From the UHGV virus genome UHGV-2105699: DNA of 46,955 bases; one strand, written 5' to 3'. Below the pieces are notes generated by a model, which saw only the letters and a list, made by a program, of their open reading frames with translations, did not search any database and was not told the DNA's origin. The DNA is from a virus. Positions 1 to 46,955 of the stretch are shown here, one piece after another; positions within the stretch are counted from its first letter, which is position 1; each line of letters starts with the position of its first letter. The position numbers were made by a program, and so were the translations under genes.

Positions 1-998
1 ATGCTGCTATTGTCCGTTATATTCCGGCGTGGGAAGAGCAGCTTCGCGTCAGTGAGTGGGAAAATGACGAAGCCAGCGAGGACTATGGTCAGCCGAAGAT
101 GTACGAATATCAGGAGTCGGTAGTCGGCGCCTGCAACAGCGACGGAAAACCAACGCGCTCCCTGAGCATTCATCCCGATCGCATTATCGTATTTGCCGAG
201 GGCGCGATGGATGGCTCCATTTACTCTGGCGTTCCACTCCTGCGTGCCGGGTATAACCACCTCATCGACATGGCGAAAGTCACCGGCTCAAGCGCTGAGG
301 GCTTCCTGAAGAATGCAAGCCGACAGCTCAACGTTAATTATAATAAAGACAACGTTTCCGCTCAGTCTCTGGCTCAGCAAATGGGCGTGCCGCTGGAAGA
401 GCTGGCAGATGTGCTCAATGAGGATGTGGCGCGCCTGAATGAGGCCATTGACGCGGCAATGTTCACGATGGGCGCTGATGTCAAGGTGCTCTCAGTGACA
501 CCAGCCGACCCAGGGCCAACGTGGACCATTGCGGCCAACCAGTTTGCGGCATCCATCAAGAAGCCATTCACCATCCTGTTTGGTCAGCAGACTGGCCGCC
601 TTGCATCCGATGAGGATAAAACCGACGACGCTATGAGTGCCAAGCAGCGCCGTGAGGACTGGCTGGACTACATCATTTCGGTGTTCATCGACCGGATGAT
701 TTCCTTTGGCATTCTGGATAAGGCGCCAGAGAGCGGTTATTACTGCAAATGGGACGACCTGCTTGCACCTTCCGAGCTGAACAAGGCCGACCTGCTGGTT
801 AAACTTGCCACTGCAAATAAATCTGTATTCGACGCAGGTCAGATGGCCCTGATGACCGCAGATGAGATGCGTGGCATTGTTGGTATGGAACCTCTGGAAG
901 AGCAGCTTCCTGACGGATTACAGGAAGGCCAGCAGCAGGACCAGCAATCGCAGCAGGACCAACAGCAGGACCAGACCGATGCGCCTCCTCAAAATTAA
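1..998 (+). CDS. portal protein, C-terminal portion (reading frame open from window position 1; continues the ORF that runs off the 3' end of the window)
   Basis: Frame 3 is open from nt 3 with no stop; ORF-track protein 99..998 lies in this frame. Position immediately upstream of the head-morphogenesis gene and downstream (circularly) of terminase. Frame continuity with 46505..46955: 451 nt + 998 nt = 1449 nt = 483 codons. Confidence 0.55.
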
Positions 999-1026
999 TG
1001 CCCGGCTTCCGCAGCCAAAATTAAGC

Positions 1027-1923
1027 ATGAGCCTGACAGACCCACTCGGCGCAGTGGGTCGCGTTAATAAGATGGTGCGCGATGTTGACGCCAGATATGT
1101 GACGCTAAAATCGCAGGTTGCCGGGCTGTTCCGCACGATTCCTGTGGCGACCGGCAATGCTGAGGCTGGAAATTATTATTATGATTTCTCTGCCTACCGC
1201 GCATCGACATTCTTTGATGAACTTCAGCGCATTCTTGATGACCAGCTACTGGAAGGAGATGATTTCACGCATGGAAGATTGTGGGCATCATCCTACGTGA
1301 GCGACGCCATGTATGCTGGCACGCAGAAGGCAAACTCAGACCTTGGCGACCTGTCGTCGGCATACAAAGACAGCAGGCCGCTTGCTGAAATCCTGTACTC
1401 TCAGCCGTATCTCGACAGGCTTCAGCTTGCGTACACGCGCACATATAACGATTGGGGTGGCCTTTCAGATTACACGCGGCAACAGGTGGCGGAAGTCATC
1501 ACTGCTGGTATTGCAAATGGCGACGCTCCTGGAGTGGTTGAGCAAAACATCGTTAATCGCATGGACGTGTCAAGGAGCTATGCGCGGTCAATCGCTCAGA
1601 CTGAAATTACCAACACCCTGCGTGAGGCTAACAGGCGCGAGGTGAAGGAGGCGCAGGTTACGCTGGGTATGGATACCATTATGCTCTGGCAGTCGGCGCT
1701 TATGAAGACCACCCGCGTCACTCATGCCGCGCGTCATGGGAAGTATTACACCCCGGAAGAGATTGATGAGTTCTACAGCGAAGGAGCAAACCGCAGGAAT
1801 TGTCACTGCGCGCAGACTCCGGCGCTGGTGATGGATGGCAAGCCGGTTATACTTGAGAAGACGCAAGAAAGACTCGATAAGCAGCGCGAAGCGTGGCAGG
1901 ATACACACAAGAAAGCCGCCTGA
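1027..1923 (+). CDS. head morphogenesis / minor head protein (SPP1 gp7 / Mu F-like family by position and size)
   Basis: ORF open 862..1923; start chosen at ATG 1027 (MSLTDPLG) to avoid a 137-nt out-of-frame overlap with the portal ORF. Immediately follows the portal, as in many siphoviruses. Confidence 0.45.
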   Translation: MSLTDPLGAVGRVNKMVRDVDARYVTLKSQVAGLFRTIPVATGNAEAGNYYYDFSAYRASTFFDELQRILDDQLLEGDDFTHGRLWASSYVSDAMYAGTQKANSDLGDLSSAYKDSRPLAEILYSQPYLDRLQLAYTRTYNDWGGLSDYTRQQVAEVITAGIANGDAPGVVEQNIVNRMDVSRSYARSIAQTEITNTLREANRREVKEAQVTLGMDTIMLWQSALMKTTRVTHAARHGKYYTPEEIDEFYSEGANRRNCHCAQTPALVMDGKPVILEKTQERLDKQREAWQDTHKKAA

Positions 1924-1936
1924 TGGCGGCTTATGC

Positions 1937-2128
1937 TTATCTTTTTCTTGTAGCGGCCTTTAAAAGTAAATAAGGCCACGCAAGGCTTGAGGGGATCATG
2001 ATAATAAAAACCAATAGCGCACGATATAATCCATCAATTGATTTTATTAAATCTTTCACACTCATATAAATACCTGGAAAATCAATCACGCAGCCAATAA
2101 AAACATACAGAAAAACCAAATAAATCAT
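1937..2128 (-). CDS. small membrane protein (2 predicted TM helices), hypothetical
   Basis: 63-aa ORF with hydrophobic stretches LVFLYVFIGCVIDFPGIY and LLVFIIMIPSSLAWPYLLL; start overlaps stop of upstream gene 2130..2927 (translational coupling). Confidence 0.4.
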   Translation of the reverse strand: MIYLVFLYVFIGCVIDFPGIYMSVKDLIKSIDGLYRALLVFIIMIPSSLAWPYLLLKAATRKR

Positions 2129-2129
2129 A

Positions 2130-2927
2130 TCAATCCTCCAGCTTAATGCCAGGAACTTTTCCAGCGGCGATGAGGTCGTAAATTTCCTCAGCAGCAGCCT
2201 GACACCATCCTGTTAACATAATTGCTTTCACCGCCTCATCTCGCTTCCGATCGGCTTCTGAGCGGATGGGGCGGGTAGGGCGGAATGTGACGTCGCCAAT
2301 GTTATAGGCATCCTCCCTGCCGCTTTCTTTCAACTTAACTACAACAATTTGACCGCTTGCGAAGAGTATTTTGCATGACTGCCATTCATCGCCAGCCCAT
2401 GAGCGTTCGCACACGCAACCAACTGGAGGTGTCACGCCTTCTCCATTCCAAACCGGCGCAGCATCCTGGCCGATGCACTCATTCAGGTCAGCTTCGTCAT
2501 CAGCTTTGGCCTGCTCTGCTTTCTGCGGATGGTGCATGCGGTAGGCGATGATGTCGCCGTCGTCGTCTTCGTGGCTCAATGGAAAATAGCAAGCTTGTCT
2601 ATTATTGATATGGCCAGGAAGCGGATTGCGGTATTTGACTTCAACAACCGTGTCACCACTTACCGGGCAATCCCCACCACCCCACTCAATCCATCCGTCA
2701 TCCTTGGCAGCCAGCGCGGCTTCGTACTGTTCGCGGGTGATTTTCGTGCCGCTCTTACCATGCTTGCGATGGTCAGCAGCAAGTTGATCAAGGAAGATTC
2801 CAGACCTAACATTTCCTCGACCGTAAAACATAAGTTCACGGTCGTAATCCTGTCCGATATGCGTAACCTTTTCAGGCCAACCACCAATCGCCGGTAACGC
2901 CTGAACCAACAAATCAATCGTTTTCAT
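2130..2927 (-). CDS. hypothetical protein (265 aa)
   Basis: Long ORF with good SD (GGAGATAAGAAATG) on minus strand; no recognisable motif. Confidence 0.5.
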   Translation of the reverse strand: MKTIDLLVQALPAIGGWPEKVTHIGQDYDRELMFYGRGNVRSGIFLDQLAADHRKHGKSGTKITREQYEAALAAKDDGWIEWGGGDCPVSGDTVVEVKYRNPLPGHINNRQACYFPLSHEDDDGDIIAYRMHHPQKAEQAKADDEADLNECIGQDAAPVWNGEGVTPPVGCVCERSWAGDEWQSCKILFASGQIVVVKLKESGREDAYNIGDVTFRPTRPIRSEADRKRDEAVKAIMLTGWCQAAAEEIYDLIAAGKVPGIKLED

Positions 2928-3040
2928 TTCTTATCTCCGTTATAAATGCTCTTCAGTTCACCCATCACATTCAGCCATGCTGCATGCTCATCCATGCCGC
3001 GCATCACCAGCTTAACGTAGCGATTGCGGGCCTTAAACAT
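2924..3040 (-). CDS. possible small ORF (37 aa, MFKARNRYVKLVMRGMDEHAAWLNVMGELKSIYNGDKK)
   Basis: ATG at 3040..3038; stop TGA overlaps ATG of 2130..2927 (ATGA coupling). Weak SD; below ORF-track cutoff. Confidence 0.25.
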   Translation of the reverse strand: MFKARNRYVKLVMRGMDEHAAWLNVMGELKSIYNGDKK

Positions 3041-3054
3041 CAGTAGCGGGCACA

Positions 3055-3345
3055 TTATTTGTCGCCCATCGTTGACAGGCAGACTTCACGGGCGACAGCG
3101 GCCACTTCTTTCGGTGTCTTGTCTGTCATTTTGTATGCCCCATCAACGATGGCCTTGCTGAGTTGGTTAAATTCAGCGCTATACTGGCCTCCAGAAGAAA
3201 CCATCAGCGCGATCTGCTTTGATACGCCAGCATCACGGGCTTCTGCTGCCGCTTCACCGAACTCACCAACTGCATTGCAAAACTCGCCAGCCGACGCACC
3301 AAATGAAGCCATTGCGAATACTGCTGCTGCGATTAATTTTTTCAT
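3055..3345 (-). CDS. small secreted protein with Sec signal peptide (MKKLIAAAVFAMASFGASA|GEF), hypothetical
   Basis: N-terminal n-h-c signal peptide with AxA cleavage site; SD GGAGAG upstream; first gene of leftward cassette 3345->1937. Confidence 0.55.
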   Translation of the reverse strand: MKKLIAAAVFAMASFGASAGEFCNAVGEFGEAAAEARDAGVSKQIALMVSSGGQYSAEFNQLSKAIVDGAYKMTDKTPKEVAAVAREVCLSTMGDK

Positions 3346-3364
3346 TTTTTACTCTCCTGTGTTT

Positions 3365-3421
3365 GTGTATCTACATCATCGCTTGCGATTCAATCTACGT
3401 CAATAGGATTATGATAAAATA
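3365..3421. promoter_or_regulatory. divergent promoter region with tandem ATCTACRTCA motifs (3368-3377, 3393-3403) and extended -10-like TGATAAAAT (3412-3420) upstream of endolysin
   Basis: Motif copies tcaatctacgtcaa and tatctacatca; read leftward gives TTGACG-N17-GATGAT. Rightward TG-n-TAAAAT sits 25 nt before ATG 3445. Confidence 0.4.
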
Positions 3422-3444
3422 ATCTGCATCACCGGAGGTAACAA

Positions 3445-3879
3445 ATGAAACTATCGCAACGCGGCATTGATTTAATTAAACAATTCGAGGGTTACAGCTC
3501 GAAGGCATATCCAGACCCAGCCACTGGCGGAGCGCCGTGGACTATCGGTTACGGTACAACCAAAGGCGTTAAGCCAGGCATGGTTATCACCGCACAGCAA
3601 GCGGAAAAGATGCTGCGTGACGACGTAGCGAAATTTGAAAGCGGCGTCTCGTCACTCATCACCGCCCCAACAACTCAGGGCCAGTTTGATGCAATGGTGT
3701 CGCTGGCCTATAACATCGGGCTTGGTAACTTTGGCAAATCAACTCTGCTGAAAAAGCATAACGCCCGCTGCTACACCTGCGCCGCCGACCAGTTCCGGGT
3801 GTGGAATCGTGCTAATGGCAAGGTCATGAACGGACTCACCAAGCGCCGCGCCGCTGAACGTCAGGTCTACATGTCATGA
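3445..3879 (+). CDS. endolysin, T4-lysozyme-like (glycoside hydrolase family 24)
   Basis: Catalytic triad spacing E..8 aa..D..5 aa..T in FEGYSSKAYPDPATGGAPWTIGYGTT; SD GGAGGT upstream. Confidence 0.9.
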   Translation: MKLSQRGIDLIKQFEGYSSKAYPDPATGGAPWTIGYGTTKGVKPGMVITAQQAEKMLRDDVAKFESGVSSLITAPTTQGQFDAMVSLAYNIGLGNFGKSTLLKKHNARCYTCAADQFRVWNRANGKVMNGLTKRRAAERQVYMS

Positions 3880-4109
3880 AGCGCCTAAGCAACTGGCTTA
3901 TCGGCATTTGGGCGTCATTCTGCTCGCTGATTCAGCTGTGGCCTGATGCTATGGTTCATGTGTGGGCTTTCATGCCTGAAGACTTAAAGTCTGCCATTCC
4001 GCCGATTGCGGTCAAGGCGATCAGCTACAGCATCCTTCTTGCCTCGCTGTTTGGGAAAATGCACGGCATGAAGAAAGAGATTAAGGCGCTGAAAAATGAC
4101 CAGAATTAA
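3876..4109 (+). CDS. putative holin / small membrane protein (2 TM)
   Basis: 77 aa, hydrophobic segments NWLIGIWASFCSLIQLW and IAVKAISYSILLASLFG, charged C-terminus; start overlaps endolysin stop (ATGA); lies between endolysin and spanins. Confidence 0.4.
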   Translation: MKRLSNWLIGIWASFCSLIQLWPDAMVHVWAFMPEDLKSAIPPIAVKAISYSILLASLFGKMHGMKKEIKALKNDQN

Positions 4110-4476
4110 GTTAATTCTAATCGCCATAGGCGTCGCGGTAATCATTGCTGTATCTGGTTATGGCGCTGGATACCTGAAAGGATGGTATGCGCACAGCGAA
4201 AAGGTTAATCGTGACGCAGAAAAGCGCAGGCAGGCGGCGCAAAGCAAGCAGGCTAAGTCCACGACGCAATCTCAGCAAGTGCGCGCTGTGACTGAAACCA
4301 AATACAAAACCATTTACCGCGACGTGGTGAAATATGTCTCCGACCCGAATCGTAATGTGTGTGTTTTTGATGACAACTATCAGCGGTTGCGCCAACAATC
4401 CCTCGACGCCGACGCCTCCATCGGCAGAGATGCTGGGTCAGGTGTGCGAATTGTCGAAAGTGGCGCCAAAAAATAG
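4096..4476 (+). CDS. i-spanin (Rz-like): N-terminal TM anchor plus periplasmic coiled coil
   Basis: MTRIKLILIAIGVAVIIAVSGYGAGY TM segment followed by charged helical region (RDAEKRRQAAQSKQAKS...). Confidence 0.65.
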   Translation: MTRIKLILIAIGVAVIIAVSGYGAGYLKGWYAHSEKVNRDAEKRRQAAQSKQAKSTTQSQQVRAVTETKYKTIYRDVVKYVSDPNRNVCVFDDNYQRLRQQSLDADASIGRDAGSGVRIVESGAKK

Positions 4477-4579
4477 CGACGAAAGTATCGTTATGGAGAA
4501 CCAGAACACGGAGTGCGCCACAAAAAGAAAGATGACGATTTACGACTGGCAGGATTGGTATCGTGATAACTTCCAATAA
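4334..4579 (+). CDS. o-spanin (Rz1-like outer-membrane lipoprotein), embedded out of frame in and extending beyond the i-spanin gene
   Basis: Lipoprotein signal with lipobox ISG|C (MSPTRIVMCVFLMTTISGC), Pro-rich mature N-terminus (ANNPSTPTPPS); starts inside Rz in another frame. Confidence 0.65.
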   Translation: MSPTRIVMCVFLMTTISGCANNPSTPTPPSAEMLGQVCELSKVAPKNSDESIVMENQNTECATKRKMTIYDWQDWYRDNFQ

Positions 4580-4581
4580 AA

Positions 4582-4606
4582 AAGCCCCTTTCGGGGCTTT
4601 TCTTTA
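4582..4606 (+). terminator. rho-independent terminator after lysis cassette
   Basis: GCCCC-tttc-GGGGC hairpin followed by TTTTCTTT. Confidence 0.7.
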
Positions 4607-4625
4607 ACCTTCTCCGTAGCCAATG

Positions 4626-4841
4626 TCACGCATAAAGCGCCTCCATTTTGTACCCAAACATTACTGCGTTCTGATGCTCAACACTACCAGCAAACGCCAG
4701 ATATCGGCGCCCACGATTGCTGGTGATGATGTATGCTGCTGGTTCTTCAAACCTCGGAGTGTGATAATCGCGCCGGGCAGGTTCGTGGAACTCCACCGTG
4801 TCAATTTCGATGCGTGGCACGGGGTTTTGTATTGGCATCAC
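4626..4841 (-). CDS. hypothetical protein (71 aa), last gene of leftward cassette
   Basis: Start overlaps stop of 4838..5311; competing + ORF 4623..4883 judged less likely because a leftward operon of overlapping genes runs 5961->4626. Confidence 0.35.
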   Translation of the reverse strand: MMPIQNPVPRIEIDTVEFHEPARRDYHTPRFEEPAAYIITSNRGRRYLAFAGSVEHQNAVMFGYKMEALYA

Positions 4842-5311
4842 TTTACCTCCCCATTCAGTTCATTAACAATTAATGTTGCATAGCCAGCAATGTCTTTCCA
4901 GCTATCGTCATATGTCGGGTCGCCATTCAGGATTCGACCGATTTTATGCTGAATCATGTCGAGCGCCTCCTTCTGGCTCGCCGTCAGGTTATTCCATCCG
5001 TCAACGTCGCGCATGGTGTCTTTCAGTGACTGCATGATATCGGCGCCGTCTTTGAATTTGCCATAGCGGCTGCCGCGCTCGGTGATGAGGGCTTCTGTGG
5101 AGCTGGTGCGCCCATTCAAGTCATCATCAGTTACTGGCTCACGATGCGCGACAACAATATCGCCAGCCTTTTCGATATCCTTATCTCGACCTGCATAATC
5201 CGCGCTGAGGTAGTATATTTTGCCACTGGTTGCTGATTTCACAACAAGAACGGCATCTTCATGACCATTAAAATAATCAGCACTTCCCTTCAGGTATTTG
5301 TATTTCATCAC
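4838..5311 (-). CDS. hypothetical protein (157 aa)
   Basis: Coupled ORF in leftward operon; no firm motif (EALITERGSRYGKFKD region noted, unassigned). Confidence 0.5.
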   Translation of the reverse strand: MMKYKYLKGSADYFNGHEDAVLVVKSATSGKIYYLSADYAGRDKDIEKAGDIVVAHREPVTDDDLNGRTSSTEALITERGSRYGKFKDGADIMQSLKDTMRDVDGWNNLTASQKEALDMIQHKIGRILNGDPTYDDSWKDIAGYATLIVNELNGEVK

Positions 5312-5505
5312 TCATTCACCCCACTCTCTTCAATTATTTTAATTTCAATCTGAGCAACGCGAGCATCAGGCCCATTGTCACACTCAATCAGATGCGCCCA
5401 TGCGTCGATGCGGTTGTTGAACACCCGGAAGCTGACGCCATGCTTTTCCTTGTCGGTCATAGCACTCACTCCACTATTATCAAGGACTATGAACTTCATC
5501 ATCAC
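5308..5505 (-). CDS. hypothetical protein (65 aa)
   Basis: Overlapping start/stop in leftward operon. Confidence 0.45.
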   Translation of the reverse strand: MMMKFIVLDNSGVSAMTDKEKHGVSFRVFNNRIDAWAHLIECDNGPDARVAQIEIKIIEESGVNE

Positions 5506-5539
5506 TTCACCTCCGATCTTTTATGGCGCTTGCATACAC

Positions 5540-5764
5540 TTATCGCCAGTTGCTCTCGTCTGCAATTTCTTTAATGAAAAACGCTAAATCACTCAGTTGC
5601 TCCATCTGAATCCTGCTAATCACTCTTCCGTATCTGTATTTGTTGCCATTCGCTACCCACTCCCACACTAACGTTAATGAGCAGTTAGATGTATCGAATT
5701 GATAAAAGAATGCCTTATCTTCCTTCCAGCATGAATCAAAAATAGTGCTGTCTATAATCATCAC
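5540..5764 (-). CDS. hypothetical protein (74 aa)
   Basis: Leftward operon member. Confidence 0.45.
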   Translation of the reverse strand: MMIIDSTIFDSCWKEDKAFFYQFDTSNCSLTLVWEWVANGNKYRYGRVISRIQMEQLSDLAFFIKEIADESNWR

Positions 5765-5961
5765 TCCACCCTCAATGTAACTTTGTTTTTCTCATCCACG
5801 CTGAAGTGTTCACGCACAAACGCATACATTTCTTCAGCGCTCCATTCCCGCATTGCTACATAGCAATGCGCGTAATATCTGACATCTCGCAGGCTTAACG
5901 GCTGGCGCTTAGCGATAATCTCAGTCAATACTTCCAGTGGTTCTTTGCGTTGTCTCGCCAT
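5761..5961 (-). CDS. hypothetical protein (66 aa), first gene of leftward operon
   Basis: SD CAGGAGAG upstream; preceded by motif site at 5986-6003. Confidence 0.45.
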   Translation of the reverse strand: MARQRKEPLEVLTEIIAKRQPLSLRDVRYYAHCYVAMREWSAEEMYAFVREHFSVDEKNKVTLRVE

Positions 5962-5984
5962 TGTCGCTCTCCTGTGAAAATCAT

Positions 5985-6036
5985 CTTGACGAATCTACGT
6001 CAATTAGTCAATACTAGATGCTGTAGATTATAACAT
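5985..6036. promoter_or_regulatory. divergent regulatory region: palindromic cTTGACGaatctaCGTCAAt (5985-6004) plus inverted partial copy ctgTAGATT and TATAAC -10 (6029-6034) upstream of HNH gene
   Basis: TTGACG at 5986-5991 and CGTCAA at 5998-6003 form an inverted repeat around the conserved AATCTA core. Confidence 0.4.
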
Positions 6037-6051
6037 CTTAATGCGAGTGAC

Positions 6052-6573
6052 GTGGATATGAACTTTATTGACTTGTTTGTTTACGAAAACGGCAAGCTTT
6101 ACTGGAAGGTTAAGCCGTCAAACAACGTAAAGGCTGGCGCAAGGATTGGGTGCCTGGAGCCAACGACAGGTTATCGAAAGGTAAAAGTAAAATACACCCA
6201 GACATATGAGCACAGGATTGTTTGGGAGCTATTTAACGGACCAATACCGGAAGACATGGAAATTGATCACATCAACCACATCAGGGATGACAACCGAATA
6301 GAGAATCTGAGGCTTGTTAACAGGAGAGAAAACACGAGAAACAGTTCAATCAGGAGTGACAACACCAGTGGTGTTGTTGGTGTTTGTTTTGATAAAAAGT
6401 GCGGCAAGTGGTACGCGCAAATAGTCTTAAACGGAACAAGGCTGCACTTAGGTCGCTTTTCAGAAAAGAGCGAAGCAATAAAGGCCAGACTTGAAGCTGA
6501 AATGAAATATGGTTTCCATGAAAACCATGGAATCAATAGGCCAAAAAGAATGATAAAAGGTGGTGTGGAATGA
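6052..6573 (+). CDS. HNH homing endonuclease with C-terminal AP2 DNA-binding domain (copy 1 of 3)
   Basis: HNH core EHRIVWELFNG...IDHINHIRDDNRIENLRLVNRREN; AP2-like SGVVGVCFDKKCGKWYAQIVLNGTRLHLGRFSEKSEAIKARLEAE. Confidence 0.8.
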   Translation: MDMNFIDLFVYENGKLYWKVKPSNNVKAGARIGCLEPTTGYRKVKVKYTQTYEHRIVWELFNGPIPEDMEIDHINHIRDDNRIENLRLVNRRENTRNSSIRSDNTSGVVGVCFDKKCGKWYAQIVLNGTRLHLGRFSEKSEAIKARLEAEMKYGFHENHGINRPKRMIKGGVE

Positions 6574-6785
6574 AGAAGTGGCAGGAGGTGACAGAGGTTC
6601 ATAAGCGCGATTGCCGGGAGACTCTGCAAATGCTTAATGTGCCGGAGTCAATCATTAAATCTATCGAGCAGCGCATTGACCTCGCTGCTATGGAGGCCGC
6701 CCATGAAGCCGAGGAAGCGCAAATGTTGTCATGGATGGACAGAACTCTACCGGGCGTTTTACGTCGTGGTAAGACTACCGATTGA
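6570..6785 (+). CDS. hypothetical protein (71 aa)
   Basis: Start overlaps HNH stop (ATGA). An overlapping alternative ORF 6637..6879 exists; not resolved. Confidence 0.3.
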   Translation: MKKWQEVTEVHKRDCRETLQMLNVPESIIKSIEQRIDLAAMEAAHEAEEAQMLSWMDRTLPGVLRRGKTTD

Positions 6786-6868
6786 AGATGATGACGGGTA
6801 TCTGCACAACCATAGTCAGGTGCTCAAATATTATGGCGTTCACTATAAAGTGCTGATGGAGAGAAAAA

Positions 6869-7060
6869 ATGACTACTGATCAGGTGTACGAAAAAGAATT
6901 GCTGAACAAGCTGGAAGAACTTGATCGCACTCGCGCGTGGGTTGAAAGCGAATTGCGCGAGGTTCGCAACCGTATGCAACGGCAGGTTAACCGCGAAATT
7001 ATCGAATGGCGCGAAGGGCGTCCGCATTTCAGCAACATTGGTGAATGGGTGGCGAAATGA
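6869..7060 (+). CDS. hypothetical coiled-coil protein (63 aa)
   Basis: SD GGAGAGAAAAAATG; helical heptad-like sequence. Confidence 0.5.
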   Translation: MTTDQVYEKELLNKLEELDRTRAWVESELREVRNRMQRQVNREIIEWREGRPHFSNIGEWVAK

Positions 7061-7269
7061 GCAAGGCCAGCACGTTGCTTCAGTTAATCATGGCTGACAT
7101 CAGAGAGAGTAATGCAAGGTGCGACCGGAAGAAAAACCAGCCGGACCGCAGAACGTTGAAGCAAATGCTGCATCCCAAGCAAAAGCGACGTTATCGCAGG
7201 GATAGGGTTTTGCGTAAACTTTGTGATATCCAGATGAAATTTTTTATTACTAATGGGCTGAAAAAATGA
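7057..7269 (+). CDS. hypothetical basic protein (70 aa)
   Basis: ATG 7057 overlaps upstream stop (ATGA); Arg/Lys-rich. Confidence 0.4.
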   Translation: MSKASTLLQLIMADIRESNARCDRKKNQPDRRTLKQMLHPKQKRRYRRDRVLRKLCDIQMKFFITNGLKK

Positions 7270-7502
7270 AACCAATGATGAATGATGATGGGCTGCTTGA
7301 ATGCCCGTTTTGCGGTAGCAATGAAGCATACAAAGATAACAGTTACGGTGGGTACTACGTTGCCTGCCCTCAGTGCGGCTGCGGAACTGATGGGCGCTTT
7401 AAACTATCATTGGTCGTGAAGTTATGGAACACCAGGAACGGCCACCTCTACACCGCTGACGACTACAAACAGGATGCAATGGAGCGCGCAAATGGACTTT
7501 AA
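7266..7502 (+). CDS. zinc-ribbon protein, Lar-family restriction-alleviation-like
   Basis: LECPFCGS...ACPQCGCG: two CxxC pairs with the CPFCG signature typical of Lar-family small proteins. Confidence 0.5.
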   Translation: MKPMMNDDGLLECPFCGSNEAYKDNSYGGYYVACPQCGCGTDGRFKLSLVVKLWNTRNGHLYTADDYKQDAMERANGL

Positions 7503-7962
7503 AACGCAAATACTCACGGTGATAGAGCGCTGTGGTGGCGCAACCAATGCCATGATACGCAAGCAGACTGGCATGACAAACCGTGCCAGCGTTACCGGCT
7601 ATCTGATTGAGCTGGAGGGTATGGGATTTATTATTAAAGAGGAAAGCGTCAGCCATGGCAGGCGCTGCTTTAAATATTTCCTCAATCCCGATAATACTGC
7701 GCTTGACATGGCAATTCAGACGTACCTTGAGGCTAATCCTGGACGCAAGAGTAAGCAGATAGCGGAGGCTGTCGGCGTCAATTACACCATCCTCAAGGCA
7801 CGCATGCGCTATCTGGCAAGCATTGGTCAGGTTGACCGTGAAATGCTTCCTGGCGGAGCGTGGAAATATTACTGGCAGGAGATTATCCCGTTTGGCATGA
7901 GCCGTGACAGGATGATGTTTGAGAAGCTGCTTGCCGGGGCGCGCCAGTCATGTGGGCGGTAA
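7492..7962 (+). CDS. putative DNA-binding protein with two winged-helix-like segments
   Basis: Start taken at MDFKTQ (7492). Helix-turn-helix-like stretches ILTVIERCGGATNAMIRKQTGMT and KSKQIAEAVGVNYTILKARMRYL. Confidence 0.4.
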   Translation: MDFKTQILTVIERCGGATNAMIRKQTGMTNRASVTGYLIELEGMGFIIKEESVSHGRRCFKYFLNPDNTALDMAIQTYLEANPGRKSKQIAEAVGVNYTILKARMRYLASIGQVDREMLPGGAWKYYWQEIIPFGMSRDRMMFEKLLAGARQSCGR

Positions 7963-8240
7963 AGCATAAATCAGGAACTGTGCTGTTTGTCACCAGCTGT
8001 GAGCGCACAGCCAATAATCGCAGAGAGATGGGGTGGATAGTGGAGGAGGTGAATGTGAGCAAACCAAAAAGCGCATTAATTAAAATTACATGGCACGACG
8101 ACACAGTTAGCCAGTGGCATGCAGATTCATTCAGAGAGGGTGAGCACTCCATTGAAATGAATATTGGTGGATGCATCGTTTGCATCCCCTGGAGGTTATA
8201 CAAAGATGGCGAAGTCAAACATTTGGATGTGGAGTCGTAA
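7950..8240 (+). CDS. hypothetical protein (96 aa)
   Basis: ORF in early-gene run; no motif. Confidence 0.4.
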   Translation: MWAVKHKSGTVLFVTSCERTANNRREMGWIVEEVNVSKPKSALIKITWHDDTVSQWHADSFREGEHSIEMNIGGCIVCIPWRLYKDGEVKHLDVES

Positions 8241-8585
8241 ATGAAACTACAACTTAACGAAATCATGGAAGCAACAATTAGCGAGCTTGACTCATGGGAT
8301 ATGATGCTTGCCTTTGAAATCGAAGCTATCGAGCGCCAGCTCTCCGGGAATCATGATGCAGGCAGGGTATGGAAAGAGAAGGCCATGAAAGCGCGTGACC
8401 ATATGAAGCGCACCCGCGCGCTGGTTCGCACTCGCCTTGATAAGCTCTACTACGGCGAAGAAAGAATGTTGCATGGCGCCATTCTTGCTGAAATCCGCAA
8501 GACGATGCCCATCGGGAAATTCATGGATGCAGTAAACCGCGCAAAAATTAACTGCGGAATGCTAAATAAGAATAGTCCTCAATAA
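8241..8585 (+). CDS. hypothetical protein (114 aa)
   Basis: SD GGAGTCG upstream; no motif. Confidence 0.5.
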   Translation: MKLQLNEIMEATISELDSWDMMLAFEIEAIERQLSGNHDAGRVWKEKAMKARDHMKRTRALVRTRLDKLYYGEERMLHGAILAEIRKTMPIGKFMDAVNRAKINCGMLNKNSPQ

Positions 8586-8629
8586 ATCTTCATCATTGGC
8601 TGTTACCTTGCACTCAGGAGGTAGCAGCC

Positions 8630-8752
8630 ATGCCAATCATACTGATATCATTCTTTGCTACTCTTTTTGCTTTTACCGCGTCTCCGCTTTACCTTCTTGC
8701 GTCCGTTTCGTGGTGCATATTCATGGTGTGTTATAATCCGGGCATAAAGTAA
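8630..8752 (+). CDS. possible small hydrophobic peptide (40 aa, MPIILISFFATLFAFTASPLYLLASVSWCIFMVCYNPGIK)
   Basis: Near-consensus SD AGGAGGT 7 nt upstream of ATG 8630; single TM-like segment; below ORF-track size cutoff. Confidence 0.3.
   Translation: MPIILISFFATLFAFTASPLYLLASVSWCIFMVCYNPGIK
8706..8737 (+). promoter_or_regulatory. candidate extended -10 promoter (TGtTATAAT, 8729-8737) for the head gene block
   Basis: TATAAT at 8732-8737 preceded by TG at 8729-8730; 30 nt upstream of scaffold gene start. Confidence 0.3.
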
Positions 8753-8767
8753 GCGCGGAGAAAGGTC

Positions 8768-10168
8768 ATGATTGTCAAAATTGGCGACAAGTGGGTCGTT
8801 AAATCTAAGGATGGCTCGCACCAGTTTGGCGAGTACGACACCGAAGAGGCGGCGAAAAAGCGCCTTGCTGAGGTGGAGGCATTTAAGCACATGAATAATA
8901 AATTACAGGTTAACATCCTGTACACCATCAACTCAGCCAGCAACATCAGTGAAAAAATCATTGATGGCGACCCGCATTATGTCATCAAGAATGTTGTTCC
9001 GGTGGTGGATGATATTGTCATGAACGGCGGCCTGTACCCTGGCGATGAGATTAAAAAATCATTCCATGGCCTTGACGGTAAACCGGCGCCATATGACCAC
9101 CCGAAGATTGATGGCAAATATGTGTCAGCCAACATGACGCGAGCCGCCAATCAGTTCAGCGTTGGTGCATGGATTGAGAACTCATCTCATGACGGCAGCA
9201 AAGCACTGGTAGACCTTTATATTAACAAGGTGGTAGCTGAGCGCTCTGATAAAGGCAGGGAATTGCTGTCGCGCATTGACGGACTCAAAGTTAACAGCGC
9301 CGATGCTGAACCTGTTCAGGTGTCTACCGGATTGCTACTTAACCGCGAGCAGGCATCAGGAACCTCCAAGGGTAAAAAATATTCCTGGATTGCCCGGAAT
9401 ATGGAATGGGATCACCTCGCTATTCTTCCGCCTGGTATTCCCGGTGCTGGTGGCCCTGCTGATGGTGTCGGTATCTTTGCTGCTAACGGCGAAGACATTG
9501 AGCGTGTTGTGGTTAATCTTGAGGAATCGGCAATGACCGACGAAAGTGCAAACAAAATCAAATGGTGGCAGCGCGCCATCAATCGCCTGACTGGCAATCA
9601 ACTGTCATTCACCGATATTACCGAGCAGCTCCGCAATATCATCAAGGACGAGACTCAGGCTGATGTATGGCCTTATATCGTCGCTGTTTATGATAATTAC
9701 TTCGGCGTTGAGATTGACGGCACCATTTATATGCAGTCCTACATCGTCCGCGAGGATATGGTAGAATTAGTCGGTGAACGGGTTAAGGCTGTTTATAAGA
9801 CAGAGCTTGAACCGGTAAAAACAACTCAAGGGGAAATCTCAATGACTAACGAGGAATTACAGGCTGTATTAGCCGATGCCCTCAAACCGGTTCAGGAATC
9901 GTTGACCGCAGTCAACCAGAAACTGGCCGATGTGGAGGCGCAAAACAAAACTCTGCGCGACCAGCTGCAAGCCAATGCTGCGCAGGAAGAAACCGCAATG
10001 CGCGCCGCCATTATGGCTGAGCTGAAGTTGCCGGAATCTGCTGTTAATGCGCTGACTGGCGAAGCACTGCGTGAAACCTATGCGCTCACCAGTAAAGCGG
10101 CTCCGATTTCCGGCGGGTTCCAGCCGAACCGTGCCGAAGAAGATTTTGATATGGAGGCACCTGAATAA
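8768..10168 (+). CDS. head scaffolding protein (possibly with N-terminal prohead-processing domain)
   Basis: 466 aa; C-terminal third is coiled-coil, Ala/Gln/Glu-rich (typical scaffold); positioned directly before decoration and major capsid genes; SD GGAGAAAGG. Confidence 0.45.
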
Positions 10169-10632
10169 TGGCTACTATCCGTTATGGCACCATCATCGGC
10201 GGCCCGGCCCGCAAAAATGACCCGCAGTTGCGCGAAGGCCTGATGAACACCGCCCTGCAACCGGGCGCGCTGGTCGATTTCGACTCCTCTGACAAAATCA
10301 TCGCGCATGCGACTGCTGGCGGTCATGGTTTCCCTTACGTTCTGCAACACAACTATGTTGGCGGCGGCGACGTGAGCGAAGCTGTACCGGCGAATGCTAC
10401 CGGCATGGCAGTACAGTGCGAATTTGGCGTAACGTATCACGCTCTGGTTGCGGCATCCTCCGCGCTGGTAAAAGGTACTCTGCTGGCAAGCGATGGCTCC
10501 GGCGCGTTAAAGGTTGCAGAAGCAGGAGAAAATATCCTGTTTTATGCGTATGAAGCCTACACCGTAGCATCTGATGGCGCTGAACTCGTTGCAGTTCGTC
10601 GTGCTGGCAATGCTGCAATGCCTGCGGCGTAA
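10168..10632 (+). CDS. head decoration protein (lambda gpD-like by position and composition)
   Basis: 154 aa Gly/Ala-rich beta-type protein located between scaffold and MCP, the position of gpD in lambda-like head modules. Confidence 0.45.
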
Positions 10633-10643
10633 GGAGCCGAACA

Positions 10644-11732
10644 ATGGAAAAGATTATCTTTACGAAAGGCTTAATCACCAACTCGCAGGTGGTTAAAGAG
10701 CAATGGCGCCACCTGACTGTTGACCGCAAGGTTTTCATCAATGGTGAAAACGCTCTGGCGAAAGAATACGGCGTGAATGCCACCGCACTGGTAACGAAAG
10801 ACTACTGGCGCGAAGTGGATGACGTGACCACCCGTGTATTCCGCAACGAGTCCGGCATGGACATGATGGCCGACCTGATGACGCTGGCGACCAACATCAA
10901 CATCGGTAAGACCGTGGCAATCAGCCGCATGGCTTCCGATGCTGGTAAGGTTGTGCGCACCATCTCCGGGCAGGAGCCTGAAGACCTGGATAAAACCAGC
11001 TATTCCTACAGCGGCGATGTAATCCCGATCTTCAAAACCGGTTATGGCCGCGAGTGGCGTGAGCTGCTGGGCATGCAGTCTGAAGGTTTCGACCCGCTGA
11101 TTGATGACCAGGAAAGCACCACCTTCAACCTGCGCGCAGACATGGCGGATTATCTGCTGGTCGGCGATGCAAGCCTGAACGTGAACGGCGTTTATACTGC
11201 TTACGGCATCACCAACCACCCGAACACCGTGCAGCTTAACCTGAGTGCCTCCGGTACTGGCGCGCTGAACATCGACCTGCAAACTGCAACCCCTGATGAA
11301 ATCGTTAAGTTCTTCAACCAGGATTTCCAGGCGGTTCTGGATGCGCAGAATGTGTTCGAGCCGGTTACTCTGTGGGTTTCTCCGTCTGTGCGCCGTTCCT
11401 TCAGCCGCCCGTATTCCAACGCGGCAGGCTTCAAAGGCGGCACCATTGAGGATTATATCCTCGCATTCGGCAAAACCGGCAACGTTGGCCGCATCGCGTC
11501 TATCGGCACCAACTTCAAGCTGACCGGGAACCATTTCGTCGGCTATGTGAAGAATGCACTGTATATTCGCCCTCGCGTCGCTCAGCCGGTATCTACCTAT
11601 GCAGAGCCGCGTACCACGCCTCACGCTAACTTTAACTTTTTAACGTGGGCTGCTATGGGTCTACAGATACGCCGCGATTATAGTGGCAAGTCTAAGGTTT
11701 TCAACGGCTACGGCGCGCAAACCGCGCTGTAA
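10644..11732 (+). CDS. major capsid protein (HK97-fold by position/size)
   Basis: 362 aa ORF, high coding bias (creates a long antisense ORF), SD AAGGAG; followed by a strong terminator. Confidence 0.75.
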   Translation: MEKIIFTKGLITNSQVVKEQWRHLTVDRKVFINGENALAKEYGVNATALVTKDYWREVDDVTTRVFRNESGMDMMADLMTLATNINIGKTVAISRMASDAGKVVRTISGQEPEDLDKTSYSYSGDVIPIFKTGYGREWRELLGMQSEGFDPLIDDQESTTFNLRADMADYLLVGDASLNVNGVYTAYGITNHPNTVQLNLSASGTGALNIDLQTATPDEIVKFFNQDFQAVLDAQNVFEPVTLWVSPSVRRSFSRPYSNAAGFKGGTIEDYILAFGKTGNVGRIASIGTNFKLTGNHFVGYVKNALYIRPRVAQPVSTYAEPRTTPHANFNFLTWAAMGLQIRRDYSGKSKVFNGYGAQTAL

Positions 11733-11737
11733 AAATA

Positions 11738-11758
11738 AAGGGGCGAAAGCCCCTTTTA
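11738..11758 (+). terminator. rho-independent terminator after major capsid gene
   Basis: GGGGC-gaaa-GCCCC hairpin followed by TTTT. Confidence 0.75.
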
Positions 11759-11774
11759 ACTATCAGAGGTTATC

Positions 11775-11969
11775 ATGGCTAAATATGAAGTAATCGCCAG
11801 CGGAATCTTCGTCAAGGATAAAGACGGTCGTCTGCGCGAGCTTGCTATTGGCGATGTCATTGACGAATCCACTCCGCACATTGAGTCAAAACTTCGCCCG
11901 GTTAGTGAGAAAATTCTGGAAGTTGCAACTCCGCAAGAATCGCAGCCAAAGGCGAAGAAAACCAAGTAA
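11775..11969 (+). CDS. small protein (64 aa) flanked by two terminators
   Basis: SD GAGGTTATC-ATG; same 13-mer GGTTATCATGGCT as the next gene start. Confidence 0.5.
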   Translation: MAKYEVIASGIFVKDKDGRLRELAIGDVIDESTPHIESKLRPVSEKILEVATPQESQPKAKKTK

Positions 11970-11973
11970 AATA

Positions 11974-11999
11974 AACCCGCAAACAAGCGGGTTTTTTAT
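11974..11999 (+). terminator. rho-independent terminator
   Basis: ACCCGC-aaacaa-GCGGGT hairpin followed by TTTTTT. Confidence 0.75.
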
Positions 12000-12010
12000 T
12001 GGGGGTTATC

Positions 12011-12829
12011 ATGGCTGTCAGGTACGAAATAAACACAACTCCGGCTGACGGAGAGGTTTTGCTTAGCGAAACCATGTCAGCAGACTGGACTGCATTGCAG
12101 GTACAGATTGTGCCATTAAACTCTTCCGGCGGCTATGAGCCATTAACAAGCGGCTCTGTCTCCGTAATGGTATCGCCGTTTGCATCTGGTGACTTCTGGA
12201 TTGACGTCAACAATAATAATTATTATGGCGTGGCATTGCGACTGAAGGTGATCAAGTCACAGCTTCCTGCTGGCGTTGCATCCCTGAAAGTCCTGGTGTG
12301 GCGAGCCGATACATCAGTGCCATCAAGCCAGGTTGTCGCGCAGTCCTACTCGGAGCTTGCCAATAAGCAAGGAAAGCTATTCACCGCATCGCGTCGCGTG
12401 ACTGATGTTGCTGGCGGGGCTAACCTTGACAGTATTTTTATTACCGGTTCAAAACAGGTTGTGTTTAACCAGCGTATTATCGGATACACCGGAAAAGGTG
12501 TCGTGGCGTCAATCTACCGTGGAGCCGTAGCCACTGGCGGCACCGCTGCGGAGATTAATAACCCAAATGACATCGCGCCGCATACTGAAACAGCGCAGCT
12601 TCTGACTGGCTCTACGATTACAAGTATTGGGCAGCTGACGGTAGCCGCGACGTATAGTGAAGGGAACGCATCGAATCAGGGGCAGGGTAATTCGCAGGCA
12701 AAACTTGGTGAACAGGTCATCATGGCGCCTAATACTACATATCTGTTGCGCATCACATCCCTGGATACTGCGGCGCAAAATATCAATGCTTACGTTTCGT
12801 GGTTTGAGGATGACGCTTATCTTCCGTGA
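12011..12829 (+). CDS. hypothetical virion-associated protein (272 aa from ATG 12011)
   Basis: ORF track starts at TTG 11999; ATG 12011 preceded by GGGGGT SD. Ser/Thr/Gly/Val-rich beta-type composition. Confidence 0.5.
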   Translation: MAVRYEINTTPADGEVLLSETMSADWTALQVQIVPLNSSGGYEPLTSGSVSVMVSPFASGDFWIDVNNNNYYGVALRLKVIKSQLPAGVASLKVLVWRADTSVPSSQVVAQSYSELANKQGKLFTASRRVTDVAGGANLDSIFITGSKQVVFNQRIIGYTGKGVVASIYRGAVATGGTAAEINNPNDIAPHTETAQLLTGSTITSIGQLTVAATYSEGNASNQGQGNSQAKLGEQVIMAPNTTYLLRITSLDTAAQNINAYVSWFEDDAYLP

Positions 12830-12837
12830 TAAAAGAA

Positions 12838-12860
12838 AAACCCCGGAAGGGGCTTTGTTT
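12838..12860. terminator. bidirectional terminator between convergent genes
   Basis: CCCC-ggaa-GGGG hairpin with A-run upstream and CTTTGTTT downstream. Confidence 0.6.
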
Positions 12861-13137
12861 ACTGGCGCTCCTGTAACTTATCACGAAGCATACTTAAAGC
12901 ATCAACCATAACCTGAACGTGCCAAAGGTCCTTTTCCTCATAAGCCAGCTTATCCTTGCCAATTGAAGTCGTCACGCAAGTTGTGATTTTGTTTCTCATG
13001 ATGTCTGAGAGCTTCAGCAACTGCCTTTCATCACCACATTGCAAAACCAAATCCACAAGCTCGGTATATTCCTTGTTGTGTTCTTCGTAACTTCCTTTAA
13101 CCACTCCACAGCAAAGGCACCTTTTCATATCAGACAT
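12859..13137 (-). CDS. hypothetical Cys-rich protein (92 aa; CLCCG...C motifs)
   Basis: Last gene of leftward operon; N-terminal CxCC and additional Cys suggest metal binding. Confidence 0.45.
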   Translation of the reverse strand: MSDMKRCLCCGVVKGSYEEHNKEYTELVDLVLQCGDERQLLKLSDIMRNKITTCVTTSIGKDKLAYEEKDLWHVQVMVDALSMLRDKLQERQ

Positions 13138-13148
13138 TTTCTAGAGCC

Positions 13149-13478
13149 TCATTTGTGATCGCGAAGACTAACAAGGCCATCAATCAGCCGCTGAATTGAG
13201 GCGTTGTCTTTGAATGTGATATAAATTTCCGCCTCATCAATATCATCAACTTCATCGCCAGGTACCCCTCGATTTGTGCTATTCGCAATAGCTATTAACT
13301 TTTCACCATGGCAAGAGCCAAATTTAATGCCAACGTAACCATCGCCAAGACGGGCAACTTTTGAGCCGTCCTTCTGAGTAAAAACGCCATTCTTTTTCAT
13401 CACTAAATCCTCATCGGAATAGCTGCTATTTTTTGTTCTTGATGTAATGCTGCTTTGCAATATACAGCATCTCATCAA
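13149..13478 (-). CDS. hypothetical protein (109 aa; true start may be internal MKKNGVF)
   Basis: Leftward operon member. Confidence 0.4.
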   Translation of the reverse strand: MMRCCILQSSITSRTKNSSYSDEDLVMKKNGVFTQKDGSKVARLGDGYVGIKFGSCHGEKLIAIANSTNRGVPGDEVDDIDEAEIYITFKDNASIQRLIDGLVSLRDHK

Positions 13479-13626
13479 ATGATTTTCCGGTAACGCTTCG
13501 GCATTGTCGATAGTGTTGTAACGCAGCCTCTATGGCAGCGTTGTCGATACCTGGCAGTTTTTCGCGCAGGTTTTTCTCTATGAATTGTTCGGGGTTCATT
13601 ACCAACTCTCCACCACGTTTGCGCAT
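13426..13626 (-). CDS. hypothetical protein (66 aa)
   Basis: Leftward operon member, overlapping neighbours. Confidence 0.4.
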   Translation of the reverse strand: MRKRGGELVMNPEQFIEKNLREKLPGIDNAAIEAALQHYRQCRSVTGKSFDEMLYIAKQHYIKNKK

Positions 13627-13796
13627 TCATCATAAAATAAGAAATGCCTTGTTTTTTCTTCGTAACGCTTCATTTCAAATGCGATTATGTCCTCCTGATA
13701 GTGAATTTTCTCCACCTGGCGAGCCACGCCGTCTCGCATTAGGATGTGATTGCCTTCTTTTATGTTTTTTGCAGCAGTGCCAATTGTAATCATCAC
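13599..13796 (-). CDS. hypothetical protein (65 aa)
   Basis: Start overlaps ParB-like gene stop (ATGA). Confidence 0.4.
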   Translation of the reverse strand: MMITIGTAAKNIKEGNHILMRDGVARQVEKIHYQEDIIAFEMKRYEEKTRHFLFYDECANVVESW

Positions 13797-14644
13797 AGCT
13801 TCTCCAGAATCGCCAGCACTTCACTCAACTCAGCAGAAGGAAGGCGCAAAAATTCTTCTGTCTCCTGTGCCACATGGCCCTCAGCGACAACCATGTGATC
13901 TGCTTCTTTCAGCAACTGAATCAGGCGGTCAATCGGCTTAACTTTTTTGGCCTTGAGCGTTTTCGCCGTCACCTTATCTTTGCCCTGCGCTTTCGCTTCC
14001 TCAACGGCAGCATCAATAACGTTAACGGCATCATCGCCATGCTCACGCGCCACTGCAACGGCGTTGGCATAGCTGATTTGGCCTGCATTGATGCGTTGCT
14101 TGATAGCATCAGGCACATCACCAAGTGACAGGTGCATCTGCACATCAGAAACTGAGCGGCCTACTTTTTTGGCGATTTCTTCATTAGTCCATCCGAACCC
14201 TTTCAGGCGCACATAAGCCTTTGCGCGCTCAAGCGGGTCAAGCTGCTTGCCCTGACTTGAAGACACCATGAAGGCGATTTTATCTGCTTCATCGCCGGTA
14301 AAGTCTTTGCACTCAATGCGCGCAATTGGTACCCCTCGCTCAATGGCACGCAGTGCGCCAAGATAACGATGCTGGCCGTCAAGAATCTTAATGCGCTTTC
14401 CGTCAGCATCAGGAATAACAGTTAACGCCGGGATTGGCTGGCCTGATCCCCAGCACTGCGCGAAGTATTCAACGTGCTGCTCATCGGCTTCGCGGATGTT
14501 GTACCCCGGCTCAAGATAAAGCTGGTCTACAGGAACCTGATAACCTTTGTTGACCACGATTCCGCCGCGAGTTTCTTTGTCTGAGTAAATTTTTCCGAGA
14601 GATGTCATCTTTTCCTCACTTTGATAAACAGATTGCGCTGGCAA
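13793..14644 (-). CDS. ParB/Srx-like nuclease-domain protein with HTH
   Basis: ParB N-terminal box KILDGQHRYLGAL (DGxHR) and HTH-like EEIAKKVGRSVSDVQ; 283 aa. Confidence 0.7.
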   Translation of the reverse strand: MPAQSVYQSEEKMTSLGKIYSDKETRGGIVVNKGYQVPVDQLYLEPGYNIREADEQHVEYFAQCWGSGQPIPALTVIPDADGKRIKILDGQHRYLGALRAIERGVPIARIECKDFTGDEADKIAFMVSSSQGKQLDPLERAKAYVRLKGFGWTNEEIAKKVGRSVSDVQMHLSLGDVPDAIKQRINAGQISYANAVAVAREHGDDAVNVIDAAVEEAKAQGKDKVTAKTLKAKKVKPIDRLIQLLKEADHMVVAEGHVAQETEEFLRLPSAELSEVLAILEKL

Positions 14645-14809
14645 TGGCGAATCCGATAACGATTAATGCAAGTTTGATTTTGAAGTTGCGCCATGCTTTC
14701 AGGTCTTCTTTTCGGATTTCGTGGCGGATCATTGGGATTCTCCGAGCGCTTTGGCGATGGCGTTGCGGGTTTCTGCGTTTGCGTAACGTCTGGATAGGGT
14801 TATCATTTA

Positions 14810-15001
14810 TTATCCTTGGAATCCGTGAGAGTAAGCATAGTTATATGCGTCTTCTGAGTTATCAAAATACTCATAATCAGCCCATCCGTCGCGAATAAAC
14901 TGACAGCACCAATACGCCGGAATACCATCATCAGCAGCCTGATAAAATACATCCACAACTACGATTTCTGTATCACCTTCCATCTTCATCACCTCTAACA
15001 T
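14810..15001 (-). CDS. small acidic, aromatic-rich protein (63 aa), first gene of leftward operon
   Basis: Likely true start at internal MKMEGD with GAGGTG SD; many D/E/Y/W residues. Confidence 0.45.
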   Translation of the reverse strand: MLEVMKMEGDTEIVVVDVFYQAADDGIPAYWCCQFIRDGWADYEYFDNSEDAYNYAYSHGFQG

Positions 15002-15009
15002 TTATTGTT

Positions 15010-15056
15010 GTTTCTACGTCATCACTATAGCGACACCCTCAATCTACGTCAACACT
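15010..15056 (-). promoter_or_regulatory. sigma70-type leftward promoter TTGACG-N17-TATAGT with conserved TAGATTGAGGG spacer start, followed by a second motif copy (TGACGTAGAAACA) at the transcript start
   Basis: Minus strand reads TTGACG (15052-15047), 17-nt spacer tagattgagggtgtcgc, then TATAGT (15029-15024); second copy ttctacgtca at 15012-15021. Confidence 0.55.
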
Positions 15057-15213
15057 TTATGATAAAATTAAACCAACAACACTCACCCCGCGCTGTTCCG
15101 TCCTGAAAAACGTAAGGCGGCGAAATTGGATATAGCAATCGGCGTTATCGTCATAGCGTTTTCGCTGGTTCAGGTGTACAGATGCTGGAAGTTCATCATT
15201 CGGAGAATAATTA

Positions 15214-15501
15214 ATGAGAGACGCGCTTCAGCACGCCGCAAACCAGATAATTAGTGGCACTGTCGGCCAGGTAATCGACAAAGCCGGTTATACATCCATC
15301 GGCACGGGTCTTGGCCTGAAGGTGGCAGAGCAGACGCCGGTCGCACAATCATACATTGCCGCAATGATCCCCCATTCGATTACCGAGTGGGCAGCGGTAG
15401 CCTCTATACTTGGCGCGCTGTCACTGGTGGCAAAAAACCTTTTTGAGATGTGGTGGAAGATTCGGGAGAGCAAAAAGAATGGCAGCACCGACAGCAAGTG
15501 A
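15214..15501 (+). CDS. hypothetical protein (95 aa)
   Basis: SD GGAGAATAATTAATG; first rightward gene after the divergent promoter. Confidence 0.4.
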   Translation: MRDALQHAANQIISGTVGQVIDKAGYTSIGTGLGLKVAEQTPVAQSYIAAMIPHSITEWAAVASILGALSLVAKNLFEMWWKIRESKKNGSTDSK

Positions 15502-15871
15502 ACTTGTCGCCGCCATGGCGTCAAGAGGCGTAACTATCACCACGGCGGACGCAACGGGCATCCTGTGTCTGGTGGCGAGCATCACAGAGTGCCTTGAGCT
15601 TAATTACCCTGAAGACACATGCAGGCAGGATGCAATTCTGCTATGGGCATCTATCCTGATTGCCTCAAATACTGCCGGGAGATACATCACCAGCCACCGG
15701 GCGCCATCTGGTGCGTCGCAATCATTTGGCTATGGAAGCAAGCCGTGGATGGCCCTTTACAATCAGATGAAACTACTCGATACGGCAGACTGCACAGGCG
15801 ACCTTGTGGAAGAGCCTGATGGAAGTGCAAAGCCGTGGTTTCGGGTTGTTACCGGGAGTAAGTGCAAATGA
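15479..15871 (+). CDS. hypothetical structural/assembly protein (130 aa from ATG 15479)
   Basis: ORF track 15410..15871; internal ATG 15479 (MAAPTASEL) overlaps upstream gene end; position before head-tail joining genes. Confidence 0.4.
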   Translation: MAAPTASELVAAMASRGVTITTADATGILCLVASITECLELNYPEDTCRQDAILLWASILIASNTAGRYITSHRAPSGASQSFGYGSKPWMALYNQMKLLDTADCTGDLVEEPDGSAKPWFRVVTGSKCK

Positions 15872-15989
15872 AAACGTTAACATTAACTGTAAATATCGCA
15901 ATCCGTAAATGGTGCATGCCGTTGCTGGTTATTCTGGTATTGCTGCGCCTTCCTGTTCCGCGCTGGGTTTATACTCTTGAGGCCGCGCC

Positions 15990-16334
15990 ATGTCAGCAAT
16001 AGCGAGATGGAGCTATACGCAGCCATGCACAATCTGGCGGCTTACTGGCAAGGATAAGTATGGCAAGCCGACATTCGCTGCGCCAGAATCCATCATGTGT
16101 GATTATGGCTTCGATAAGAATCTGACCACCGGGACTGCTGGCAATGAGATCGCACAGAAAAACACATTCTGGACGGAATATCAGAATGCGTCTGTTGGCG
16201 ACTTCATCATGCTTGGCACCATTACCAGTGCTGACCCGCTGACCGCCGGAGCTGACCAGATTAGAAACGTAGTGAATTACGGCAATACGTTAGACCGCAA
16301 TGACCTGCCTGATTTTGCGCTGGTAACGGGGTAA
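15990..16334 (+). CDS. putative head-tail joining protein
   Basis: 114 aa ORF in conserved position between head and tail modules. Confidence 0.35.
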   Translation: MSAIARWSYTQPCTIWRLTGKDKYGKPTFAAPESIMCDYGFDKNLTTGTAGNEIAQKNTFWTEYQNASVGDFIMLGTITSADPLTAGADQIRNVVNYGNTLDRNDLPDFALVTG

Positions 16335-16337
16335 TGT

Positions 16338-16754
16338 ATGGCCGCCAAAATGCGAGGTATCCAGCAGGCGATTAAGCGCACTCAGCAGATAGTCGGCGAG
16401 ATTACTGGAGAAAAGGCTGTGCGGGCCATAAAGAGCGCCAACTTTATTATCCGTACTGAAGCAGCCAGCATGACTCCAATAGCCACATCAACGCTGATAA
16501 ACAGCCAGTATGACACCGTTGAGGTTAATGGCACTCGCATAACTGGAAAGATTGGATATGCTGCTAATTACGCCCTGTATGTCCATAATGCACCTGGTAC
16601 GCTGCTGGGTACGAATACGCCGCGCACAGGGCGGCTCAAAGGAAAGGGCAACGTATGGGATAAGAGCGGTGAGCCTAAATTCCTTCTCAAGGCTGGCGAA
16701 AATACACGCGAGCTTGTCGATCAGGTAATTAAAAAAGAGATGACGCTAAAATGA
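16338..16754 (+). CDS. HK97 gp10-like head-tail joining / tail component protein
   Basis: 138 aa; KIGYAANYALYVHNAPG resembles the conserved YA..YVE.G element of gp10-like proteins. Confidence 0.4.
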   Translation: MAAKMRGIQQAIKRTQQIVGEITGEKAVRAIKSANFIIRTEAASMTPIATSTLINSQYDTVEVNGTRITGKIGYAANYALYVHNAPGTLLGTNTPRTGRLKGKGNVWDKSGEPKFLLKAGENTRELVDQVIKKEMTLK

Positions 16755-17134
16755 GAGATATGCTTGAACTTGTCGACCAGTACCTTAGCGATGCCGGTGT
16801 TTATGATGGGTGGACTTCTCAGCTTGAGTTCTGGAACGATACCGAAGTTGGCACCGAGCGCTTTATGGTGCTGCAATCCAATGGTGGCACTAGCGTAAGT
16901 AAAGGACTCGGCGGAGATTACTATTTTTCGCTCTATGTTGTCGGCCAGCAGGGTCAGTACAACATCGAAGAGACAAAAGCAAAGGCGCTTGATATCATCG
17001 CATACATCAAAGAGCATCCAGTTGATAGTTGTATTGGCATGATTCAGTTGCAGGCGCCGCTTGGTCGCCCTACGCTTACGACAGAGCAGAGGCCGGTTTA
17101 TGAATTGTTGCTGAGGGTTGTTTTTGGTGAATAA
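16751..17134 (+). CDS. putative tail completion / terminator protein
   Basis: 127 aa; start overlaps upstream stop (ATGA); last gene before the major tail region. Confidence 0.35.
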   Translation: MRDMLELVDQYLSDAGVYDGWTSQLEFWNDTEVGTERFMVLQSNGGTSVSKGLGGDYYFSLYVVGQQGQYNIEETKAKALDIIAYIKEHPVDSCIGMIQLQAPLGRPTLTTEQRPVYELLLRVVFGE

Positions 17135-17137
17135 AAA

Positions 17138-17160
17138 AGGCCGCTGATGCGCGGCTTTTA
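17138..17160. terminator. terminator between convergent genes
   Basis: GCCGC-tgatgc-GCGGC hairpin followed by TTTTAA, preceded by AAAAAA. Confidence 0.6.
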
Positions 17161-17343
17161 ATAATCATTACTACATAATAAATAATCAATGGCATCGCCA
17201 AGAGATTCGAATCTTGCATCATATCTCCCGGCAGAATTTGCAACAATATACCACTTCCCGACCTTTGATATACCAGCAACCCTGCTATTATTTTGGTCAG
17301 CTATGCGCCAGTAATCATCGTGGATTTTTTGGATTTGTATCAT
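17158..17343 (-). CDS. possible small protein (62 aa from ATG 17343, MIQIQKIHDDYWRIADQ...)
   Basis: ORF track gives 17158..17442; internal ATG 17343 has SD GGGGAG; upstream part of the longer ORF looks non-protein-like. Confidence 0.3.
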   Translation of the reverse strand: MIQIQKIHDDYWRIADQNNSRVAGISKVGKWYIVANSAGRYDARFESLGDAIDYLLCSNDY

Positions 17344-17767
17344 TGCGCTCCCCGAAGATGGTTCCCGCGACAGGATTCGAATTATTGTTGTGGCCCTGGT
17401 GCCTCCAGGTTGCTGGTCGGTAAATCCAGCAGGCATACCCACAAAAGGAGCATATTTCTACCTTGCCACGTGCGCATAGCCGCATTACCACAACGGAAAG
17501 AGCACTCCAGGACTTACCACACGTACTTTTGCGCATAGGTCGTCACCAGTGCGGGCGTGTCCCCTGAAGCTACCTGACAATGCTCTTACCTGTTGTGTGC
17601 CCATTATTAATCACACCGGGCCAGTGCGCCGAATTCATTGACAAGGAGTCGGAAGACCTTGCTGGTGTTTGGCCGTTAGGCTACTGCCAGATACATTTCT
17701 TCGTTTGCATTTATCTTTGTGGTCAGTTTCTAAAAACCCGCAAAGTCGCTTACGAAAACTATCTGCC

Positions 17768-17812
17768 ATTTAATCTACACCACCAATCAAAACCTGTCAA
17801 CATGATATAATG
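17768..17812 (+). promoter_or_regulatory. promoter for major tail gene: motif variant TTAATCTACACCACCAATCAA (17770-17790) plus perfect extended -10 TGaTATAAT (17803-17811)
   Basis: TGATATAAT consensus extended -10; the conserved AATCTACACCAMCAATCAA block is shared with the site at 36565-36585. Confidence 0.5.
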
Positions 17813-17845
17813 CGATTGTTTAGCTAAACACAGAGGATTCTAAAC

Positions 17846-18601
17846 ATGGCTATTTGTGCAAATGATAACGGCATCATCACAGGTCGCCAGTCTCTCATTG
17901 AGCTGGCTGATGGCTGCTGGGATGCTGTGCCAGCAGAGGAAGACTGGAAGTTTTTTGCTCCCATGACCTCAAAAGGCGTCGACTTCAGTCCAAGCACCAC
18001 CACTTCAGAGGCTGATGATGGCGATGGCTTTGTCGCCACGCTGGTCACTACGGCAGACCTCACCATTTCCGGTGATTTTGAAGTTCGCAAGGCTGACAAG
18101 GCTGATGAGTATGGCGTGCATAACCTCATCAAATACTTTGTCACCGAAGTAAAAGCGCGTCGCCAGCCGTCGCTGTGGGTTCGCCAGACCACCGGTAATA
18201 CTGTTGTCGTGGCTTACTGCAACATTACCGCTCTGAGCTACGATGGCGGCACCAACGACATCATCACCGGCTCTGTTGAACTCAAGCCGTATGATGGCTC
18301 TACCGTTGACGTGTACAGCATCGAAGACCTGACGCTGACTACTGATATCAGCGCAACAAAAAGCGTTGCCACTGGCGCCACTCTGACGCTCGGCCCGGTG
18401 GTTGCGGCTGGCGGTGTAGAGCCTTATACCTACCAATGGTATAAAGGCACCACGCCGATCAGCAGTGCTAATACCAACACGTTCACCAAGGACACTGCTG
18501 CCGCAGGTGATGATGGTACGTACTTCTGCCGCGTGATGGACTCGGCAACCAGTCCTGATTACGTTGACTCTACTAAGTGTGTCGTCACCGTGACCGAATA
18601 A
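17846..18601 (+). CDS. major tail protein with C-terminal Ig-like (Big_2-type) domain
   Basis: 251 aa; SD AGAGGA; C-terminal ~80 aa (TLTLGPVVAAGGVEPYTYQWYKGTTPIS...DDGTYFCRVMD) has an Ig-like fold signature (Y.C pattern) as in lambda gpV-type tail tubes. Confidence 0.6.
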   Translation: MAICANDNGIITGRQSLIELADGCWDAVPAEEDWKFFAPMTSKGVDFSPSTTTSEADDGDGFVATLVTTADLTISGDFEVRKADKADEYGVHNLIKYFVTEVKARRQPSLWVRQTTGNTVVVAYCNITALSYDGGTNDIITGSVELKPYDGSTVDVYSIEDLTLTTDISATKSVATGATLTLGPVVAAGGVEPYTYQWYKGTTPISSANTNTFTKDTAAAGDDGTYFCRVMDSATSPDYVDSTKCVVTVTE

Positions 18602-18603
18602 AG

Positions 18604-18632
18604 AAAACCCCCGAAAGGGGGTTTATTTTTTC
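18604..18632 (+). terminator. strong rho-independent terminator after major tail gene
   Basis: AACCCCC-gaaa-GGGGGTT hairpin followed by TATTTTTT. Confidence 0.8.
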
Positions 18633-18808
18633 AGCAATGAAGATACGCGGATTCTCCACAATGACAAGTTAGCGAGCGATACCGCTAACTCCATGTGAAT
18701 CAATCTAAGTTTTTCAATATCAACAAAGACCGGGGCGTTGTATTGTTGATTGCTTCTTATGTACTTTGAAATAGTATCAGCATCATTATTATCAAGAGTC
18801 ATCATCAT
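18623..18808 (-). CDS. hypothetical protein (61 aa)
   Basis: Last ORF of the leftward HNH cassette; weak support. Confidence 0.3.
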   Translation of the reverse strand: MMMTLDNNDADTISKYIRSNQQYNAPVFVDIEKLRLIHMELAVSLANLSLWRIRVSSLLKK

Positions 18809-19097
18809 TCTCCTCTCTGATTGCAGTATACAGTTGTCGACGCAACATACACAGCGCTCCGTGTGGCATAAACTGTGAAACCATTCCGTCGAATATCTTC
18901 CGGTTTAATTTATTATCAATTCTCGGCCTGATTGCAGACCAGCATGACCTGATTGCACGATTAACCGGACGGCGGTCGAGCATTGCTATTCGCGCAGCTA
19001 GCTCAATAGTCACGATCGCGTCAAGATACTGCTCGCAGGAGTAGCGTGATTCGTCATCCTCTTCCGTGGTTTTTATGGTAGTTAAGTTTTCTTTCAT
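18792..19097 (-). CDS. hypothetical protein (101 aa)
   Basis: Overlaps HNH gene end; part of AT-rich leftward cassette. Confidence 0.4.
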   Translation of the reverse strand: MKENLTTIKTTEEDDESRYSCEQYLDAIVTIELAARIAMLDRRPVNRAIRSCWSAIRPRIDNKLNRKIFDGMVSQFMPHGALCMLRRQLYTAIREENDDDS

Positions 19098-19602
19098 ATA
19101 TCAATCTCGCCTTAACGGCATCGTCAAAGTTTACGTAGTAACCTATTGTTTTCTTTTTACCATCAATTGATATTGAAGACTTCCATTTCCCAAACCTATT
19201 AATAAAACAAACGCCACTAACGCCGCTAGTATTGTTTTTTTGCCTTGGCCTGTTTTTCATATTCTCAGACATTGACACATTTCTTAGATTTTCTATCCTA
19301 TTATTAGTCCCATCACCATCAATGTGGTCGATGTAATCAGGCCAATAACCATAATTCATAAACCATATTACCCTATGAGCTTTGTAAACCTTGCCATCTA
19401 TCCTTATGTTAATGTAAGAAGTCTGATGATCTTTGCTTTTTGACTCCCAACCAGCTTTGCTACCTTTAACCTTCCTGGCGTATCTATCAACATTCCATAC
19501 GAGATAACCATCATTATGGTATGTGAACAGTTCATTAAGCCTATCAAGCGATACGTCTGTTAACATTAAACACTCAATGCACCATCGAATACTATGTAAC
19601 AT
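19054..19602 (-). CDS. HNH homing endonuclease with AP2 domain (copy 2 of 3)
   Basis: YKAHRVIWFMNYG...IDHIDGDGTNNRIENLRNV and AP2-like SGVSGVCFINRFGKWKSSISIDGKKKTIGYYVNFDDAVKARLIYE; AT-rich codon usage relative to neighbours. Confidence 0.8.
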   Translation of the reverse strand: MLHSIRWCIECLMLTDVSLDRLNELFTYHNDGYLVWNVDRYARKVKGSKAGWESKSKDHQTSYINIRIDGKVYKAHRVIWFMNYGYWPDYIDHIDGDGTNNRIENLRNVSMSENMKNRPRQKNNTSGVSGVCFINRFGKWKSSISIDGKKKTIGYYVNFDDAVKARLIYERKLNYHKNHGRG

Positions 19603-19646
19603 ATAATACTTGGTGCGGGTTTATCTGTCATCTATTTTTCTTCTCA

Positions 19647-19775
19647 TCAAGCATCACCACAGTGCACCGCCATGTCAGTATACGGGGATCTTGATATGCA
19701 GTCGTAGTCGACCACAATCTCTGCAACACGTAAATTAATCTCAAAATCACTCATCTTGCTGTAATCAGTGCTCAT
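19647..19775 (-). CDS. possible small ORF (42 aa, MSTDYSKMSDFEINLRVAEIVVDYD...)
   Basis: ATG overlaps stop of the upstream small ORF (ATGA coupling); below ORF-track cutoff. Confidence 0.25.
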   Translation of the reverse strand: MSTDYSKMSDFEINLRVAEIVVDYDCISRSPYTDMAVHCGDA

Positions 19776-19906
19776 CTCTTATCCTCCACCACTACGCCAA
19801 TCTTATCCAGCAACAAAATCGCCTTTACGCGGGCCTCTTCATAGGTGTAGCCCTGGTCAATGTAAAGGTCGATGTAGAATCTCAAATCAGCATCAGTCTC
19901 GTTCAT
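19772..19906 (-). CDS. possible small ORF (44 aa, MNETDADLRFYIDLYIDQGYTYEEARVKAILLLDKIG...)
   Basis: SD GAGGG 7 nt upstream of ATG 19906; first gene leftward of the divergent promoter. Confidence 0.3.
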   Translation of the reverse strand: MNETDADLRFYIDLYIDQGYTYEEARVKAILLLDKIGVVVEDKR

Positions 19907-19929
19907 ATGTCAAACCCTCAATCAACTTA

Positions 19930-19980
19930 TGCTTTCAATCTACGTCAGTTTTGCGCCCCCTGTCAATGGTATAATTACGT
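19930..19980. promoter_or_regulatory. divergent promoter region: motif TCAATCTACGTCA (19935-19947); leftward TTGACA-N18-TAGATT; rightward extended -10 TGgTATAAT (19967-19975)
   Basis: TATAAT at 19970-19975 with TG at 19967-19968; minus strand reads TTGACA (19967-19962), 18-nt spacer, then TAGATT (19943-19938, the AATCTA core of the motif). Confidence 0.45.
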
Positions 19981-20003
19981 CATTGTGAAAACAGGATTTA
20001 GAC

Positions 20004-20711
20004 ATGAGACAACGCACACCGCTAACAGAAATCGGAGAGATGCGCATCTCCCTGGCTGACAAGTCTTTTTTCTTCAAACCATCATTTGCGGCGATGAATG
20101 AGCTTGGCTCACCGAAAGAGATTGTCGAGCTGTACGCTACGCTTAATGGCTATGAATACGCGGCCATACTCGGCGCCATTCAGTCAATGCCGTATGGCGC
20201 GCAGATTCAGGTGGCAAAAATCCTGTCACGTCCTGCCTATGGTAAGAAAGTGCTCAGCGCCGCCTGCCTCATCATGCAGTCTTGTTGCGATGATGATATC
20301 TCGGTGCTCATTGGGTCATGGAAGCCGACTCCGCGTGGTGTGAAGTACGTCACCGGAAGAATGCCAGTAAATGACATTATTATTATTGCTAGAAACCTGA
20401 TGGAGCATGGCATCATCGGCAAGTCTCCGCTCAAGGTTCCTCAGCGCTCGGAAAACCAAAAGCGCACAACCAGTGAGTTGAGAATGTCGGATTACATCAT
20501 CTCAGCTCGCACTCACTTCGGAATCACCCGTGAGGAAGCAGAAGACCTGACCATGACCGAGTATCAGCAGATGATAAAATCAAAATACCCGGAACCTGAA
20601 GGCATGACGCGCGAGCAGTATGATGCGTCTTATGAACGGGTCAAGCTGAATAAACAGAAACTGAAAGAGAAAGCCGCCAGAAAGGCCGCTAAAAGCAAAG
20701 GAGCAAAATAA
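20004..20711 (+). CDS. putative tail assembly chaperone (by position immediately upstream of tape measure)
   Basis: 235 aa; Lys-rich C-terminus; stop overlaps TMP start; no obvious slippery heptamer for a G-T type frameshift was seen. Confidence 0.4.
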   Translation: MRQRTPLTEIGEMRISLADKSFFFKPSFAAMNELGSPKEIVELYATLNGYEYAAILGAIQSMPYGAQIQVAKILSRPAYGKKVLSAACLIMQSCCDDDISVLIGSWKPTPRGVKYVTGRMPVNDIIIIARNLMEHGIIGKSPLKVPQRSENQKRTTSELRMSDYIISARTHFGITREEAEDLTMTEYQQMIKSKYPEPEGMTREQYDASYERVKLNKQKLKEKAARKAAKSKGAK

Positions 20712-23700
20712 TGGCAGAAGAAGTTGGCGGCATTGTCTATGAGGTTGGCATTGACACATCTCAGTTAGCAGCTGGAAGTCGTGAAATAGAGTCGATGCTA
20801 AATGACCTCAGTGGGAACATGGGGCGGCTCGAGGCCAGTGTAAACAGGACGGAGCGCTCTATAAGCTCAATGGAAGGAACCATGTCGAGCCTCACTGGTG
20901 TCGCAAAAGGCTTGCTTGCAGCACTTTCCGTGCAACAGGTTGGCGCCTACGCTCAGGCGTGGCAGGATATGAGTAACAAACTCTCTAACGCCGTGAGAGA
21001 TTCGGTTCCGCCGTTTGAAACCCTTGCCGATGTAACTAATCGTGTTTTTGATATCGCGCAGAAAACACGCTCAGGACTTGACGCAACGGCCACCTTGTAC
21101 GCCAGACTTGAGAGGTCTACCAGAAGCTATGGTGTAAGCGTGGAAGACCTGACAAGGCTGACAACAATAATCAATCAGGGTTTTGTTGTATCAGGAGCGT
21201 CAGCTGAGGAGGCGAGCAACGCAATTATACAGCTTGCACAAGGCATGGCATCTGGCGCCCTTCGAGGAGATGAGTTTAACTCAGTAAACGAGCAGGGAAA
21301 CCGGCTCATGATAGCTCTTGCCGACTCTCTGGGTGTTGGCATCGGTGAGCTTAGAAATATGGCTGCGCAAGGGAAACTGACAACTGATGTTATAGTTAAT
21401 GGCCTTCTGTCGCAGGGAGACAGTATTGGGAGAGAGTTCGCCAAAACAACTTCTACCATCAGCCAGTCTCTGGAGATAGCCGGAAATAACGTTGCAAGAT
21501 TCTTTGGGGAAAACGCAACGGTAAAAACAGGTGTAAAAATCTTTAGCGATTCAGTGATACTGGCAAGTGAAAATATTCAGGCGCTTGGCACAGCGCTGAC
21601 TGTTGTTGCTGGAATCATGGGGAGTCGATATGTAGGCGCGCTGGCAATGTCCACTGCCGCGAAAATATCAGATATAGCAGCATCAAGACAGCAATTAATA
21701 GCTGAGAACCAGCAGGCACAATCAGCACTTGTGGCTGCAAATTCCGCGCAGAGGAAGGCTTTAGCTGATAAAGAGGCGGCGCTATCATCTCTGGCGCTTG
21801 CTCAGGCTGAATATAACGTAGCAAAAGGCAGTGCAGCCGAGATGCTGGCGCTTGATGCTCTGGTTGCAGCAAAATCAAGAGCTAGTGCTGCGTCACTATC
21901 ACTTGCTCAGGCTGAAAACGCACAGGCTACGGCATCAGCGAGAGCAGCATCCGCGGCAAGCGCTGCATCGGTAGGAATTGGCCTTGCCAGAGGTGCTCTT
22001 TCATTGATAGGCGGGCCAGCAGGCGCGGCGATGTTAGCAGCGGGGGCAATATTTTACTTTTGGCAGAAAGCACAGCAAGCCAGAGAAGAAGCAATCCGCT
22101 TTGCCGATAGTCTGGACAAAGTAAACGCCTCAATGAAGGCGATGAATAATACCCAACTCAGGGGGGTGATAGCTGACGCCAATATTTCAATTTCGGCGCA
22201 AAAGGATGCCGTGAGAAATCTGCAAAGTGAAGTTGATGCACTTCGTGAGAGGTATCTTAGCTTCACTCCTGCCGCGCAAGAGGTGGCTGAGTCACTTGGT
22301 CAAGGGTCGCAATTTGCTTCTGATCAGGAAAGGGTGCTCAATGAATTAAATAAAAAATCAAGAGATTTAGCTGATGCTCAGGATAAACTAGCAAGAACTC
22401 AGGACACGGCAGCAGAAGCAAGCAGAACCCTAACAAACAACATGCTTACCTCAATGGGGGTGCATGATGGTCTGATTGAGAAAGGCTCGACTCTTGAGAG
22501 AGTGCAGGGGGCGGTGGCAAGAGCATTTGGATTGACTGCCGATGAGATAAACAGAGCAAACCAAGCCGGGCAAAACTTCAACCCCAAATCCTTGCAGGTG
22601 TCAGCCCCAACAAAAGAAGCTGATAAGATCATTCTCAGTCTTGAGGAGCAGAATCAGCTTTTAAAAATACAGGATGAAAGACAGAGGGAGGTAACAAAAG
22701 CACGACTGGAGGCCCAAAAGGTAACTGATAACCCCAATCAGATAGCCAGGGCTGCTGAACTTGCAGGACAGATATATGATTTGAATGAGGCCGAGAAAGC
22801 AAGAGAAAAAGCACAAAATAATTCTCAATTATCGGCAAAAAAAGCAGCCACAGAGCAGGAGAATATCGCCAATAAACTTGAGCAGCTTCGCCAGAAGTCA
22901 CTGCTTACCGCTGAAAGTACAAGAGAGCTTAGCCGCGAACAGTCAATACTGGCTGCTCAGCAATCACTTGGTAAGGGGGCCACTCAGGAGCAAATTAACC
23001 TTGCCGGGCAATATGCGGCTAAGGCATGGGATAACGCCAACGCGCTCAAGGCTCAGGCAGAGGCGGAGAAAAAAAGAGCAGAAGCTGTAAAAGGCTTTGC
23101 TGCATTAAAATCGCAGACATCCCCAATGTTTGCCGTTGAAACAAACTATCAAAAAGATTTAGCAGCGCTCAATGCTTACGCGGTGGCTTACCCGAAAAAG
23201 ATAGCGGAGGTTGAGCAGGCCAGAGCAGCAATTGAGGAGCAATACCGCAAGCAGCGCCTCGATGCCATGTGGCAGGAGTGGAGCCAGCAGAACGCGGCCA
23301 CACAAGCGGCCGCTGCTGCATTTGATGCTTTTGGGCAAACCGCAAGCAACGCCTTAACTGGCGTTCTGACTGGCTCAATGTCTGTTAGCGAGGCTCTACA
23401 GTCAATAGGGAGCAATGTGTTAAATGCGGTTATTAACTCTTTCGTTCAGATGGGCGTGGAGTGGCTTAAATCGGTAATCATGGGACAGGCAGGAATGGCA
23501 GCAGCATCTGCCGCAACCGCTGCTCAGGCGGCAGGAATAGCAGCAGCCATGGCACCAGCAGCAGCGATGACATCACTTGCCACGGGTGGTGCTAACGCAG
23601 TACCTGCACAGGCTGGCATTGTTTCCACCATTGGTGTTGCTAAAGCAATGTCTGTTGCCGGGGCATTAAAGAATGGTGGGCCTGCGCAGGCTGGCTCAAT

Positions 23701-24004
23701 GTATCAGGTCGGCGAGAACAACCTCCCTGAAATCTTCCAGGCCAGCAATGGCAATCAGTACATGATACCCGGGGACAACGGAAAGGTTATCAGCAATAAA
23801 GACCTTACCGGCGGCGGCAGTGGTATCATTATTTATAATAATGTCACCAATAACAGCAGCGGAGCAACGGCCTCATCAACAGCAAGAGATAATGGTGACG
23901 GCTCTGTTACAATTGAGACTATCGTTGCCGACATAGAAAATGGCGGCCCTATTTCTCAGGCTATTACCAGCAATACCACTGCAACCAGAAGGGCAACAGA
24001 ATAA
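20711..24004 (+). CDS. tail tape measure protein
   Basis: 1097 aa, long Ala/Gln/Glu-rich coiled-coil regions and Gly/Ala-rich hydrophobic C-terminal segment; SD AAAGGAG. Confidence 0.85.
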   Translation: MAEEVGGIVYEVGIDTSQLAAGSREIESMLNDLSGNMGRLEASVNRTERSISSMEGTMSSLTGVAKGLLAALSVQQVGAYAQAWQDMSNKLSNAVRDSVPPFETLADVTNRVFDIAQKTRSGLDATATLYARLERSTRSYGVSVEDLTRLTTIINQGFVVSGASAEEASNAIIQLAQGMASGALRGDEFNSVNEQGNRLMIALADSLGVGIGELRNMAAQGKLTTDVIVNGLLSQGDSIGREFAKTTSTISQSLEIAGNNVARFFGENATVKTGVKIFSDSVILASENIQALGTALTVVAGIMGSRYVGALAMSTAAKISDIAASRQQLIAENQQAQSALVAANSAQRKALADKEAALSSLALAQAEYNVAKGSAAEMLALDALVAAKSRASAASLSLAQAENAQATASARAASAASAASVGIGLARGALSLIGGPAGAAMLAAGAIFYFWQKAQQAREEAIRFADSLDKVNASMKAMNNTQLRGVIADANISISAQKDAVRNLQSEVDALRERYLSFTPAAQEVAESLGQGSQFASDQERVLNELNKKSRDLADAQDKLARTQDTAAEASRTLTNNMLTSMGVHDGLIEKGSTLERVQGAVARAFGLTADEINRANQAGQNFNPKSLQVSAPTKEADKIILSLEEQNQLLKIQDERQREVTKARLEAQKVTDNPNQIARAAELAGQIYDLNEAEKAREKAQNNSQLSAKKAATEQENIANKLEQLRQKSLLTAESTRELSREQSILAAQQSLGKGATQEQINLAGQYAAKAWDNANALKAQAEAEKKRAEAVKGFAALKSQTSPMFAVETNYQKDLAALNAYAVAYPKKIAEVEQARAAIEEQYRKQRLDAMWQEWSQQNAATQAAAAAFDAFGQTASNALTGVLTGSMSVSEALQSIGSNVLNAVINSFVQMGVEWLKSVIMGQAGMAAASAATAAQAAGIAAAMAPAAAMTSLATGGANAVPAQAGIVSTIGVAKAMSVAGALKNGGPAQAGSMYQVGENNLPEIFQASNGNQYMIPGDNGKVISNKDLTGGGSGIIIYNNVTNNSSGATASSTARDNGDGSVTIETIVADIENGGPISQAITSNTTATRRATE

Positions 24005-24474
24005 TGGCTATAGCTTACCCATCATGGCTGCCGCTTGCGCAGCGTGCCAGCAAGAACATGGCGACTCAAACACCATTCCGCAGCGATCAGCCTGCGGTTG
24101 GGGCGCCAATATTTCAAAAGTTAACGACCGATGTTGCAGTAACATGGAGTTTGACATGGGTTTTCACGCTCAGGCAGGAGCGGGCATTTATGCAGTGGTT
24201 GAGAAGCCCAAATTATCTCAACAAGTGCAATGAATGGTTCACGATGGATATCGATCTTGGTGGCAGCGGATTACAGAATCAGACTTTGCACTTTACTGAT
24301 TACCCCGTACAGACAAGTATCAATGGCGGCATCGTTACATGGACTGGAAATGTCATCTGTAAAACTCTCAATAACTCCATGGATGAATTTGATGATGTGC
24401 TTGTTGAGCTTGATGAGAGATGGTATTCATGGCTAGATGAAGTCGTTAACAGGGATTTGCCGGAGTATCCATAA
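24004..24474 (+). CDS. minor tail protein (lambda M-like position)
   Basis: 156 aa directly following TMP with overlapping stop/start. Confidence 0.5.
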
Positions 24475-24944
24475 TGCCAACATTGCGTGAATACCAGTCA
24501 AAAAGGCCAAACTGGAAGCTGTATGACACCATAACCTTTTATCATTCCTCATTTGGTTATGTCCGGCTAGTTGGCAACGAGTTCTCTGATGTTGTCCTTG
24601 GCGGCCAGACCTACCAGCCAGTACGCATGGATGTAACCAGAAGCCAACAATCGAACACGCCGGTAATTAATGCCACGTTAAAGTTTGCGAGACTGGCTAA
24701 TGACTTTAAGCAATATTTAAAGTTATGGTCAGGCTCTGGACGTATTGAGCCTATCACTGCTTTATACCAGCGTTTTGATGAGACTGACAAAGACGCACCA
24801 TTAAAACCATATACGCTTTATGTAAATGATGTGACGCTTGATCAGTCTGATGTAACTGTCTCCATCTCCATAAAAAACCCAATCAATGGCAACGTGGCAA
24901 AACTTTATGACATCACAGAATTCCCAGGACTGCGTACCGTTTGA
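24474..24944 (+). CDS. minor tail protein (lambda L-like position)
   Basis: 156 aa; overlapping stop/start with neighbours. Confidence 0.5.
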
Positions 24945-25365
24945 CGATTTTGAGCGGCTGATGGCTGGAAAACCATATGTTGACAGATGCTGTCACGTTG
25001 ATGCAGTTGACTGCTGGGGTCTGGTGGTGCTTTTCTATCGCCTTTGTATGAATGTCAATGTTCATCACGATAATTCATATTCAAGTGGCGGAGATTTTGT
25101 CACTTGTTTCAATGGGGAAGTTTCATTCTGGAAAGACACAGACCGGCCAAAAATTGGCGATGTGGTGGTTGCCTATCGTGGTAGTCACCCGGTACATGTC
25201 GCGCTATGGTGGGGTCGTGATAAAATACTGCATGCGCGAGAGAAAACGGCAGTCAAGACAGACCGCCTTAAAACACTCGAAAAATTATCAACAAAATTAA
25301 GGTTCCTGACTTATGCCGGTTATTCACATTCAGAAGATGCCAGGAGTTCCAAAAGAGACGGGTAA
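24886..25365 (+). CDS. tail assembly protein, lambda K-like NlpC/P60 peptidase domain (start uncertain: 24886, 24907 or 24961)
   Basis: Cys...His NlpC/P60-type pattern [13 protein letters not shown] ... [20 protein letters not shown]. Confidence 0.6.
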
Positions 25366-27793
25366 TGTTCCTACTGGCACTAATCTGTGGAGATGGCTGG
25401 AGAATTCCGGTCTTCCATCTGACATCAGGATTGCACTGAATGGCAGCATTTTTGGCCCTGATGATGAATTGTCGATATCGTTAAAGCAAAACGATATTGT
25501 TAACATTTACTGTCAGCCTCGCGGCGCCATTGGCGACCTTATCAGCACGATACTCAAGCCTGTAACTAAGGTTCTTTCTTTTCTGCTGCCAAAAGCATCA
25601 ACGCCATCAACCAGCACTGGCACGACGGTTGAATCACCCAATAACAGCCTGAAATCGCAAACCAATATTGCGCGAAATGGAGAGGCAAGACCTGACAACT
25701 TCGGTCAGATAAGGGCATTCCCTGACCTGATTCAGGAATCGCTTTTTGAATACATTGACGATCTGAAGTACGTCACTGAGTTCATGAACTTTGGCCTTGG
25801 GAAATACACCATTTCATCGGTTCGCTATGCGGAAACTAATCTTGGTTCTCTACCCGGCGCTACTCATGTCATTTACAATCCTGGTGACGTGATTGGACAA
25901 ATCATTGAGCCTTACCAGTTCGACGGTCTTGATGGTCAGGAGGTTCCAGGACTGAACGAATCAGAAGATACGCCGATAGAGACAGCGACCACGACATCTG
26001 TTACCAGTGGTGATTATGCTGGCGGACAGTTGTTGATGGTCATACCAAAAAACACTGATTTCGATTACTTTATGGGTTTGTCTTTGCCGCACTCTGTGTC
26101 ATTAACAATAAATATTACCTACAACTCGACATCCGGGCCAGTTACTGAAAACATTCAGCTTAGTGGCAACATCATTTCAGCTGAGGAAACTGAGACAGGC
26201 GTCATTCCTGATACTCAGTATTTCTATAATTTCACCTTCAATAACATGACTGGCGCAAATCTTGGCAACCTGACAGGCGCAACCATCAACAATACTTATT
26301 TCCAGATTGTGGATAATGAGGCGCTTGTTGTTGGTCCATATGTTGGAGCCGTGGAATCGACGCAGGTATGGGTTCACGTTCAATCGGAGCTTGGTCCTAC
26401 CAGTGGCACGGCGGATTATCTGATCAAGGTATGGGCGGTTGATGATAATGGGGATGCCATTCCAGGAACCGAGGAGCAGCTCGCAGACAGTATTGACAAC
26501 CCATTTAATCAGACAACAAAAACCTATTATCGCACGTATAAGTTAACTCCTGCTTATGGGATGGCTAAGTATGCCATCAGCATTGAAAGAACAAACAACT
26601 CAAACTCTGGCAACCGCGTAACGTTGCAGGCGGCGCACGCTATCAACATCCGCGAGAATGTGGTTTATCCTGATGACACCCTTGTTAAAGTGACGGTGAA
26701 GGCCACGCTTCAGCCCACATCAGTTACTGAGCGTAAATATAACGCGCTGATCACCCGCTGGACTATTGGATACAACAGAACCACCGGGACAGTCGACTAT
26801 ACGTTAACGCCATCAAGAAGTTTTGCAGATTCAGTGCTGCATAACTGGCTTATTACTTCTGGTCAGCCTGAAAGCACCATTGATGTGGGAAGGCTCTATG
26901 AAATAGCTGATGCGTTGCCTGATGAGCGTCTTGGGTATTTTGATTACACATTTGATGATGAGGATAAATCGATCGGTGAACGAATTCAGACCATCTGCGA
27001 TGCAGCTCGCGTGACGGTATTTTGGGATGATGGTGTTTTATCGTTTTCAAGAGATGAGCAAAAATCAACCCCTGAAACCGTGTTCAATACCAGAAACACA
27101 CAGGCCGATGGCTATAAAATGTCTTATGACATGACTTTGCCGGGATCATATGATGGCGTGAGTGTTCAGTACCGCGACCCAAACACCAACAAACAGGCTT
27201 ACGTTTATTATAAAATTGGCACTTCTGGTATAGAGCCGGGAGAGCCAACTAAGCCAAAAAAATTCGACATGCTATACGTTCGAAATCTGTACCAGGCAAC
27301 AGACCGGGCTATACTTGAGTGCAATCGCCTGATGTACTCACGTCGCGGAATGGAGATAAAAGCGCTTGCTGATGGCGAGTGGGTGAACGTTGGCGATATG
27401 ATTTCTGTTGTCGACATTTATGATTCTGTACAGCAAACAGGTGTTATCCGTTCAAGGTCTGGAAGCGTATTTACCACCAGTGAACAGCTCACAGCGGGAA
27501 GCGGTCTGTTTGTGGTCATTACCGGCGCCAATGGGAATGTATCAGAGCGTCTGGCCTGCACTATTACCGGTTTGAACACGTTCGAGTGCGCATTACCATC
27601 TGATTTCGAGTTAAACATTTTTGACGGTGTTAATGTTCAGTCAGAATCAAGATATGCCATCTCCACAGAGGTTGAGCTTGATTCAACATTATGGACAGTC
27701 AGCCAGAAAACTCCAGGCACAGATGGTACAGTCTCACTTACTGTAACTGAGTACAATGATGCCATGTACGCCTACACCAACCCTGTTGCATGA
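25313..27793 (+). CDS. tail tip protein, lambda J-like with N-terminal I-like (ubiquitin-like) segment
   Basis: 826 aa following K-like gene; N-terminal ~90 aa resembles tail assembly protein I; large beta-rich central fiber/tip region. Confidence 0.65.
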
Positions 27794-27822
27794 TACAATA
27801 GGGCAATTAATGATTATGGAGA

Positions 27823-29988
27823 TTGCAGCCGATGGCTACTACCCCAACTAACAAGCCAATTCCTTCTGAAGACCCGCGCGACCTCAAGTTTAACGCCGGT
27901 AAGATTGATGAAGAGGTTAACGGAAGTTCTGATTACTACACCGACCGATTTGACGCACAGAGGCTGACTAATACCGGCAGGAATCACCAGTTTCAGACAG
28001 CACAAGATGAGCGTGAGGCAGAATTTGTTGCGTCACAGGTGGATAAAGAAGCGCGTTTTCAGCAATTCCTCTTAAATTCTGGTTATCAGTTTTTGGGAGA
28101 TTATGAAAATGGGCCATATACAATAACGGCGCTTAACCAGGTAATTCGTTATCAGGGTGAATTCTGGCGCTTAAACGCATCAACAACACCTCCATATACA
28201 ACTACAGGGATTGATAACACCTCTTGGGCGGTAGATGTGACCCATCTTGTAAGCGTTGGTGATGCAAAATTAAGACAGGATTTAAGTTCAACTACTTTGC
28301 CTGGTTTATCATTAGTCGGTCTTTCTGGTAATGGTAATTTAAACCATCTGCTAGGCAATCATACCTCTCCTGAGGCGTGGGGAGTGGTGCCAAATTCAGA
28401 AGCATCAGCTCATGCAAACTCTAGAAAGATGTTTGACATGTTTGAAAGTTTAAGATCGAAAGGCGGCGGTGTCGTATTCTTTACTCCTGGTAGAACATAC
28501 TGGATTGACTTTATTCAGTTCGTACCAAGTAACGTTGTTATAATTGGCTACGGCGCTACATTAAAGCAAATAAACCCTTTATCAATGTATGGACGCGGTG
28601 GTTTTGTGTTTGGTAGCAGTAGGGAATGGAACTATCAAAAAGCTAAAACGGCATATCTTGCAAACTCCTACCCTGCATCTGTATCTGATTCATCAATGCC
28701 TGAGTTGTCTTTAGGTTCATATTTAAGGGATAACCAATCATATTTACAGTGTGAAAGATGTACTGTGTATGGTTTGCGTATGGAAACAAAATTTACAGAT
28801 TCTACATATTGGGGTGGTTATGCATTTAATACAGTAAACGCGCAACACATCAGATTTTACGATGTTAAAGGAAGTGGTTGGACACAGCTATTCAATTTCG
28901 GTAATGATAGTTCCGCATCATCACCATCTTGTGATGATGTATATGCATTCAACTCAACAGTAGAAAGCGCAGATCTTGTTCGTTCTTACTATGCGATTGG
29001 TTTTATAGCCAACTCTACAAACTGTGGCTTTGATACAGCTGTTCTTCTAAAACCAATGACAGTTGATAGCATTAATGGGTCTGGTGCAGCAACAAACTAC
29101 ACTGAAAACTGCGTAATCAGAAATATAAACATACCAGATTTAGGGTTAACTTCATCATCTGAAGGTGTTTTATTAAATAACTCTAAAGGTTGTTTAATAG
29201 AAAATATTGATATCAGGAATTGTAAAAACGTAGTTAGTACATACTATACCGTCGCTTCATACAATGACACTGCAAAACCTAATATTTTAAGGAATATTAG
29301 TGGTCAAGGCGTTAACATTATAGCAATCAGGTCTAAATATGCACACATTGAATCATTTGAAGTAGTAGGTACATACACGAATGAAGTTCAATTTGCAAAC
29401 AACAATGCATCAGGCAATACCATAAATAAAAAACCAAAATCAATTGGTTTTGGTGGGACTAACTTACAGTCATGGTTTTTAACAAATAATACGGTAAAAG
29501 GATGGTCGCGAAAATATTTTTATATTCGGCCATCCGAAATTTTGTTGAACGATAAAGTAGACACTTTTTCATGGGATTATAATAAACTTGTCGCAACAAA
29601 ATCAGGAGTAAATCTTTACTTTATGTGGCGAGTTCCTGACGATATAAATGCAATTGATGATATTCGCGCTTTTATTAGATTTAACACTGCCGTAGATCAA
29701 GATGCTTCTGTTGCTGGATCTACAGTAGAGGCAAGTTTGATACAAATGGTCGCTTTCGATGGTAACATTGGCGAAACACCATATGTTGCTTTTTCAAACA
29801 GCAAGGTTGCAACAGCGGGTGTAGAAGACACAACGGTAGTAACGCAAATGGGTAGCAATGTACCAGGTTTGGTTTATATGGATGATACTACACATGGTTT
29901 ATCCTATAGCTGGTATGTGCTGTTTAAAATGACAAATAATGTCAACAATAACTACATGAAAGAAATCAGAGTAGCGGGGTATAACTAA
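27823..29988 (+). CDS. tail fiber / tailspike: conserved GC-normal N-terminal anchor (about 27823-28050) plus AT-rich beta-helix-like C-terminal receptor-binding/depolymerase-like domain
   Basis: 721 aa; sharp drop in GC after ~28050; repetitive N/I/V-rich beta-helix-like rungs (NCVIRNINIPDLGLTSSSEGVLLNNSKGCLIENIDIRNCKNVV). Confidence 0.6.
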   Translation: MQPMATTPTNKPIPSEDPRDLKFNAGKIDEEVNGSSDYYTDRFDAQRLTNTGRNHQFQTAQDEREAEFVASQVDKEARFQQFLLNSGYQFLGDYENGPYTITALNQVIRYQGEFWRLNASTTPPYTTTGIDNTSWAVDVTHLVSVGDAKLRQDLSSTTLPGLSLVGLSGNGNLNHLLGNHTSPEAWGVVPNSEASAHANSRKMFDMFESLRSKGGGVVFFTPGRTYWIDFIQFVPSNVVIIGYGATLKQINPLSMYGRGGFVFGSSREWNYQKAKTAYLANSYPASVSDSSMPELSLGSYLRDNQSYLQCERCTVYGLRMETKFTDSTYWGGYAFNTVNAQHIRFYDVKGSGWTQLFNFGNDSSASSPSCDDVYAFNSTVESADLVRSYYAIGFIANSTNCGFDTAVLLKPMTVDSINGSGAATNYTENCVIRNINIPDLGLTSSSEGVLLNNSKGCLIENIDIRNCKNVVSTYYTVASYNDTAKPNILRNISGQGVNIIAIRSKYAHIESFEVVGTYTNEVQFANNNASGNTINKKPKSIGFGGTNLQSWFLTNNTVKGWSRKYFYIRPSEILLNDKVDTFSWDYNKLVATKSGVNLYFMWRVPDDINAIDDIRAFIRFNTAVDQDASVAGSTVEASLIQMVAFDGNIGETPYVAFSNSKVATAGVEDTTVVTQMGSNVPGLVYMDDTTHGLSYSWYVLFKMTNNVNNNYMKEIRVAGYN

Positions 29989-30257
29989 TGACCGGTTCAG
30001 AATCAAGAAAAGCACAAGATCTCTTTTTTGGTATTATTGATTATTACGCTAATCTTTCAGGTACAGACATAACTGAAGATCAGTTGAAACAACGCGATGA
30101 AATAATAAAAAGTGGATCTATAGAATGTGATGATTCTTTAGATAGTGAAATCTTAGATTTGCAAGATCAATTTCTTGCAAAAAAAGAAAGTAACATCATA
30201 AATAAAGATCAAATAGCGATAGTTGAAAAAGCACTATCGCTATTAAAAAAATCTTAA
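29988..30257 (+). CDS. hypothetical acidic protein (89 aa), AT-rich, co-acquired with fiber distal domain
   Basis: Start overlaps fiber stop (ATGA); composition matches the AT-rich fiber C-terminus. Confidence 0.35.
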   Translation: MTGSESRKAQDLFFGIIDYYANLSGTDITEDQLKQRDEIIKSGSIECDDSLDSEILDLQDQFLAKKESNIINKDQIAIVEKALSLLKKS

Positions 30258-30273
30258 TTATCATACTGGTAGT

Positions 30274-30310
30274 AACGTGCATCTCATTTGATGCACGTTA
30301 TATTTATTTA
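30274..30310. terminator. terminator between convergent tail-fiber and SSB transcription units
   Basis: AACGTGCATC (30274-30283) pairs with GATGCACGTT (30290-30299), loop tcattt, followed by ATATTTATTT. Confidence 0.7.
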
Positions 30311-30316
30311 AATCAC

Positions 30317-30820
30317 TCAGAATGGGATATCATCATCAAAATCCATCGGCGGTTCGTTTGACGGTGGTTTTGACGTGTTTGATGGTTGCTGAGGTTTACC
30401 CAATCCTGATTGCTGATTACTTCCTGACTTTTGCCGCTGCTGTGACTGTTGGTTTCCATTATCACTTGATTTACCACCAATCATTTGCATAACGCCGTTC
30501 ATAGGCTGCAAGACGATTTCAGTAGTGTATTTTTCAACACCGCTTTGATCTGTCCATTTGCGAGTACGTAATTTTCCTTCTACATACACCTGAGAGCCTT
30601 TGCGCAGGTATTCGCCAGCTACCTCTGCCAGCTTTCCGAAGATAACAACGCGATGCCATTCGGTTTGCTCTTTCTTCTCACCTGTGGCCTTGTCATTCCA
30701 CTGTTCTGATGTTGCCAGAGAAAGATTGCACACAGCGCCGCCGGAAGGCATATATTTAACTTCCGGGTCTTGTCCGAGAGTGCCCAAAATGATTACTTTG
30801 TTGATTCCTCGAGATGCCAT
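30317..30820 (-). CDS. ssb: single-stranded DNA-binding protein
   Basis: OB-fold SSB signature ([17 protein letters not shown]...[14 protein letters not shown]) and acidic C-terminal tail ending DDDIPF. Confidence 0.9.
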
Positions 30821-30829
30821 AATTTACCC

Positions 30830-31492
30830 TTAAAAGTTTTCGATGTTCTGTTGAGATGTTGATGGCTTCTCTTCGTTTGCAGATGACGTAGGCGCATCTG
30901 CTTTCTGGAGTTTGGCCGGGTTGAAATCACTGCCGCCAGCAATGAATTTTGCTTTCATTTCCTGGTATGCGCCGACGATTACGCGAGTGGCAGCGTCATC
31001 ACCACGGAATGATTTGTATTCTTCACCATAAATAGCAGTAAGCTCATCCATGTTTGCTGCTGAACGAATGAGTGCAGCTGCATCTTTAGGAGACTTCCGC
31101 GCCGCATTGCCATCGTCATCAGCCTGCGCAATACCGAACATAGACGCAATAGAGTAGCGGCGCGCATACGTCATTGCTGAGCCATAACCCTGCGCGTCTT
31201 TCTTGGCAACTGGCATTGGCATGACTGAAGACATGTATTCACCAGACTCATGCATGATTGTTGTTTCCAGCTTCAAAACATCAACCGTATCGCTCTCAAT
31301 GGCGTTCTGGATGATGATAAGACCGTTAGCCTCAAGCGCTGGCCTGATGGCATTCAGGAATGACTCAAGGTTAGCATAATTGCTTTTAAGGTGCGGGTTT
31401 TGCGCATTCTTTTTAGCGCTGCTACTCATTACCTTGCGCGCCTCTACCAGAGCCTTAATCAGGTTTGCTTTCTGTTCTGAAAATTTCATCAC
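30830..31492 (-). CDS. ERF-family single-strand annealing recombinase
   Basis: GSAMTYARRYSIASMFGIAQADDDGN matches the conserved ERF core (GSA.TYARRY ... DDD). Confidence 0.6.
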   Translation of the reverse strand: MMKFSEQKANLIKALVEARKVMSSSAKKNAQNPHLKSNYANLESFLNAIRPALEANGLIIIQNAIESDTVDVLKLETTIMHESGEYMSSVMPMPVAKKDAQGYGSAMTYARRYSIASMFGIAQADDDGNAARKSPKDAAALIRSAANMDELTAIYGEEYKSFRGDDAATRVIVGAYQEMKAKFIAGGSDFNPAKLQKADAPTSSANEEKPSTSQQNIENF

Positions 31493-31512
31493 TTCACCTC
31501 ATTTACTATAAA

Positions 31513-32469
31513 TTACAGGTTAAATTGCTTTTTGAACCATTCTGGCGTTTCCATTTCGATGACCGGATTACCCATTGAGTAACCTGGCCATGAACTGGCC
31601 TTTTTGCATGCCTTATAGATTTCCATCGCGCTGCGCAGCTGAATGCGACCAATGCGTAACTGCTCATCCGTCAGACGAATCAGCGCAGGAATGAATGGAG
31701 ATTTTTTCTCCTGCACCAGAAGGTTTACCGAGCGAGGCGCATGCCCATAAGCCTCGACAAACATATCGTGTTGCATTGCCATCTTCATAAAGTACCCTAG
31801 CCGAGCAGCATGGCGGAAAAACTCATCAGGCTTGGCACTAACCGCTGTTTTGTAGTCGATGATATCGCCACCGCGAGTAAGGCAGTCAAAGCGTACTTTT
31901 GATGGCTCGCCAAGCAACTGACCGAGAATTGATACCTCAGAGTAAGCGCCAGAAAGCAGGCTGCTGTAATAGCTATTTGCATGTATTACAGCGCGCATCT
32001 GCATGATGGCGTCATAATCATTACCTTCCAACATTGATTTACCAGTAGCGGTCTTCTCTGCCTCTTCACGGATAACATCGTAAATTTGTACTGGCTCGCC
32101 AGTGGCCTGAATGATTTTAATCACTTCAGCTTTGGCCTTACCTGAAAGACCTTTGATGCCGCGCTCTTTTGCCCATGAGTTCATATCGGAAGCGGTTACC
32201 AGCACCGTGCGATTGCCATCTTTATCTTTTGGAAAATCTTCGACAACTGGCATGCGGGCATACTCTGCTTCGAAGCGCTCAGGCTCAAGCAGAGCGGTAT
32301 GGCTACCAGTACCAAATATCAGAGCCTTTGACTGCTCATCTTCTTCGTCTTTGTAGCGCCACGCTGCCGGGCAGCGGTCATAGATGTTCCACAGGCCAGA
32401 GCCGTTGATGTGCTCGGTGTCAGCGTGGTACTGCTCGTTGCTGAGTTCGTTGTTTAAATAAACTTTCAT
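31513..32469 (-). CDS. PD-(D/E)XK recombination exonuclease (exodeoxyribonuclease VIII-like domain)
   Basis: ALIFGTGSHTALLEPERFE and downstream D/E/K-containing blocks; partners ERF; strong SD AAGAGGTGA. Confidence 0.55.
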   Translation of the reverse strand: MKVYLNNELSNEQYHADTEHINGSGLWNIYDRCPAAWRYKDEEDEQSKALIFGTGSHTALLEPERFEAEYARMPVVEDFPKDKDGNRTVLVTASDMNSWAKERGIKGLSGKAKAEVIKIIQATGEPVQIYDVIREEAEKTATGKSMLEGNDYDAIMQMRAVIHANSYYSSLLSGAYSEVSILGQLLGEPSKVRFDCLTRGGDIIDYKTAVSAKPDEFFRHAARLGYFMKMAMQHDMFVEAYGHAPRSVNLLVQEKKSPFIPALIRLTDEQLRIGRIQLRSAMEIYKACKKASSWPGYSMGNPVIEMETPEWFKKQFNL

Positions 32470-32493
32470 CCATCACCTCTTTTTATTGTTAAA

Positions 32494-32521
32494 TCAATCT
32501 ACATCAAACCACGTCATTCAT
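32494..32521 (-). promoter_or_regulatory. motif copy TCAATCTACATCA (32495-32507) plus CCACGTCA variant upstream of the exonuclease gene
   Basis: Same motif family as 15039-15052 in the same orientation relative to a leftward gene. Confidence 0.35.
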
Positions 32522-32930
32522 CAAGCCCAAAATAGAATAACGTCGCCCTTTTTAACTCCTCAAGACCATAAGAAATGGCGCCAAAGTGACCCTCTGCAAT
32601 GGCGCACTCCAGAACCTCAATCTGCGATGGCGATACTTTTGATTTTGTCTTATCACGCCTCTTCAGCTCAATCAGGCCGCATTTATGATTAATGCCGTGA
32701 GTTAGTATCACATTGTCGCTTACTCCGCTCCTGACGCCCATTTTGCGGCGTTTCTCGACGAATTGAGGGCCGCTCTTTGTTCCAGTCTCGTTAGGCACAT
32801 GAAACCACAGGACTTCAGGGAATCGGTATTGCATCCACAGACCATAGGCCATCTGGTCAGTTTCCTCCCTTGGACACTCCCCGCGATAACCACTATCAAA
32901 TACCCATATTCCACTATCAAGCTGCTTCAA
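32514..32930 (-). CDS. VRR-NUC domain nuclease
   Basis: 138 aa with VRR-NUC-type core (GVSDNVILTHG...GLIELKRRDKTKSKVSPSQIEVLEC). Confidence 0.6.
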   Translation of the reverse strand: MKQLDSGIWVFDSGYRGECPREETDQMAYGLWMQYRFPEVLWFHVPNETGTKSGPQFVEKRRKMGVRSGVSDNVILTHGINHKCGLIELKRRDKTKSKVSPSQIEVLECAIAEGHFGAISYGLEELKRATLFYFGLDE

Positions 32931-33451
32931 TTTGTTCTCCTACCGTGGTTTTTATGGAATCCATGCTTAACCTCAGCTTCCGCTCTTGCTTTTGCCGCAT
33001 TATTAAAATCAACAAATAATCCAAGATAAATGTTTTTACCTTTGACTTTTATTTGAGCCATCCATTTCTTCCTGTCTGAGTTCCATGTCACACCAGTAAC
33101 TCCAGAGGAGTTATTGGTTGCGATACCTTGATTCATGCCATTCCCAAGATTATTAACTAGCCTGAGATTTTCTATTCGATTATCATCACGAACATGATTG
33201 ATGTGATCAATCTGCATACCTCCTTGTATTGGCTCGTTATGCATTTCCCATATGATTCTATGTGCACGATAAAGACCCCTGCCAATTCTGACCATTACAT
33301 AACCAAACCTTGGGCGCTTGTTGCCTGCCGCTTTATATGCAAACCTAGTATTCCAAGTAGCTGCTGACTTCTTCGTCTTAAAAGTTGAAACATTTCTCTC
33401 CTTCCATATCAGAAGGCCATTTTCATAGTAAAAATAATCATGCCAGTTCAT
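32927..33451 (-). CDS. HNH homing endonuclease with AP2 domain (copy 3 of 3)
   Basis: YRAHRIIWEMHNEP...IDHINHVRDDNRIENLRLVNN and AP2-like SGVTGVTWNSDRKKWMAQIKVKGKNIYLGLFVDFNNAAKARAEAE; ~80% nt identity to copy 1 over the HNH core. Confidence 0.8.
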   Translation of the reverse strand: MNWHDYFYYENGLLIWKERNVSTFKTKKSAATWNTRFAYKAAGNKRPRFGYVMVRIGRGLYRAHRIIWEMHNEPIQGGMQIDHINHVRDDNRIENLRLVNNLGNGMNQGIATNNSSGVTGVTWNSDRKKWMAQIKVKGKNIYLGLFVDFNNAAKARAEAEVKHGFHKNHGRRTN

Positions 33452-35069
33452 TTTTTTGTCCGAATTCTTTTCTGTGGATGATATCGCGGCCTTTATCGTT
33501 AAAACGATGCGTTATGCGTTTTGGCGCGCGGATAAGACCAGTGAACGCCATGAATGCTTTTGCGTTGTGGCAATTCATGAGGTTATCAATCATATTCCTG
33601 TCTGATACGTGGTTTAGTAATCCTTTAATCTTAAACTGATTTTTAAGGTACTTCTCCTGCCTGCCAAATGGATAGAAAACCTCACTGGCCCAGCCATCTT
33701 TGCCGTTTTCTTTCGTGATGAAGTAACGATAAACAACGCCCTTCTCATCTTTCGTTAGCTCAATCTTGAAATCCTTGACTTCAGTCCATTCATTATCCGT
33801 ATAAGCACGCTCATTGAGAGCCGCGTTAGGGTCGCGCAAAACGTGATCGCATTGACGGCAATAACGAGCTGTCGGGTCGTTTTTTGTGCCGCAACCATCA
33901 TCAAAAATACGGATGCCGTGCTTGTCGAAACCGCAGCGAATGAAGCTGAAAAACTCTTCGCAACGACCATCTGGCGACGTTGAGTCTTTACCGATGCAAC
34001 GCCGTGCATATGGGCTGTTCATCGTCTGGCATTTAGGGCATGGAACCTGCTCTCCGCTACGCTTGGCGCGCTGCGCTTCTGCTTCCTCAAGAATAGGGTC
34101 TTCGTAGAGTTGGCCAAGCTCAAACATTGTTCCCGAGAAATCGAGAACCAGATGATCTTCTTTATGATACCCGGCTTCTATGTGTTCTTTTTTAAGTAGT
34201 CGCATACCCCTGCCCAATAATTGGACAAGAAGAGTTAACGACATTATTTTCCTTAGTATGACGCTTACATCCCACAAAGGTATGTTTACACCTGTTGTTA
34301 ACGCCGCAATTTGGAATGTGTATTTTATTTTTCCAGTGTAGGCATCTTTTAGAGCCTTCCGGCGAGCTTTCATGCCCATATCTTCAGTTACTATCGCATA
34401 GCTTCCTTCTGGTAAATATTTAGCGGCTTCCAAGCAATGCTTTTTCCCGGCACATGTAATCAATACCCCGTTCCTGTTTTTGGTCAACTCCATAACCTTG
34501 AGCATGATTTTCTGTGTAAGCGTACCTTGCTCAAGGATTTCTTTCTGCATCTGCTTTAGTTGTTCGGCAGTGAAATCCTGTGTGCCATCGCTTCCTGATG
34601 CCTCAAATGCTGACAGATCGTAATGCAAATCATCAATGTCATGCAGGCCAAAAATCGTCGGCACAAGAAACCCAATATCAACAAGATATTTGGTGTCAAT
34701 GTTTACTATTTCATGTTTCCAGTAAGCACCCTTAATCGAGTCTGTGCCACGAAAGGGACTGCCTGTATATCCAATAACGATGACATCGTGACCGTATTTA
34801 GCCTTACATCTGCGGTTAAGTTCAGTCATTATTACGCCATATTGCGTTTCAGGACTTTCGCTTACCACGTCCTCCCAGTTCATCTGGTGGCAGTTATGAG
34901 CTATGAATCCGTTTGCAACAAAGTTGTGATGGGTAGGCATCTCTATATCCCACACCATCTCATCACCAATTTCATTTATTGACTCGATTACTTTTGATTT
35001 TGTATTCCACGCCATCTTCCATGTGGTCAGCAATTCTTTTAAAAAACTCATCCTGCGCTTCCTCATCAA
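33438..35069 (-). CDS. helicase C-terminal fragment carrying an N-terminal intein C-half (IntC) - C-extein begins CHQMNW (DECH motif II), contains motif VI QLLGRGMR and a C-terminal multi-Cys zinc-finger region
   Basis: ORF begins (TTG 35069 / ATG 35066 / ATG 35048 with SD GAGGAAG) with ...KVIESINEIGDEMVWDIEMPTHHNFVANGFIAHN|C = intein blocks F and G followed by +1 Cys; same reading frame as the N fragment (36518-35069 = 1449 = 3x483). Confidence 0.6.
   Translation of the reverse strand: MMRKRRMSFLKELLTTWKMAWNTKSKVIESINEIGDEMVWDIEMPTHHNFVANGFIAHNCHQMNWEDVVSESPETQYGVIMTELNRRCKAKYGHDVIVIGYTGSPFRGTDSIKGAYWKHEIVNIDTKYLVDIGFLVPTIFGLHDIDDLHYDLSAFEASGSDGTQDFTAEQLKQMQKEILEQGTLTQKIMLKVMELTKNRNGVLITCAGKKHCLEAAKYLPEGSYAIVTEDMGMKARRKALKDAYTGKIKYTFQIAALTTGVNIPLWDVSVILRKIMSLTLLVQLLGRGMRLLKKEHIEAGYHKEDHLVLDFSGTMFELGQLYEDPILEEAEAQRAKRSGEQVPCPKCQTMNSPYARRCIGKDSTSPDGRCEEFFSFIRCGFDKHGIRIFDDGCGTKNDPTARYCRQCDHVLRDPNAALNERAYTDNEWTEVKDFKIELTKDEKGVVYRYFITKENGKDGWASEVFYPFGRQEKYLKNQFKIKGLLNHVSDRNMIDNLMNCHNAKAFMAFTGLIRAPKRITHRFNDKGRDIIHRKEFGQKNELA
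34893..35015 (-). other. intein C-terminal half (about 41 aa: MAWNTKSKVIESINEIGDEMVWDIEMPTHHNFVANGFIAHN), blocks F/G
   Basis: Classic HNF..NG...HN terminal motif immediately followed by Cys (34892-34890); length and pattern comparable to naturally split IntC halves. Confidence 0.6.
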
Positions 35070-35841
35070 AAATACTTACACAAAACATTTCGCGCTTTTT
35101 CGTTCCGCCAATGTAAGAATTAACTCGCGCTCCATTTAACCCAAGAAAATCATTCAATGCATTGGCAACTTCCCAGCATTCATCCTCAATGAACGCCTCG
35201 GTGTGAATAAATACCTGCCTGTACTTGCCGTAAGATATTGATGAATGCCCATCATCACCAAAATAAACAGCCCAACCAACTTCGTTTAACTCCCTGCATA
35301 TCTTTCCTATGTTGTACCCATTTGCTGAGTCGCCATATTTCTCAGCGTACCTGTCAAGTATCTTTGTGCATGATGTTCTAACCTGGAACCATTTGTCACC
35401 GAATCCATGATTATCCCTTTCGCTGTATGCTGCATTAAGTTTTTTGAATCTTGCGGCCTTGCACAGAGCGTGTTCTTTATTTCCCATATTCCACATCAGT
35501 CTGTGCGTTCCCCTTTTTGTGTTCTTAATCAGACACCCATCACCAGCAAGAGCGGCGAGTATGTTTTGATGCAAGAAGTAATCAATAACAAGGCCGCTAT
35601 CAACCGTTGAATTATGATGACCAGACCTAAAATCAACATAGTAACCGTAAGGATTTTCCAGCAATGCACTCAATCCTTTGCTCGCGTGCGGAAAAACCTT
35701 CTCGCCACAGCCACACTTGCACGAAGGAGCTTTGTCATAAATCTGTCCGACGAGCCATCTAACGACAGAGTCATCCCAGCCTTTAGTTTTCCCGCTTCTA
35801 CCCAGCAGCCGTTTGAATAAAGTTTGTGTGTACTCGTGCAT
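34972..35841 (-). CDS. LAGLIDADG-type homing endonuclease ORF lying between/overlapping the two intein halves, in the -1 frame relative to them
   Basis: Two LAGLIDADG-like motifs (NILAALAGDGCLIKN and GWAVYFGDDGHSSISY); ATG 35841 preceded by strong SD GGAGAGGAAATAAAATG; overlaps IntN ORF by 172 nt and IntC ORF by ~95 nt. Confidence 0.55.
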   Translation of the reverse strand: MHEYTQTLFKRLLGRSGKTKGWDDSVVRWLVGQIYDKAPSCKCGCGEKVFPHASKGLSALLENPYGYYVDFRSGHHNSTVDSGLVIDYFLHQNILAALAGDGCLIKNTKRGTHRLMWNMGNKEHALCKAARFKKLNAAYSERDNHGFGDKWFQVRTSCTKILDRYAEKYGDSANGYNIGKICRELNEVGWAVYFGDDGHSSISYGKYRQVFIHTEAFIEDECWEVANALNDFLGLNGARVNSYIGGTKKREMFCVSIFDEEAQDEFFKRIADHMEDGVEYKIKSNRVNK

Positions 35842-36518
35842 TTTATTTCCTCTCCGCCTTTTAATTTAACTGATGATACGCGTTTTATGCCATTAGTAAA
35901 TACTCTTTTAGGTTTGTGGTACACCCACTCACCAGCGACCTCATCCAAGCACTTGATTTCTTTGTTTATTAAGCTATCGTCATCAATTCTCACCCATCCA
36001 TCACTCGTCAATATCAGTGCATCACCAGTCAGGCACTCATCCATAAGAACAAAGCGAGGAGAAAAATCGGAAAGCGCACCTTTAGAAAGTAAATTACCTG
36101 ACTCGTCCTTCTTATCGAAAAGGCCATTTATTATTGTTCCCTCCGTACCAGCAATAAGCGGGTATGCCGTTGACTTTCTGCCAAGAGCAGCGCTAAAAAG
36201 TGAGTTTTTCACACTCAGATTCCACAGTTCCTCCGCATCCTGCTCAATAATTTCTGGCTGTCTTGCAATAACAAGCCCTTCCCACCCCATATCCTGAAAG
36301 CGCCGCGCAATCATGGCAATCATGATCGTCTTACCAGCACCTACCGATGCGGTAACGAAACTTGGCTTAGGGTCTTTGCCAAACTTGCGGATAACTTCAG
36401 CCGTCTTTTCATAAACCAGCCATTGATAAGGTCGTGGCTCAATCTCACCCGTATTAACAACTGACCGCAATTTGTCTATATCCAGCTCCGCAATCATTGC
36501 GTCTATTTTATGCGTCAT
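35670..36518 (-). CDS. helicase N-terminal fragment (Walker A ASVGAGKT; motif II LMDE) fused to intein N-half
   Basis: 161 extein residues ending VLMDE, then intein block A; ORF terminates 121 aa later. Joining exteins reconstitutes DECH-box motif II (VLMDE + CHQ). Confidence 0.6.
   Translation of the reverse strand: MTHKIDAMIAELDIDKLRSVVNTGEIEPRPYQWLVYEKTAEVIRKFGKDPKPSFVTASVGAGKTIMIAMIARRFQDMGWEGLVIARQPEIIEQDAEELWNLSVKNSLFSAALGRKSTAYPLIAGTEGTIINGLFDKKDESGNLLSKGALSDFSPRFVLMDECLTGDALILTSDGWVRIDDDSLINKEIKCLDEVAGEWVYHKPKRVFTNGIKRVSSVKLKGGEEIKCTSTHKLYSNGCWVEAGKLKAGMTLSLDGSSDRFMTKLLRASVAVARRFFRTRAKD
35673..36035 (-). other. intein N-terminal half (about 121 aa) beginning CLTGDALILTSDGWVRI (block A) with block B IKCTSTHKLY
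   Basis: Cys1 codon at 36035-36033 directly after extein residues FVLMDE; TxxH block B; ends at its own stop codon (35672-35670). Confidence 0.6.
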
Positions 36519-36536
36519 AGCAACTAACCTTTGTTG

Positions 36537-36585
36537 ATGTTTCTACGTCAGTTAGCTTATACTCAATCTACACCAACAATCAAGG
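36537..36585. promoter_or_regulatory. divergent promoter region between helicase (leftward) and primase (rightward): TTTCTACGTCA (36541-36550) and TCAATCTACACCAACAATCAAGGG (36563-36585)
   Basis: Same two-copy arrangement as 15010-15056; leftward reading gives TTGATT-N16-TATAAG followed by TGACGTAGAAACA leader. Confidence 0.4.
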
Positions 36586-36592
36586 GTCAATT

Positions 36593-37487
36593 TATGAGAT
36601 ACGACTGGAAGGAAATCGAGCCAAAAATGATCGGCAACTGGCAGGCTGCCATCATGTCTATCGTCAATGTGGATAGCAGAGTTTTCAATGGCAAGCACCA
36701 ACCATGCCCATCATGCTCAGGAAAAGACAGATATCGCTTTGATGACAACTTCGAAACAAAAGGCGATGGCGGTGCGATATGCAATCAGTGCGGTTCCGGC
36801 AGCGGCATGAACTGGCTGATGAAACTTTCTGGCATGAACTTCCCCGAAGCGCTGGAGGCGCTGGGAGGATTTCTGAATATGCACCCACGCGAAAAACTTG
36901 AGGCGATTAGAAAGCAACTTCCAAAGGTCAACCATGCTTCTGACTACCTGACAGAGGCAGAAGTGGCGACCATCATGGAAAAAGCAGGAGGCGACACCAT
37001 AACCGGCAAAACTGGTGAACTGGTGGCGATACCGCTCTATATGGCTGGAACCATGACGCCATGCAATGTAGCTTTTCTGGCAGACGATGAAAGCGTGTCA
37101 TTTCGCGCGGGTTTTAGCCATGAGTACACTCGTGGAAGACTTACGCGCGGCGCGGTGACACCCATCGGCGATAAGACAGAATGGACATACCTTGTTGCGG
37201 ATTACTTCGATGCCTGGCGAGCACACCGACTTACCGGTGCTCATGTGTGGTGCTGCTGGTCGTCGGAAAATATGTGGGAAGTTGTGCGTGATGTGAGCGA
37301 TGAGCAGCGAGCCAAACTACGCTGTATCATTAATAATAATTTCGATGAGGTATGCGCAGCCGAGAATGCAGGTCTTCAGATACTAATTACTGATGACGGG
37401 CGGGATATTCGTTACAGTGGCGCCATCAGAAAAAGGTTGTATAAACCAGAAGAGCTATTTGAAGCACTAAAAAACAAACCCTCCTGA
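36593..37487 (+). CDS. putative DNA primase (zinc-ribbon plus TOPRIM-like region)
   Basis: Start at MRYDWKE (36593). CPSCSGKDRYRFDD...GGAICNQCGSGSGMNWL zinc-binding element typical of phage/plasmid primases; ILITDDGRD acidic cluster. Confidence 0.5.
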
Positions 37488-37502
37488 TGGAGGGTTTTTT
37501 GT
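37478..37502. terminator. terminator between convergent primase and ASCH genes
   Basis: CCCTCC-tgat-GGAGGG hairpin followed by TTTTTTG. Confidence 0.7.
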
Positions 37503-37735
37503 TATTCTATGCTAATTAAAACGTAACCAGGAAGATATGAGCTCACATCAGCTATATGCACAATTAATTTATCAACCCTCTCCCCTGTGTAATCACCATC
37601 CCATTCATAAAGAGCAAGAATGTCTCCAACCTTAAAATTACGGTCGTTATTCCTTAGTTCAGCCCTCTTTAAACCATCGACAACAGGCCAAAAGTGTTGA
37701 GGTAATATTTTAAGTTCATGTACTTTGCTCATCAT
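37502..37735 (-). CDS. ASCH-like (DUF3850-type) PUA-fold protein
   Basis: MMSKVHELKILPQHFWPVVDGLKRAELRNNDRNFKVGDILALYEW matches the DUF3850/ASCH N-terminal pattern (HELKIwP..F..v..G.K..E.R.NDR.F.vGD.L.L.EW). Confidence 0.55.
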   Translation of the reverse strand: MMSKVHELKILPQHFWPVVDGLKRAELRNNDRNFKVGDILALYEWDGDYTGERVDKLIVHIADVSSYLPGYVLISIE

Positions 37736-39285
37736 TTTAGTCTCGGATTCAGGTAAACAGTGTTATTAAGGAATACGCAATATCCATCTTCTTCAAGAGA
37801 CGGCAAAACATTTGACTTTAGTCTGTCATAAATATGCGGTATACCTTTGAATGGTCTAACGTTTTTTAGCGAATCATACAGCCATTTTACCGTGACATTT
37901 GTCTTTCCTTTTTGCGCAGCTGTGCGCAATTTTTCAGCAACTACATCAATTTCTGATTTCTCGCCAGCGTATCCATTTGACTCAACGGCATCGGTAAATG
38001 TTTTTGTTAGTGCATCATAAACGCTTATGGCGCGGCTTATATGCTCCTCACCAATAATTTTTGAGCGACGACCGCCATCGCACCAGTTTTCAGCGGCATG
38101 GAATATTGCTGAAAGCCTGATTATCTGTTTGTCAGCCTTACCCATGGCGCCACGAAGCAAAACGTGATCCCATTTACCACCTGGCAGGAAATTCTTTTCC
38201 CACTGGTTTCGTAAAAGCCCAATCATGCGCTGCGATTCTTTAGCTAGGGAGAAAACAACCTTCTCAGAAGCCACAAGGTTATGCACAAACCTGGCATATT
38301 CTGCCTTTAGTTCTTTAGGCATTGGCTTACTTACCGGGCAATCATTTTCTACATCCCAATGCTCACGATAACCCAACATTGACTGCTCACGAAGCATCAG
38401 GAATCGCTCTGACAATCCATTACCCCTGTCTCCAGCGGAAAGAATGGCATCAATACTTTCATCCTGCGCAATGACGCTGATGTTACCAAGCACATAGCCA
38501 GATGAAACACCGCGACCAACGCGAGCTGATCCAACAAACCCGCCATCCCAGCCTTTCAGGATTACCTCTGCGTTAGACTTGCCACCATCTTTGCCATATG
38601 AAAGGCCAAGACAGGTATTTAAAACGCTTGCCTCATCACTTATCAGGTTGAAAAAACCACCCTCATGAATTGCCTGGTGCTGCACCGCTTCTGGTGTTGC
38701 GTCGGTTAACGGGTAGGTGATGGTGTAAAGACTTTCCAGTTTCTCCTTCTCTTTCGCAATGTCATCTCCAATGATGGCTTTCGCGTTCTGATTCGTCGCC
38801 TCCTTGTAAGCCTTCATCAGGTCTTCAATGCGAATGTTTATCTTTGCAATTTCTTTCTCCATCTTTTTTGACAGGTTGTCATACTCAATTTTTATCGGGT
38901 TCATGTGCATTGAGTTGATGGCTGTCTTGCCAGCTGATGGTGGCTGCGACGTCACCACATACAAGGAAACAGGCAATTCAGAACCGTAGTATTCAACGCT
39001 AAAATTTCGCGTCATGGCACTGGCTACGCAGCCAAGCAGGTGCATGAATGACGTGCTAACGGGGAATTGAACAGCCCTAGCCGCTGCAACTGAATATCGC
39101 GTTATCAGGTCTTTCCTGTTGTCGCTGGTAAGCTCTATCTCCGAGTATGTTACATCCCTCTCCTGCCCTTCCTTGATTTCCGGCCACATGTTATGGCTTG
39201 GTGTCATGCCATGGTGAATGGCGACGCGCGCCGCAGAGGTGTGCGCCTCTCTTGCCTGATTGAAGATTTCCTGTGCCGCAATCAT
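37732..39285 (-). CDS. P-loop ATPase, DUF3987-like replication protein (primase/helicase-associated)
   Basis: 517 aa; deviant Walker A SQPPSAGKT; size and context next to primase and putative origin. Family assignment is from memory of DUF3987 features and not verified. Confidence 0.4.
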   Translation of the reverse strand: MIAAQEIFNQAREAHTSAARVAIHHGMTPSHNMWPEIKEGQERDVTYSEIELTSDNRKDLITRYSVAAARAVQFPVSTSFMHLLGCVASAMTRNFSVEYYGSELPVSLYVVTSQPPSAGKTAINSMHMNPIKIEYDNLSKKMEKEIAKINIRIEDLMKAYKEATNQNAKAIIGDDIAKEKEKLESLYTITYPLTDATPEAVQHQAIHEGGFFNLISDEASVLNTCLGLSYGKDGGKSNAEVILKGWDGGFVGSARVGRGVSSGYVLGNISVIAQDESIDAILSAGDRGNGLSERFLMLREQSMLGYREHWDVENDCPVSKPMPKELKAEYARFVHNLVASEKVVFSLAKESQRMIGLLRNQWEKNFLPGGKWDHVLLRGAMGKADKQIIRLSAIFHAAENWCDGGRRSKIIGEEHISRAISVYDALTKTFTDAVESNGYAGEKSEIDVVAEKLRTAAQKGKTNVTVKWLYDSLKNVRPFKGIPHIYDRLKSNVLPSLEEDGYCVFLNNTVYLNPRLK

Positions 39286-39543
39286 CTAAACCTCGTACTC
39301 AGTGGCAAATGATTCATGTGGGTTTTCAGATAGCCATTGCTTAGCTTTAAGTACGGCTGCGTTTGCCTCCTCTGCCGTTTCAAACCTGCCAAGCTCATAC
39401 CTGAGTCGGTTAACAACAATCCTAGCCCTGAAATATCCAGAGTGCTTATGGAAGTCAACCCCTCTAAACCCGGTAGATGATGGCCTTCCGCCACCGGATG
39501 ATGAAAGTCTTTTTTTCTTAAGTAGCTTTCCATGTGCAGACAT
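39286..39543 (-). CDS. free-standing AP2-domain DNA-binding protein (HNH-less)
   Basis: TGFRGVDFHKHSGYFRARIVVNRLRYELGRFETAEEANAAVLKA is an AP2-type fold like the C-termini of the HNH-AP2 endonucleases; stop/start coupled to the DUF3987 gene. Confidence 0.55.
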   Translation of the reverse strand: MSAHGKLLKKKRLSSSGGGRPSSTGFRGVDFHKHSGYFRARIVVNRLRYELGRFETAEEANAAVLKAKQWLSENPHESFATEYEV

Positions 39544-39559
39544 AATTTACCCTCGCTCA

Positions 39560-39950
39560 CGACTTTTAACCATGATACCCCATAAATTACCCTCCGTAAA
39601 GCGGCCACAAACAAACTTTGGTTAGGGTTAACTGGGTTAACTGTGGGGAAGGCCATCTTCCCCAGGATTTTTTACTGTAAGTGTATGTATTATAATAATA
39701 ATAGTAGTAGTTGGGTTAATTGGGTATATTATTATTCATATTATAGATTTTATTTTAACAATAAATTAACAAATGAATTATATGGGTTATATATAAGGGG
39801 ATATGGGTGAAAACATACCCTGCTGCCCCTAAATTGTTAAATTACAATATTAACATTAACTTACAGAGAAAAATCTGGGGCAATTAACCTGCCCCAGCAC
39901 CTTACCCACAGTGGTAAAACTTACCCCAGGCGGATTTATTTTCACCATCA
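39560..39950. repeat. AT-rich noncoding region with GGGTTAA-type iterons, a GGGGAAG/CTTCCCC hairpin and AT tracts - putative replication origin
   Basis: ttaGGGTTAActGGGTTAActg (about 39620-39643), GGGGAAGgccatCTTCCCC (about 39643-39662), gtatgtattataataataatagtagtag, ttGGGTTAAttGGGTAT, atGGGTTATatataaGGGGATatGGGTG, and CTTACCCACAG / CTTACCCCAGG direct repeats; no ORF >60 aa. Confidence 0.4.
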
Positions 39951-39952
39951 TA

Positions 39953-39981
39953 TTGACGTAGATTGGGCGCCATCGTATAGT
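39953..39981 (+). promoter_or_regulatory. sigma70-type rightward promoter TTGACG-N17-TATAGT with conserved TAGATTGGG spacer start
   Basis: TTGACG 39953-39958, spacer 39959-39975 (tagattgggcgccatcg), TATAGT 39976-39981; mirror image of the promoter at 15024-15052. Confidence 0.6.
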
Positions 39982-40011
39982 TACCACACCAACAACAAAG
40001 AGGTGATGAAA

Positions 40012-40197
40012 ATGACCAAAGCAATCTACACGCGCACTCAACTGGAGCCAGAAATGGGCGCAGTGAAAGCGCAAAACTTTATGATGGCGCAGGCAATGCA
40101 TGCATACAGCAACGGCAAGCGCGTCTGTCGCGTTTTTAGTGGCGAAGGCAAGCACAGAGTGCTTGAGCAGGTTATCGTGTCATCTGGTGGAAACTAA
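40012..40197 (+). CDS. hypothetical protein (61 aa from ATG 40012)
   Basis: SD AAGAGGTGA 5 nt upstream; first gene after the promoter. Confidence 0.4.
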   Translation: MTKAIYTRTQLEPEMGAVKAQNFMMAQAMHAYSNGKRVCRVFSGEGKHRVLEQVIVSSGGN

Positions 40198-40212
40198 ACC
40201 GGTTTAGCAACG

Positions 40213-40491
40213 ATGAATAAATTACTGGCAGTGGCTTTACTGGTTATCGCTAACGCGGCAAGCGCTGAAACGATATGGGTCACGAAGTACGCGCTGACCC
40301 GTGGCATTCAGAAGTACGAAAGCGCACAGCTATTCGCAGATGGTCAGGTGGCTGTGGTTGGCGATGTTTACTTTAAACGTGGTGAATACTGGCTTGATGA
40401 GCAACAGGCAAAAGAGCATGCAGAGACTTTGCGGCAACGCCGTGTATCTGCGCTGATGCGTGAGCTTGAGCGTTTACAGGCGGTTAAGTGA
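40213..40491 (+). CDS. small secreted protein with signal peptide (MNKLLAVALLVIANAASA|ET)
   Basis: Canonical Sec signal peptide with AxA site. Confidence 0.45.
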   Translation: MNKLLAVALLVIANAASAETIWVTKYALTRGIQKYESAQLFADGQVAVVGDVYFKRGEYWLDEQQAKEHAETLRQRRVSALMRELERLQAVK

Positions 40492-40497
40492 GGATTT

Positions 40498-40947
40498 ATG
40501 GATATCGAAATTAAAGAAGTTCAGGAAATTATTAAAAACCTTGAGAGTAGTGGCGAGCTATCAATCAAAGAGGAAAAATACCTCAAGGTGGCAAAGCTGT
40601 GCATGCAGGTGGTTGCGGAAAATGTGGGGCTAAAGGGGGCAATCCCTCAACTAAAAAATATTGATTATCAAAATGAAAGCATGGATGACGTGACATTGGC
40701 AGAAGAGATTGGGTTCAATGCAGCTGTGATGGCCATGTATCGCTGGGTTCCTAAAACCCCCGCCACCGATCGCATCGTAGCCGGGATTAAGGCTGATGGA
40801 GTGGATGAGTTTTCGAAAACTCTAGAGGGGGCCGCTGACATTTGTGGTAAGTCAAAAGCATGGGAGGCGCAAGAAAATTTACTTGATTTTGCTGAGCGTG
40901 GATTCGACTTCGCCAAGCAGCTGCGCGAGGGGGCTAATCATGACTGA
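40498..40947 (+). CDS. hypothetical protein (149 aa)
   Basis: ORF with overlapping downstream start. Confidence 0.45.
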   Translation: MDIEIKEVQEIIKNLESSGELSIKEEKYLKVAKLCMQVVAENVGLKGAIPQLKNIDYQNESMDDVTLAEEIGFNAAVMAMYRWVPKTPATDRIVAGIKADGVDEFSKTLEGAADICGKSKAWEAQENLLDFAERGFDFAKQLREGANHD

Positions 40948-41359
40948 TATCACCGAACTGGCGCAGAGCATGAAAGCGGCGGCAGAGAATGCCGGAATAG
41001 AGCAATGGGTTAACAATCGCGGAGAGGTAAACACAGCCGATTATGGGGTGGATGGTGGCATGTATATCGACCACATTTGCGACTGTGAAATCGTCGGAAC
41101 AGAAAGCCCGTGTGCAGAGTTCATTGCCCTGGCTAACCCTGCCAACGTTCTTGCGCTGGTAGAGTCGCTGGAGAAGGCGCAGCGGAGCATCGCCGAGCTG
41201 GAGTCACGCTTAAACTCTGCTGACAAATTGCAGGACAGTGCATTCCGTAGTGGATTGCAACACGGCTTTAGTCTCGGACAGACAGATGACCAAGAAGGTT
41301 ATGAGCAGAGCATGGCCGCTTATAGCTCCAACGCTGGCATCAAGGTGGAGGCTGAGTAG
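40940..41359 (+). CDS. Ead/Ea22-like protein
   Basis: Start at MTDITELAQSMKAAAENAG (ATGA overlap); CAEFIALANPANVLALVESLEKAQRSIAELE matches the Ead/Ea22 hallmark (..FIaaanPa.vLaL...LE). Confidence 0.5.
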   Translation: MTDITELAQSMKAAAENAGIEQWVNNRGEVNTADYGVDGGMYIDHICDCEIVGTESPCAEFIALANPANVLALVESLEKAQRSIAELESRLNSADKLQDSAFRSGLQHGFSLGQTDDQEGYEQSMAAYSSNAGIKVEAE

Positions 41360-41692
41360 ATGAAACCTGCAAATTTTGCCCCTGTGTACTGCGCACTTTA
41401 TCCGGCACTGGCAGAGATAGCCCGCAAGCACGGTTACGCAATGGCTATTCACGGAACGATGGCGCGTGACTTTGACCTTATTTGTATCCCGTGGGTCGAG
41501 ACTCCATCAAAACCTGAAGAAGTCGTGGCAGAAATCACCGCAACATATGCGACTACAGATATCACTAACCCTGGCTACAAGCCTCACGGTCGCCTGGCCT
41601 ATTCCGTCTTCTTTGGGTTCGGTGAGTTCTTTGCTGACATGTCGTTTATGCCTGTTATCGAAGGAGCCAACCAATGGCCAAATCAACCATAA
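41360..41692 (+). CDS. hypothetical protein (110 aa)
   Basis: ORF directly abutting upstream stop. Confidence 0.4.
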   Translation: MKPANFAPVYCALYPALAEIARKHGYAMAIHGTMARDFDLICIPWVETPSKPEEVVAEITATYATTDITNPGYKPHGRLAYSVFFGFGEFFADMSFMPVIEGANQWPNQP

Positions 41693-42255
41693 CCAGAGCG
41701 CGCATGCAGGAAATGCTAGAGTGGTGTGAGGTCTTCCGCCGCCACCCTCGCCTAGATGACATTGCCGAGGCTATACGCATGGCGCTGGCCGCAATGGACA
41801 GCAGCAAGTCGGTTGAACTGCCGCTTGACTACCTGCAGGGACACAAAGACGGTCTGGAATGGGCCGCCCAACTGGCAGAAGCCAATCAACCTGAAACAGG
41901 AGACTGGCTGTACGATAACCCTATCGAGCTGGCAAAAGCAATTCGCAAAGGTCCAGATATGCCGCCAGCTTCGCTGGCGGCGGACAGCGAGCCGGTGGCT
42001 TGGGTTGTGCAGAATAAAAATATTGGAGATGTTGAGATAGATGAACCTTTTGCAAAGGCAACAAATCCAAAATATTGGACTGACTCATTCCCTGTGTATC
42101 GCCACGCGCAGCAGCAGGTAGTGCCTGATGAGCTTAAAGAGGCTGCGGCTTACTTTCTCACAGTTCTTGACGAGTACCCGAAACAGTTGGTTCCGATAAA
42201 TAGAGATTCAGCCGTAGTTCGCGCCCTACGCGCCGCCATGAAGGAGGTGAAGTGA
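41674..42255 (+). CDS. hypothetical protein (193 aa)
   Basis: ORF; no motif. Confidence 0.45.
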   Translation: MAKSTITRARMQEMLEWCEVFRRHPRLDDIAEAIRMALAAMDSSKSVELPLDYLQGHKDGLEWAAQLAEANQPETGDWLYDNPIELAKAIRKGPDMPPASLAADSEPVAWVVQNKNIGDVEIDEPFAKATNPKYWTDSFPVYRHAQQQVVPDELKEAAAYFLTVLDEYPKQLVPINRDSAVVRALRAAMKEVK

Positions 42256-42548
42256 TGGAATGGTATTTCTCCACCGGACTTTTTTTGTGGATTTTTGCTC
42301 AAATAACAAGAGCAGATGAAACAACTGGCATTAAGAATAACATTCTGTGCTTGCTGCTCTTCATTGTGCTGTGGCCAAAGATCATTATGACCATTGCTTA
42401 CAAATTTATCGAGCAAAAGTGGTTGATGTCTAAGTCATCAGCAGAGGTAAAAACCATGAAACCCTACATCATCCGCAGGATTATTGCTGTAGCCTGCGTT
42501 GCATTCTGGATTGCTGTTGCGTTATCCGCCTGGTTTATCATGAGGTGA
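42252..42548 (+). CDS. membrane protein (3 predicted TM helices)
   Basis: Hydrophobic segments FSTGLFLWIFAQI, ILCLLLFIVLWPKIIMTIAY, IIAVACVAFWIAVALSAWFIM; ATGA overlap with upstream gene. Confidence 0.45.
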   Translation: MMEWYFSTGLFLWIFAQITRADETTGIKNNILCLLLFIVLWPKIIMTIAYKFIEQKWLMSKSSAEVKTMKPYIIRRIIAVACVAFWIAVALSAWFIMR

Positions 42549-42550
42549 TT

Positions 42551-42709
42551 TATGTTGTGGAGCAATATTCAGGCTGCATGCGAAGAGGCTGATTTTCTGT
42601 ATGAGGAGACTGGTAAGCATCATGCCGTCATTCAGGTTGGCAGCATGATGATGGTGGTTGAGCATAACAGCATGCTTCGGCATATGTACTCAACGACGAG
42701 GTATCAATA
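42551..42709 (+). CDS. possible small ORF (52 aa, MLWSNIQAACEEADFLYEETGKHHAV...)
   Basis: SD GAGGTGA 5 nt upstream; stop overlaps next start; below ORF-track cutoff. Confidence 0.25.
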
Positions 42710-42904
42710 ATGCCGCAAAAATCAAAGCAGGAGGTTTGGCAGAAGGCTCGGCTCGAAGAGGTTGACCACTTCATATCAGCAATCGCAAAAGCCTTTCCTG
42801 ATGCGATTGAGGTAGTTCACGTTCAAAGCAATAACTGTAATGTTTGGTGTTATGCGAAAACTGATGTACAATCATCTCATCAATCATCACCCACCACACT
42901 TTAA
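42710..42904 (+). CDS. hypothetical protein (64 aa)
   Basis: Followed by terminator. Confidence 0.35.
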   Translation: MPQKSKQEVWQKARLEEVDHFISAIAKAFPDAIEVVHVQSNNCNVWCYAKTDVQSSHQSSPTTL

Positions 42905-42928
42905 CCCGCTTCGGCGGGTTCTTTTTTT
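42903..42928 (+). terminator. rho-independent terminator
   Basis: ACCCGC-ttcg-GCGGGT hairpin followed by TCTTTTTTT. Confidence 0.75.
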
Positions 42929-42983
42929 ATCTACGCCATGTGTTAATATATCTGTATTCGGTTTACGAAAAGACGGAAACGAC

Positions 42984-43433
42984 ATGGCAAATCCAAATCC
43001 TATTATGAAGTTTTCTGCTGAATACCAGCCGGCAGGAAGGGGTTTAAGCTACAGAAACAGGTTAATAGAAGCATTAAAACGTTGCGGAATGGGTGAAGAG
43101 GAGTTTCTTGACGCATTCATTCGCACGTCAATCAGAATGGTGGAGGAAAATCCAACTCAGGGCGTGCAAATGCTGAAAGAAATATTTCTTCGCATTAGCC
43201 CCATGCAGAAGACAATGGCCCCTCCTGTTGAGTTCAAGTATCAGAAGGGTGCAACACCAGTTCGGCAGATTGAAGATGTCATTCAGTCAGTCTCGCTTGG
43301 TGAGCTTCCCATTGATGTTGCGTCTCAGGTTGTATCAATGATTAAGGTTGGCCTTGATGTTAAAGAGCTTACTGAGCTTGCCGAGAGACTTGAACGGCTT
43401 GAGAAGATGATGGAGAGCGCTAATGGCTCGTAA
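42984..43433 (+). CDS. terminase small subunit (by position; start at MANPNPIM)
   Basis: 150 aa ORF immediately upstream of, and overlapping, the large terminase; ORF track's upstream extension spans a terminator and is rejected. Confidence 0.5.
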   Translation: MANPNPIMKFSAEYQPAGRGLSYRNRLIEALKRCGMGEEEFLDAFIRTSIRMVEENPTQGVQMLKEIFLRISPMQKTMAPPVEFKYQKGATPVRQIEDVIQSVSLGELPIDVASQVVSMIKVGLDVKELTELAERLERLEKMMESANGS

Positions 43434-44847
43434 ACGCCTGTCAGCACTGGCAATAGAAAAGCTGGAGGCGCAGGTGGATGATGCGATGACCGATGTGGCA
43501 GAGTCGGCCATCTTCGGCATCTGCGATATGCAGAAGAACGTCATCAGGCGCCTCAGAATGACCGCTACGGGCGTGGAGGATGTCACCAGTGAAACAACGC
43601 AAGAAGACCACTTAATCCCCGCAAAACTCGAAAGGCTGCTTTATCCGAAGCGTAATAAGGTTGTCTTTGGTGGTCGAGCATCAACCAAAACTCGGACCGT
43701 AGCAACCATACTCACTGAGTCGGCGAGATTCAGGCCGGAGCGTATTGGCTGCTTCCGCGAAATTCAGCAGTCTATCGAGGACTCCAGCTATCAGGAGCTG
43801 GTAGATGAAATCGACCGCAAAGGAGAATCATCGGAATATCGCTGCATCGACGGCAAGATAACCCACAAGCGAACGAAATCAAAATTCAGGTTCCGTGGCC
43901 TCTATCGCAACATCACCGGCGTCAAGGGTTTTGCCGGGATATCGAAAGCATGGGTGGAAGAAGCTGAAAACGTCAGCCAGGCGTCGTGGGACATCCTTGA
44001 GCCAACCATCCGAGCAGAAGGTTCTGAGATATGGGTGACGTTCAACCCCAACAAAGAAACCGATGCCACTTGGACTCAGTGGGTGGCGCCCTATTACGAC
44101 AAGATGGTTGATGGCATCTACGAGGATGATGACACATTAATCATTGAGTGTAATTACCGAGACAACCCGTGGTTCTATGACACCCCGCTCCCAGCATCCA
44201 TGGAGAAAATGAAGGCGGTAGATTTCGACCGATATCTCTGGATTTGGGAAGGAAAATTTAATAAACGAAGCGATGAGCAGGTATTCGGCGGAAAATGGCG
44301 CACCGCATCGTTTGAGGTTAAACCTGAATGGCATGGCCCTTACCATGGCATGGATTTTGGTTTCTCTGGCGACCCTGCCGCAATGGTTGAGGTTTGGGTG
44401 GAAAACCTACCCGGCGACCGGCGCAACATTTATATTAATCGTGAGTATGGCAAGGTTCATCTTGAGATTACCGACCATCCGGCAGCAATGGACCAGGCAT
44501 TTCCGATGGCGCGCAAGGCAAGATGGTATGCTGACTCATCAAGGCCGGAAACCATCAGCCACATCAAGCGAGCTGGCTTTGACATTCATCCCTGCAACAA
44601 ATGGCCAGGCAGTGTTGAAGATGGCGTGACATGGCTCAGGGGTTGCGACAGCATCATCATTCACGACCGCTGCACGGAAATGAAAAACGAGGCTGCGATG
44701 TACAGCCACAAGGTCGACAAGAATACAGGCCTTGTGCTTACTGAAATCGTTGATAAATATAACCACTATTGGGATGCGGTGCGCTATGCGCTGAATGACT
44801 ATATTGTGCAGCGCGGCTCTGGATGGATTAGAAGGGGCAGGAGATAA
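43423..44847 (+). CDS. terminase large subunit
   Basis: 474 aa; deviant Walker A VVFGGRASTKT, ATPase-plus-nuclease two-domain architecture; followed by bidirectional terminator. Confidence 0.85.
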   Translation: MARKRLSALAIEKLEAQVDDAMTDVAESAIFGICDMQKNVIRRLRMTATGVEDVTSETTQEDHLIPAKLERLLYPKRNKVVFGGRASTKTRTVATILTESARFRPERIGCFREIQQSIEDSSYQELVDEIDRKGESSEYRCIDGKITHKRTKSKFRFRGLYRNITGVKGFAGISKAWVEEAENVSQASWDILEPTIRAEGSEIWVTFNPNKETDATWTQWVAPYYDKMVDGIYEDDDTLIIECNYRDNPWFYDTPLPASMEKMKAVDFDRYLWIWEGKFNKRSDEQVFGGKWRTASFEVKPEWHGPYHGMDFGFSGDPAAMVEVWVENLPGDRRNIYINREYGKVHLEITDHPAAMDQAFPMARKARWYADSSRPETISHIKRAGFDIHPCNKWPGSVEDGVTWLRGCDSIIIHDRCTEMKNEAAMYSHKVDKNTGLVLTEIVDKYNHYWDAVRYALNDYIVQRGSGWIRRGRR

Positions 44848-44849
44848 GA

Positions 44850-44880
44850 AAAAGCCCCGATTTCGGGGCTAAATTTGTCT
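44850..44880. terminator. bidirectional terminator after terminase
   Basis: GCCCCG-attt-CGGGGC hairpin flanked by A-run and T-run. Confidence 0.7.
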
Positions 44881-45099
44881 TTATGCCGCGACCGGGCGAA
44901 TGGTGTACCCATATCCAAGATAAGCATTTCTCTCCTGAAAAGATGAGGCGCGCAGACGGGCAGTAGCCTCACCCTTAACGGTTGCAACAACGCAGTCTGT
45001 GGAGTCTGGGCCATTCTCTACAGCCTCGAAAGCTGGTACGTTTTTAGTGGTCAGGTCGTATGTGTTCATTGTTTTATCCTCATTCATTCGCGGCACCAT
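44881..45099 (-). CDS. hypothetical protein (72 aa)
   Basis: Leftward ORF fed by promoter at 45105-45150. Confidence 0.4.
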   Translation of the reverse strand: MVPRMNEDKTMNTYDLTTKNVPAFEAVENGPDSTDCVVATVKGEATARLRASSFQERNAYLGYGYTIRPVAA

Positions 45100-45104
45100 T
45101 GCCG

Positions 45105-45150
45105 CCTCAATGACTACAATCTACATCAGCGATGAATCAACGTCAAAATT
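45105..45150 (-). promoter_or_regulatory. leftward promoter built from two motif copies: TTGACG (45137-45132) - N17 - TAGATT (45114-45109); plus TATAAT at 45143-45148
   Basis: CAATCTACATCA (45108-45119) and AATCAACGTCAA (45126-45137); minus strand reads TTGACGttgattcatcgctgatgTAGATT. Confidence 0.45.
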
Positions 45151-45159
45151 TATAATAAA

Positions 45160-45450
45160 TTATTTGTAAAGCCAGCAGTGAATCCCCGCGTTGCGCATGG
45201 CGGCATAAATCACATCATCAGACACGACCGCTATTGCCACCCTGTCTGCATCAATCTGCTGGTGCGAAGCCATAATGTCATCATAGAAAATATCGTTAGC
45301 ATGCAGCCACTCATACGCATGCTTTGCCCTCATGATAAGCACATCATGCCCGGCAGAGTAGAGTGACTTAGCCAGCGCAACGTTGCCAGCAATAGCATTG
45401 CCTTCCGCATCACGCAGCACACCATCAAGCTCAAAAATGACACATTTCAT
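45160..45450 (-). CDS. small HAD-like protein (96 aa) with motif-I-like FELDGVL
   Basis: MKCVIFELDGVL resembles HAD motif I (DxDG[TV]L) with Glu in place of the first Asp; SD GGAGAAATCTT. Confidence 0.3.
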   Translation of the reverse strand: MKCVIFELDGVLRDAEGNAIAGNVALAKSLYSAGHDVLIMRAKHAYEWLHANDIFYDDIMASHQQIDADRVAIAVVSDDVIYAAMRNAGIHCWLYK

Positions 45451-45469
45451 AAGATTTCTCCGAGAGGTT

Positions 45470-45540
45470 TCATTTTAATCTACGCCATGCTAGAATCTAC
45501 GCCAAGGCGCATTGACATAACTACATCACTGGGGCATCAT
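45470..45540. promoter_or_regulatory. divergent promoter region with tandem AATCTACGCCA copies (45477-45487, 45494-45504; 17-nt period) and TTGACA (45512-45517)
   Basis: Leftward reading gives TTGGCG-N17-TAGATT upstream of gene 45450; rightward TTGACA lies 21 nt before ATG 45539. Confidence 0.4.
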
Positions 45541-45778
45541 GAAGGCATACTCATCTTTTTCGTGGGAGCAGAAGGAAAAAATATACTCACTCGCAAGAGC
45601 TGGCGTGTCGGATGAGGCACTGTGCGAAAGGTACGATGTGGATGAGGCCATTCTGCTGCGCATGTATGATGAAGTGCTGTGTGAGTTGCAGCGGCGTCGT
45701 GGATACAGTGGGCTGAAGACGATTAATGATTTCTTCCGGAATGTTGAGCTAAATAACGATGAGGGTGGTGATTTATGA
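45539..45778 (+). CDS. hypothetical protein (79 aa)
   Basis: ORF; no motif. Confidence 0.4.
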   Translation: MKAYSSFSWEQKEKIYSLARAGVSDEALCERYDVDEAILLRMYDEVLCELQRRRGYSGLKTINDFFRNVELNNDEGGDL

Positions 45779-45945
45779 TTATTGAAGGAAAAATAGCGAA
45801 TGATTTGTCCACGAAGAATGTAGACAAGTTTCAGTTACTAATGAACATCAACCAGGATGGCGACGCAATAGTCATCGACAAACAACAAGCCGCGCAGCTT
45901 GTCGAAGTCCTGCGGCGCTGGGTTGATGGCGAGGAGATTGAGTGA
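45775..45945 (+). CDS. possible small ORF (56 aa, MIIEGKIANDLSTKNVDKFQLLMNINQDGDAIVIDK...)
   Basis: ATGA overlaps at both ends (with 45539..45778 and 45942..46457); below cutoff. Confidence 0.3.
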   Translation: MIIEGKIANDLSTKNVDKFQLLMNINQDGDAIVIDKQQAAQLVEVLRRWVDGEEIE

Positions 45946-46457
45946 TGATAACCCAAGAAGAGCTAAAAGAATGGCTTTCATATCATCCTGAATCAGGTAG
46001 ATTTGTATGGATTAAAGGCAAAAGGAAGGGGAAGGTCGCTGGCGCAAGGTCGGCATATGGATACCATATAGTATTGCTTCGCAAAACCTACACAGCAAGA
46101 CGTCTGGCATGGTTATATATGACTGGTGATTTTCCTCCAGACGGACAGAATGTGTACTCAGTATCACAAAACCCATTCAGCTCAAGGTGGAGTGACCTTT
46201 CTATATCCCCGTCTGGATGCAGAAACATTGGTGGCGAAGAGATAAGGGAGAAGAAGTTTAGCAAGCTATCAAGGAGGAGCTCACTACAAGTTCCTGGTGT
46301 GTCTCTTCACAAGAAGTCGGGGCTTTATCGGGTGACGATGAACATTAACGGGAAGCAGAAATCTTTAGGTTACTACAAGACTATAGGTGAAGCCGAGGTG
46401 GTATCCATATCAGCAAGGGAAAGGGTTGCTGAAATGGTAAGAAAAAACAACCCATGA
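45942..46457 (+). CDS. degenerate HNH-AP2 homing-endonuclease-like protein (HNH catalytic motif missing, AP2-like C-terminus retained)
   Basis: N-terminus SGRFVWIKGKRKGKVAGARSAYGYHIVLLRKTYTARRLAWLYMTG mirrors the HNH_3 N-region, but DH..N..NL motif is replaced by DGQNVYSVSQNP; C-terminal GVSLHKKSGLYRVTMNINGKQKSLGYYKTIGEAEV is AP2-like. Confidence 0.5.
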   Translation: MMITQEELKEWLSYHPESGRFVWIKGKRKGKVAGARSAYGYHIVLLRKTYTARRLAWLYMTGDFPPDGQNVYSVSQNPFSSRWSDLSISPSGCRNIGGEEIREKKFSKLSRRSSLQVPGVSLHKKSGLYRVTMNINGKQKSLGYYKTIGEAEVVSISARERVAEMVRKNNP

Positions 46458-46504
46458 CCATGCTATAATCCCATCCAGCGTGAGGGATTTTTTATGGTGA
46501 CGAA

Positions 46505-46955
46505 ATGTCAAAGTTAGAGGCGGTAAACGCCTATATTCAGCAGCGAGTGGCGAACAATAACAGGCTCATCGAGCGGCAGCGCCGTGAGTTTGGCGGGAAG
46601 AACATCGACCACAAACACGACAGGCTGTGGCTCGAATGCGGCTACCCTGAAGAAATCACCGCCGAGATGTTCCGCTATGCCTATGAGCGCTATGCACCGG
46701 CAACTGCTGGCGTCAATCGCGTACTCGATAAGTGCTGGCAGACTCCGCCGCAAATCCTCGAAGAAGGCGCCGATGATAAAGCAAGCACTCCGTGGGAGAA
46801 GGCAGCCAACAGGCTGTTTAAGCGCGCCGCGCCGTTCATCAAGGATGCAGACCGCCGCAACCTCATCAACCGCTACTCCGGCCTCATCCTGCAAATCCGT
46901 GATGGAAAACAATGGAATGAGCCGGTAGATACCACGAAAACAAAGCGCATCAAGG
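46505..46955 (+). CDS. portal protein, N-terminal portion (ORF runs off the window end and continues in frame at position 1)
   Basis: ATG 46505 with SD GGTGACGAA; open to window end (150 codons + 1 nt); g + at(1-2) then gct gct att... matches the open frame at window start. Not in ORF track because no stop within window. Confidence 0.55.

Follow-up and report, generated by a model that had tools for sequence, protein, structure and literature searches.

Seg and Mob of phage T4 are intergenic, free-standing homing endonucleases with a patchy distribution among close relatives; needing neither intron nor intein, they spread when the empty allele is cut and the gene is copied in during repair. 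The Seg proteins are GIY-YIG enzymes and the Mob proteins are HNH enzymes devoid of an AP2 domain. Dispersed free-standing HNN-AP2 genes were described in the Xanthomonas oryzae phages Xp10, OP1, and Xop411 (Lee et al. 2007, PMC2248197). As in the genome analyzed here, these genes are several per genome, encode an N-terminal HNN-type HNH domain (HRxxW, DNR, NLR, and EN boxes, no Cys dyads) followed by a C-terminal AP2 domain, coexist with relatives lacking the HNH part or reduced to AP2 only, and occupy positions that vary among phages (PMC2248197). They belong, however, to another host and phage lineage, and their HNH-less forms were read as the outcome of progressive degeneration (PMC2248197), whereas those described below are under strong purifying selection. 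The IPA-HNH genes of the Vibrio phage ICP1 are also free-standing HNH and AP2 genes of lytic phages, located at breaks in conservation between relatives and sometimes frameshifted (Barth et al. 2023, PMC10448857). Unlike the canonical HNH_3 proteins of our phage, the ICP1 proteins have diverged beyond the reach of the Pfam HNH_3 profile. A model of nuclease genes at boundaries of genetic exchange and the domestication of the DNA-binding domain of homing genes are discussed in the same work (PMC10448857).

The window, that is the whole stretch of 46,955 nucleotides analyzed, is the ~47-kb genome of a Roufvirus-like Klebsiella phage, whose backbone is shared by ~90 Klebsiella relatives. An earlier note had listed five related ORFs, three intact (H1, H2, and H3) and two nuclease-less (D1 and A1), at coordinates and on strands that the ORF list and translations all bear out. 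A local HMM of H1–H3 run against all ORFs of the window revealed no family member beyond these five. A ~1-kb extra segment of the helicase gene was considered as another HNH gene and rejected, since an intein carrying a LAGLIDADG ORF accounts for it.

According to the profile searches, H1, H2, and H3 are predicted HNH_3 (His-Me finger, D-H..N..N) endonucleases with a C-terminal AP2-type domain. Pfam HNH_3 (PF13392) matches H1 (E 3.5e-21, 75.0 bits), H2 (1.4e-16, 60.3 bits), and H3 (2.6e-17, 62.6 bits) well above its gathering cut-off of 24.8, and matches neither D1 nor A1. The PHROG family phrog_99, "HNH endonuclease," aligns end-to-end with the three proteins at E-values of about 1e-57 to 1e-67 (H1 1.5e-67, H2 7e-57, H3 8.7e-60). 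Residues D70, H71, N83, and N92 (H1 numbering) are unchanged in 70 family members including H1–H3. The HNH part of the domain assignment proposed in the earlier note was thus found directly in H1–H3. For the AP2 part, Pfam AP2 (PF00847) matches all five proteins only below the gathering cut-off (14.4–24.0 bits against 33.3, E 5e-5 to 0.05); a profile and the predicted fold of H1 back the assignment. PF00847 is recorded for several close relatives of these HNH-AP2 proteins, and a profile built from the five C-terminal blocks retrieves the solved AP2 domains of WRI1 (E 1.1e-6), TEM1 (0.01), and ERF1 (0.07).

The AlphaFold (AF2) model of H1 has a pLDDT of 84.7. Its HNH part has two strands (67–71 and 84–88) and a helix (89–94), as in a beta-beta-alpha-metal fold, and its AP2 part forms a three-stranded antiparallel sheet and a helix (E109–112, E117–124, E127–134, H137–151). 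Foldseek against the PDB matched the model with TEM1, WRI1, ERF1, and PfAP2 (probability 0.84–1.0). The AP2/ERF domains of plant (WRI1, TEM1, ERF1) and Plasmodium (ApiAP2) proteins share this three-stranded sheet and helix, but they belong to eukaryotic transcription factors, and the phage domains taken as single sequences score below the Pfam gathering threshold. The second match overall, at probability 0.98 with a weak E-value of 7.5e-3, was I-HmuI (1u3e), the nicking endonuclease of Bacillus phage SPO1; no other HNH-type endonuclease appears among the significant top matches of the fold search. A phmmer search of H1 against the PDB matched I-HmuI only weakly (E 0.13), the other matches being spurious repeat proteins. 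In both H1 and I-HmuI, a His-Me finger core follows a beta-rich N-terminal DNA-contacting region; I-HmuI differs in being intron-encoded, in carrying a C-terminal helix-turn-helix rather than AP2, and in its sequence (~18% identity).

As noted earlier, the three intact genes are AT-rich. Their GC contents are 0.423 (H1), 0.359 (H2), and 0.389 (H3) against 0.473 for the window, corresponding to the 13th, 2nd, and 6th percentiles among 520-nt windows. Those of D1 (0.444) and A1 (0.461) are unremarkable.

H1 (6052..6573, plus strand) probably starts at the ATG at 6058, also annotated as the start in relatives, and would thus encode 171 aa; its stop overlaps the ATG (6570) of a downstream 71-aa gene. 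According to blastn junctions and junction sequences, it corresponds to an insertion of 512 bp (6037..6548) when compared with HNH-free alleles. Both flanks are contiguous in Klebsiella phage BUCT610 (8975|8976), and the junction comparison showed the insertion to be absent from KlebP_265, pIS4-A, and DP01 as well. At the start of H1, the ribosome-binding/start region of the downstream gene is found again as an imperfect copy. Upstream of the insertion point, a consensus scan identified a resident promoter-like site (TTGACG-18-AATACT, 5986..6015, plus strand), which is kept in HNH-free relatives and may well function as a promoter; H1 is placed between this site and the first gene of a rightward operon. 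Among 50,697 phage records, copies of H1 (99.0–99.4% identical) are found only in the Klebsiella phages KP591P1/P3, KpV2811, and VR6602. Compared with KP591P3, the 512 bp are 99.4% identical and represent the most conserved 512-bp window genome-wide (100th percentile); compared with KpV2811, they rank at the 99th percentile. If there is any sign of recent spread, it is in H1 only. The immediate flanks are 95.5–99.1% identical in HNH-free relatives and 97.5–98.1% in HNH-bearing ones. We looked for a co-conversion gradient in these flank identities and saw no tract; as the flanks are about equally conserved in HNH-free relatives, none can be claimed at H1.

H3 (32927..33451, minus strand) is inserted exactly at the overlap of an SF2 helicase gene and the downstream 138-aa gene, annotated as a VRR-domain endonuclease in KlebP_265. 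A target sequence of ~15 bp is repeated imperfectly on both sides. Copies that are 93.5–94.1% identical occur only in SCNJ1-C, DP01, and KlebP_265 among the 50,697 phage records, and the junction comparison showed no H3 in BUCT610, KP591P3, KpV2811, pIS4-A, and CF-SP1. The homologue is annotated as two CDS in KlebP_265/DP01; decay was considered and rejected, the full-length frame with its ATG being intact. The dN/dS ratio of H3 is 0.19. Two rows of the dN/dS table, for the C-terminal part of the helicase and the N-terminal part of the portal, had coordinates out of frame and were left out of account.

H2 (19054..19602, minus strand) probably starts at Met-13 (19566), encoding 170 aa, since the homology with Salmonella phage CF-SP1 begins there and a promoter-like site is located inside the longer N-terminal extension. 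A promoter-like site (ATGACA-17-TATTAT, 19603..19631, minus strand), directly upstream of H2 and conserved beside the CF-SP1 copy, is a putative promoter. The CF-SP1 (Swiduovirus) gene, 81.5% identical and at a syntenic site, is the only full-length DNA match. On the upstream side, a DUF2591 gene remnant of 42 codons (19647..19775, minus strand) ends where the H2 cassette starts: positions 19654–19906 are 94.5% identical to BUCT610 22696–22948, covering the 5′ end of gp52 (DUF2591, 22440–22817), and this homology ends at 19654. Immediately downstream lies a DUF7740 gene (18792..19097, minus strand; Pfam DUF7740, E 8.6e-24). Its counterpart in pIS4-A is next to another HNH-AP2 gene, which shares 42% identity with H2, and that in KP591P3, where the site is empty, has no HNH gene beside it. 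In KpV2811, the site carries the pIS4-A-type gene broken into two ORFs.

Altogether, among the 50,697 phage records, H1 is carried by four distinct phages, H2 by one, and H3 by three. H1 and H3 have each been inserted exactly, as a single gene, at a junction of conserved neighbors, both undamaged, and show the presence/absence polymorphism at a fixed site with intact flanks that characterizes free-standing homing genes. H2 is also polymorphic, KP591P3 being empty and pIS4-A and KpV2811 carrying other alleles, with less clean boundaries. In this patchy distribution, the precise H1 and H3 junctions, the alternative alleles at the H2 site, and the AT-richness, the genes behave as mobile accessory DNA, in line with the homing-endonuclease type proposed in the earlier note. 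From this pattern we infer homing. The products of H1–H3 would be small two-part enzymes, in which an I-HmuI-like His-Me finger nuclease is fused to an AP2-type DNA-binding domain. Upon co-infection with a related phage lacking the gene, the enzyme would nick or cut the empty allele near the insertion point, and recombinational repair from the gene-bearing genome would copy the gene and some flanking sequence across, a process known as intron-less homing, or marker exclusion. The three positions would be harmless yet allow expression. H1 has the resident promoter-like site on one side and the operon's first gene on the other, H3 falls exactly within a gene–gene overlap that is rebuilt on both sides, and H2, with a promoter-like site of its own, is part of a variable cluster of small genes, its cassette having truncated the DUF2591 gene.

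Alternatively, these could be ordinary accessory genes, passively shuffled by general recombination, whose nuclease serves the phage, for example by degrading host or competitor DNA or by processing its own DNA. In favor of this reading, H2 lies in a hypervariable cluster of small genes, and its boundaries resemble a cassette replacement, being different from one compared genome to another and taking in a truncated neighbor; ordinary recombination would explain them as well as homing. Furthermore, compared with the CF-SP1 copy, H2 shows a dN/dS of 0.04 over a dS of 1.7 (synonymous sites saturated), pointing to long-term maintenance under purifying selection. H3 and D1 have diverged neither faster nor more slowly than the sequences beside them (dS 0.19–0.27 versus 0.24–0.34; 41st–47th percentiles of genome-wide identity) and show by these two measures no sign of recent movement. 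The limits of bioinformatics for calling homing have also been acknowledged (PMC10448857). Against passive shuffling, the exact insertion of H1 and H3 between intact neighbors is a hallmark of free-standing homing genes, relatives carry different HNH-AP2 alleles and a broken copy at the H2 site, and a documented family of homing endonucleases has the same domain architecture (PMC2248197, PMC10448857). We therefore regard passive shuffling as rather unlikely and favor the acquisition of H1–H3 as homing genes.

D1 (45942..46457, plus strand) consists of an N-terminal domain, an altered HNH segment, and an AP2 domain. It is the last gene ahead of a promoter-like sequence, TGCTATAAT, and a hairpin, followed by the portal gene. 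D1 can be aligned with H1–H3 over its full length. The alignment with phrog_99 is in two stretches (E 6.9e-30), and the catalytic D-H..N..N is missing: VYSVSQNPFSSRWSDLS is aligned with IDHINHIRDDNRIENLR, and the catalytic positions read Y-S ... D .... The 11 members of the D1 family retain VYSxSQNPFSxxWSDLSI, whereas the nearest active relatives show IDHxD..N..NLR. An hhalign comparison of the D1 family with the HNH-AP2 family (probability 99.2%, E 8e-20, 137 columns), together with the lack of an HNH_3 match, identifies D1 as an HNH-AP2 relative without catalytic residues, as the earlier note had recognized. D1 has probably lost its nuclease activity and appears to descend from an active HNH-AP2 subfamily, with conserved replacements at the catalytic positions. 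The structure model is poor (pLDDT 62, below 50 in the former HNH segment); its AP2 part has the same sheet and helix topology (pLDDT 67–80). D1 was also taken for a decay product, which its evolution contradicts: dN/dS is 0.05–0.16 versus three orthologues, and the former HNH segment stays strongly conserved even where identity falls to 56%.

A1 (39286..39543, minus strand) encodes an 85-aa protein of family phrog_35306 (E 4.5e-51). With an AP2 match at E 4.9e-5 and no HNH_3 match, it is indeed an AP2 domain alone. Its supposed decay does not hold either. The comparison with the copy of Aeromonas phage pIS4-A reveals eight synonymous and no nonsynonymous differences (dN/dS about 0). The A1 stop abuts the ATG of a 517-aa DUF3987 helicase gene (37732–39285), and homologues with 62–99% identity occupy the same position, abutting this helicase gene in every context examined. 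A1 is an AP2-only protein coupled to a replication helicase gene. D1 and A1 look retained rather than decaying, given the strong purifying selection and their fixed positions: they are maintained genes, kept by selection.

These observations bear on the origin of the whole set. In the earlier note, the family was attributed to recent, repeated homing within the genome, that is, to one HNH-AP2 gene recently copied to several sites, with D1 and A1 as older decaying copies. Collinear motifs are common to all five proteins, decay does occur in this phage group (the tail-locus copy of KpV2811 is split into two ORFs and D1 of ZCKp20p has an in-frame stop), and a linear process of gain and decay was proposed for the Xanthomonas phages (PMC2248197). 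However, whole-protein identities are only 49% between H1 and H3, 39% between H1 and H2, and 42% between H2 and H3 (range 36–49%), and nucleotide similarity among the paralogues is confined to patches of 48–87 nt. The ~80% nucleotide identity reported for the cores of H1 and H3 is actually 77% across only 87 nt. Each paralogue is less similar to the other paralogues than to dozens of proteins encoded by other phages: foreign proteins reach 55–79% identity to H1 and 75–77% to H3, H1 is more similar to 47 of the 67 database proteins sampled than to H3, and the smallest clade of the tree with both H1 and H3 comprises 60 of the 70 sequences. D1 and A1, moreover, belong to conserved families under strong purifying selection at fixed genomic positions. 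Recent copying within the genome is accordingly very improbable. A match is present in 3,736 phage records, and sequence comparison indicates that H1, H2, and H3 are independent acquisitions from this very large pool. It is very improbable that any of the proteins, especially D1, is a packaging-associated HNH protein and terminase partner of the HK97 gp74 type, an essential class known next to terminases (discussed in PMC10448857): although, in the two distant family members that were inspected, the D1-type gene falls in the interval from the large terminase gene to the portal gene, 11/11 family members lack the catalytic His and Asn, DNA homologues of D1 are found in only four distinct phages of the collection, the six relatives without D1 retain the same terminase and portal genes, H1–H3 are far from the packaging genes and equally patchy, and neither D1 nor any of H1–H3 combines an active HNH domain with a position next to the terminase and conservation across relatives.

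We consider it likely that H1–H3 were independently acquired as free-standing homing genes and that D1 and A1 are nuclease-less relatives kept by selection. Both D1 and A1 are most likely sequence-specific DNA-binding proteins, and to see in them a domesticated AP2 module is a reasonable reading. CapR of phage satellites and the AP2-containing CasPR anti-CRISPR repressors are regulators derived from homing genes (PMC10448857; bioRxiv 10.64898/2026.02.23.707548). As nuclease-free, sequence-specific repressors, they illustrate the kind of role that D1 and A1 may have; they differ in that CasPRs combine CapR with AP2 and are found in prophages of Bacillota, whereas D1 and A1 have no CapR domain. 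Tentatively, D1 could represent a small, previously undescribed exapted nuclease-dead clade of Roufvirus-like phages, in which D-H..N..N was replaced by a strictly conserved VYSxSQNPFSxxWSDLSI with an insertion of ~10 residues, kept by purifying selection in the terminase–portal interval and acting as a sequence-specific DNA-binding regulator or as a shield against related endonucleases. As part of the same possible scenario, A1, with its AP2 domain alone, could initiate or regulate the replication module of the DUF3987 helicase by binding to the GGGTWA/GGGGCA repeats of the neighboring AT-rich region.

HNH-AP2 genes with degenerate relatives have been known since 2007 from the Xanthomonas phages, and near-identical genes are already annotated. 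Phages are well known to carry selfish genes of this kind as passengers; the finding is real but unexceptional, its significance beyond annotation is slight, and the nuclease-dead D1 family is its only mildly new point. In Roufvirus-like Klebsiella phages, a group considered for phage therapy, selfish HNH-AP2 genes form a changing burden. They indicate where genetic exchange takes place and, in phage cocktails, could be a cause of marker exclusion. The empty alleles, now defined, are ready substrates in the search for new site-specific nicking enzymes. Finally, the maintained D1 and A1 would be natural examples of a homing-endonuclease DNA-binding module retained for a different function, as has been proposed for the origin of the plant AP2 transcription factors from HNH-AP2 endonucleases (Magnani et al. 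2004, cited in PMC2248197 and PMC10448857).

All five ORFs listed in the earlier note are present: H1 (6052-6573, plus strand), H2 (19054-19602, minus), H3 (32927-33451, minus), D1 (45942-46457, plus), and A1 (39286-39543, minus). H1, H2, and H3 match HNH_3 (E 3.5e-21, 1.4e-16, and 2.6e-17, respectively), are spanned end to end by the PHROG family phrog_99 "HNH endonuclease", and keep the catalytic D-H..N..N residues, which are invariant in a 70-sequence family alignment. Their likely start codons lie at 6058 for H1 and 19566 for H2. D1 has no HNH_3 match and is collinear with the HNH-AP2 family, and A1 is an AP2 domain alone (phrog_35306, function unassigned in PHROG). As single sequences, the C-terminal AP2 regions score 14-24 bits, below the Pfam gathering score of 33.3. 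The assignment is nevertheless supported, because a profile of the five C-terminal blocks matches solved AP2 domains (WRI1, E 1.1e-6; TEM1, 0.01; ERF1, 0.07), the AlphaFold model of H1 (pLDDT 84.7) shows a helix and a three-stranded sheet in this region, and a PDB fold search with this model gives AP2 domains and I-HmuI, an HNH homing endonuclease, as its top matches. The AT-richness ascribed to H1, H2, and H3 is borne out, with GC contents of 0.42, 0.36, and 0.39 vs 0.47 for the window (13th, 2nd, and 6th percentiles among windows of the genome).

These genes lie in a complete Klebsiella siphophage genome of 46,955 bp, opened within the portal gene, which runs from about 46506 to the last base and continues over 1-998. 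Identity reaches 90-94% over 50-85% of the window length with Klebsiella phages BUCT610, RCIP0103, KlebP_265, DP01, KP591P3, and KpV2811 and with Aeromonas phage pIS4-A, the type member of the genus Roufvirus. In the KP591P3 record, ~45 bp at the end repeat the first bases (ATCCATGCGATGGGATTTTTTATGG...), which reflects either a terminal repeat or an overlap left by assembly at the hairpin upstream of the portal gene. In the window, large terminase is encoded by 1,425 nt vs 2,520 nt in KpV2811 (40664-43183) and pIS4-A (4426-6945). As homology is broken off mid-gene, the comparison suggests an intein or intron in the gene of these two phages.

Each intact gene has few full-length DNA matches among 50,697 phage records. 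For H1, these are KP591P1/P3, KpV2811, and VR6602 (99.0-99.4%). Comparison with the fetched relatives shows H1 to be a cleanly bounded insertion of 512 bp (6037-6548), and the sequences on its two sides adjoin in BUCT610 (8975/8976). A promoter-like site (5986-6015) precedes the insertion, and the first rightward gene follows it, beginning with its ribosome-binding site. The start region of H1 is an imperfect copy of the insertion target. Against KP591P3, these 512 bp are 99.4% identical, the most conserved stretch of that length in a genome with a median of 93.6%; against KpV2811, they rank at the 99th percentile of conservation. A trace of recent spread thus appears in H1 only. No co-conversion tract is demonstrable around H1, because its immediate flanks are about equally conserved in HNH-free relatives.

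H2 is matched only in Salmonella phage CF-SP1 (Swiduovirus, 81.5%), where the gene is syntenic, flanked by the major tail and tape-measure chaperone genes. In the window, H2 belongs to a hypervariable cluster of small minus-strand genes. Its own promoter-like site is conserved in CF-SP1, and the H2 cassette has reduced a DUF2591 gene to 42 codons in the window. The site is empty in KP591P3 (19209/19227). Another HNH-AP2 gene occupies it in pIS4-A, with 42% identity to H2 and the same DUF7740 gene beside it, and KpV2811 has this pIS4-A-type gene broken into two ORFs (18360-18848).

H3 is matched only in SCNJ1-C, DP01, and KlebP_265 (93.5-94.1%). It lies exactly at the 14-nt overlap of an SF2 helicase gene and the next gene. 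A target sequence of ~15 bp flanks it on each side (GGAGAACAAATTGAAG vs GGACAAAAAAATGAAC), and both neighbor genes are therefore intact. H3 diverges at the rate of its neighbors (dS 0.19-0.20 vs 0.24-0.34; 41st-47th percentile).

The adjoining SF2 (DExH) helicase gene (33438-36518, minus strand) itself harbors, at its DE/CH box, an intein spread over more than one reading frame. The N-extein and ~115 aa of the intein N-part (..FVLMDE/CLTGDALILT..) are encoded by ORF 35670-36518, which then stops. A different frame holds ORF 34972-35841, which starts at an ATG of its own and encodes a LAGLIDADG endonuclease (LAALAGDG, YFGDDG). The intein C-part and C-extein (..FIAHN/CHQMNW..) come from ORF 33438-35069. 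The gene is intein-less in 6/6 close relatives, and its annotation is split in like manner in E. coli phage AN_ECEAS. The locus could be a "fractured gene", in which a split intein is paired with a free-standing homing gene (cf. PMC2677866), or it could reflect an intein that has broken or frameshift errors from sequencing. In its N-terminal part (36032-36517), the gene is 94.7% identical to Salmonella phage Seszw_1. Within the coverage of the comparison (up to 35951), none of the six fetched relatives has a match to this part, suggesting a mosaic junction inside the gene, adjoining the intein.

The earlier note had taken H1, H2, and H3 for recent copies made by repeated homing. The "about 80%" nucleotide identity of copies 1 and 3 comes to 77% across a stretch of 87 nt; as whole proteins, the three pairs are 49%, 39%, and 42% identical. 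With H1 as the tblastn query, matches were found in 3,736 phage records, and the best non-orthologous ones, from KLPN1-like Klebsiella phages, have 55% identity, above that of H3. The 70-sequence alignment samples proteins by their resemblance to H1, a caveat on both counts and tree. In it, 47 database proteins are nearer to H1 than H3 is and 26 nearer to H3 than H1 is; in the neighbor-joining tree, the smallest clade with H1 and H3 holds 60/70 sequences, and any clade with H2 all 70. Foreign proteins being closer, the three are not recent in-genome duplicates but separate acquisitions from a very large pool. Relatives have HNH genes at other sites as well: pIS4-A has one upstream of its helicase gene, VR6602 one flanked by Lar-like and MarR-like genes, and KlebP_265 one between erf and ssb.

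Nor are D1 and A1 decay products, as had been proposed. D1 aligns with the HNH-AP2 family over 137 columns (hhalign probability 99.2%, E 8e-20), with the catalytic stretch IDHINHIRDDNRIENLR replaced by VYSVSQNPFSSRWSDLS. Its differences from the BUCT610, RCIP0103, and ZCKp20p orthologs are mostly synonymous (dN/dS 0.05-0.16, dS 0.21-0.31). Among 11 homologs (56-96% identity, 167-170 aa; one 150-aa fragment was omitted from the alignment), the altered segment YTARRLAWLYMTG.FPP.GQ.VYS.SQNPFS..WSDLSI.P.GCR is almost invariant and one of the protein's two most conserved stretches. Both distant members that were examined carry the gene in the interval separating large terminase from portal. In an exhaustive profile search, the D1 clade is tiny, four cluster representatives at 160-333 bits, after which scores drop into the general family of 29,867 proteins (E<=1e-3). 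D1 descends from an active subfamily, since its nearest general-family members share the N-terminal LTQxELKxWL and RLAWLYMTG and keep IDHxD..N..NLR..N. True decay is seen in relatives: in the split KpV2811 tail-locus gene and in the ZCKp20p D1 copy (2501-3016), which has one in-frame stop (Cys to stop) and is annotated as two small ORFs. Just 3' of the D1 stop (46459-46500), an exact extended -10 promoter element (TGCTATAAT) is followed by a GC-rich hairpin and T-run directly before the portal gene start; this stretch is kept in all relatives, D1 present or absent.

A1 differs from its pIS4-A copy by 8 synonymous and 0 nonsynonymous changes. In every context examined, its homologs (62-99% identity, 82-90 aa) sit directly against the beginning of a DUF3987 helicase gene (517 aa) and are the first gene past an AT-rich non-coding region of ~450 bp. 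In the window, this region (39544-40012, GC about 0.36), upstream of the A1 and DUF3987 helicase operon, contains GGGTWA eight times vs 0.28 expected (Poisson p about 7e-10; motif picked post hoc), GGGGCA/TGCCCC repeats, and several inverted repeats. Four metagenomic relatives (L014-L017) have conserved versions of the region and its repeats. This non-coding stretch is a candidate for an origin of replication or for a regulatory function, and A1 may bind to it. The 124-aa RefSeq ORF gp72 of BUCT610 (41333-41707; window 39282-39656) overlaps A1 in a different frame. As the A1 frame matches its PHROG family (E 4.5e-51) and has only synonymous differences from pIS4-A, the gp72 annotation is probably in the wrong frame.

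D1 and A1 are thus both maintained. The most economical reading is that they bind specific DNA sequences without cleavage, a predicted function with precedents in homing-gene-derived regulators such as CapR (PMC10448857) and in the AP2-containing CasPR repressors (bioRxiv 10.64898/2026.02.23.707548).

The earlier reading of the HNH-AP2 genes as mobile is upheld by the insertion polymorphisms, the alternative and broken alleles at the H2 site, and the low GC. The genes combine a two-domain architecture and intact catalytic residues with purifying selection, and single-gene insertions or replacements leave their neighbors unharmed. We infer the mechanism from the biology of free-standing homing genes, for which T4 Seg, T4 Mob, and I-HmuI are models: in a mixed infection, the enzyme would nick or cut an allele lacking the gene, close to the point of insertion, and repair by recombination would then transfer a copy of the gene into that allele. 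Passive shuffling of a useful nuclease may be an alternative to homing, particularly for H2 and H3. The patchy distribution contradicts a packaging-associated HNH function, as does, for D1, the absence of catalytic residues.

The pattern is real but already known in kind, as it has been published before and near-identical genes are annotated. Xanthomonas phages Xp10, OP1, and Xop411 carry 6-8 free-standing HNH genes per genome, mostly "HNN-AP2" types that are scattered over the genome and share the conserved boxes, alongside forms lacking the HNH domain or with a partial AP2 only; similar multi-copy families are listed for T1, Rtp, T5, RB16, RB43, and bIL170 (Lee et al. 2007; PMC2248197). Multiple dispersed HNH-AP2 genes with HNH-less forms make the same pattern here. 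In ICP1, homing genes that combine HNH with AP2, some copies frameshifted, occur at boundaries of genetic exchange, and domestication of their DNA-binding domains is discussed (PMC10448857). In GenBank/RefSeq, nearly identical H1 copies, and H3 and D1 copies at 92-94% identity, already bear the annotation "HNH endonuclease". The sole increment is evidence that the nuclease-less relatives are under selection and not decaying.

Follow-up and report, generated by a model that had tools for sequence, protein, structure and literature searches.

Short DNA elements that recur at many promoters of one genome are familiar from other phages. The C1 operator of the temperate phage P1 is asymmetric, about 17 bp long and dispersed at many promoters; it holds -35-like and -10-like stretches, and the operators form parts of promoters. 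In the L5 repressor site, a -35-like TTGACA is present, and the site extends over the Pleft -35. Switching of promoter class, in favor of extended -10 promoters, is known from T4 AsiA and from gp39 of the Thermus phage P23-45. The repressor sites of L5 and the cluster A phages are 13 bp long, asymmetric and present in many copies, with an orientation tied to transcription; the protein that binds them does so as a monomer equipped with two DNA-binding domains (PMC9283540). In the PeSL cassettes of T4-type phages, an early promoter and a conserved stem-loop flank variable genes (PMC2839356). Here, we describe a real, conserved and lineage-specific regulatory motif of this familiar kind in a Klebsiella siphophage.

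The window is the whole 46,955-nt stretch of UHGV virus genome UHGV-2105699, which is a complete, circularly permuted phage genome. Its relatives RCIP0103, BUCT610, KpV2811, KlebP_265 and DP01 are 93–95% identical to it over 70–79% of a 6-kb test stretch, and the window is collinear with BUCT610, the 'Aeromonas' phage pIS4-A (Roufvirus) and others. The group has been proposed as a family with the subfamilies Roufvirinae and Skatevirinae, and its members were described as lytic, mosaic and without integrase (PMC11769527). The Shigella phage Sf11 (Cedarrivervirus) and the E. coli phage Bas81 are both distant relatives of the window phage.

The motif has the 13-base consensus tTGAYGTAGATTg. In a k-mer survey, TGACGTAGA was the top over-represented 9-mer of the window (7 occurrences vs. 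0.13 expected), and TTGACGTAGATTG with up to two mismatches matched 11 times against an expectation of 0.94, a count reached by none of 100 shuffles. The core TG[AG][CT]GTAGA occurs 15 times in the window, with 13–14 of these copies being intergenic. A position weight matrix (PWM; cut-off 12 bits), which is circular because it was trained on the sites that it then scores and to which the k-mer counts are therefore to be preferred as unbiased evidence, gave 19 matches in the window, compared with a mean of 2.5 in Markov shuffles. Seventeen of the 19 lie in intergenic DNA, which makes up 7% of the genome (binomial p ~4e-18), and 15 of these 17 are followed by a same-strand gene 9–75 nt downstream. 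The copies sit in about 11 promoter regions, the single exception being 42927-42939, which is antisense to its flanking genes.

These results bear out the original prediction of a recurrent 13-bp intergenic element whose orientation follows the adjacent gene: the element exceeded the shuffled-genome controls, the suggested PWM scan placed most of its matches in intergenic DNA, and related phages carry 11–15 copies per genome. All sites in the initial list exist. The pair given as 45108-45119 and 45126-45137 was misplaced by about 9 nt (truly 45117-45129 and 45134-45146), and two copies, 6018-6030 (+) and 42927-42939 (-), had been overlooked.

The other over-represented k-mers (TTGTCGA, GAAGACCTG and TGCCGGGA) were mostly coding and were discarded as not being regulatory repeats. 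Rfam returned zero matches at the gathering threshold, with sub-threshold noise only, at 17100-17860. Compared by eye with the consensus sites of IHF, FNR, CRP, MetJ and CpxR, the motif showed no likeness to any of them, and we found no description of it in the literature searched.

Table 1 Motif copies, extended -10 elements and associated genes in the window
Feature	Position	Strand	Context
Motif copy	3391-3403	-	-35 (TTGACG-17-GATGAT; 3403-3375) for operon 3345-2130
Degenerate second copy ATGATGTAGATAC	3367-3379	-	Same region as 3391-3403
Extended -10 TGATAAAAT	3412-3420	+	Lysis operon; back-to-back with the 3403 motif promoter
Motif copy TTGACGTAGATTC	5991-6003	-	Leader, ~+15 to +30 behind extended -10 TGTTATAAT at 6035-6027(-)
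Weak copy ATGCTGTAGATTA	6018-6030	+	Faces HNH/Lar/winged-helix operon (6052-8585)
Candidate binder	7492-7962	+	156 aa, two winged-helix-like halves
Extended -10 TGTTATAAT	8729-8737		Same class as 3412-3420
Second candidate or partner	13793-14644	-	ParB/Noc/KorB-family protein, behind the best double-motif promoter
Second copy ATGACGTAGAAAC	15010-15022	-	Directly 3' of the -10, over the expected start; opens conserved leader GTAGAAACAACAATAAATGTTAGAGGTGATGA
Motif copy TTGACGTAGATTG	15040-15052	-	-35 of ParB-operon promoter; -10 TATAGT 15029-15024, spacer 17
Extended -10 TGATAAAAT	15060-15068	+	Same class; divergent from the 15052 motif promoter
Copy GTGGTGTAGATTA	17771-17783	-	-10 TAGATT; separate -35 TTGACA 17800-17795, spacer 17
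Extended -10 TGATATAAT	17803-17811	+	Same class; major-tail promoter
Copy CTGACGTAGATTG	19936-19948	-	-10; -35 TTGACA 19966-19961, spacer 18
Extended -10 TGGTATAAT	19967-19975	+	Same class
Copy TTGATGTAGATTG	32495-32507	-	-10; -35 TTGATG 32524-32519; exonuclease VIII/Erf/SSB promoter
Split helicase ORF	33438-35069	-	
Split helicase ORF	34972-35841	-	LAGLIDADG_2
Split helicase ORF	35670-36518	-	ResIII N-terminus and HINT/intein matches
Copy CTGACGTAGAAAC	36539-36551	-	Just past the helicase-promoter -10 (start-site position); also between the two hexamers of the primase promoter on the other strand, TTGATG-18-TATACT
Copy TTGGTGTAGATTG	36564-36576	-	In the spacer of helicase operon promoter TTGATT-16-TATAAG
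Motif copy	39953-39965	+	-35 of rightward small-gene operon (40003); TTGACG-17-TATAGT, -10 at 39976-39981
Conserved antisense copy ATGGCGTAGATAA	42927-42939	-	Between + strand terminator 42903-42920 and extended -10 TGTTAATAT
Extended -10 TGTTAATAT	42941-42949		Same class
Two copies, 17-nt offset	45117-45129 and 45134-45146	-	Upstream TTGACG as -35, downstream TAGATT as -10
Two copies, 17-nt offset	45476-45488 and 45493-45505	-	TTGGCG as -35, TAGATT as -10

The 13-mer is a -35-like hexamer, TTGAYG, fused to a -10-like hexamer, TAGATT, and its copies occupy four placements: the -35, the -10, the start site (+1) and the leader at about +15 (Table 1). Promoters built with it at 15052, 39953, 17800 and 19966 score 10/12 against the sigma70 consensus, and those at 32524, 45146 and 45505 score 8–9/12. 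These promoters combine a -35-like hexamer with a -10-like one (A in second and T in sixth place) across a spacer of 16–18 nt. This geometry is also kept in Sf11 and Bas81, even though their spacers have other sequences. The near-identical TTGACG-17-TATAGT promoters at 15052-15024 and 39953-39981 and the 17-nt-offset double copies at 45146/45129 and 45505/45488, all recognized in the original prediction, were confirmed in their geometry, and the double-copy arrangement recurs in Sf11 and Bas81. The promoter or operator grammar proposed there stands as far as sigma70 geometry, orientation and extra conserved bases are concerned, but with four placements instead of two.

Two regularities extend beyond the hexamers themselves. 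Wherever TAGATT serves as a -10, TGRYG invariably lies 5' of it, in positions that do not match the TGn of an extended -10. A -35 embedded in the motif ends in G without exception, whereas the stand-alone -35s of these genomes read consensus TTGACA. At the level of single sites, all 13 columns of the copy at 3391-3403 are invariant across three lineages, and the weak copy at 6018-6030(+) corresponds to a perfect TTGACGTAGATTG in Sf11 and Bas81. The leader copy at 5991-6003 is part of a near-palindrome, TTGACG-N6-CGTCAA (5986-6003), and the extended -10 promoter TGTTATAAT in front of it (6035-6027, - strand) is conserved. In relatives, the equivalent of the start-site copies reads TACTAT-tg-TGAYGTAGATTG.

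Two arrangements deserve separate mention. Within 36519-36592, the leftward helicase promoter and the rightward primase promoter (ATG at 36593) stand face to face and share one -10 region on opposite strands, and each of their spacers holds a motif copy. The copy at 42927-42939, the only intergenic one with no same-strand gene ahead of it, follows directly on the hairpin of a + strand terminator and precedes the extended -10 TGTTAATAT by 2 nt; pIS4-A, KpV2811, KlebP_265 and Bas81 keep the arrangement of 42927-42949, also in cases in which the hairpin has another sequence.

Motif promoters precede the small accessory cassettes, the ParB operon, the superinfection-immunity cassette, the tRNA region of relatives, the exonuclease VIII/Erf/SSB genes, the helicase operon, the Lar/winged-helix operon and the 40003 operon, which runs rightward. 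Sense-oriented motif copies are absent in front of the lysis, head, connector, major-tail, tail and terminase operons, where extended -10 elements without a -35 are found instead. The motif is very probably the signature of the non-structural sigma70 promoters. This refines the original prediction, as structural and lysis operons use the motif-free class. The claim made there that each HNH insertion has a copy of its own found no support: of the three HNH genes in the window (6052-6573, 32927-33451 and 19054-19602), only the first has a copy, the weak 6018-6030(+), while the other two lie inside operons without one.

Four extended -10 promoters stand back-to-back with a motif promoter, inside the polymerase footprint. 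The rightward extended -10s at 3412, 15060, 17803 and 19967 are kept in Sf11 and Bas81, with different flanks and different distances to the motif. In the window, these distances are 2, 7–8 and 18–19 nt, and they are different again in Sf11. We infer that the two promoter classes are probably temporal classes.

Eight related genomes, Sf11 and Bas81 among them, also have the motif in the orthologous regulatory regions. It marks nearly all non-structural promoters of the window phage and of its relatives from Salmonella, Shigella and E. coli. TGACGTAGA or TGATGTAGA is the top over-represented 9-mer in Sf11 and Bas81 as well, and all nine genomes of the group carry 11–15 copies, as opposed to 2, the chance level, in the unrelated Klebsiella phage Kp4856-1. 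By its distribution, the motif is lineage-specific and not host-generic. In cross-lineage alignments, motif and core hexamers form conserved islands amid diverged DNA, with 83% invariant columns in the motif vs. 47% in flanking and other positions, a contrast that is inflated because the orthologous sites were located via the motif itself. The ParB-operon promoter illustrates the pattern: eight genomes share TGTTGACGTAGATT, the -10 TATAG and the leader TG(A/G)CGTAGAAACAACAATAAATGTTAGAGGTGATGA without change, while they differ in the other 10 bases of the spacer, in the DNA upstream and even in which gene comes first downstream. The first 6–7 bases of its spacer (TAGATTG) are as conserved as the -35 hexamer. 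A scan of viral contigs with the 14-mer TTGACGTAGATTGA was uninformative, as its matches were at the level expected by chance for a 14-mer in so large a collection; among the matches listed, 46–48 kb relatives were mixed with unrelated contigs.

Sigma70 geometry, an orientation that tracks the genes and conservation beyond the hexamers together fit a promoter with a possible regulator site. We therefore lean, with modest confidence, towards reading the motif as a lineage-specific signature of non-structural (early/middle) sigma70 promoters that is at the same time the probable operator of a phage-encoded protein. The motif supplies the -35 half at some sites, with TATAGT 17 nt downstream, and the -10 half at others, with TTGACA or a second copy 17–18 nt upstream; elsewhere, it overlies the start site or the leader. 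A sequence-specific phage protein would bind it in competition with RNA polymerase, most likely as a repressor that shuts off the motif promoters. With these silent, the extended -10 promoters that overlap them divergently, those of the lysis, head and tail operons, would be freed.

For the operator component taken alone, the chances appear roughly balanced. It is suggested by bases outside the sigma70 elements that are as conserved as the hexamers, and by the copies at +1 and about +15. Sites lying over the -35, the -10 and the start site have the look of a repressor operator, and an operator able to replace either hexamer must contain both, which is the composition seen in the motif. Both candidate regulators (see below) are encoded in motif-driven operons. 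As a counterpoint, paralogous promoters may share ancestry or be homogenized by recombination, and the copy at 42927-42939 departs from the orientation rule.

The nearest functional analogue is the set of L5/cluster A sites, with which the motif shares an asymmetric site of about 13 bp, a high copy number and an orientation correlated with transcription. In contrast to those stoperators, which are spread over gaps inside operons, the copies described here are limited to promoter regions. Furthermore, the phage group is described as lytic and without integrase (PMC11769527), and although a protein with two winged helices is present, it has no recognized similarity to the cluster A repressor (gp71). 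For these reasons, we do not file the motif as a member of the L5 type. With the P1 C1 operator, it shares no sequence similarity, and no C1 homologue was recognized in the window.

That these are plain sigma70 promoters, sharing the 13-mer through descent, gene conversion among cassettes and selection for strong promoters without any dedicated factor, is the alternative that survives best, although we consider it rather unlikely. Both halves of the motif resemble sigma70 hexamers, most copies are readable as a -35 or a -10 with a 16–18 nt spacer, and any two copies placed 17 nt apart automatically form a promoter. High mosaicism within the group (PMC11769527) and the variation among relatives in which gene follows the conserved ParB promoter-leader both indicate that promoter blocks move. 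The sites recall the PeSL cassettes, where conserved promoter blocks likewise border variable accessory genes, just as the ParB promoter-leader adjoins a variable first gene; unlike PeSLs, however, they share no stem-loop, and only 5986-6003 is palindromic. Common descent does not account well for the conservation of the junction and of non-hexamer bases where the flanks of the lineages have diverged, nor for a sixth -35 position fixed as G, in place of the consensus A, only in motif-embedded hexamers. The copies at +1 and about +15, moreover, are no promoter elements.

An activator or specificity box, in the style of the T4 MotA box or a Pho box, that recruits RNA polymerase to the motif promoters or to the divergent late promoters is a distinctly improbable explanation. 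The motif does occupy -35 to -23 in three or four regions, and it contains a direct repeat, TTGA-N6-TTGA, whose 10-bp period would be well matched to a tandem winged-helix protein. As with MotA, a conserved phage-specific promoter signature defines what would be a temporal class. The MotA box, however, is fixed near -30 and replaces the -35, whereas the motif varies in position between -35, -10, +1 and +15, activators do not act at +1 or about +15, and its -35 half by itself makes a good sigma70 hexamer. The spacing between the motif and the divergent extended -10 elements is variable too, and we rejected a fixed-distance activator of the divergent late promoters on this account. A box of fixed position is made unlikely by both kinds of variation.

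The pairing of -35-dependent promoters, here presumed early, with extended -10 late promoters lacking a -35 also resembles the AsiA and gp39 systems. No anti-sigma or flap-binding factor was identified among the window proteins, and a mechanism of this type would leave the extra conserved bases unexplained.

If the motif is indeed the operator of a phage protein, the best candidate for its binder is the family-restricted tandem winged-helix protein encoded at 7492-7962(+). Pfam assigns MarR to residues 12-63 and HTH_24 to residues 80-111 (numbered from the 162-aa ORF starting at 7474). Its AlphaFold model (mean pLDDT 74) has a winged helix followed by a second three-helix unit, and Foldseek matched it at the domain level to MarR/PadR and multi-winged-helix proteins (TM ~0.4); a sequence search of the PDB gave nothing useful. 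Homologues in a collection of 5.8 billion proteins were all close relatives with 65–99% identity, the long contigs being 46–48 kb, and this confinement to the phage group fits a lineage-specific site. The operon is driven by a motif promoter whose copy is perfect in Sf11 and Bas81. The protein of the window is only 36% identical to that of the Sf11/Bas81 lineages, which share the motif; at the level of sequence, this would count against the candidate. A putative second recognition helix, Y-x-I-L/V-K-A/S-R-M/V-R, is retained between the lineages.

Pfam and PHROG scans of 40 window proteins returned few DNA-binding candidates, and no KorA-, AsiA- or MotA-like protein or further HTH protein was found in the Pfam scans of these 40. 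The second candidate or partner, encoded at 13793-14644, matches Spo0J, ParB, Noc and KorB structures. A binding site for this protein, parS- or OB-like, is nevertheless a most improbable role for the motif. The best double-copy promoter drives the ParB-like gene, and the protein is about 80% identical in all motif-bearing lineages, Sf11 and Bas81 included. ParB, Noc and KorB proteins, however, bind palindromes, whereas the motif is asymmetric, and the window offers a better candidate.

This is the perfect 14-bp palindrome TGTTTAGCTAAACA at 17817-17830, which occurs once in the genome (chance ~2e-4), 6 nt past the major-tail extended -10 and 17 nt 5' of the -35 in the leftward 17800 promoter. 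At the orthologous position, Sf11 and Bas81 carry GTTAGCTGCTAAC, which resembles the KorB operator TTTAGCSGCTAAA. TGTTTAGCTAAACA itself has exactly the sequence of the KorA operator (OA) duplex of RK2 in PMC11790492. The palindrome is a likelier site for the ParB-like protein than the asymmetric motif, and is likely its putative loading or operator site. The parallels with RK2 KorA/KorB extend further, as dispersed promoters on a mobile genome share a short site, a ParB-family CTPase-type protein lies behind an apparently autoregulated promoter, and an OA-identical palindrome is present (PMC11790492). The asymmetric motif differs from the palindromic RK2 operators and is unrelated in sequence to OA (GTTTAGCTAAAC) or OB (TTTAGCSGCTAAA). 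There is also one palindrome per genome, and no KorA-like family match was obtained among the 40 window proteins.

A speculative extension, which we hold to be a long shot, combines the two candidates: the 13-mer would be the operator of a monomeric tandem winged-helix protein and the palindrome the site of a ParB/KorB-like clamp, with KorA/KorB-style silencing timing the switch of promoter class. If true, it would constitute a genome-wide silencing circuit in a virulent siphophage, passing from -35-dependent non-structural to extended -10 structural promoters.

Least probable of all, and scarcely credible, is an action at the RNA level, or one as a pause signal that depends on sigma70 and lies within the initially transcribed region: the promoter-proximal copy lies 9–46 nt from the start codon, the copies at 15010-15022, 36539-36551 and 5991-6003 would be transcribed and the leader past 15022 is invariant, but the copies that supply a -35 or -10 (39953, 19948, 17783 and 32507) lie outside their own transcript, so that an RNA role fails for them, Rfam has no matches, and in TAGAAA, the final T that is conserved in -10-like pause elements is missing.

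Phages of this group (the proposed Roufvirinae/Skatevirinae) are under development for Klebsiella and Salmonella therapy and for genome reduction, and their transcription program is undescribed. The motif provides a ready map of about 11 non-structural promoters, and if the extended -10 class is added, temporal control can be framed as a two-class model that is open to testing. As DNA of defined sequence, the motif could serve as bait for the regulator, and it supplies compact, portable promoter-operator parts. Should a repressor bind it, one short element replacing either hexamer would be an example of operator-promoter co-design.

Several further observations concern the surroundings of the motif promoters. 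The 17800 promoter corresponds to the tRNA-region promoter of relatives, and at the position of 17135-17770, pIS4-A, KlebP_265, Sf11 and Bas81 carry tRNA-Ser/Arg/Met genes; neither ARAGORN nor Rfam detected a tRNA behind this promoter in the window (17135-17770). The TTGACA-17-TAGATT promoter and its leader (AGATAGTTTTCG..GCGACTTTGCGG..TTTTTAG) are conserved across lineages despite the missing tRNAs. A non-coding, AT-rich region of 290 bp (39657-39950) separates the leftward helicase operon from the 40003 operon, which runs rightward. It contains repeated GGGTTA, GGGTAT and CCCCAG-type boxes together with two extended -10 elements that point leftward (39760-39752 and 39855-39847), and may be a replication origin or packaging region.

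The phages pIS4-A and pYD38-A, with Aeromonas and Vibrio as recorded hosts, are near-identical to each other and to the Klebsiella phages, down to every promoter motif, and their recorded hosts look doubtful. The large terminase subunit (43423-44847) comprises 474 aa in the window and KlebP_265 vs. 839 aa in pIS4-A, pYD38-A and KpV2811, a difference in size that suggests an intein or insertion in the longer proteins. In the helicase region (33438-36518, - strand), the window has three overlapping ORFs compared with a single 680-aa ORF in BUCT610, which looks like an intein or homing-endonuclease insertion.

What the first reader, a model, noticed from the sequence alone, without database searches (positions are those of the whole stretch)
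28050..30260. Mosaic tailspike: GC-normal N-terminal anchor fused to an AT-rich beta-helix-like receptor-binding/depolymerase-like domain with an AT-rich satellite ORF
Within 27823..29988 the first ~75 codons have genome-typical composition. From about 28050 the sequence becomes strikingly AT-rich and stays so through the overlapping 89-aa ORF 29988..30257, up to the terminator at 30274-30310. The AT-rich part encodes repetitive Asn/Ile/Val-rich rungs typical of right-handed beta-helix tailspikes/depolymerases. The pattern indicates a horizontally exchanged host-range cartridge (distal fiber domain plus a possible chaperone or accessory gene) grafted onto a conserved virion-attachment domain.
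Basis: partly seen in the sequence, partly recalled or inferred. Interest (0 to 1): 0.55.

Follow-up and report, generated by a model that had tools for sequence, protein, structure and literature searches.

The report
Swappable capsule-cutting tailspike cartridge
This Klebsiella-type phage carries a tailspike whose virion-docking front end is fixed, while its sugar-cutting back end and a small partner gene form an AT-rich unit swapped between unrelated phages; this is a well-known way for phages to change host range, and here the partner gene always travels with the enzyme.

Summary
Window 28285-30316 has GC 0.356 against 0.45-0.47 in the flanks, and it is the lowest-GC 2.2 kb of the window. 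The recombination junction is nt 28284 (codon 151 from the likely ATG at 27832, motif GDAKLRQDL), not about 28050. Lesser junctions lie at 27874 and 27980, and the right edge is at 30276-30317.

- **Anchor:** Residues 1-151 are 80-100% identical in genus relatives. They match the Shigella phage Sf11 gp13 anchor, and the published contact residues are conserved on both partners.
- **Distal part:** Residues 152-718 are unrelated in most relatives. They are 36-78% identical to tailspikes of myoviruses, podoviruses and prophages. The model is a high-confidence right-handed beta-helix plus a beta-sandwich.
- **ORF89:** It is real, translationally coupled, acidic and four-helical, with no known fold. 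In 30 of 30 loci it directly follows a homologue of this distal domain.
- **Prophage switch:** In Klebsiella prophages the same two-gene unit is an invertible segment driven by a Mu Gin-like invertase. Its crossover site encodes the same junction motif.

Mosaic receptor-binding proteins are textbook. The obligate partner gene and the invertase link are the modestly new parts. ORF89's function, probably a cognate assembly factor, is inferred only.

The parts
24004..24474 (+). Distal tail protein (156 aa), the docking partner of the tailspike anchor
   Evidence: E 3.7e-88 to Sf11 gp17 residues 4-155 (PDB 9OCC). Adaptor-helix residues E129, E136 and E147 are conserved and E152 is replaced by Asp. 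Their role is taken from PMC12724387.
27818..27821 (+). GGAG ribosome-binding site, 10 nt upstream of ATG 27832
   Evidence: Read directly from the sequence.
27832..29988 (+). Tailspike gene, 718 aa from the ATG (721 aa if TTG 27823 is used)
   Evidence: ORF list. PHROG and PDB matches begin at the ATG-encoded Met. 98.9% identical to the pIS4-A and pYD38-A proteins.
27832..27981 (+). Anchor part 1 (aa 1-50): N-terminal helices that dock on the distal tail protein
   Evidence: Aligns with Sf11 gp13 residues 1-50. Arg16 and Lys19 are conserved. Genus relatives are 86-100% identical here. Lesser breakpoints lie at 27874 and 27980.
27982..28284 (+). Anchor part 2 (aa 51-151): long helix plus a small beta domain, ending in GDAKLRQDL
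   Evidence: 68-88% identical in genus relatives. It is separately swapped in VR6602 and L021, where identity is 55-81% here but 100% from 28300 onward.
28258..28284 (+). Junction motif GDAKLRQDL, the main recombination breakpoint and start of the structural hinge
   Evidence: Nucleotide homology to 7 relatives ends at 28265-28284. L151 is at least 90% conserved across all 42 aligned homologues. The homologous codons form the invertase crossover site in prophages. The model's pLDDT dips to about 61 over aa 141-170. The Sf11 hinge starts at residue 162.
28285..30316 (+). The exchangeable AT-rich cartridge as a whole (GC 0.356)
   Evidence: It is absent or replaced in 10 relatives. Homology resumes at 30276-30317. 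It is 99-100% identical to pIS4-A while the backbone is 90-96% identical.
28285..28458 (+). Hinge and linker, then the capping helix (aa 152-209)
   Evidence: Secondary structure and lower confidence in the AlphaFold2 model. Cross-family homology begins between aa 158 and 226.
28459..29466 (+). Right-handed parallel beta-helix (aa 210-545), the putative polysaccharide-binding and cleaving domain
   Evidence: pLDDT 90-98. Foldseek probability 1.0 to solved tailspikes and depolymerases. D226, E265, D300, D359, D381, E425, E444 and D479 are conserved in at least 90% of 23 homologues. More distant homologues carry PF12708.
29467..29985 (+). C-terminal beta-sandwich region (aa 546-718)
   Evidence: All-beta and high confidence in the model. 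It is separately divergent: 25-37% identity in homologues whose beta-helix is about 50% identical.
29988..30257 (+). ORF89: an 89-aa acidic (pI 4.4) four-helix protein, the cognate partner gene of the cartridge
   Evidence: TAATG stop/start overlap. phrog_19895, E 4e-42. The family has invariant M1, G3, D52, Q59 and L86. Model pLDDT is 87. It lies directly downstream of a distal-domain homologue in 30 of 30 loci.
30272..30311 (+). Intrinsic-terminator-like hairpin with T-rich tail that closes the late tail operon
   Evidence: 12-pair stem, 6-nt loop and T-rich tail. Some relatives share sequence from 30276 or 30303 onward.
30317..30820 (-). Convergent ssb gene; its stop codon marks the right edge of the variable region
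   Evidence: Homology to 5 relatives resumes exactly at 30317. Relatives annotate it as ssb.

Best explanation
The gene at 27832-29988 encodes a modular tailspike of a Roufvirus-like siphophage.

Anchor: residues 1-151 are the lineage's fixed anchor. By homology with Shigella phage Sf11, three N-terminal helices of a trimer bundle with one adaptor helix of the distal tail protein (window 24004-24474). This would place six spikes around the tail tip. That step is inferred from homology and conserved contact residues.

Junction: the anchor ends in GDAKLRQDL, which starts a flexible hinge and is the shared splice point.

Cartridge: everything from nt 28285 to about 30316 is a horizontally acquired, AT-rich unit. 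It comprises a hinge and linker, a right-handed beta-helix that most likely binds and cleaves a Klebsiella-type surface polysaccharide, a C-terminal beta-sandwich, the translationally coupled ORF89, and the operon terminator. The fold is shown; the activity is inferred. The unit was exchanged recently within the genus, and over longer times between sipho-, myo- and podoviruses and prophages.

ORF89: it is a cognate accessory of the distal domain, most likely an assembly or maturation factor acting in trans. This is inferred from strict linkage, translational coupling and co-inversion.

Prophage counterpart: in temperate Klebsiella relatives the same two-gene unit is flipped by a Mu Gin-like invertase. 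The crossover site lies in the codons of the same junction motif. The window itself has neither the site nor an invertase, so here exchange must occur by ordinary recombination at conserved flanks.
For: Composition:
- Cartridge GC is 0.356 against 0.45-0.47 in the flanks. GC3 is 0.28 against 0.45.

Breakpoints:
- Left breakpoints are at 28265-28284 in 7 relatives, 27980 in 1 and 27874 in 2. The right edge is at 30276-30317.
- The same cartridge, at 99-100% identity, sits on anchor alleles that are 100%, 91% and 81% identical.
- The cartridge is 99-100% identical to pIS4-A while the backbone is 90-96% identical.
- Per-region protein identities show the mosaic.

Anchor:
- E 1.2e-21 to Sf11 gp13 residues 1-155, with R16 and K19 conserved.
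- The window's distal tail protein and both hub proteins match 9OCC chains at E 4e-88, 3e-83 and 0.
- Adaptor-helix glutamates are conserved. The mechanism is described in PMC12724387.

Fold:
- AlphaFold2 pLDDT 88 overall. Foldseek matches solved tailspikes and depolymerases.

ORF89:
- Homologues lie directly after the homologous spike in JD001, KPV811, KWBSE43-6, T7-like contigs and prophages.
- Linkage holds in 30 of 30 loci.

Invertase switch in prophages:
- 25-31 nt inverted repeats with 12-2-12 layout.
- The site encodes LR(Q/S/A)NLGS, and the silent segment is 43% identical to window aa 158-717.
- The invertase matches Mu Gin at E 1e-70.
- L015 and L031 are the same prophage in opposite orientations.
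Against: - The query protein itself matches no Pfam or NCBIfam model, so catalytic class and substrate are unknown.
- ORF89 has no sequence or fold similarity to any known chaperone.
- ORF89 divergence tracks the linker and first half of the beta-helix (Spearman 0.57-0.85). It does not track the adjacent C-terminal domain (about 0.05), which is not what a C-terminal folding chaperone would predict.
- Cartridges without a small ORF do not carry an intramolecular chaperone domain instead.
- The GC fall begins about 100-200 nt before the main homology junction.
- The donor of the AT-rich copy was not identified.
Confidence: 0.8

Rival explanations
1. ORF89 is a hitch-hiking 'moron', for example an anti-defence or superinfection-exclusion protein. 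It travels with the spike only because it sits between the spike gene and the terminator, and it has no role in spike biology.
For: - It is small, acidic and helical, as many phage counter-defence proteins are.
- It has no similarity to any chaperone.
- Other cartridge types carry unrelated small acidic ORFs at the same position.
Against: - Linkage holds in 30 of 30 loci, across siphovirus, myovirus, podovirus and prophage backgrounds with otherwise unrelated neighbours.
- The stop and start codons overlap or abut in every lineage examined.
- It lies inside the invertible segment, so it is expressed only together with its own distal domain.
- No copy was found away from a spike.
Confidence: 0.15
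2. ORF89 is a transient inhibitor or groove-occupying 'safety cap' of the enzyme, an acidic substrate mimic. It would keep the depolymerase inactive, or shield its binding groove, inside the cell until assembly.
For: - ORF89 divergence follows the linker and first half of the beta-helix rather than the C-terminal domain.
- It is strongly acidic, like uronic-acid capsules.
Against: - The correlation is not corrected for phylogeny and rests on 15 lineages.
- There is no structural precedent.
- To my knowledge many depolymerases are produced as active recombinant proteins without such a partner.
Confidence: 0.1
3. The AT-richness reflects the amino-acid make-up or local selection on a resident gene, not horizontal acquisition.
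For: - The distal part is richer in Asn, Ile, Val and Ser than the anchor.
- Homologous cartridges in 13 other backgrounds are also at or below local GC.
Against: - The largest drop is at third codon positions, 0.44 to 0.23-0.30.
- Homology breakpoints coincide with the compositional edges.
- Relatives carry wholly unrelated sequence in the same slot.
- Identity steps from 55-93% to 100% at 28300.
Confidence: 0.03
4. The distal domain targets a polysaccharide other than capsule (O-antigen or exopolysaccharide), or binds without cleaving.
For: - The best fold matches include the O-antigen-specific spikes of HK620 and CBA120.
- No catalytic-family model matches.
- The anchor homologue Sf11 gp13 is an O-antigen spike.
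Against: - Sequence homologues are overwhelmingly from Klebsiella phages and prophages, where such spikes are capsule-specific.
- Several acidic residues are conserved in at least 90% of homologues.
- More distant homologues carry the pectate-lyase-type domain.
Confidence: 0.15

Closest known systems
Modular depolymerase receptor-binding proteins of Klebsiella phages (Latka et al. 2019, PMC6872550; KP36-type 'anchor + depolymerase')
   Same: - A conserved N-terminal anchor with a swapped central and distal enzymatic domain.
- The same gene position, between the tail-tip genes and ssb.
- Homologous distal domains shared across phage families.
   Different: - The anchor is of the Sf11 gp13 type rather than the KP36 type.
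- There is no C-terminal intramolecular chaperone domain.
- A separate small partner gene always accompanies this distal domain.
Shigella siphophage Sf11 tailspike gp13 on distal tail protein gp17 (PDB 9OCC; PMC12724387)
   Same: - The N-terminal 150 residues, the LRxDL motif followed by a hinge, the distal tail protein and both hub proteins are homologous.
- The published salt-bridge residues are conserved.
   Different: - The Sf11 distal part is a P22/Sf6-like O-antigen endorhamnosidase unrelated to this one.
- The window's distal tail protein lacks the 300-residue C-terminal appendage of gp17.
- No partner ORF is described for Sf11.
Phage Mu G segment and P1 C segment (Sc-Sv-U / U'-S'v with Gin or Cin invertase)
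   Same: - In prophage relatives (L015-L017, L031) a Gin homologue (E 1e-70) lies next to two opposed 'variable distal part + small ORF' units.
- These units are bounded by 12-2-12 inverted repeats placed at the constant/variable junction of the fibre gene.
- Both orientations are observed.
- ORF89 occupies the position of U.
   Different: - The window has no invertase and no site.
- The switched proteins are beta-helix tailspikes, not fibres.
- ORF89 is unrelated to Mu U or the Tfa proteins.
Tail fibre assembly chaperones (lambda Tfa, Mu U, P2 G, T4 gp38; Pfam Caudo_TAP)
   Same: A small gene immediately downstream of the receptor-binding gene, co-transferred with its distal part.
   Different: - No sequence match and no fold match: ORF89 is an all-helical 10-kDa protein.
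- Its divergence does not follow the spike's C-terminal domain.

Membership tests
Right-handed beta-helix tailspike / polysaccharide depolymerase | Parallel right-handed beta-helix fold | tested here: met
   AlphaFold2 pLDDT 90-98 over aa 210-545. Foldseek probability 1.0 to CBA120 TSP3 and TSP4, HK620, Depo32, DpK2 and KP32gp38.
Right-handed beta-helix tailspike / polysaccharide depolymerase | Match to a curated beta-helix or pectate-lyase sequence model (PF12708, PF13229) | tested here: not met
   No Pfam or NCBIfam match for the window protein at E <= 0.1. Only more distant homologues (P0037, P0048, P0104 and the L018 spike) carry PF12708.
Right-handed beta-helix tailspike / polysaccharide depolymerase | Conserved catalytic carboxylates in the groove | tested here: inconclusive
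   D226, E265, D300, D359, D381, E425, E444 and D479 are conserved in at least 90% of 23 homologues. Their spatial placement and role were not assessed.
Right-handed beta-helix tailspike / polysaccharide depolymerase | Homotrimer with capsule-degrading activity | not testable with these tools
   Only a monomer model was possible. Activity needs biochemistry.
Sf11 gp13-type siphophage tailspike anchor | Homologous N-terminal domain with the DTP-contacting residues Arg16 and Lys19 | tested here: met
   E 1.2e-21 over residues 1-175 against gp13 residues 1-155. R16 and K19 are identical. Their roles are from PMC12724387.
Sf11 gp13-type siphophage tailspike anchor | Cognate distal tail protein with an acidic adaptor helix | tested here: met
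   Window 24004-24474 matches gp17 residues 4-155 at E 3.7e-88. E129, E136 and E147 are conserved and E152 is replaced by Asp.
Sf11 gp13-type siphophage tailspike anchor | Physical four-helix bundle on the virion | not testable with these tools
   Needs cryo-EM of this phage.
Gin/Cin/Hin-type invertible tail-fibre segment | Serine DNA invertase gene next to the fibre genes | tested here: not met
   tblastn of the prophage invertase finds no hit in the window. The feature is met in prophage relatives L015-L017, L029 and L031.
Gin/Cin/Hin-type invertible tail-fibre segment | Inverted 26-bp crossover sites at the constant/variable junction | tested here: not met
   No match in the window with up to 3 mismatches. 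The junction codons differ at DNA level although the peptide motif is shared. The sites are present in L015-L017 and L030.
Tail fibre assembly chaperone (Tfa / Mu U / Caudo_TAP), for ORF89 | Sequence or fold membership | tested here: not met
   No Pfam, NCBIfam or PDB sequence match. No Foldseek match in PDB. The only BFVD match is its own family member.
Tail fibre assembly chaperone (Tfa / Mu U / Caudo_TAP), for ORF89 | Position immediately downstream of, and co-inherited with, the distal receptor-binding part | tested here: met
   True in 30 of 30 loci. TAATG overlap. It is co-inverted in prophages.
Tail fibre assembly chaperone (Tfa / Mu U / Caudo_TAP), for ORF89 | Binds the spike and is required for its folding or assembly | not testable with these tools
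   Needs co-expression, pull-down or knockout experiments.
Endosialidase-type intramolecular chaperone (Peptidase_S74) | C-terminal PF13884 domain | tested here: not met
   Absent from the window spike and from eight other cartridge types of the genus.

The most novel reading that the evidence does not exclude
ORF89 (phrog_19895) would define a previously unrecognised class of trans-acting partner proteins that a particular lineage of beta-helix depolymerases needs. The 'LRxDL hinge to terminator' unit would then be a universal plug-in for capsule specificity. Lytic phages would move it by homologous exchange, and temperate Klebsiella phages would phase-vary it with a Gin-like invertase whose crossover site is written into the hinge codons. 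If so, engineering or predicting host range for these spikes would require moving both genes, and prophage capsule tropism would be switchable within a clone.
Probability: 0.35. Interest if true: 0.65.

Novelty: new member of a known kind. Interest (0 to 1): 0.45.

Why it matters
Exchange of host-range cartridges is the main way Klebsiella phages change capsule specificity. Three results here have practical value:
- A nucleotide-precise splice point (after LRQDL, nt 28284) that nature uses repeatedly. It is a ready-made junction for spike engineering on a siphophage chassis whose docking geometry is now known from Sf11.
- Evidence that this enzyme lineage never travels without its 10-kDa partner. 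That should be respected in recombinant expression and in host-range prediction.
- A link between cartridge exchange in lytic phages and invertase-driven switching of the same unit in prophages.

None of this overturns current understanding.

Tried and rejected
- **Family scans of both proteins:** Pfam and NCBIfam found nothing.
- **ORF89 against solved structures:** the PDB sequence search gave only a chance coiled-coil hit at E 0.5. Foldseek against PDB and BFVD gave nothing beyond its own family.
- **Cis versus trans chaperone idea:** I tested whether cartridges lacking a small ORF carry an intramolecular chaperone domain instead. They do not, so I dropped the idea.
- **Small ORFs of other cartridges:** those of DP01, F14, Tbat1_6 and the second prophage cassette are not detectable members of the ORF89 family.
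- **Invertase machinery in the window:** no gix-like site and no invertase. The window is therefore not itself a switch.
- **Genome collection scan:** A single-protein query returned one irrelevant weak hit.
- **Capsule type:** no paper mentions VR6602. DepoCatalog and the temperate-phage RBP paper do not mention JD001, KpV811 or inversions. The target K type stays unknown.
- **Internal signals:** promoter-like sites in the region are no more frequent than in shuffled sequence.
Full report
**Observation**

The whole window has GC 0.473. The flagged stretch 28050-30260 has GC 0.363, the lowest value of any 2.2-kb stretch in the window. The sliding mean is 0.471 with sd 0.032, and the minimum starts at 28101. 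ORF89 alone has GC 0.293. Third-codon-position GC in the long ORF falls from 0.44 to 0.23-0.30, so the shift is in codon choice and is not only a by-product of protein composition.

Both ORFs exist as described. The likely start of the long ORF is ATG 27832, 10 nt after GGAG at 27818-27821, rather than TTG 27823. All family and structure matches begin at that Met. The stop of the long ORF and the start of ORF89 overlap as TAATG. A 12-pair hairpin with a T-rich tail lies at 30272-30311.

**Where the window comes from**

The region is 97.5% identical to Aeromonas phage pIS4-A (genus Roufvirus) and Vibrio phage pYD38-A. It is 88-93% identical, over its flanks only, to some 70 Klebsiella siphophages. 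A published analysis places these phages in one proposed subfamily (PMC11769527).

**Breakpoints**

I compared the window by blastn with twelve relatives.
- In phages with a different distal domain, homology ends at 28265-28284 in seven: ZC2, SCNJ1-C, DP01, MK54, KlebP_265, F14 and Tbat1_6.
- It ends at 27980 in VLCpiS13e and at 27874 in KpV2811 and BUCT541.
- It resumes at 30276, 30303 or 30317. Position 30317 is the last base of the stop codon of the convergent ssb gene.

Nt 28284 is the last base of codon 151, giving ...VSVGDAKLRQDL | SSTTLPG.... Maximum-likelihood compositional change points are 28177 for GC3, 28475 for total GC on the left, and 30343 on the right. They bracket these junctions.

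The variable segment 28285-30316 has GC 0.356. The other ten cartridge types in the same slot range from 0.41 to 0.47.

**Recent exchange**

- Against pIS4-A, the cartridge is 99-100% identical while the surrounding backbone is 90-96% identical.
- In VR6602 and in metagenomic contigs L021 and L024, identity is 55-93% over 27900-28299 and jumps to 97-100% from 28300 onward.
- The same cartridge therefore sits on anchor alleles that are 100%, 91% and 81% identical at protein level.
- VR6602 is also 82-92% identical over 28900-29800 but about 99% over 29800-30300, which shows finer mosaicism inside the cartridge.

**Protein-level mosaic**

In an alignment of 42 homologues:
- Genus relatives are 80-100% identical over aa 1-151 and 9-22% identical beyond.
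- Proteins that share the distal part are 50-78% identical over aa 152-718. Their N-termini are unrelated (3-16%) or only distantly related (31-56%).
- Several have a beta-helix about 50% identical but a C-terminal region only 25-37% identical.
- Apart from Met1, the only residue conserved in at least 90% of all rows in the first 200 positions is L151, at the junction.

PHROG matches split the same way: aa 107-721 (numbered from the TTG start) against one family, and aa 4-150 against three others.

**The anchor**

Residues 1-175 match the tailspike gp13 of Shigella siphophage Sf11 (PDB 9OCC) at E 1.2e-21. In that structure, gp13 residues 4-59 from three chains bundle with one adaptor helix of the distal tail protein gp17. 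Salt bridges involve spike Arg16 and Lys19 and gp17 Glu129, Glu136, Glu147 and Glu152. A hinge begins at residue 162 (PMC12724387).

The window conserves Arg16 and Lys19. Its 156-aa distal tail protein (24004-24474) matches gp17 residues 4-155 at E 3.7e-88. Three of the four glutamates are kept and the fourth is Asp. Both hub proteins also match, at E 2.5e-83 and E 0. In the AlphaFold2 model, confidence dips to about 61 over residues 141-170, which fits a hinge just after LRQDL. Docking as in Sf11 is thus well supported by homology, though it has not been observed for this phage.

**The distal part**

The model has mean pLDDT 88 and values above 90 for nearly all of residues 180-718. It shows a capping helix, a long run of short strands (aa 210-545) and an all-beta C-terminal region.

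Foldseek against the PDB gives probability 1.0 to CBA120 TSP4 and TSP3, the HK620 tailspike, and the Klebsiella depolymerases Depo32, DpK2 and KP32gp38. The beta-helix prediction is therefore confirmed.

The query itself matches no curated sequence model. More distant homologues carry PF12708. Eight acidic residues are conserved in at least 90% of 23 homologues. Which of them are catalytic, whether the enzyme is a hydrolase or a lyase, and which capsule type it cleaves were not determined.

**ORF89**

It belongs to phrog_19895, a family of unknown function. An exhaustive profile-free search of 1.84 billion representative proteins found only about eleven related clusters. A profile search found 25 clusters, all from Klebsiella or enterobacterial phages and prophages.

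The family is well conserved, with invariant M1, G3, D52, Q59 and L86. The protein is acidic (pI 4.4). It is predicted with pLDDT 87 to be a compact four-helix protein. It has no structural neighbour in the PDB, and the only neighbour in BFVD is its own relative in phage KWBSE43-6.

Context is decisive. A homologue lies directly after the homologous spike gene in:
- Jedunavirus JD001 (myovirus);
- Drulisvirus KPV811 (podovirus);
- a T7-like contig;
- the large E. coli myophage KWBSE43-6;
- several prophages.

Across 30 loci, every ORF89 homologue is preceded on the same strand, within a few bases, by a homologue of the window's distal domain at 36-99% identity, whatever the N-terminus. Genus relatives with other distal domains lack it. 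Some of them carry unrelated small acidic ORFs instead.

**The invertase link**

In Klebsiella prophages L015, L016 and L017 the layout is as follows. A start-less 563-576-aa ORF, 43% identical to window aa 158-717, is followed by its ORF89 homologue. This pair lies head-to-head with an expressed tailspike gene and another small ORF. A Resolvase/HTH_7 gene sits alongside. That gene matches phage Mu Gin at E 1e-70 over its full length.

Each locus has one pair of 25-31 nt inverted repeats, TTCGCGTAAACC-TG-GGTTCAAACGAA, in the 12-2-12 layout I recall for hix and gix sites. One arm lies at the first codons of the silent segment. The other lies inside the expressed gene, 115-250 codons from its start. 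In frame, the site encodes ...LR(Q/S/A)NLGS(D/N)..., the counterpart of the window's ...LRQDLSST....

L015 and L031 have flanks 99.7-99.9% identical but the segment in opposite orientations, joined at the site. Both switch states therefore exist. The unit that the invertase flips is the same unit that is exchanged in the window: the distal part from the LRxxL motif onward plus the small ORF.

The window has no such site, even allowing 3 mismatches, and no invertase. It is not a switch itself.

Inversions of prophage tail-fibre regions are known in general (PMC5903667). One was seen next to an invertase in a K. pneumoniae prophage during experimental evolution (bioRxiv 10.64898/2025.12.17.694638). 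A recent survey of receptor-binding proteins in temperate Klebsiella phages does not mention inversion.

**What ORF89 does**

The best-supported reading is a cognate accessory of the distal domain, probably an assembly or maturation factor. The grounds are strict linkage, translational coupling and co-inversion, and ORF89 sits where Mu U sits.

Against a classical C-terminal folding chaperone: ORF89 divergence follows the linker and first half of the beta-helix (Spearman 0.57-0.85) and not the adjacent C-terminal region (about 0.05) across 15 lineages. This comparison is not phylogenetically corrected. An inhibitor or groove-cap role, or a hitch-hiking moron, cannot be excluded.

**Origin of the AT-richness**

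Homologous cartridges in 13 other backgrounds have GC3 from 0.33 to 0.63. All are at or below their local GC. The window-type copy is the most AT-rich, with GC3 0.28. This fits a family moving between genomes of different composition, with this copy least adjusted to its host genome. The donor is unknown.

**Comparison and verdict**

Anchor-plus-swappable-depolymerase architecture, with homologous enzymatic domains shared across phage families and sometimes paired with a cognate chaperone, is the established model for Klebsiella phages (PMC6872550). This locus is a clear new example.

Three features add to that model:
- the anchor can now be tied to a solved docking geometry;
- the splice point is defined to the nucleotide;
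- an uncharacterised partner gene always accompanies this enzyme lineage, and prophages flip the same two-gene unit with a Gin-like invertase.

Interest is moderate.

Noticed in passing
window 19054-19602 (-) and 32927-33451 (-): The other marked low-GC islands of the window (GC 0.37-0.38) are free-standing HNH_3 homing-endonuclease ORFs. The second also has an AP2-like domain. They are probably mobile insertions.
   Followed up: partly
window 30830-31492 (-), junction near 30928: There is a second module swap just right of ssb. The window carries an ERF-family annealing protein, as do ZC2 and KpV2811. pIS4-A, VLCpiS13e, F14 and MK54 carry a 345-aa P-loop protein in the same slot. Nucleotide homology to pIS4-A stops at 30928.
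   Followed up: partly
L001 (NC_042037 pIS4-A) 3824-5989: RefSeq annotates only the C-terminal 516 aa of the tailspike. tblastn shows an uninterrupted 721-aa match, so the anchor-encoding part is unannotated in that record.
   Followed up: partly
L001 and the pYD38-A records: pIS4-A and pYD38-A are filed as Aeromonas and Vibrio phages. They nevertheless carry a tail tip and a spike cartridge otherwise found only in Klebsiella or enterobacterial phages and prophages, so the recorded hosts may deserve re-examination.
   Followed up: no
L015 2655-7871; L016; L017; L031: Klebsiella prophages carry a Gin-like invertase switch that alternates two tailspike distal domains, each with its own small ORF. 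L015 and L031 are the same prophage caught in both orientations. The crossover site encodes the LRxNLGS hinge motif.
   Followed up: yes
L008 4325-4498; L013 4521-4700; L014 4472-4651; L015 5295-5552 (-); L017 5288-5539 (-): Other cartridge types also end with a small ORF of 57-85 aa. These ORFs are unrelated in sequence to ORF89 and mostly to each other (only the L015 and L016 copies, and the DP01 and KlebP_265 copies, are identical pairs). All are acidic, with pI 4.0-5.0. A small acidic partner may be a recurring feature of spike cartridges.
   Followed up: partly
L004 3833-6286 (KpV2811 tail fibre): The K1-type cartridge of KpV2811 and BUCT541 diverges from the window after only about 14 codons. 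It ends in a GDSL/SGNH-type esterase domain rather than a plain beta-sandwich.
   Followed up: no
window 28900-29800 compared with L002 (VR6602): Inside the cartridge, VR6602 is 82-92% identical over the second half of the beta-helix and the C-terminal region. It is about 99-100% identical on either side, including ORF89. This indicates sub-cartridge recombination.
   Followed up: partly

Follow-up and report, generated by a model that had tools for sequence, protein, structure and literature searches.

The helicase gene of virus genome UHGV-2105699 is very probably a fractured gene, in which a class-1 split intein together with a free-standing LAGLIDADG gene would give rise to a trans-spliced helicase and a homing element. 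In the window (the whole stretch of DNA analysed, 46,955 nt) the gene lies on the minus strand and is divided between two same-frame ORFs, with a third ORF of 289 aa, encoding a LAGLIDADG endonuclease in the -1 frame, between and over the intein halves. The first-pass annotation had read the locus as a split intein whose halves are separated just by stops. Two intein halves at DE/CH are indeed present, however the intein is not a bare one, as the complete endonuclease ORF in the interval had been overlooked. With the endonuclease gene in a different frame, the intein frame is closed by stops (eight in the window, spread across the whole interval), and the locus hence encodes three proteins.

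Locus layout and reading frames

The features of the locus are as follows.

36036..36518, minus: N-extein, first 161 aa of an SF2 (ResIII/DEAH-type) helicase (Pfam ResIII 9.4e-8; phrog_16 263-385)
36036..36056, minus: 21-nt shared-substitution tract adjoining the insertion point on its upstream side (allele comparison)
35673..36035, minus: IntN, 121 aa (PDB 7cfv; invariant residues; dN/dS)
36035..35748, minus: IntN splicing core, residues 1-96
35849..35855, minus: SD GGAGAGG of the endonuclease gene, 7 nt 5' of its ATG
34972..35841, minus: endonuclease gene, I-SceI-like LAGLIDADG_2, 289 aa (PF03161; phrog_11023; I-SceI profile match)
35721..35704, minus: endonuclease CKCGCG motif
35672..35670, minus: stop codon TGA of the N-terminal ORF
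35550..35536, minus: endonuclease LAGDG
35262..35248, minus: endonuclease FGDDG
35061..35064, minus: SD GAGG of the C-terminal ORF, 9 nt 5' of ATG 35051
34893..35051, minus: IntC, 53 aa (Pfam Intein_splicing 102-155 of 155, 2.8e-7)
35010..34996, minus: endonuclease C-terminal VEYKI
34994..34893, minus: IntC core, residues 20-53 (blocks F and G)
34892..34890, minus: Cys+1 codon
33438..34892, minus: C-extein, comprising Cys+1, 483 more aa and the stop (Helicase_C 3.3e-7; phrog_16 385-762, 3.8e-52)

The N-terminal ORF (36518..35670) encodes 282 aa, namely the 161-aa N-extein and the 121-aa IntN, and the C-terminal ORF (35051..33438) encodes 537 aa, namely the 53-aa IntC, Cys+1 and 483 further helicase residues. 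A stop-to-stop listing places the start of the latter at TTG 35069, and the two listed starts are 1449 nt apart in one shared frame, in agreement with the earlier coordinates. The endonuclease ORF overlaps the N-terminal ORF by 172 nt and the C-terminal ORF by 80 nt. The composite element measures 1143 nt, a multiple of 3, and its insertion point falls precisely between the codons for Glu and Cys in motif II (DE/CH).

The intein codons G-G-E-E, just before block B, double as the SD of the endonuclease gene, and the SD and ATG of the C-terminal ORF sit within the endonuclease codons D-E-E-A-Q-D-E. IntC had previously been credited with its own SD and start; the SD is there (GAGG, 35064-35061), but the ATG is 35051-35049 rather than 35048. 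Likewise IntC is 53 aa long from this SD-preceded ATG and not about 41 aa, a length that fits an ATG at 35015 lacking SD spacing. No promoter or terminator signals setting the three ORFs apart were found. The region of the endonuclease SD has less structure than shuffled sequences do (z=+2.5), and the same comparison found no regulatory hairpin upstream of the endonuclease start.

Intein halves, helicase exteins and endonuclease

In the N-terminal ORF, Walker A (ASVGAGKT) and motif II as far as VLMDE are followed directly by intein blocks A and B, as had been annotated. Block A reads CLTGDALILTSDGWVRI, and the core features of IntN are Cys1, CLTGD of block A, KCTSTHKLY of block B with T67-x-x-H70, and N4. 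IntN closes with a basic tail (residues 97-121), a +1-frame shadow cast by the endonuclease's CxCGCG motif. The C-terminal ORF also has the content ascribed to it: its intein segment, KVIESINEIGDEMVWDIEMPTHHNFVANGFIAHN, stands directly before CHQMNW, and motif VI (QLLGRGMR) and a Cys-rich zinc-ribbon tail, with weak zinc-ribbon Pfam matches, follow. In IntC, the first 19 residues (MSFLKELLTTWKMAWNTKS) are a head that shadows the C-terminus of the endonuclease, and the core, with its His52 and Asn53, includes blocks F (VWDIEMPTHHNF) and G (IAHN).

A comparison with intein databases, as the annotation had proposed, gave matches for both halves. The Pfam Intein_splicing profile aligns with IntN at positions 39-89 and with IntC at 102-155, and IntN on its own hits the mini-intein of Spl DnaX (7cfv) with E=2.7e-11. 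When the two cores are joined they align with 7cfv end to end (3-137 of 137, E=4.4e-21, 35% identity) and also with the Npu DnaB intein; the IntC core aligns with the C-terminus of 7cfv and 4o1r. An AF2 model of the fused cores, which joins the halves artificially and drew on an alignment made of contiguous inteins, shows a complete HINT fold (pLDDT 91.1, pTM 0.84), with low confidence limited to the join (residue block 91-100) and the C-terminal extein residues. Foldseek comparison of this model gave TM scores of 0.83-0.85 against 7cfv, 1mi8 and 4o1r, and 0.81 against the naturally split Npu DnaE and NrdJ-1 inteins. Every test run thus supports a class-1 intein (Cys1, Cys+1) at DE/CH of motif II, split over two same-frame ORFs.

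Joining the exteins in silico gives a 645-aa product with an intact DECH box, as had been predicted. It aligns without gaps over the junction, at 95% identity, with the helicase that Salmonella phage Seszw_1 encodes without an intein (QAY00252), the junction reading FVLMDECHQMNW in the spliced product and YILIDECHQMNW in Seszw_1. The PHROG helicase profile phrog_16 is matched by the N-terminal ORF up to position 385 and by the C-terminal ORF from position 385 onwards. A tblastn search with the spliced product found this type of helicase at one locus only in the window (residues 1-162 match 100%), and hence no second intact copy, and neither extein shows signs of decay.

For the endonuclease, the window copy matches Pfam PF03161 at 1.1e-4 and 22.7 bits, under the 25-bit gathering cut-off, and phrog_11023 at 7.3e-8. 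PF03161 matches all seven aligned relatives (E<=0.01, best 9e-22), and a profile of the family covers the whole fold of I-SceI (1r7m, 1.7e-5) and of 6x1j (1.1e-8). We assign it to the LAGLIDADG family because of these relatives and the I-SceI match, the window copy itself being sub-threshold. All 14 database homologues are 167-294 aa long, which indicates a free-standing enzyme. [quoted passage not shown]

Conservation, selection and the products of the locus

The same three ORFs with the same -1 offset were found at nine tabulated loci and then at eight more, and the layout with these frame offsets is present in at least 15 independent loci. Carriers include the coliphages AN_ECEAS/ES, the Pectobacterium phages Ymer/Amona and metagenomes. 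Overlaps are 157-178 nt between the N-terminal and endonuclease ORFs and 68-101 nt between the endonuclease and C-terminal ORFs, and endonuclease identity falls from 97% to 37%. An exhaustive phmmer search returned N-half proteins of the same form in at least 20 clusters at 50% identity; these are 236-313 aa long, with alignments that stop only just short of the query's end, and all eight that were fetched share a terminal LLRASxAVxK tail. An SD-like sequence precedes the endonuclease ATG at 9/9 tabulated loci. All nine also have an ATG close to the 3' end of the endonuclease gene, within its last 68-101 nt, in most cases with an SD-like sequence upstream. The arrangement had been called rare; with at least 7 GenBank phage genomes, at least 15 loci and at least 20 clusters it is less rare than that, and the first fractured genes were described in 2009 (PMC2677866).

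Residues C1, G4, T67 and H70 of IntN are invariant (15-27 relatives), as are DIEMP, HNF and AHN within the split family, and the penultimate His, terminal Asn and C+1 across the family. In the endonuclease, GDG and DDG of the two LAGLIDADG motifs are invariant, including both acidic residues. dN/dS is 0.07-0.09 for the IntN core and 0.12-0.19 for the endonuclease core, and the IntC core has a pN of 0.13-0.24 with saturated pS (0.77-1.2). Judged by these values, all three are under purifying selection. The IntN tail shows 1.5 synonymous versus 14.5 non-synonymous differences in the N frame, and 11 synonymous versus 6 non-synonymous in the endonuclease frame. Of the two frames in each overlap, only one is constrained.

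These data bear on whether the locus is a contiguous intein with an in-frame LAGLIDADG domain that one or two indel errors have broken. The halves share a frame and the element is a multiple of 3, which two compensating indels could yield. However, the intein frame has 6-13 stops at every locus, and sequencing error is thereby ruled out; the same frames recur in independently sequenced and diverged loci, the N-halves of some 20 clusters stop at the same place, an SD and ATG dedicated to the endonuclease are conserved, and selection acts on different frames in different segments. We consider the chance of such an artefact negligible.

Programmed frameshifting, -1 from the N-terminal ORF into the endonuclease and then +1 into the C-terminal ORF, would instead produce one cis-splicing intein-endonuclease precursor. 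A GGGAAAA heptamer in the N frame does lie within the first overlap, and a T6 run (GAG TTT TTT AAA) begins the second overlap in the window, yet each is found in just 5/9 loci. With a shift at GGGAAAA, other residues would take the place of the conserved N4 strand (KLKAGMTLSLDG), on which purifying selection acts in the N frame. Two separate shifts of opposite sign are required, and both downstream ORFs have an SD and ATG of their own in all loci. Frameshifting is therefore very improbable.

We favour a fractured gene, in which the out-of-frame endonuclease gene occupies the middle of the intein and three proteins are made, presumably from one transcript (N-extein plus IntN, 282 aa; endonuclease, 289 aa; IntC plus C-extein, 537 aa). 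The endonuclease would be translated from the SD/ATG embedded in the intein codons around block B, and the IntC protein from that embedded in the conserved C-terminal codons of the endonuclease; these starts, and that of the N-terminal ORF, are presumably the ones in use. As the split intein breaks the helicase gene, the enzyme probably needs post-translational joining. IntN and IntC would come together as a HINT fold, a thioester formed at Cys1 would be handed to Cys+1, Asn53 of IntC would cyclise aided by His52, and trans-splicing would free the 645-aa helicase with its DECH box restored.

Splicing in trans is deduced from the sequence, and the halves could in principle be a non-splicing, purely non-covalent dimerisation module for the helicase fragments, or the helicase could be dead. 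Aeh1 NrdA, split by a homing endonuclease, does assemble non-covalently (PMC3045599). Against this, residues with roles in the chemistry only (Cys1, T67, H70, penultimate His, terminal Asn, Cys+1) are invariant, the break falls inside the DECH catalytic motif, the window has no other helicase of this type, and the exteins are undecayed and 95% identical to intact relatives. Loss of splicing thus appears unlikely.

Relation to known inteins and mobility

The presence of a free-standing endonuclease gene places the locus in the class of fractured genes and accounts for both the split and the mobility of the intein. Dassa, London, Stoddard, Schueler-Furman and Pietrokovski (2009; PMC2677866) described fractured gp41, NrdA/J, IMPDH, DnaE, ligase and terminase genes in GOS metagenomes. 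As there, a replication/repair gene is interrupted in situ by an intein split at the canonical endonuclease-insertion loop, and the 3' end of the endonuclease gene overlaps the IntC ORF and provides its start codon. Their endonucleases are GIY-YIG or Vsr-like, with LAGLIDADG unmentioned in that paper, and what is new here is a LAGLIDADG gene in another frame between the halves. Their overlaps are 6-69 bp and at the 3' end only, whereas here the 3' overlap is 80 nt and a further 172 nt overlap the IntN ORF, with the endonuclease SD/ATG in intein block B. No counterpart was found of the RNA hairpin that they describe 5' of the endonuclease start. Here the interrupted gene encodes an SF2 DECH helicase, and the arrangement is carried by cultured enterobacterial (Enterobacterales) phages rather than known from metagenome reads.

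Non-canonical inteins, with the homing-endonuclease gene in another frame or strand, have been described by Gorbalenya (1998, as cited) and by Gosselin, Arsenault and Gogarten (2025, bioRxiv 10.1101/2025.01.02.630785). They likewise hold the endonuclease in the insertion region outside the intein frame, read as a free-standing gene invading an intein. Those inteins are contiguous, open-frame and cis-splicing, whereas here 6-13 stops close the frame; in the 2025 paper the out-of-frame type is endonuclease VII-like and the LAGLIDADG type antisense, in contrast to the sense, -1 frame gene here. Contiguous inteins with the same -1 LAGLIDADG ORF do exist, in Xanthomonas phage FoX3 gp40 and at a further locus (L027).

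The closest solved splicing-domain relatives are the cyanobacterial Spl DnaX (7cfv) and DnaB (1mi8, 4o1r) mini-inteins, and DnaX inteins occupy an identical local site in the Walker-B motif (IDE/CHMLS). Those inteins are contiguous, bacterial and in a clamp-loader ATPase or DnaB helicase, whereas this one is split and in a phage. The split position is canonical, as in Npu/Ssp DnaE, gp41-1, NrdJ-1 and Aes123 PolB1 (fold TM 0.77-0.81); DnaE, gp41-1 and NrdJ-1 are also class 1 with Cys1 and Cys+1, and gp41-1 and NrdJ-1 likewise derive from fractured phage genes. Sequence identity to these naturally split tool inteins is merely 20-25%, and they differ in lacking the 25-aa basic IntN tail and 19-aa IntC head that the endonuclease gene overprints. 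The DnaE halves are at separate loci without an endonuclease, unlike the single locus here.

The distribution of the element is sporadic, with empty-site polymorphism. Megablast detects a copy of the window helicase in 164 phage records, none of which has the composite element, and relatives of the element occur in only 7/50,697 phage records, over three unrelated phage groups. The endonuclease is presumably active and recognises the helicase insertion site. It would cut intein-less alleles of co-infecting relatives near ATTGAYGAA/TGCCAC, and double-strand-break repair would copy the whole element into the cut allele.

In the 21-nt tract the intein-bearing alleles (the window, L005 and L006) read CGYTTTGTTCTTATGGATGAG and five Skatevirus/Deseoctovirus intein-less alleles (Seszw_1, CECAV_048, C1, BUCT_XGG_PSM_3377 and EI_sp1) read CGCTATATCCTTATTGAYGAA, with 5-6 substitutions common to the former and absent from the empty alleles. 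The 45 nt downstream of the insertion point are identical bar one substitution in L014, so that the substitution cluster adjoins the site on one side only. The cluster is consistent with a co-conversion tract, or could instead have arisen as extein residues -3 to -6 adapted to splicing.

The divided helicase gene and its intein

As a whole, this is a ~47-kb Skatevirus-like siphophage genome, near Klebsiella and Salmonella phages. Its minus strand carries a helicase gene split into two ORFs of the same frame, each holding one half of an intein, as the first-pass annotation had proposed from the sequence; ORF analysis, Pfam searches and alignments confirm this with small corrections, and that core interpretation is right but incomplete. 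The feature is a real, conserved one, namely a fractured gene with a split intein. Its parts are as follows.

Features of the fractured helicase locus
36518..35670, minus strand: N-ORF, 282 aa, the start of an SF2 helicase (Pfam ResIII) with Walker A ASVGAGKT and motif II up to VLMDE (residue 161)
after VLMDE in the N-ORF, minus strand: IntN, 121 aa, with block A CLTGD, block B KCTSTH (T67, H70) and N4 WVEAGKLKAGMTL
35672..35670, minus strand: TGA stop codon of the N-ORF
35841..34972, minus strand: free-standing endonuclease ORF, 289 aa, in the -1 frame relative to both halves
35051..33438, minus strand: C-ORF, in the same frame as the N-ORF, KVIESINEIGDEMVWDIEMPTHHNFVANGFIAHN, then directly CHQMNW and 484 aa of helicase

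The helicase part of the C-ORF contains a Helicase_C domain, the QLLGRGMR motif and zinc-ribbon-like Cys clusters. The most credible start of this ORF is the ATG at 35051-35049, which has GAGG 9 nt upstream; the first-pass annotation also gave IntC its own start and SD sequence, but its position for the ATG, 35048, was not correct. Counted from this ATG IntC has 53 aa, the last 34 of which form its conserved core.

Joining the exteins after excision of the element (1143 nt, 36035..34893) yields a 645-aa protein that aligns to the helicase of the intein-less Salmonella phage Seszw_1 with 95% identity and no gap at DE|CH (...FVLMDECHQMNWEDVV... in the spliced product versus ...YILIDECHQMNWEDVV... 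in Seszw_1), which bears out the junction originally proposed. The PHROG helicase profile phrog_16 is divided in the same way, the N-ORF matching up to position 385 and the C-ORF from position 385. A second intact helicase elsewhere had been named as a finding that would speak against the proposal; tblastn yields only this single helicase locus in the window.

The residues expected of a class-1 intein are all present. Cys1 and the CLTGD motif are encoded from 36035, and two alignments, of 15 and of 27 relatives, show no variation at Cys1. The block B residues T67 and H70 of the T-x-x-H motif (35837..35826) are invariant among the aligned relatives, and blocks F/G read VWDIEMPTHHNF...IAHN|C, with the penultimate His, the terminal Asn and Cys+1 invariant in every alignment. 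The insertion is exact and in-frame within a conserved motif for which intein-less alleles exist. The split is marked by a stop after IntN (TGA and seven more in-frame stops) and an independent IntC start. A non-splicing remnant that retains dimerisation only is disfavoured, since residues needed only for the chemistry are invariant and the break falls within the catalytic DECH motif of the genome's only such helicase.

Intein similarity, put forward as a check on the original proposal, was found for both segments. IntN alone matches the Spirulina DnaX mini-intein (PDB 7cfv) with E=2.7e-11, and IntN 1-96 joined to the IntC core (IntC 20-53) covers 7cfv residues 3-137 of 137 with E=4.4e-21, the two halves jointly holding all HINT elements; the Npu DnaB intein likewise gives an end-to-end alignment with the joined cores. 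AlphaFold2 was run on these cores with 26 contiguous relatives as the input alignment; the resulting model, which is not an experimental structure, has a mean pLDDT of 91.1 and a pTM of 0.84, with low confidence only around the join (residue block 91-100) and in the C-terminal extein residues. It was used in place of an earlier single-sequence AlphaFold2 run on full IntN and full IntC, which gave a pLDDT of 35 and was of no use. Foldseek comparison of the model gave TM scores of 0.83-0.85 against solved mini-inteins and 0.81 against the naturally split Npu DnaE and NrdJ-1 inteins. Because the joined cores align to and model as mini-inteins, the split position corresponds to the canonical endonuclease-insertion loop. 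A canonical contiguous intein with an in-frame endonuclease domain was considered and rejected, given the eight intein-frame stops and an endonuclease in the -1 frame.

The LAGLIDADG gene and the recurrence of the layout

The first-pass annotation saw only stops between the two halves. The ~600-nt interval instead carries the 289-aa endonuclease ORF, which it missed. This ORF shares 172 nt with the N-ORF and 80 nt with the C-ORF, and its ATG is preceded at 7 nt by a strong SD sequence, GGAGAGG, within intein codons just upstream of block B. The protein has a double LAGLIDADG motif (ILAALAGDGCL and WAVYFGDDGH) that places the acidic residues in one chain (LAGD101G, FGDD197G). G100, D101, D196, D197 and G198 are invariant in seven relatives including that of Xanthomonas phage FoX3, and the GDG and DDG of the motifs are invariant in every alignment. 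Against Pfam LAGLIDADG_2 the copy in the window reaches 22.7 bits, slightly short of the curated 25-bit cut-off; all seven aligned relatives match with E<=0.01 (best 9e-22). The family profile spans the whole I-SceI fold (PDB 1r7m residues 27-224 of 235, E=1.7e-5; 6x1j at 1.1e-8). In a 5.8-billion-protein collection all 14 endonuclease homologues are 167-294 aa long, and hence are stand-alone proteins rather than domains of a long intein.

The same three ORFs are found in Escherichia phages AN_ECEAS and ES and in Pectobacterium phages Ymer, Abuela, Koroua, Sabo and Amona, as well as in two IMG/VR contigs, three Logan contigs, further viral and metagenome contigs and one Pantoea WGS scaffold. 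In all loci with this layout the endonuclease is in the -1 frame. Nine loci were tabulated in detail. Their elements are 1140-1161 nt long, always a multiple of three, with overlaps of 157-178 nt between N-ORF and endonuclease and 68-101 nt between endonuclease and C-ORF; endonuclease identity to the window falls from 97% to 37%. Both internal ATGs are present in 9/9, with an SD-like sequence upstream of most, and the stop after IntN and the separate C-ORF ATG are likewise kept in 9/9, with the split layout in eight more loci.

With the N-ORF as query, an exhaustive phmmer search against 1.84 billion representatives yielded ~20 clusters (50% identity) whose members are 236-313 aa long and align almost to the query's last residue. 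Eight of these N-halves were fetched; they are helicase N-parts with identity as low as 32%, and all stop shortly after N4 with a common ...LLRASxAVxK... tail.

Sequencing or assembly error had been raised at the outset as a way in which the split might be spurious. This is excluded, since the three-ORF layout and 6-13 intein-frame stops across the element (eight in the window) recur across loci; two compensating indel errors are ruled out because the architecture is a conserved family trait.

GenBank labels on these ORFs range over "hypothetical protein", "homing endonuclease", "DNA helicase" and even "minor tail protein". In Escherichia phage ES (OR466728, 30811-31961) the features under the match are 'hypothetical protein' and 'minor tail protein', and in AN_ECEAS (PP944860, 26012-29146) the N-half is a 'hypothetical protein' and the endonuclease ORF has no annotation. 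The Pantoea locus (L029) lies on an 11.3-kb Pantoea eucrina scaffold, NZ_JAOBTT010000004, and has an endonuclease 95% identical to that of the window; its element is probably phage DNA inside a bacterial assembly.

Overprinting, expression and the proposed mechanism

Substitution patterns show which frame is constrained in each part of the element. In the non-overlapped IntN core the window differs from comparison loci L005 or L006 by 14 synonymous and 5-6 non-synonymous changes (dN/dS 0.07-0.09), and in the endonuclease core dN/dS is 0.12-0.19 for close pairs. For the IntC core in distant pairs pS is saturated (0.77-1.2) and pN is 0.13-0.24. Between block B and N4 the constraint falls on the intein frame (dN/dS 0.2-0.4, versus 0.8-1.1 for the endonuclease frame). 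Between N4 and the N-ORF stop it falls on the endonuclease frame, with 11 synonymous and 6 non-synonymous differences between the window and AN_ECEAS as opposed to 1.5 and 14.5 in the intein frame. Hence the last ~25 residues of IntN (DRFMTKLLRASVAVARRFFRTRAKD) are a shadow of the endonuclease APSCKCGCGEKV motif. In the same way, the MAWNTKS conserved at the IntC head is a shadow of the endonuclease HMxxG(V/M)EYKI, a motif whose aligned counterpart in the I-SceI-family structure 6x1j is the C-terminal ...MKYKL. The start of the C-half gene sits in conserved C-terminal codons of the endonuclease.

The LLRASxAVxK motif of the IntN tail persists in relatives whose N-extein identity has fallen to ~32%. 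It may be nothing more than a shadow of CxCGCG, or it may have been recruited to help the halves associate. The net charge is +6 for the overprinted tail (35673-35747, minus strand) and -5 for the IntC core (34893-34994, minus strand), a difference that could aid capture of one half by the other. This polarity is the reverse of that in DnaE split inteins.

We looked for signals that might govern expression of the three overlapping ORFs. Promoter-like sites did not exceed shuffled expectation, and no internal promoter or terminator signal above expectation was found in the element. Terminator-like sites numbered 6 against 2.8±1.6 expected; within the element, the gene strand has no more than a weak 5-pair stem. 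Neither the endonuclease nor the C-ORF has a hairpin at its start, and the region around the endonuclease start shows unusually little structure compared with shuffled controls (z=+2.5). Double programmed frameshifting as the link between the ORFs is unlikely: the GGGAAAA and T6 sites that might serve it are each present in only 5/9 loci and so are not conserved, frameshifting at GGGAAAA would remove the N4 strand, which is under selection, and both downstream ORFs have initiation signals of their own.

We therefore favour independent initiation over frameshifting, in a model where the three ORFs would be co-transcribed and translated from 36518, 35841 and 35051. IntN and IntC would then associate and undergo class-1 trans-splicing to a 645-aa helicase with the DECH box restored, by way of a Cys1 thioester, transfer to Cys+1, cyclisation of Asn53 aided by His52 and an S-N shift. 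The endonuclease would cut empty alleles of co-infecting relatives, and repair would copy the whole 1143-nt unit into the cut allele. We consider the architecture and the trans-splicing inferred from its sequence highly probable.

A more speculative view, which we put forward only tentatively, is that the element is not an intein in decay but a long-lived mobile unit of three interlocked genes. The endonuclease RBS and start would be locked into conserved block-B codons and the C-half start into conserved C-terminal endonuclease codons, and the IntN tail would perhaps be co-opted to capture the IntC core. Selection would have kept the split state throughout a large clade of SF2-helicase inteins, whose N-exteins are as little as ~32% identical, beside contiguous sisters in which the shadow frame is open.

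Contiguous relatives, empty alleles and described fractured genes

Contiguous counterparts occupy the same DE|CH site in gp40 of Xanthomonas phage FoX3 (L010, MT161383) and in the metagenome locus L027. In FoX3 gp40 (L010 2450-4816) the intein has no stops and about 230 aa of in-frame low-complexity 'junk', and the LAGLIDADG ORF (252 aa, L010 2881-3639) is in the -1 frame as in the window; that of L027 is likewise -1. The 1301-aa ORF of L027 appears to carry two inteins. Two helicase relatives, L031 (501-2945, overprinting ORF 1003-1647) and L032 (501-3287, overprinting ORF 1099-1821), also have a contiguous intein at this site, its insertion region being overprinted by a +1-frame ORF of 214-240 aa that by eye looks DUF559/Vsr-like. 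A further protein, P0083, is a plain mini-intein at this site. GC content was considered as the cause of the split or contiguous state and is contradicted by L031 (GC 0.40, no intein-frame stops) and L007 (GC 0.49, split, eight stops); as GC does not account for it, the open frame of the contiguous relatives appears selected rather than accidental.

The closest solved relatives of the splicing domain are cyanobacterial DnaX inteins (P0068, P0072 and PDB 7cfv). Their insertion site, IDE|CHMLS, lies in the Walker-B motif of a different P-loop ATPase and is locally identical to that of the helicase, which hints at past target switching between P-loop NTPases (DnaX and SF2 helicases).

The element is sparsely distributed. 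Of 164 phage records in which megablast detects this helicase, none contains it, and among 50,697 phage records only 7, belonging to three unrelated groups of phages, have a relative of it. The empty allele has the form ...CCTCGCTATATCCTTATTGAYGAA|TGCCACCAGATGAACTGG... at the insertion point. Of six empty alleles examined, the five from Skatevirus/Deseoctovirus read ...CGCTATATCCTTATTGAYGAA|TGCCAC...; in three intein-containing alleles with the same helicase background the sequence is ...CGYTTTGTTCTTATGGATGAG|element|TGCCAC.... The sequence around the site is 96-100% identical. Within 21 nt upstream, five to six differences are common to the intein-containing alleles, including a synonymous GAA>GAG, and the 45 nt downstream show none except one substitution in locus L014. 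This upstream cluster is what a short, one-sided co-conversion tract left by homing would look like; alternatively, it may reflect adaptation of extein residues -3 to -6 to splicing.

To our knowledge, all fractured genes described so far come from metagenome reads of marine and freshwater origin, and their endonucleases are of GIY-YIG or Vsr-like type. As they are known only from metagenomes, the idea that split inteins arise when a free-standing endonuclease gene invades an intein is not known to have been put to the test in a living system. Among described systems, the nearest to this locus is the fractured gene of Dassa et al. (2009; PMC2677866), a set from GOS metagenomes with GIY-YIG or Vsr-like endonucleases only, hairpins upstream and endonuclease/IntC overlaps of 6-69 bp. 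The window locus agrees with their description in that the endonuclease homologues are all stand-alone and the endonuclease 3' end overlaps the IntC ORF and supplies its start (80 nt here, 68-101 nt in relatives). In contrast to that set, the endonuclease here is I-SceI-like (LAGLIDADG_2), and its start region lacks a hairpin and is less structured than shuffled controls; endonuclease type and hairpin are arguably features of the described set, not defining ones. Furthermore, the endonuclease gene overlaps its neighbours at both ends and over far greater lengths, the initiation signals lie in conserved codons of the neighbouring gene, the host protein is an SF2 helicase interrupted in motif II, and the carriers are cultured Enterobacterales phages. 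Out-of-frame or antisense endonuclease genes are reported in contiguous actinophage inteins (Gosselin et al. 2025, bioRxiv 10.1101/2025.01.02.630785), and a 2024 paper (PMC11162368) states that inteins had not been reported in coliphages. We found no earlier description of this element in open-access papers and bioRxiv, and an earlier report is possible.

The arrangement is thus not categorically new; it is a tractable natural system for one known only from metagenomes. The same logic appears here in cultured Enterobacterales phages (a Klebsiella/Salmonella-type siphophage, coliphages AN_ECEAS and ES, and the Pectobacterium Ymer group), with another endonuclease family and much more tightly overprinted genes. 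If our reading is correct, this would be the first genetically tractable natural system in which to watch a fractured gene home and trans-splice, since plaque-forming coliphages and Pectobacterium phages carry it. The contiguous and split sister lineages at one site form a natural series for the cis-to-trans transition. The family also promises a diverse set of new mesophilic Cys1/Cys+1 predicted split inteins, many of them diverged and possibly orthogonal, for protein ligation, and a new putative I-SceI-like homing endonuclease with a predictable target of roughly 20-40 bp. For genome annotation, pipelines split and mislabel this essential helicase.

Both flanks of the helicase gene hold further genes of note. 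A 318-aa ORF with a primase zinc-ribbon domain (Zn_Ribbon_Prim, 3.9e-12; 36531-37487, plus strand) diverges from it, the two starts being 13 nt apart, so that a very short divergent control region is common to both replication genes. At the other end, a second free-standing homing-endonuclease-type gene (174 aa; 32927-33451, minus strand) begins 14 nt inside the 3' end of the C-ORF and matches HNH_3 (2.6e-17), phrog_99 (8.7e-60) and, weakly, an AP2 domain. Seszw_1 has no room for this 174-aa gene at that position, which indicates that a second mobile nuclease gene flanks the helicase.

Follow-up and report, generated by a model that had tools for sequence, protein, structure and literature searches.

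An SF2 helicase gene interrupted at its DECH motif

The 46,955-nt viral genome UHGV-2105699, analysed here as one stretch (the window), carries an SF2 helicase gene that is interrupted at its DE/CH motif (the slash marks the insertion site) by three overlapping ORFs on the minus strand. The ORFs, the inserted element, and the helicase portions (exteins) are located as follows.

36518..35670, minus strand: N-extein plus N-terminal intein half (IntN), ORF of 282 aa
36036..36518, minus strand: N-extein, the N-terminal 161 aa of the helicase, ResIII/DEAD-type, ending ...VLMDE
36035..34893, minus strand: whole element, 1143 bp, between the E and C of the DECH box (helicase motif II / Walker B)
35841..34972, minus strand: LAGLIDADG endonuclease ORF, ATG start, 289 aa plus stop, -1 frame relative to the helicase/intein frame
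35051..33438, minus strand: C-terminal intein half (IntC) plus C-extein, ORF of 537 aa from a conserved ATG (mechanical TTG start at 35069)
33438..34892, minus strand: C-extein, the C-terminal 484 aa of the helicase, beginning CHQMNWEDV..., plus stop codon

The N-extein matched Pfam ResIII and a PHROG annotated as DNA helicase, and the C-extein matched Pfam Helicase_C and PHROG_16, also DNA helicase (E = 3.8e-52). When the two exteins were joined in silico, the product was colinear across DE/CH with the intein-less Seszw_1 helicase (94% amino acid identity), indicating that the intein boundaries are exact, and the spliced CDS aligned as one piece to 122 phage records. The insertion site of the window reads LMDE/CLTGD...AHN/CHQM. 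The predicted spliced helicase comprises 645 aa (~73 kDa), with a native DECH motif and the junction peptide ...VLMDECHQMNWEDVV. In Seszw_1, an example of the intein-less allele, the sequence around ATTGATGAATGCCACCAGATG is a candidate target of the endonuclease.

The two halves of a DnaX-related intein

35670..36035, minus strand: IntN, 121 aa, CLTGDALIL..., stop codon at 35672..35670; block A with Cys1, block B with TSTH, and block N4
34893..35051, minus strand: IntC, 53 aa, MSFLKELLTTWKMAWNTKSKVIES...FIAHN, from the conserved ATG, with GAGGAA 7 nt upstream (35059..35064)

The best solved relative of both halves was the Spl DnaX mini-intein (7cfv). IntN residues 2-90 aligned to residues 3-90 of this protein (E = 2.7e-11, far ahead of the next match at 6e-3), and IntC residues 14-53 aligned to residues 98-137 (E = 4.4e-6); the two halves together cover residues 3-137 of the 137-aa mini-intein, and the Hint domain is complete. 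The splicing residues are present in the window (CLTGD..., KCTSTH, and ...FIAHN/C). Among the loci examined for these residues, Cys1, the block B T-x-x-H, the terminal H-N, and the +1 Cys were kept, except that Cys1 was not located in L005 and L011. When IntN and IntC were fused and modelled with single-sequence AlphaFold, the prediction was of low confidence (pLDDT 35) and lent no support to a particular mode of association.

IntN and the IntC/helicase ORF share one frame (36518 - 35069 = 1449), and each half is a separate translation unit fused to one extein. This splicing frame is truly broken: the IntN stop codon lies at a conserved position, eight stop codons precede IntC in the splicing frame of the window, and 6-17 stop codons are scattered at varying positions in the split loci. 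The Met that starts IntC is kept in every relative, in contrast to that of MAWNTKS, and both the IntC ATG and its Shine-Dalgarno site are conserved. From these features, we infer that the halves trans-splice, giving an intact helicase.

A -1-frame LAGLIDADG endonuclease gene between the halves

A sequence-only reading of the window had described an ATG-initiated, 289-aa minus-strand ORF at 34972-35841, shifted to the -1 frame and containing two LAGLIDADG-like motifs. The analysis confirmed the ORF, its frame (36518 - 35841 = 677, which is 2 mod 3), and both motifs.

35695..35730, minus strand: APSCKCGCGEKV motif, endonuclease residues 38-49, conserved in the family
35521..35565, minus strand: first LAGLIDADG motif, NILAALAGDGCLIKN, residues 93-107, with invariant D101; aligns to I-SceI ILGDAYI
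35230..35277, minus strand: second LAGLIDADG motif, GWAVYFGDDGHSSISY, residues 189-204, with invariant D196 and D197; aligns to I-SceI YWFMDDGG

Profile searches supported the family assignment. Pfam LAGLIDADG_2 (PF03161) was matched by 15/15 aligned family members (best E = 9e-22); the match of the window endonuclease taken by itself (E = 1.1e-4, 22.7 bits) lies below the curated cut-off of 25. PHROG_11023, "homing endonuclease with LAGLIDADG motif", was matched with E = 7e-8, and the endonuclease family profile retrieved I-WcaI (3e-7) and I-SceI (2e-4) from the PDB. In the AlphaFold2 model, the core (residues 80-285) had a pLDDT of ~90, and residues 1-76 were of low confidence. The top Foldseek matches of the core were 6x1j (I-WcaI) and 1r7m/3oor (I-SceI), with a probability of 1.0 and a target TM of 0.70, and the model has the pseudo-dimeric alpha-beta-beta-alpha-beta-beta-alpha fold. 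G100-D101-G102 and G195-D196-D197-G198 are invariant or nearly so in the family, with D101, D196, and D197 invariant throughout; the Asp residues of the I-SceI LAGLIDADG motifs are catalytic. The assignment to the I-SceI/I-WcaI-like LAGLIDADG homing endonucleases holds, and cleavage activity is predicted.

The endonuclease is under purifying selection (dN/dS 0.10-0.19), its codon periodicity follows its own frame, and the gene appears functional. The APSCKCGCGEKV motif is possibly a metal- or DNA-binding module; it is also found in the second-tier relatives P0035-P0043, in some of which it is duplicated, and the endonuclease's own N-terminal CxCGCG module is common to the wider relatives.

Translation starts and dual coding in the overlaps

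35849..35852, minus strand: Shine-Dalgarno GAGG, 7 nt upstream of the endonuclease ATG, encoded within intein residues G-G-E-E
35670..35841, minus strand: IntN-side overlap, 172 nt; frame 0 encodes IntN block B, N4, and the KLLRASVAV tail, and frame -1 encodes endonuclease residues 1-57, including APSCKCGCGEKV
35787..35793, minus strand: GGGAAAA heptamer, phased so that a -1 slip would lead from the IntN frame into that of the endonuclease; regarded as incidental
34972..35051, minus strand: IntC-side overlap, 80 nt; the endonuclease C-terminus (…EFFKRIADHMEDGVEYKIKSNRVNK) and the IntC N-terminus in two frames

The Shine-Dalgarno site within intein block B and the 172-nt IntN overlap were both as previously read from the sequence. 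The IntC overlap, given then as about 95 nt, comes to 98 nt from the mechanical TTG but to 80 nt from the conserved ATG at 35051. The endonuclease ATG is composed of the last A of a Lys codon and the TG of a Cys codon of intein block B; it was kept in 12/12 loci tested, despite its dependence on a wobble position in the overlapping codon of the helicase frame. Most relatives have GAGG- or AGGA-type sites upstream of this ATG. The RNA around the endonuclease start was unusually unstructured (z = +2.5), falling below shuffled controls in structure. A promoter scan found sites no more numerous than expected by chance.

Both overlaps are dual-coding and constrained in both frames. On the IntN side, the codon-position entropy passes from helicase-frame wobble to endonuclease-frame wobble, and sites that are synonymous for the endonuclease stay fixed where L-L-R-A is encoded in the IntN frame. 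The KLLRASVAV tail is conserved in the IntN frame to ~35710, which contradicts the earlier view that this frame is meaningful only to ~35760. On the IntC side, all three codon positions are conserved, with entropies of 0.67/0.44/0.68 versus 1.38 at endonuclease-only wobble positions. The first 30 endonuclease codons follow the IntN frame passively in their evolution and residues 1-76 of the model are of low confidence, suggesting that the true endonuclease start could lie downstream; gene callers usually place it 50-57 codons in.

Conservation of the layout among relatives

The arrangement is real and conserved. The 0/-1/0 frame layout, the overlaps, and the start codons recurred in 15/15 readable loci with a close endonuclease homolog. 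Split loci came from E. coli phage AN_ECEAS, Pectobacterium phage Amona, a Pantoea scaffold, and contigs of Logan, IMG/VR, ENA, and JGI. Loci sharing the layout ranged from 37 to 96% in endonuclease identity and from 0.38 to 0.56 in GC. In the loci measured, the element spanned 1134-1146 nt, always a multiple of 3, with an IntN of 116-123 aa, an IntC of 53-57 aa, and overlaps of 157-178 nt on the IntN side and 68-101 nt on the IntC side. The in-phase GGGAAAA heptamer was present in the window, L001, L004, L007, L008, and L013 and absent from L002, L005, L006, L009, L010, and L011 (6/12 loci tested).

Other states of the element and its probable mobility

The comparison with relatives revealed both contiguous inteins and intein-less helicases, two states that the sequence-only reading had envisaged. 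Xanthomonas phage FoX3 and the metagenomic loci L025, L027, L028, and L030 have contiguous inteins in which the splicing frame runs uninterrupted through the region of the -1-frame endonuclease. The frame is open against expectation in FoX3 (P = 0.008; 3e-4 under a codon-usage resampling null), L025 (P < 5e-5), and L027 (P = 0.001). L029 is a three-ORF split without overlaps. In L015, 535 nt of the endonuclease core are lost, leaving an element of 605 nt in which the halves lie in different frames and both half-ORFs are intact. This natural control comes from one metagenomic contig. With the endonuclease ORF linking the two halves, only 3n indels survive, which accounts for the equal frames of the halves; this frame lock is lost in L015, where the endonuclease is dead.

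The intein-less allele was found in 122 related phage records, and the nearest cultured relatives are without the element. Between the window and L001, the exteins were 43-50% and the element 67-68% identical; between the window and L004, the corresponding values were 73-79% and 57-65%. L015 and L001 shared 49-56% identity in the exteins and ~80% in the intein halves. Within the window clade (L007, L008, and L013), extein and element identities were similar. The disagreement between extein and element identities and the patchy distribution indicate that the element is probably mobile.

Proposed mechanism and alternative explanations

We consider it likely that the locus is a composite mobile element, consisting of a DnaX-related split Hint intein and a free-standing -1-frame LAGLIDADG endonuclease gene, that acts through trans-splicing and homing. 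A single transcript would be translated from three ribosome-binding sites, and IntN and IntC would associate and trans-splice to yield the intact 645-aa helicase with its native DECH motif. In mixed infections, the endonuclease would cut intein-less helicase alleles at DE/CH, and repair would copy the whole element in. The ancestor may have been a contiguous intein that already contained the -1-frame endonuclease, a state retained in FoX3 and the dnaX intein; the gene is already in the -1 frame in the contiguous relatives FoX3, L025, L027, L028, and L030, suggesting that it was independent before the split. The junk linker of the splicing frame would then have gained stop codons in the window's lineage, a change made tolerable by trans-splicing of the halves. 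In view of P0045 and P0054, inteins that contain a related LAGLIDADG_2 domain in frame, this order of events is tentative.

Among the three interpretations offered by the sequence-only reading, a fractured intein with an independent endonuclease gene came closest. The fracture is not "recent", as had been supposed, because the layout is common to loci at only 37-48% endonuclease identity and the 6-17 stop codons are scattered; nor is the endonuclease the domain normally embedded in frame in inteins, since it is of the LAGLIDADG_2 type, has its own CxCGCG module, and is already in the -1 frame in contiguous relatives. A second interpretation was a contiguous intein with an in-frame endonuclease and two compensating frameshifts, arising either from sequencing or assembly error or from a recent pseudogene. 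The single frame of IntN and IntC, an element length that is a multiple of 3, and A-rich runs near the downstream junction accord with it, but the same frames are found in independent assemblies and cultured phages across 37-96% endonuclease identity, the endonuclease and IntC start codons are conserved, and the splicing frame contains 6-17 stop codons rather than one. The purifying selection on the endonuclease and the constraint on both frames in the overlaps also refute this interpretation, to which we assign virtually no chance, and the 3n-indel lock imposed by the bridging endonuclease and lost in L015 explains the equal frames without error. The remaining interpretation was programmed recoding, in which a -1 slip at G_GGA_AAA (35793..35787) would be followed by a +1 shift close to the stop codon of the endonuclease, yielding a canonical contiguous intein-endonuclease-helicase precursor. 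The offsets do run in the required direction (-1, then +1), and the window and some relatives have the in-phase X_XXY_YYZ heptamer. However, half of the loci tested are without the heptamer despite the same layout, the slip would bypass the conserved N4 block and KLLRA.AAV tail, which are both selected in the IntN frame, and the L015 halves lie in different frames. No conserved +1 site was identified, an Rfam search found no frameshift element or other structured RNA, and the local RNA is unusually unstructured. Recoding is unsupported by these results and very improbable.

Other alternatives concern what the parts do. The helicase could be a non-covalent two-piece enzyme, with intein halves that only hold the pieces together or are inert, and without splicing. 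Functional unspliced genes in pieces are known (Friedrich et al. 2007, cited in PMC10448857), and the locus would then resemble Aeromonas phage Aeh1 NrdA, whose gene is split by the mobE endonuclease. Here, however, the break falls within the catalytic DECH motif, so that Hint domains of 121 and 53 aa would be lodged in the ATPase site, and Cys1, T-x-x-H, H-N, and the +1 Cys persist in the loci examined, among them L015 with its endonuclease lost, which would be unexpected if only binding mattered; we therefore regard a two-piece enzyme as unlikely. It is about equally doubtful that the endonuclease no longer homes and is kept for another role, such as a maturase-like or regulatory one or as a nuclease against competing phages, with the element inherited vertically in the clade. 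The similar extein and element identities in the window clade would fit such inheritance, and dnaX alleles are reported to coexist over the long term, unlike in a simple homing cycle (bioRxiv 10.64898/2026.09.14.751524). Against it stand the disagreement of element and extein identities between clades, the nearest cultured relatives without the element, and the invariant catalytic Asp residues, and L015 has lost the endonuclease yet keeps the split intein, as a homing cycle predicts.

Comparison with known systems

I-SceI and I-WcaI, both of Pfam PF03161, are monomeric LAGLIDADG endonucleases with two motifs, found in group I introns of yeast mitochondria. The endonuclease described here shares their fold, both LAGLIDADG motifs, the acidic residues, and a C-terminal M-x-Y-K motif, but it is ~15-17% identical to them in sequence, has an extra N-terminal ~80 aa with the CxCGCG motif, and is housed by an intein, not an intron.

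Actinobacteriophage non-canonical inteins (Gosselin, Arsenault and Gogarten, bioRxiv 10.1101/2025.01.02.630785) and the hidden HNH insertion of ShiLan (PMC11855218) likewise hold an endonuclease gene within an intein or insertion, in another frame or on the other strand. In these reports, a free-standing endonuclease was proposed to have invaded an intein, with split inteins predicted as one outcome. Their genes are antisense LAGLIDADG or VSR-like, or frame-3 endonuclease VII-like, and all lie in contiguous inteins, whereas in the window, the LAGLIDADG gene lies on the sense strand in the -1 frame and the intein is split, a combination that is not among their cases.

Fractured genes, the source of the split inteins gp41-1, NrdJ-1, and IMPDH-1, have a free-standing homing endonuclease gene with a split-intein half on either side (Dassa et al. 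2009, PMC2677866). As in that report, an intein marks the break in a phage replication gene, IntN and IntC are encoded by two ORFs of one locus with a free-standing endonuclease gene between them, and the endonuclease 3' end overlaps the IntC ORF start (6-69 bp in PMC2677866; 68-101 nt here); L029 has the classic non-overlapping layout. The endonucleases of PMC2677866 are Vsr-like (EDxHD) or GIY-YIG, with LAGLIDADG unmentioned there, whereas the present one is LAGLIDADG_2; this family difference is a property of the published examples and not necessarily of the concept. In contrast to the published cases, the endonuclease here also overlaps IntN by 157-178 nt, starting inside block B, and the intein halves still share a frame. 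The same -1-frame gene also occurs here in contiguous relatives, which points to fracture by stop codons and not by the insertion itself. The published cases came from marine metagenome reads, and the present ones also include cultured enterobacterial phages.

The cyanobacterial DnaX non-canonical intein carries an out-of-frame LAGLIDADG endonuclease (Phillips, DeSimone and Gogarten, bioRxiv 10.64898/2026.09.14.751524; also Gorbalenya 1998, here through its citation). Among solved structures, the Spl DnaX mini-intein (7cfv) is related much more closely to both halves than any other, and the N-terminal CLTGD and the IKCT..H form of block B are common to both inteins. Both are inserted at DE/CH of Walker B, where the cyanobacterial dnaX locus L024 reads VIDE/CLTGD...VHN/CHML. 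The dnaX endonuclease, as described in the preprint, is in the +2 (-1) frame and resembles I-WcaI, which was the best match here too. The dnaX host is a cellular clamp-loader subunit and its intein frame is contiguous and cis-splicing, whereas the present host is a phage helicase and the window's frame has eight stop codons; the open splicing frame of the DnaX type is instead seen in FoX3, L025, L027, L028, and L030. The closest prior descriptions of the element are the fractured genes of 2009 and the out-of-frame intein endonucleases of the 2025-26 preprints.

Architecture of the split element and its boundaries

The window ORF listing contained three overlapping minus-strand ORFs at the helicase locus:

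36518..35670 (−), N-extein and IntN ORF, 282 aa; helicase N-terminal part running into the intein N-half
35841..34972 (−), middle (endonuclease) ORF, 289 aa
35069..33438 (−), IntC and C-extein ORF; intein C-half, then the remaining helicase; mechanical TTG start

Three-frame translation showed that, with respect to both intein halves, the middle ORF is in the −1 frame, in agreement with the frame arithmetic of the sequence-only reading, and placed IntN and IntC in one frame (36518 − 35069 = 1449), a point absent from that reading. Its 172-nt overlap between the middle ORF and IntN, both LAGLIDADG motifs in the middle ORF, and the Shine-Dalgarno site (GAGG, 7 nt 5' of the ATG) were recovered. 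The overlap with IntC, previously put at about 95 nt, was 98 nt when counted from the mechanical TTG and 80 nt from the ATG at 35051.

To define the boundaries, the N-extein (...VLMDE) was joined to the C-extein (CHQMNW...). The resulting 645-aa protein was 94% identical to and colinear with the Salmonella phage Seszw_1 helicase, which lacks the intein, and the junction lay inside the DECH box; therefore, the intein was delimited to 36035..34893 (−), 1143 nt. The spliced CDS aligned in one piece to the helicase gene of 122 insertion-free phage records. The spliced helicase is predicted to be approximately 73 kDa, with a predicted tryptic junction peptide spanning ...FVLMDECHQMNWEDVVSESPETQYGVIMTELNR. 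In the intein-less helicase of Seszw_1 or pIS4-A, the candidate cleavage target lies around ATTGATGAATGCCACCAGATG.

The split intein is related to the DnaX mini-intein

For both IntN and IntC, the best solved relative by a wide margin was the Spl DnaX mini-intein (7cfv; E = 2.7e-11 and 4.4e-6, respectively). IntN 2-90 and IntC 14-53 together span the whole 137-residue DnaX mini-intein fold, indicating that the splicing domain is complete and that the break lies at the usual endonuclease insertion point. Cys1, the block B T-x-x-H, the terminal His-Asn, and the +1 Cys were kept in the loci examined, with Cys1 not located in two of them (L005 and L011). A search for homologous proteins with IntN 1-94 fused to IntC 14-53 gave no match, probably owing to a word-index limit, and AlphaFold2 of the fused halves as a single sequence reached a pLDDT of only 35. 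Trans-splicing, cleavage, and homing are predicted activities of the element, and its actual start codons are likewise predicted.

The IntN tail (…DRFMTKLLRASVAVARRFFRTRAKD; 35673..35765, −) and the IntC head (MSFLKELLTTWKM; 35013..35051, −) lie outside the minimal Hint fold of the DnaX mini-intein and are nevertheless conserved in the intein frame family-wide. They may help the halves associate, a role for which the doubly coded stretches, KLLRA.AAV in IntN and FLKEL..W in IntC, could have been recruited.

The middle ORF encodes an I-SceI-like endonuclease

The window protein scored 22.7 bits against Pfam LAGLIDADG_2, just under the 25-bit cut-off, and 15 of the 15 aligned family members matched this model (best E = 9e-22). 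The family profile matched the solved structures of I-WcaI and I-SceI. The AlphaFold model had a confident core, and Foldseek ranked I-WcaI and I-SceI at the top, with PI-SceI and other intein-borne endonucleases lower. The acidic residues of both LAGLIDADG motifs were invariant. The family-level endonuclease assignment is unambiguous. The close family is small: one set of 5.8 billion proteins gave 14 clusters, and another of 1.84 billion gave 20 representatives with E ≤ 1e-30. Its members are all short proteins, and every context examined was this helicase site. In the endonuclease-only region, nucleotide variability was highest at the gene's own third codon position (entropy 1.38 vs 0.98 and 0.84), and dN/dS was 0.10-0.19 for the window and its three closest relatives. 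The endonuclease gene is under purifying selection.

A less likely explanation of the middle ORF is that it represents a canonical intein domain that became frameshifted. In-frame versions of this endonuclease lineage do exist, because the proteins P0045 (1120 aa) and P0054 (1004 aa) each contain a pair of in-frame inteins whose LAGLIDADG_2-type domains are relatives of the endonuclease (E ~1e-21 to 1e-19). However, its best matches are the intron-type I-SceI and I-WcaI, the gene carries a CxCGCG module as do its wider relatives (P0035-P0043), and the endonuclease is already out of frame in distant relatives.

The layout is conserved in cultured phages and metagenomes

Using tblastn, matches covering 99-100% of the middle ORF were found in two groups of cultured phages, at 68% identity in the E. 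coli phages AN_ECEAS and ES and at 38-39% in five Pectobacterium phages. The Amona annotation has the three ORFs as separate features, with one labelled a LAGLIDADG homing endonuclease; the AN_ECEAS annotation lacks the middle ORF. Further loci were drawn from a protein database, IMG/VR, one Pantoea scaffold, and metagenomes. In every readable locus, across GC contents of 0.38-0.56, the endonuclease frame was the helicase frame minus one, and the halves were in a common frame. The geometry was nearly fixed among the loci measured: the element was 1134-1146 nt long and always a multiple of three, IntN was 116-123 aa, IntC was 53-57 aa, and the overlaps were 157-178 nt on the IntN side and 68-101 nt on the IntC side.

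Across the endonuclease region, the splicing frame contained 6-17 stop codons at positions varying among loci, indicating that the break is old and more than a single lesion. The sequence-only reading had offered a recent fracture, compensating frameshifts (a pseudogene or sequencing artefacts), and ribosomal frameshifting as possible explanations. The accumulated stops contradict the recency of the fracture, and the preservation of the frames in cultured phages and metagenomes, together with the low dN/dS of the endonuclease, refutes a pseudogene or artefact. With regard to frameshifting, the window and some relatives do have an in-phase G_GGA_AAA heptamer, 48 nt from the start of the overlap, but it was missing in 6 of the 12 loci tested with no change in layout, and a slip there would skip conserved intein segments. 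No Rfam match was found in the region, including to group I/II introns or known recoding RNAs at E up to 1, and the local RNA was less structured than shuffled controls (z = +2.5), a feature more in keeping with an accessible internal start site than with a stimulator of frameshifting. Frameshifting at this heptamer is thus not supported.

Dual coding and start sites

To characterize the overlaps, variation was compared by codon position in the two frames. Within endonuclease codons 1-30, variation falls mainly on the helicase-frame wobble position; the intein frame rules over this stretch, where the endonuclease N-terminus is for the most part a passenger. Both frames were constrained from about endonuclease codon 36 on. 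The residue preceding the first Cys of CKCGCG is Ser, Ala, Pro, or Thr, yet its codon ends in G in 9/9 non-redundant sequences; this G keeps the Arg in the IntN tail KLLRA.AAV. In the downstream overlap with IntC, all three codon positions were conserved. These stretches of about 170 and 80 nt selected in two frames provide a clean example of dual coding.

In the endonuclease ATG, the A is the last base of an IntN codon and the TG comes from the Cys codon of block B. This ATG was kept in 12/12 loci tested; the contributing IntN codon encodes Lys, Thr, Arg, or Glu, and its last base is always A. For IntC, a start Met was conserved in all loci (MSFLKEL...), with a Shine-Dalgarno site 5' of it. 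The Met of MAWNTKS was rejected as the IntC start, as three loci lack it.

In T4 intron endonucleases, the ribosome-binding site is reported to be hidden by a hairpin. No such hairpin was found at the endonuclease start, where folding was weaker than in shuffled sequences: the RNA at 35800..35900 (−) gave −6.1 kcal/mol vs −13.0 for dinucleotide shuffles. Weak folding was also seen in AN_ECEAS (z = +1.8) and was absent in Amona. In a promoter and terminator scan, promoter-like sites were not commoner than in shuffled sequence, and a promoter-like site at 35900..35873, 5' of the endonuclease ATG, was therefore not taken as evidence.

Comparison of alleles

The element is missing from the nearest cultured relatives, namely pIS4-A and pYD38-A, both with 95.7% identity across the tail genes, and the Seszw and STGO phages; the allele in all Salmonella relatives examined was the intein-less one. 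Between the window and AN_ECEAS, the exteins shared 43-50% identity and the element 67-68%; between the window and another locus (L004), the exteins shared 73-79% and the element 57-65%; and between the endonuclease-less variant L015 and AN_ECEAS, the exteins shared 49-56% and the intein halves approximately 80%. Element and extein identities thus disagree, and this sequence pattern was taken as evidence that the element is probably mobile.

Relative to the intein-less Seszw_1 allele, 8/28 nt differed at 36036..36063, the last 28 nt of the N-extein (FSPRFVLMDE vs FCPRYILIDE), and 0/60 nt differed immediately downstream of the insertion site; neighbouring windows were 95-98% identical. The mismatch cluster could be a co-conversion tract or a target-site change. 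Directly downstream of the helicase, with a 14-nt overlap with its end, lies a 174-aa HNH endonuclease ORF (32927..33451, −; PHROG_99, E = 8.7e-60). Seszw_1 has another feature at this position, whose annotation gives nothing beyond similarity to a hypothetical protein. The HNH ORF is a candidate for a second homing endonuclease, independent of the first, at the helicase gene.

Other states of the element and a possible route to splitting

A contiguous state was found in Xanthomonas phage FoX3, in which gp40 (L003:2450..4816), annotated as a 789-aa 'putative DNA helicase', reads through a 314-aa contiguous intein. An unannotated 252-aa LAGLIDADG ORF homologous to the endonuclease lies at L003:2881..3639 in the −1 frame, and the helicase-frame translation beneath it is low-complexity filler. 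Profile search identified four further helicase-like genes (L025/L026, L027, L028, and L030) carrying second-tier endonuclease relatives, with the same contiguous overprinted layout as FoX3 at the DE/CH motif (slash, insertion site). The chance of zero splicing-frame stops was assessed by permuting synonymous codons, giving P = 0.008 for FoX3, <5e-5 for L025, and 0.001 for L027 (34% GC); codon-usage resampling for FoX3 gave 3e-4. An open splicing frame in these three contiguous relatives is thus unlikely to be due to chance.

Two further arrangements were identified. In L029:1534..4193 (ENA ERZ15184984 NODE_827), a different helicase is broken at SDE/CH into an N-half, an endonuclease, and a C-half, forming a classic fractured gene of three ORFs without overlap in three different frames; its endonuclease, a second-tier relative, carries the CxCGCG motif twice. 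In L015:2498..3102 (ERZ1034973 NODE-1394), 535 nt of the endonuclease core are deleted, leaving a 77-aa remnant ORF, and both half-ORFs and all splicing residues are intact. At 605 nt (2 mod 3), the L015 element places its halves in different frames. In the window family, the halves stay in one frame because the endonuclease ORF bridges both, so that only multiple-of-three indels survive. The shared frame suggests a relic of a contiguous ancestor. From parsimony and this shared frame, we infer that the contiguous state came first and the split later; related in-frame intein endonucleases exist.

We tentatively propose, with less than even confidence, that these loci record the stepwise birth of a naturally split intein. 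At the DE/CH nucleotide-binding motif, a contiguous DnaX-type mini-intein would first have been overprinted by a free-standing I-SceI-like gene in the −1 frame. The splicing-frame linker would then have turned into junk kept open by selection only (FoX3, L025, L027, L028, L030, and dnaX). In one phage lineage, the linker would have gained stops, producing a trans-splicing intein whose halves would be locked in one frame by the bridging endonuclease ORF, as in the window. Deletion of the endonuclease would finally leave a bare split intein (L015).

Contiguous, split, and endonuclease-less states of one element bear on the origin of split inteins. To our knowledge, the best natural split-intein examples come only from marine metagenome reads. 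Because some members reside in cultured, tractable E. coli and Pectobacterium phages, the trans-splicing, homing, and cost of each state are directly measurable. Protein ligation could also benefit from a new natural split intein whose native extein requirements are short. In these phages, the helicase is currently annotated as 'hypothetical protein' and 'DNA helicase', and the endonuclease is often missed or called approximately 55 codons short.

Comparison with known systems

The DnaX intein of a cyanobacterial dnaX locus (L024) is likewise inserted at DE/CH (VIDE/CLTGD...VHN/CHML). This dnaX allele with a mini-intein (VIDE/CLTGDSL...LLVHN/CHML) lies at ~3960..4450 of a JGI cyanobacterial contig, in which the dnaX frame appears interrupted several times in the assembly and the gene caller split dnaX into pieces. 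A genome scan with the endonuclease motifs, aimed at a full-length dnaX intein, returned the Pantoea scaffold only, and a metagenome scan with the Hint alignment returned phage loci and unrelated inteins. A search with Spl DnaX fragments yielded nothing beyond the engineered mini-intein and a single natural mini-intein allele, a result that settled the DE/CH insertion site. [quoted passage not shown] The phage elements are a candidate link to its origin, and the common DE/CH site may have let one element move between the cyanobacterial clamp loader and phage helicases.

The Ymer-genus paper on Pectobacterium phages does not mention inteins or endonucleases, the BASEL paper contains nothing specific on the element, and no description of the combined form, a split intein with a −1-frame LAGLIDADG gene, was found in the literature. 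Fractured genes with Vsr-like or GIY-YIG endonucleases and endonuclease/IntC overlaps of 6-69 bp have been described, with no mention of LAGLIDADG (Dassa et al. 2009, PMC2677866). A 2025 preprint describes actinophage inteins that carry a LAGLIDADG or VSR-like gene in antisense or an endonuclease VII-like gene in frame 3; all of these inteins are contiguous, and the authors predict split inteins as one outcome (bioRxiv 10.1101/2025.01.02.630785). Since fractured genes and out-of-frame intein endonucleases were both already described, the arrangement in the window combines two known ideas.
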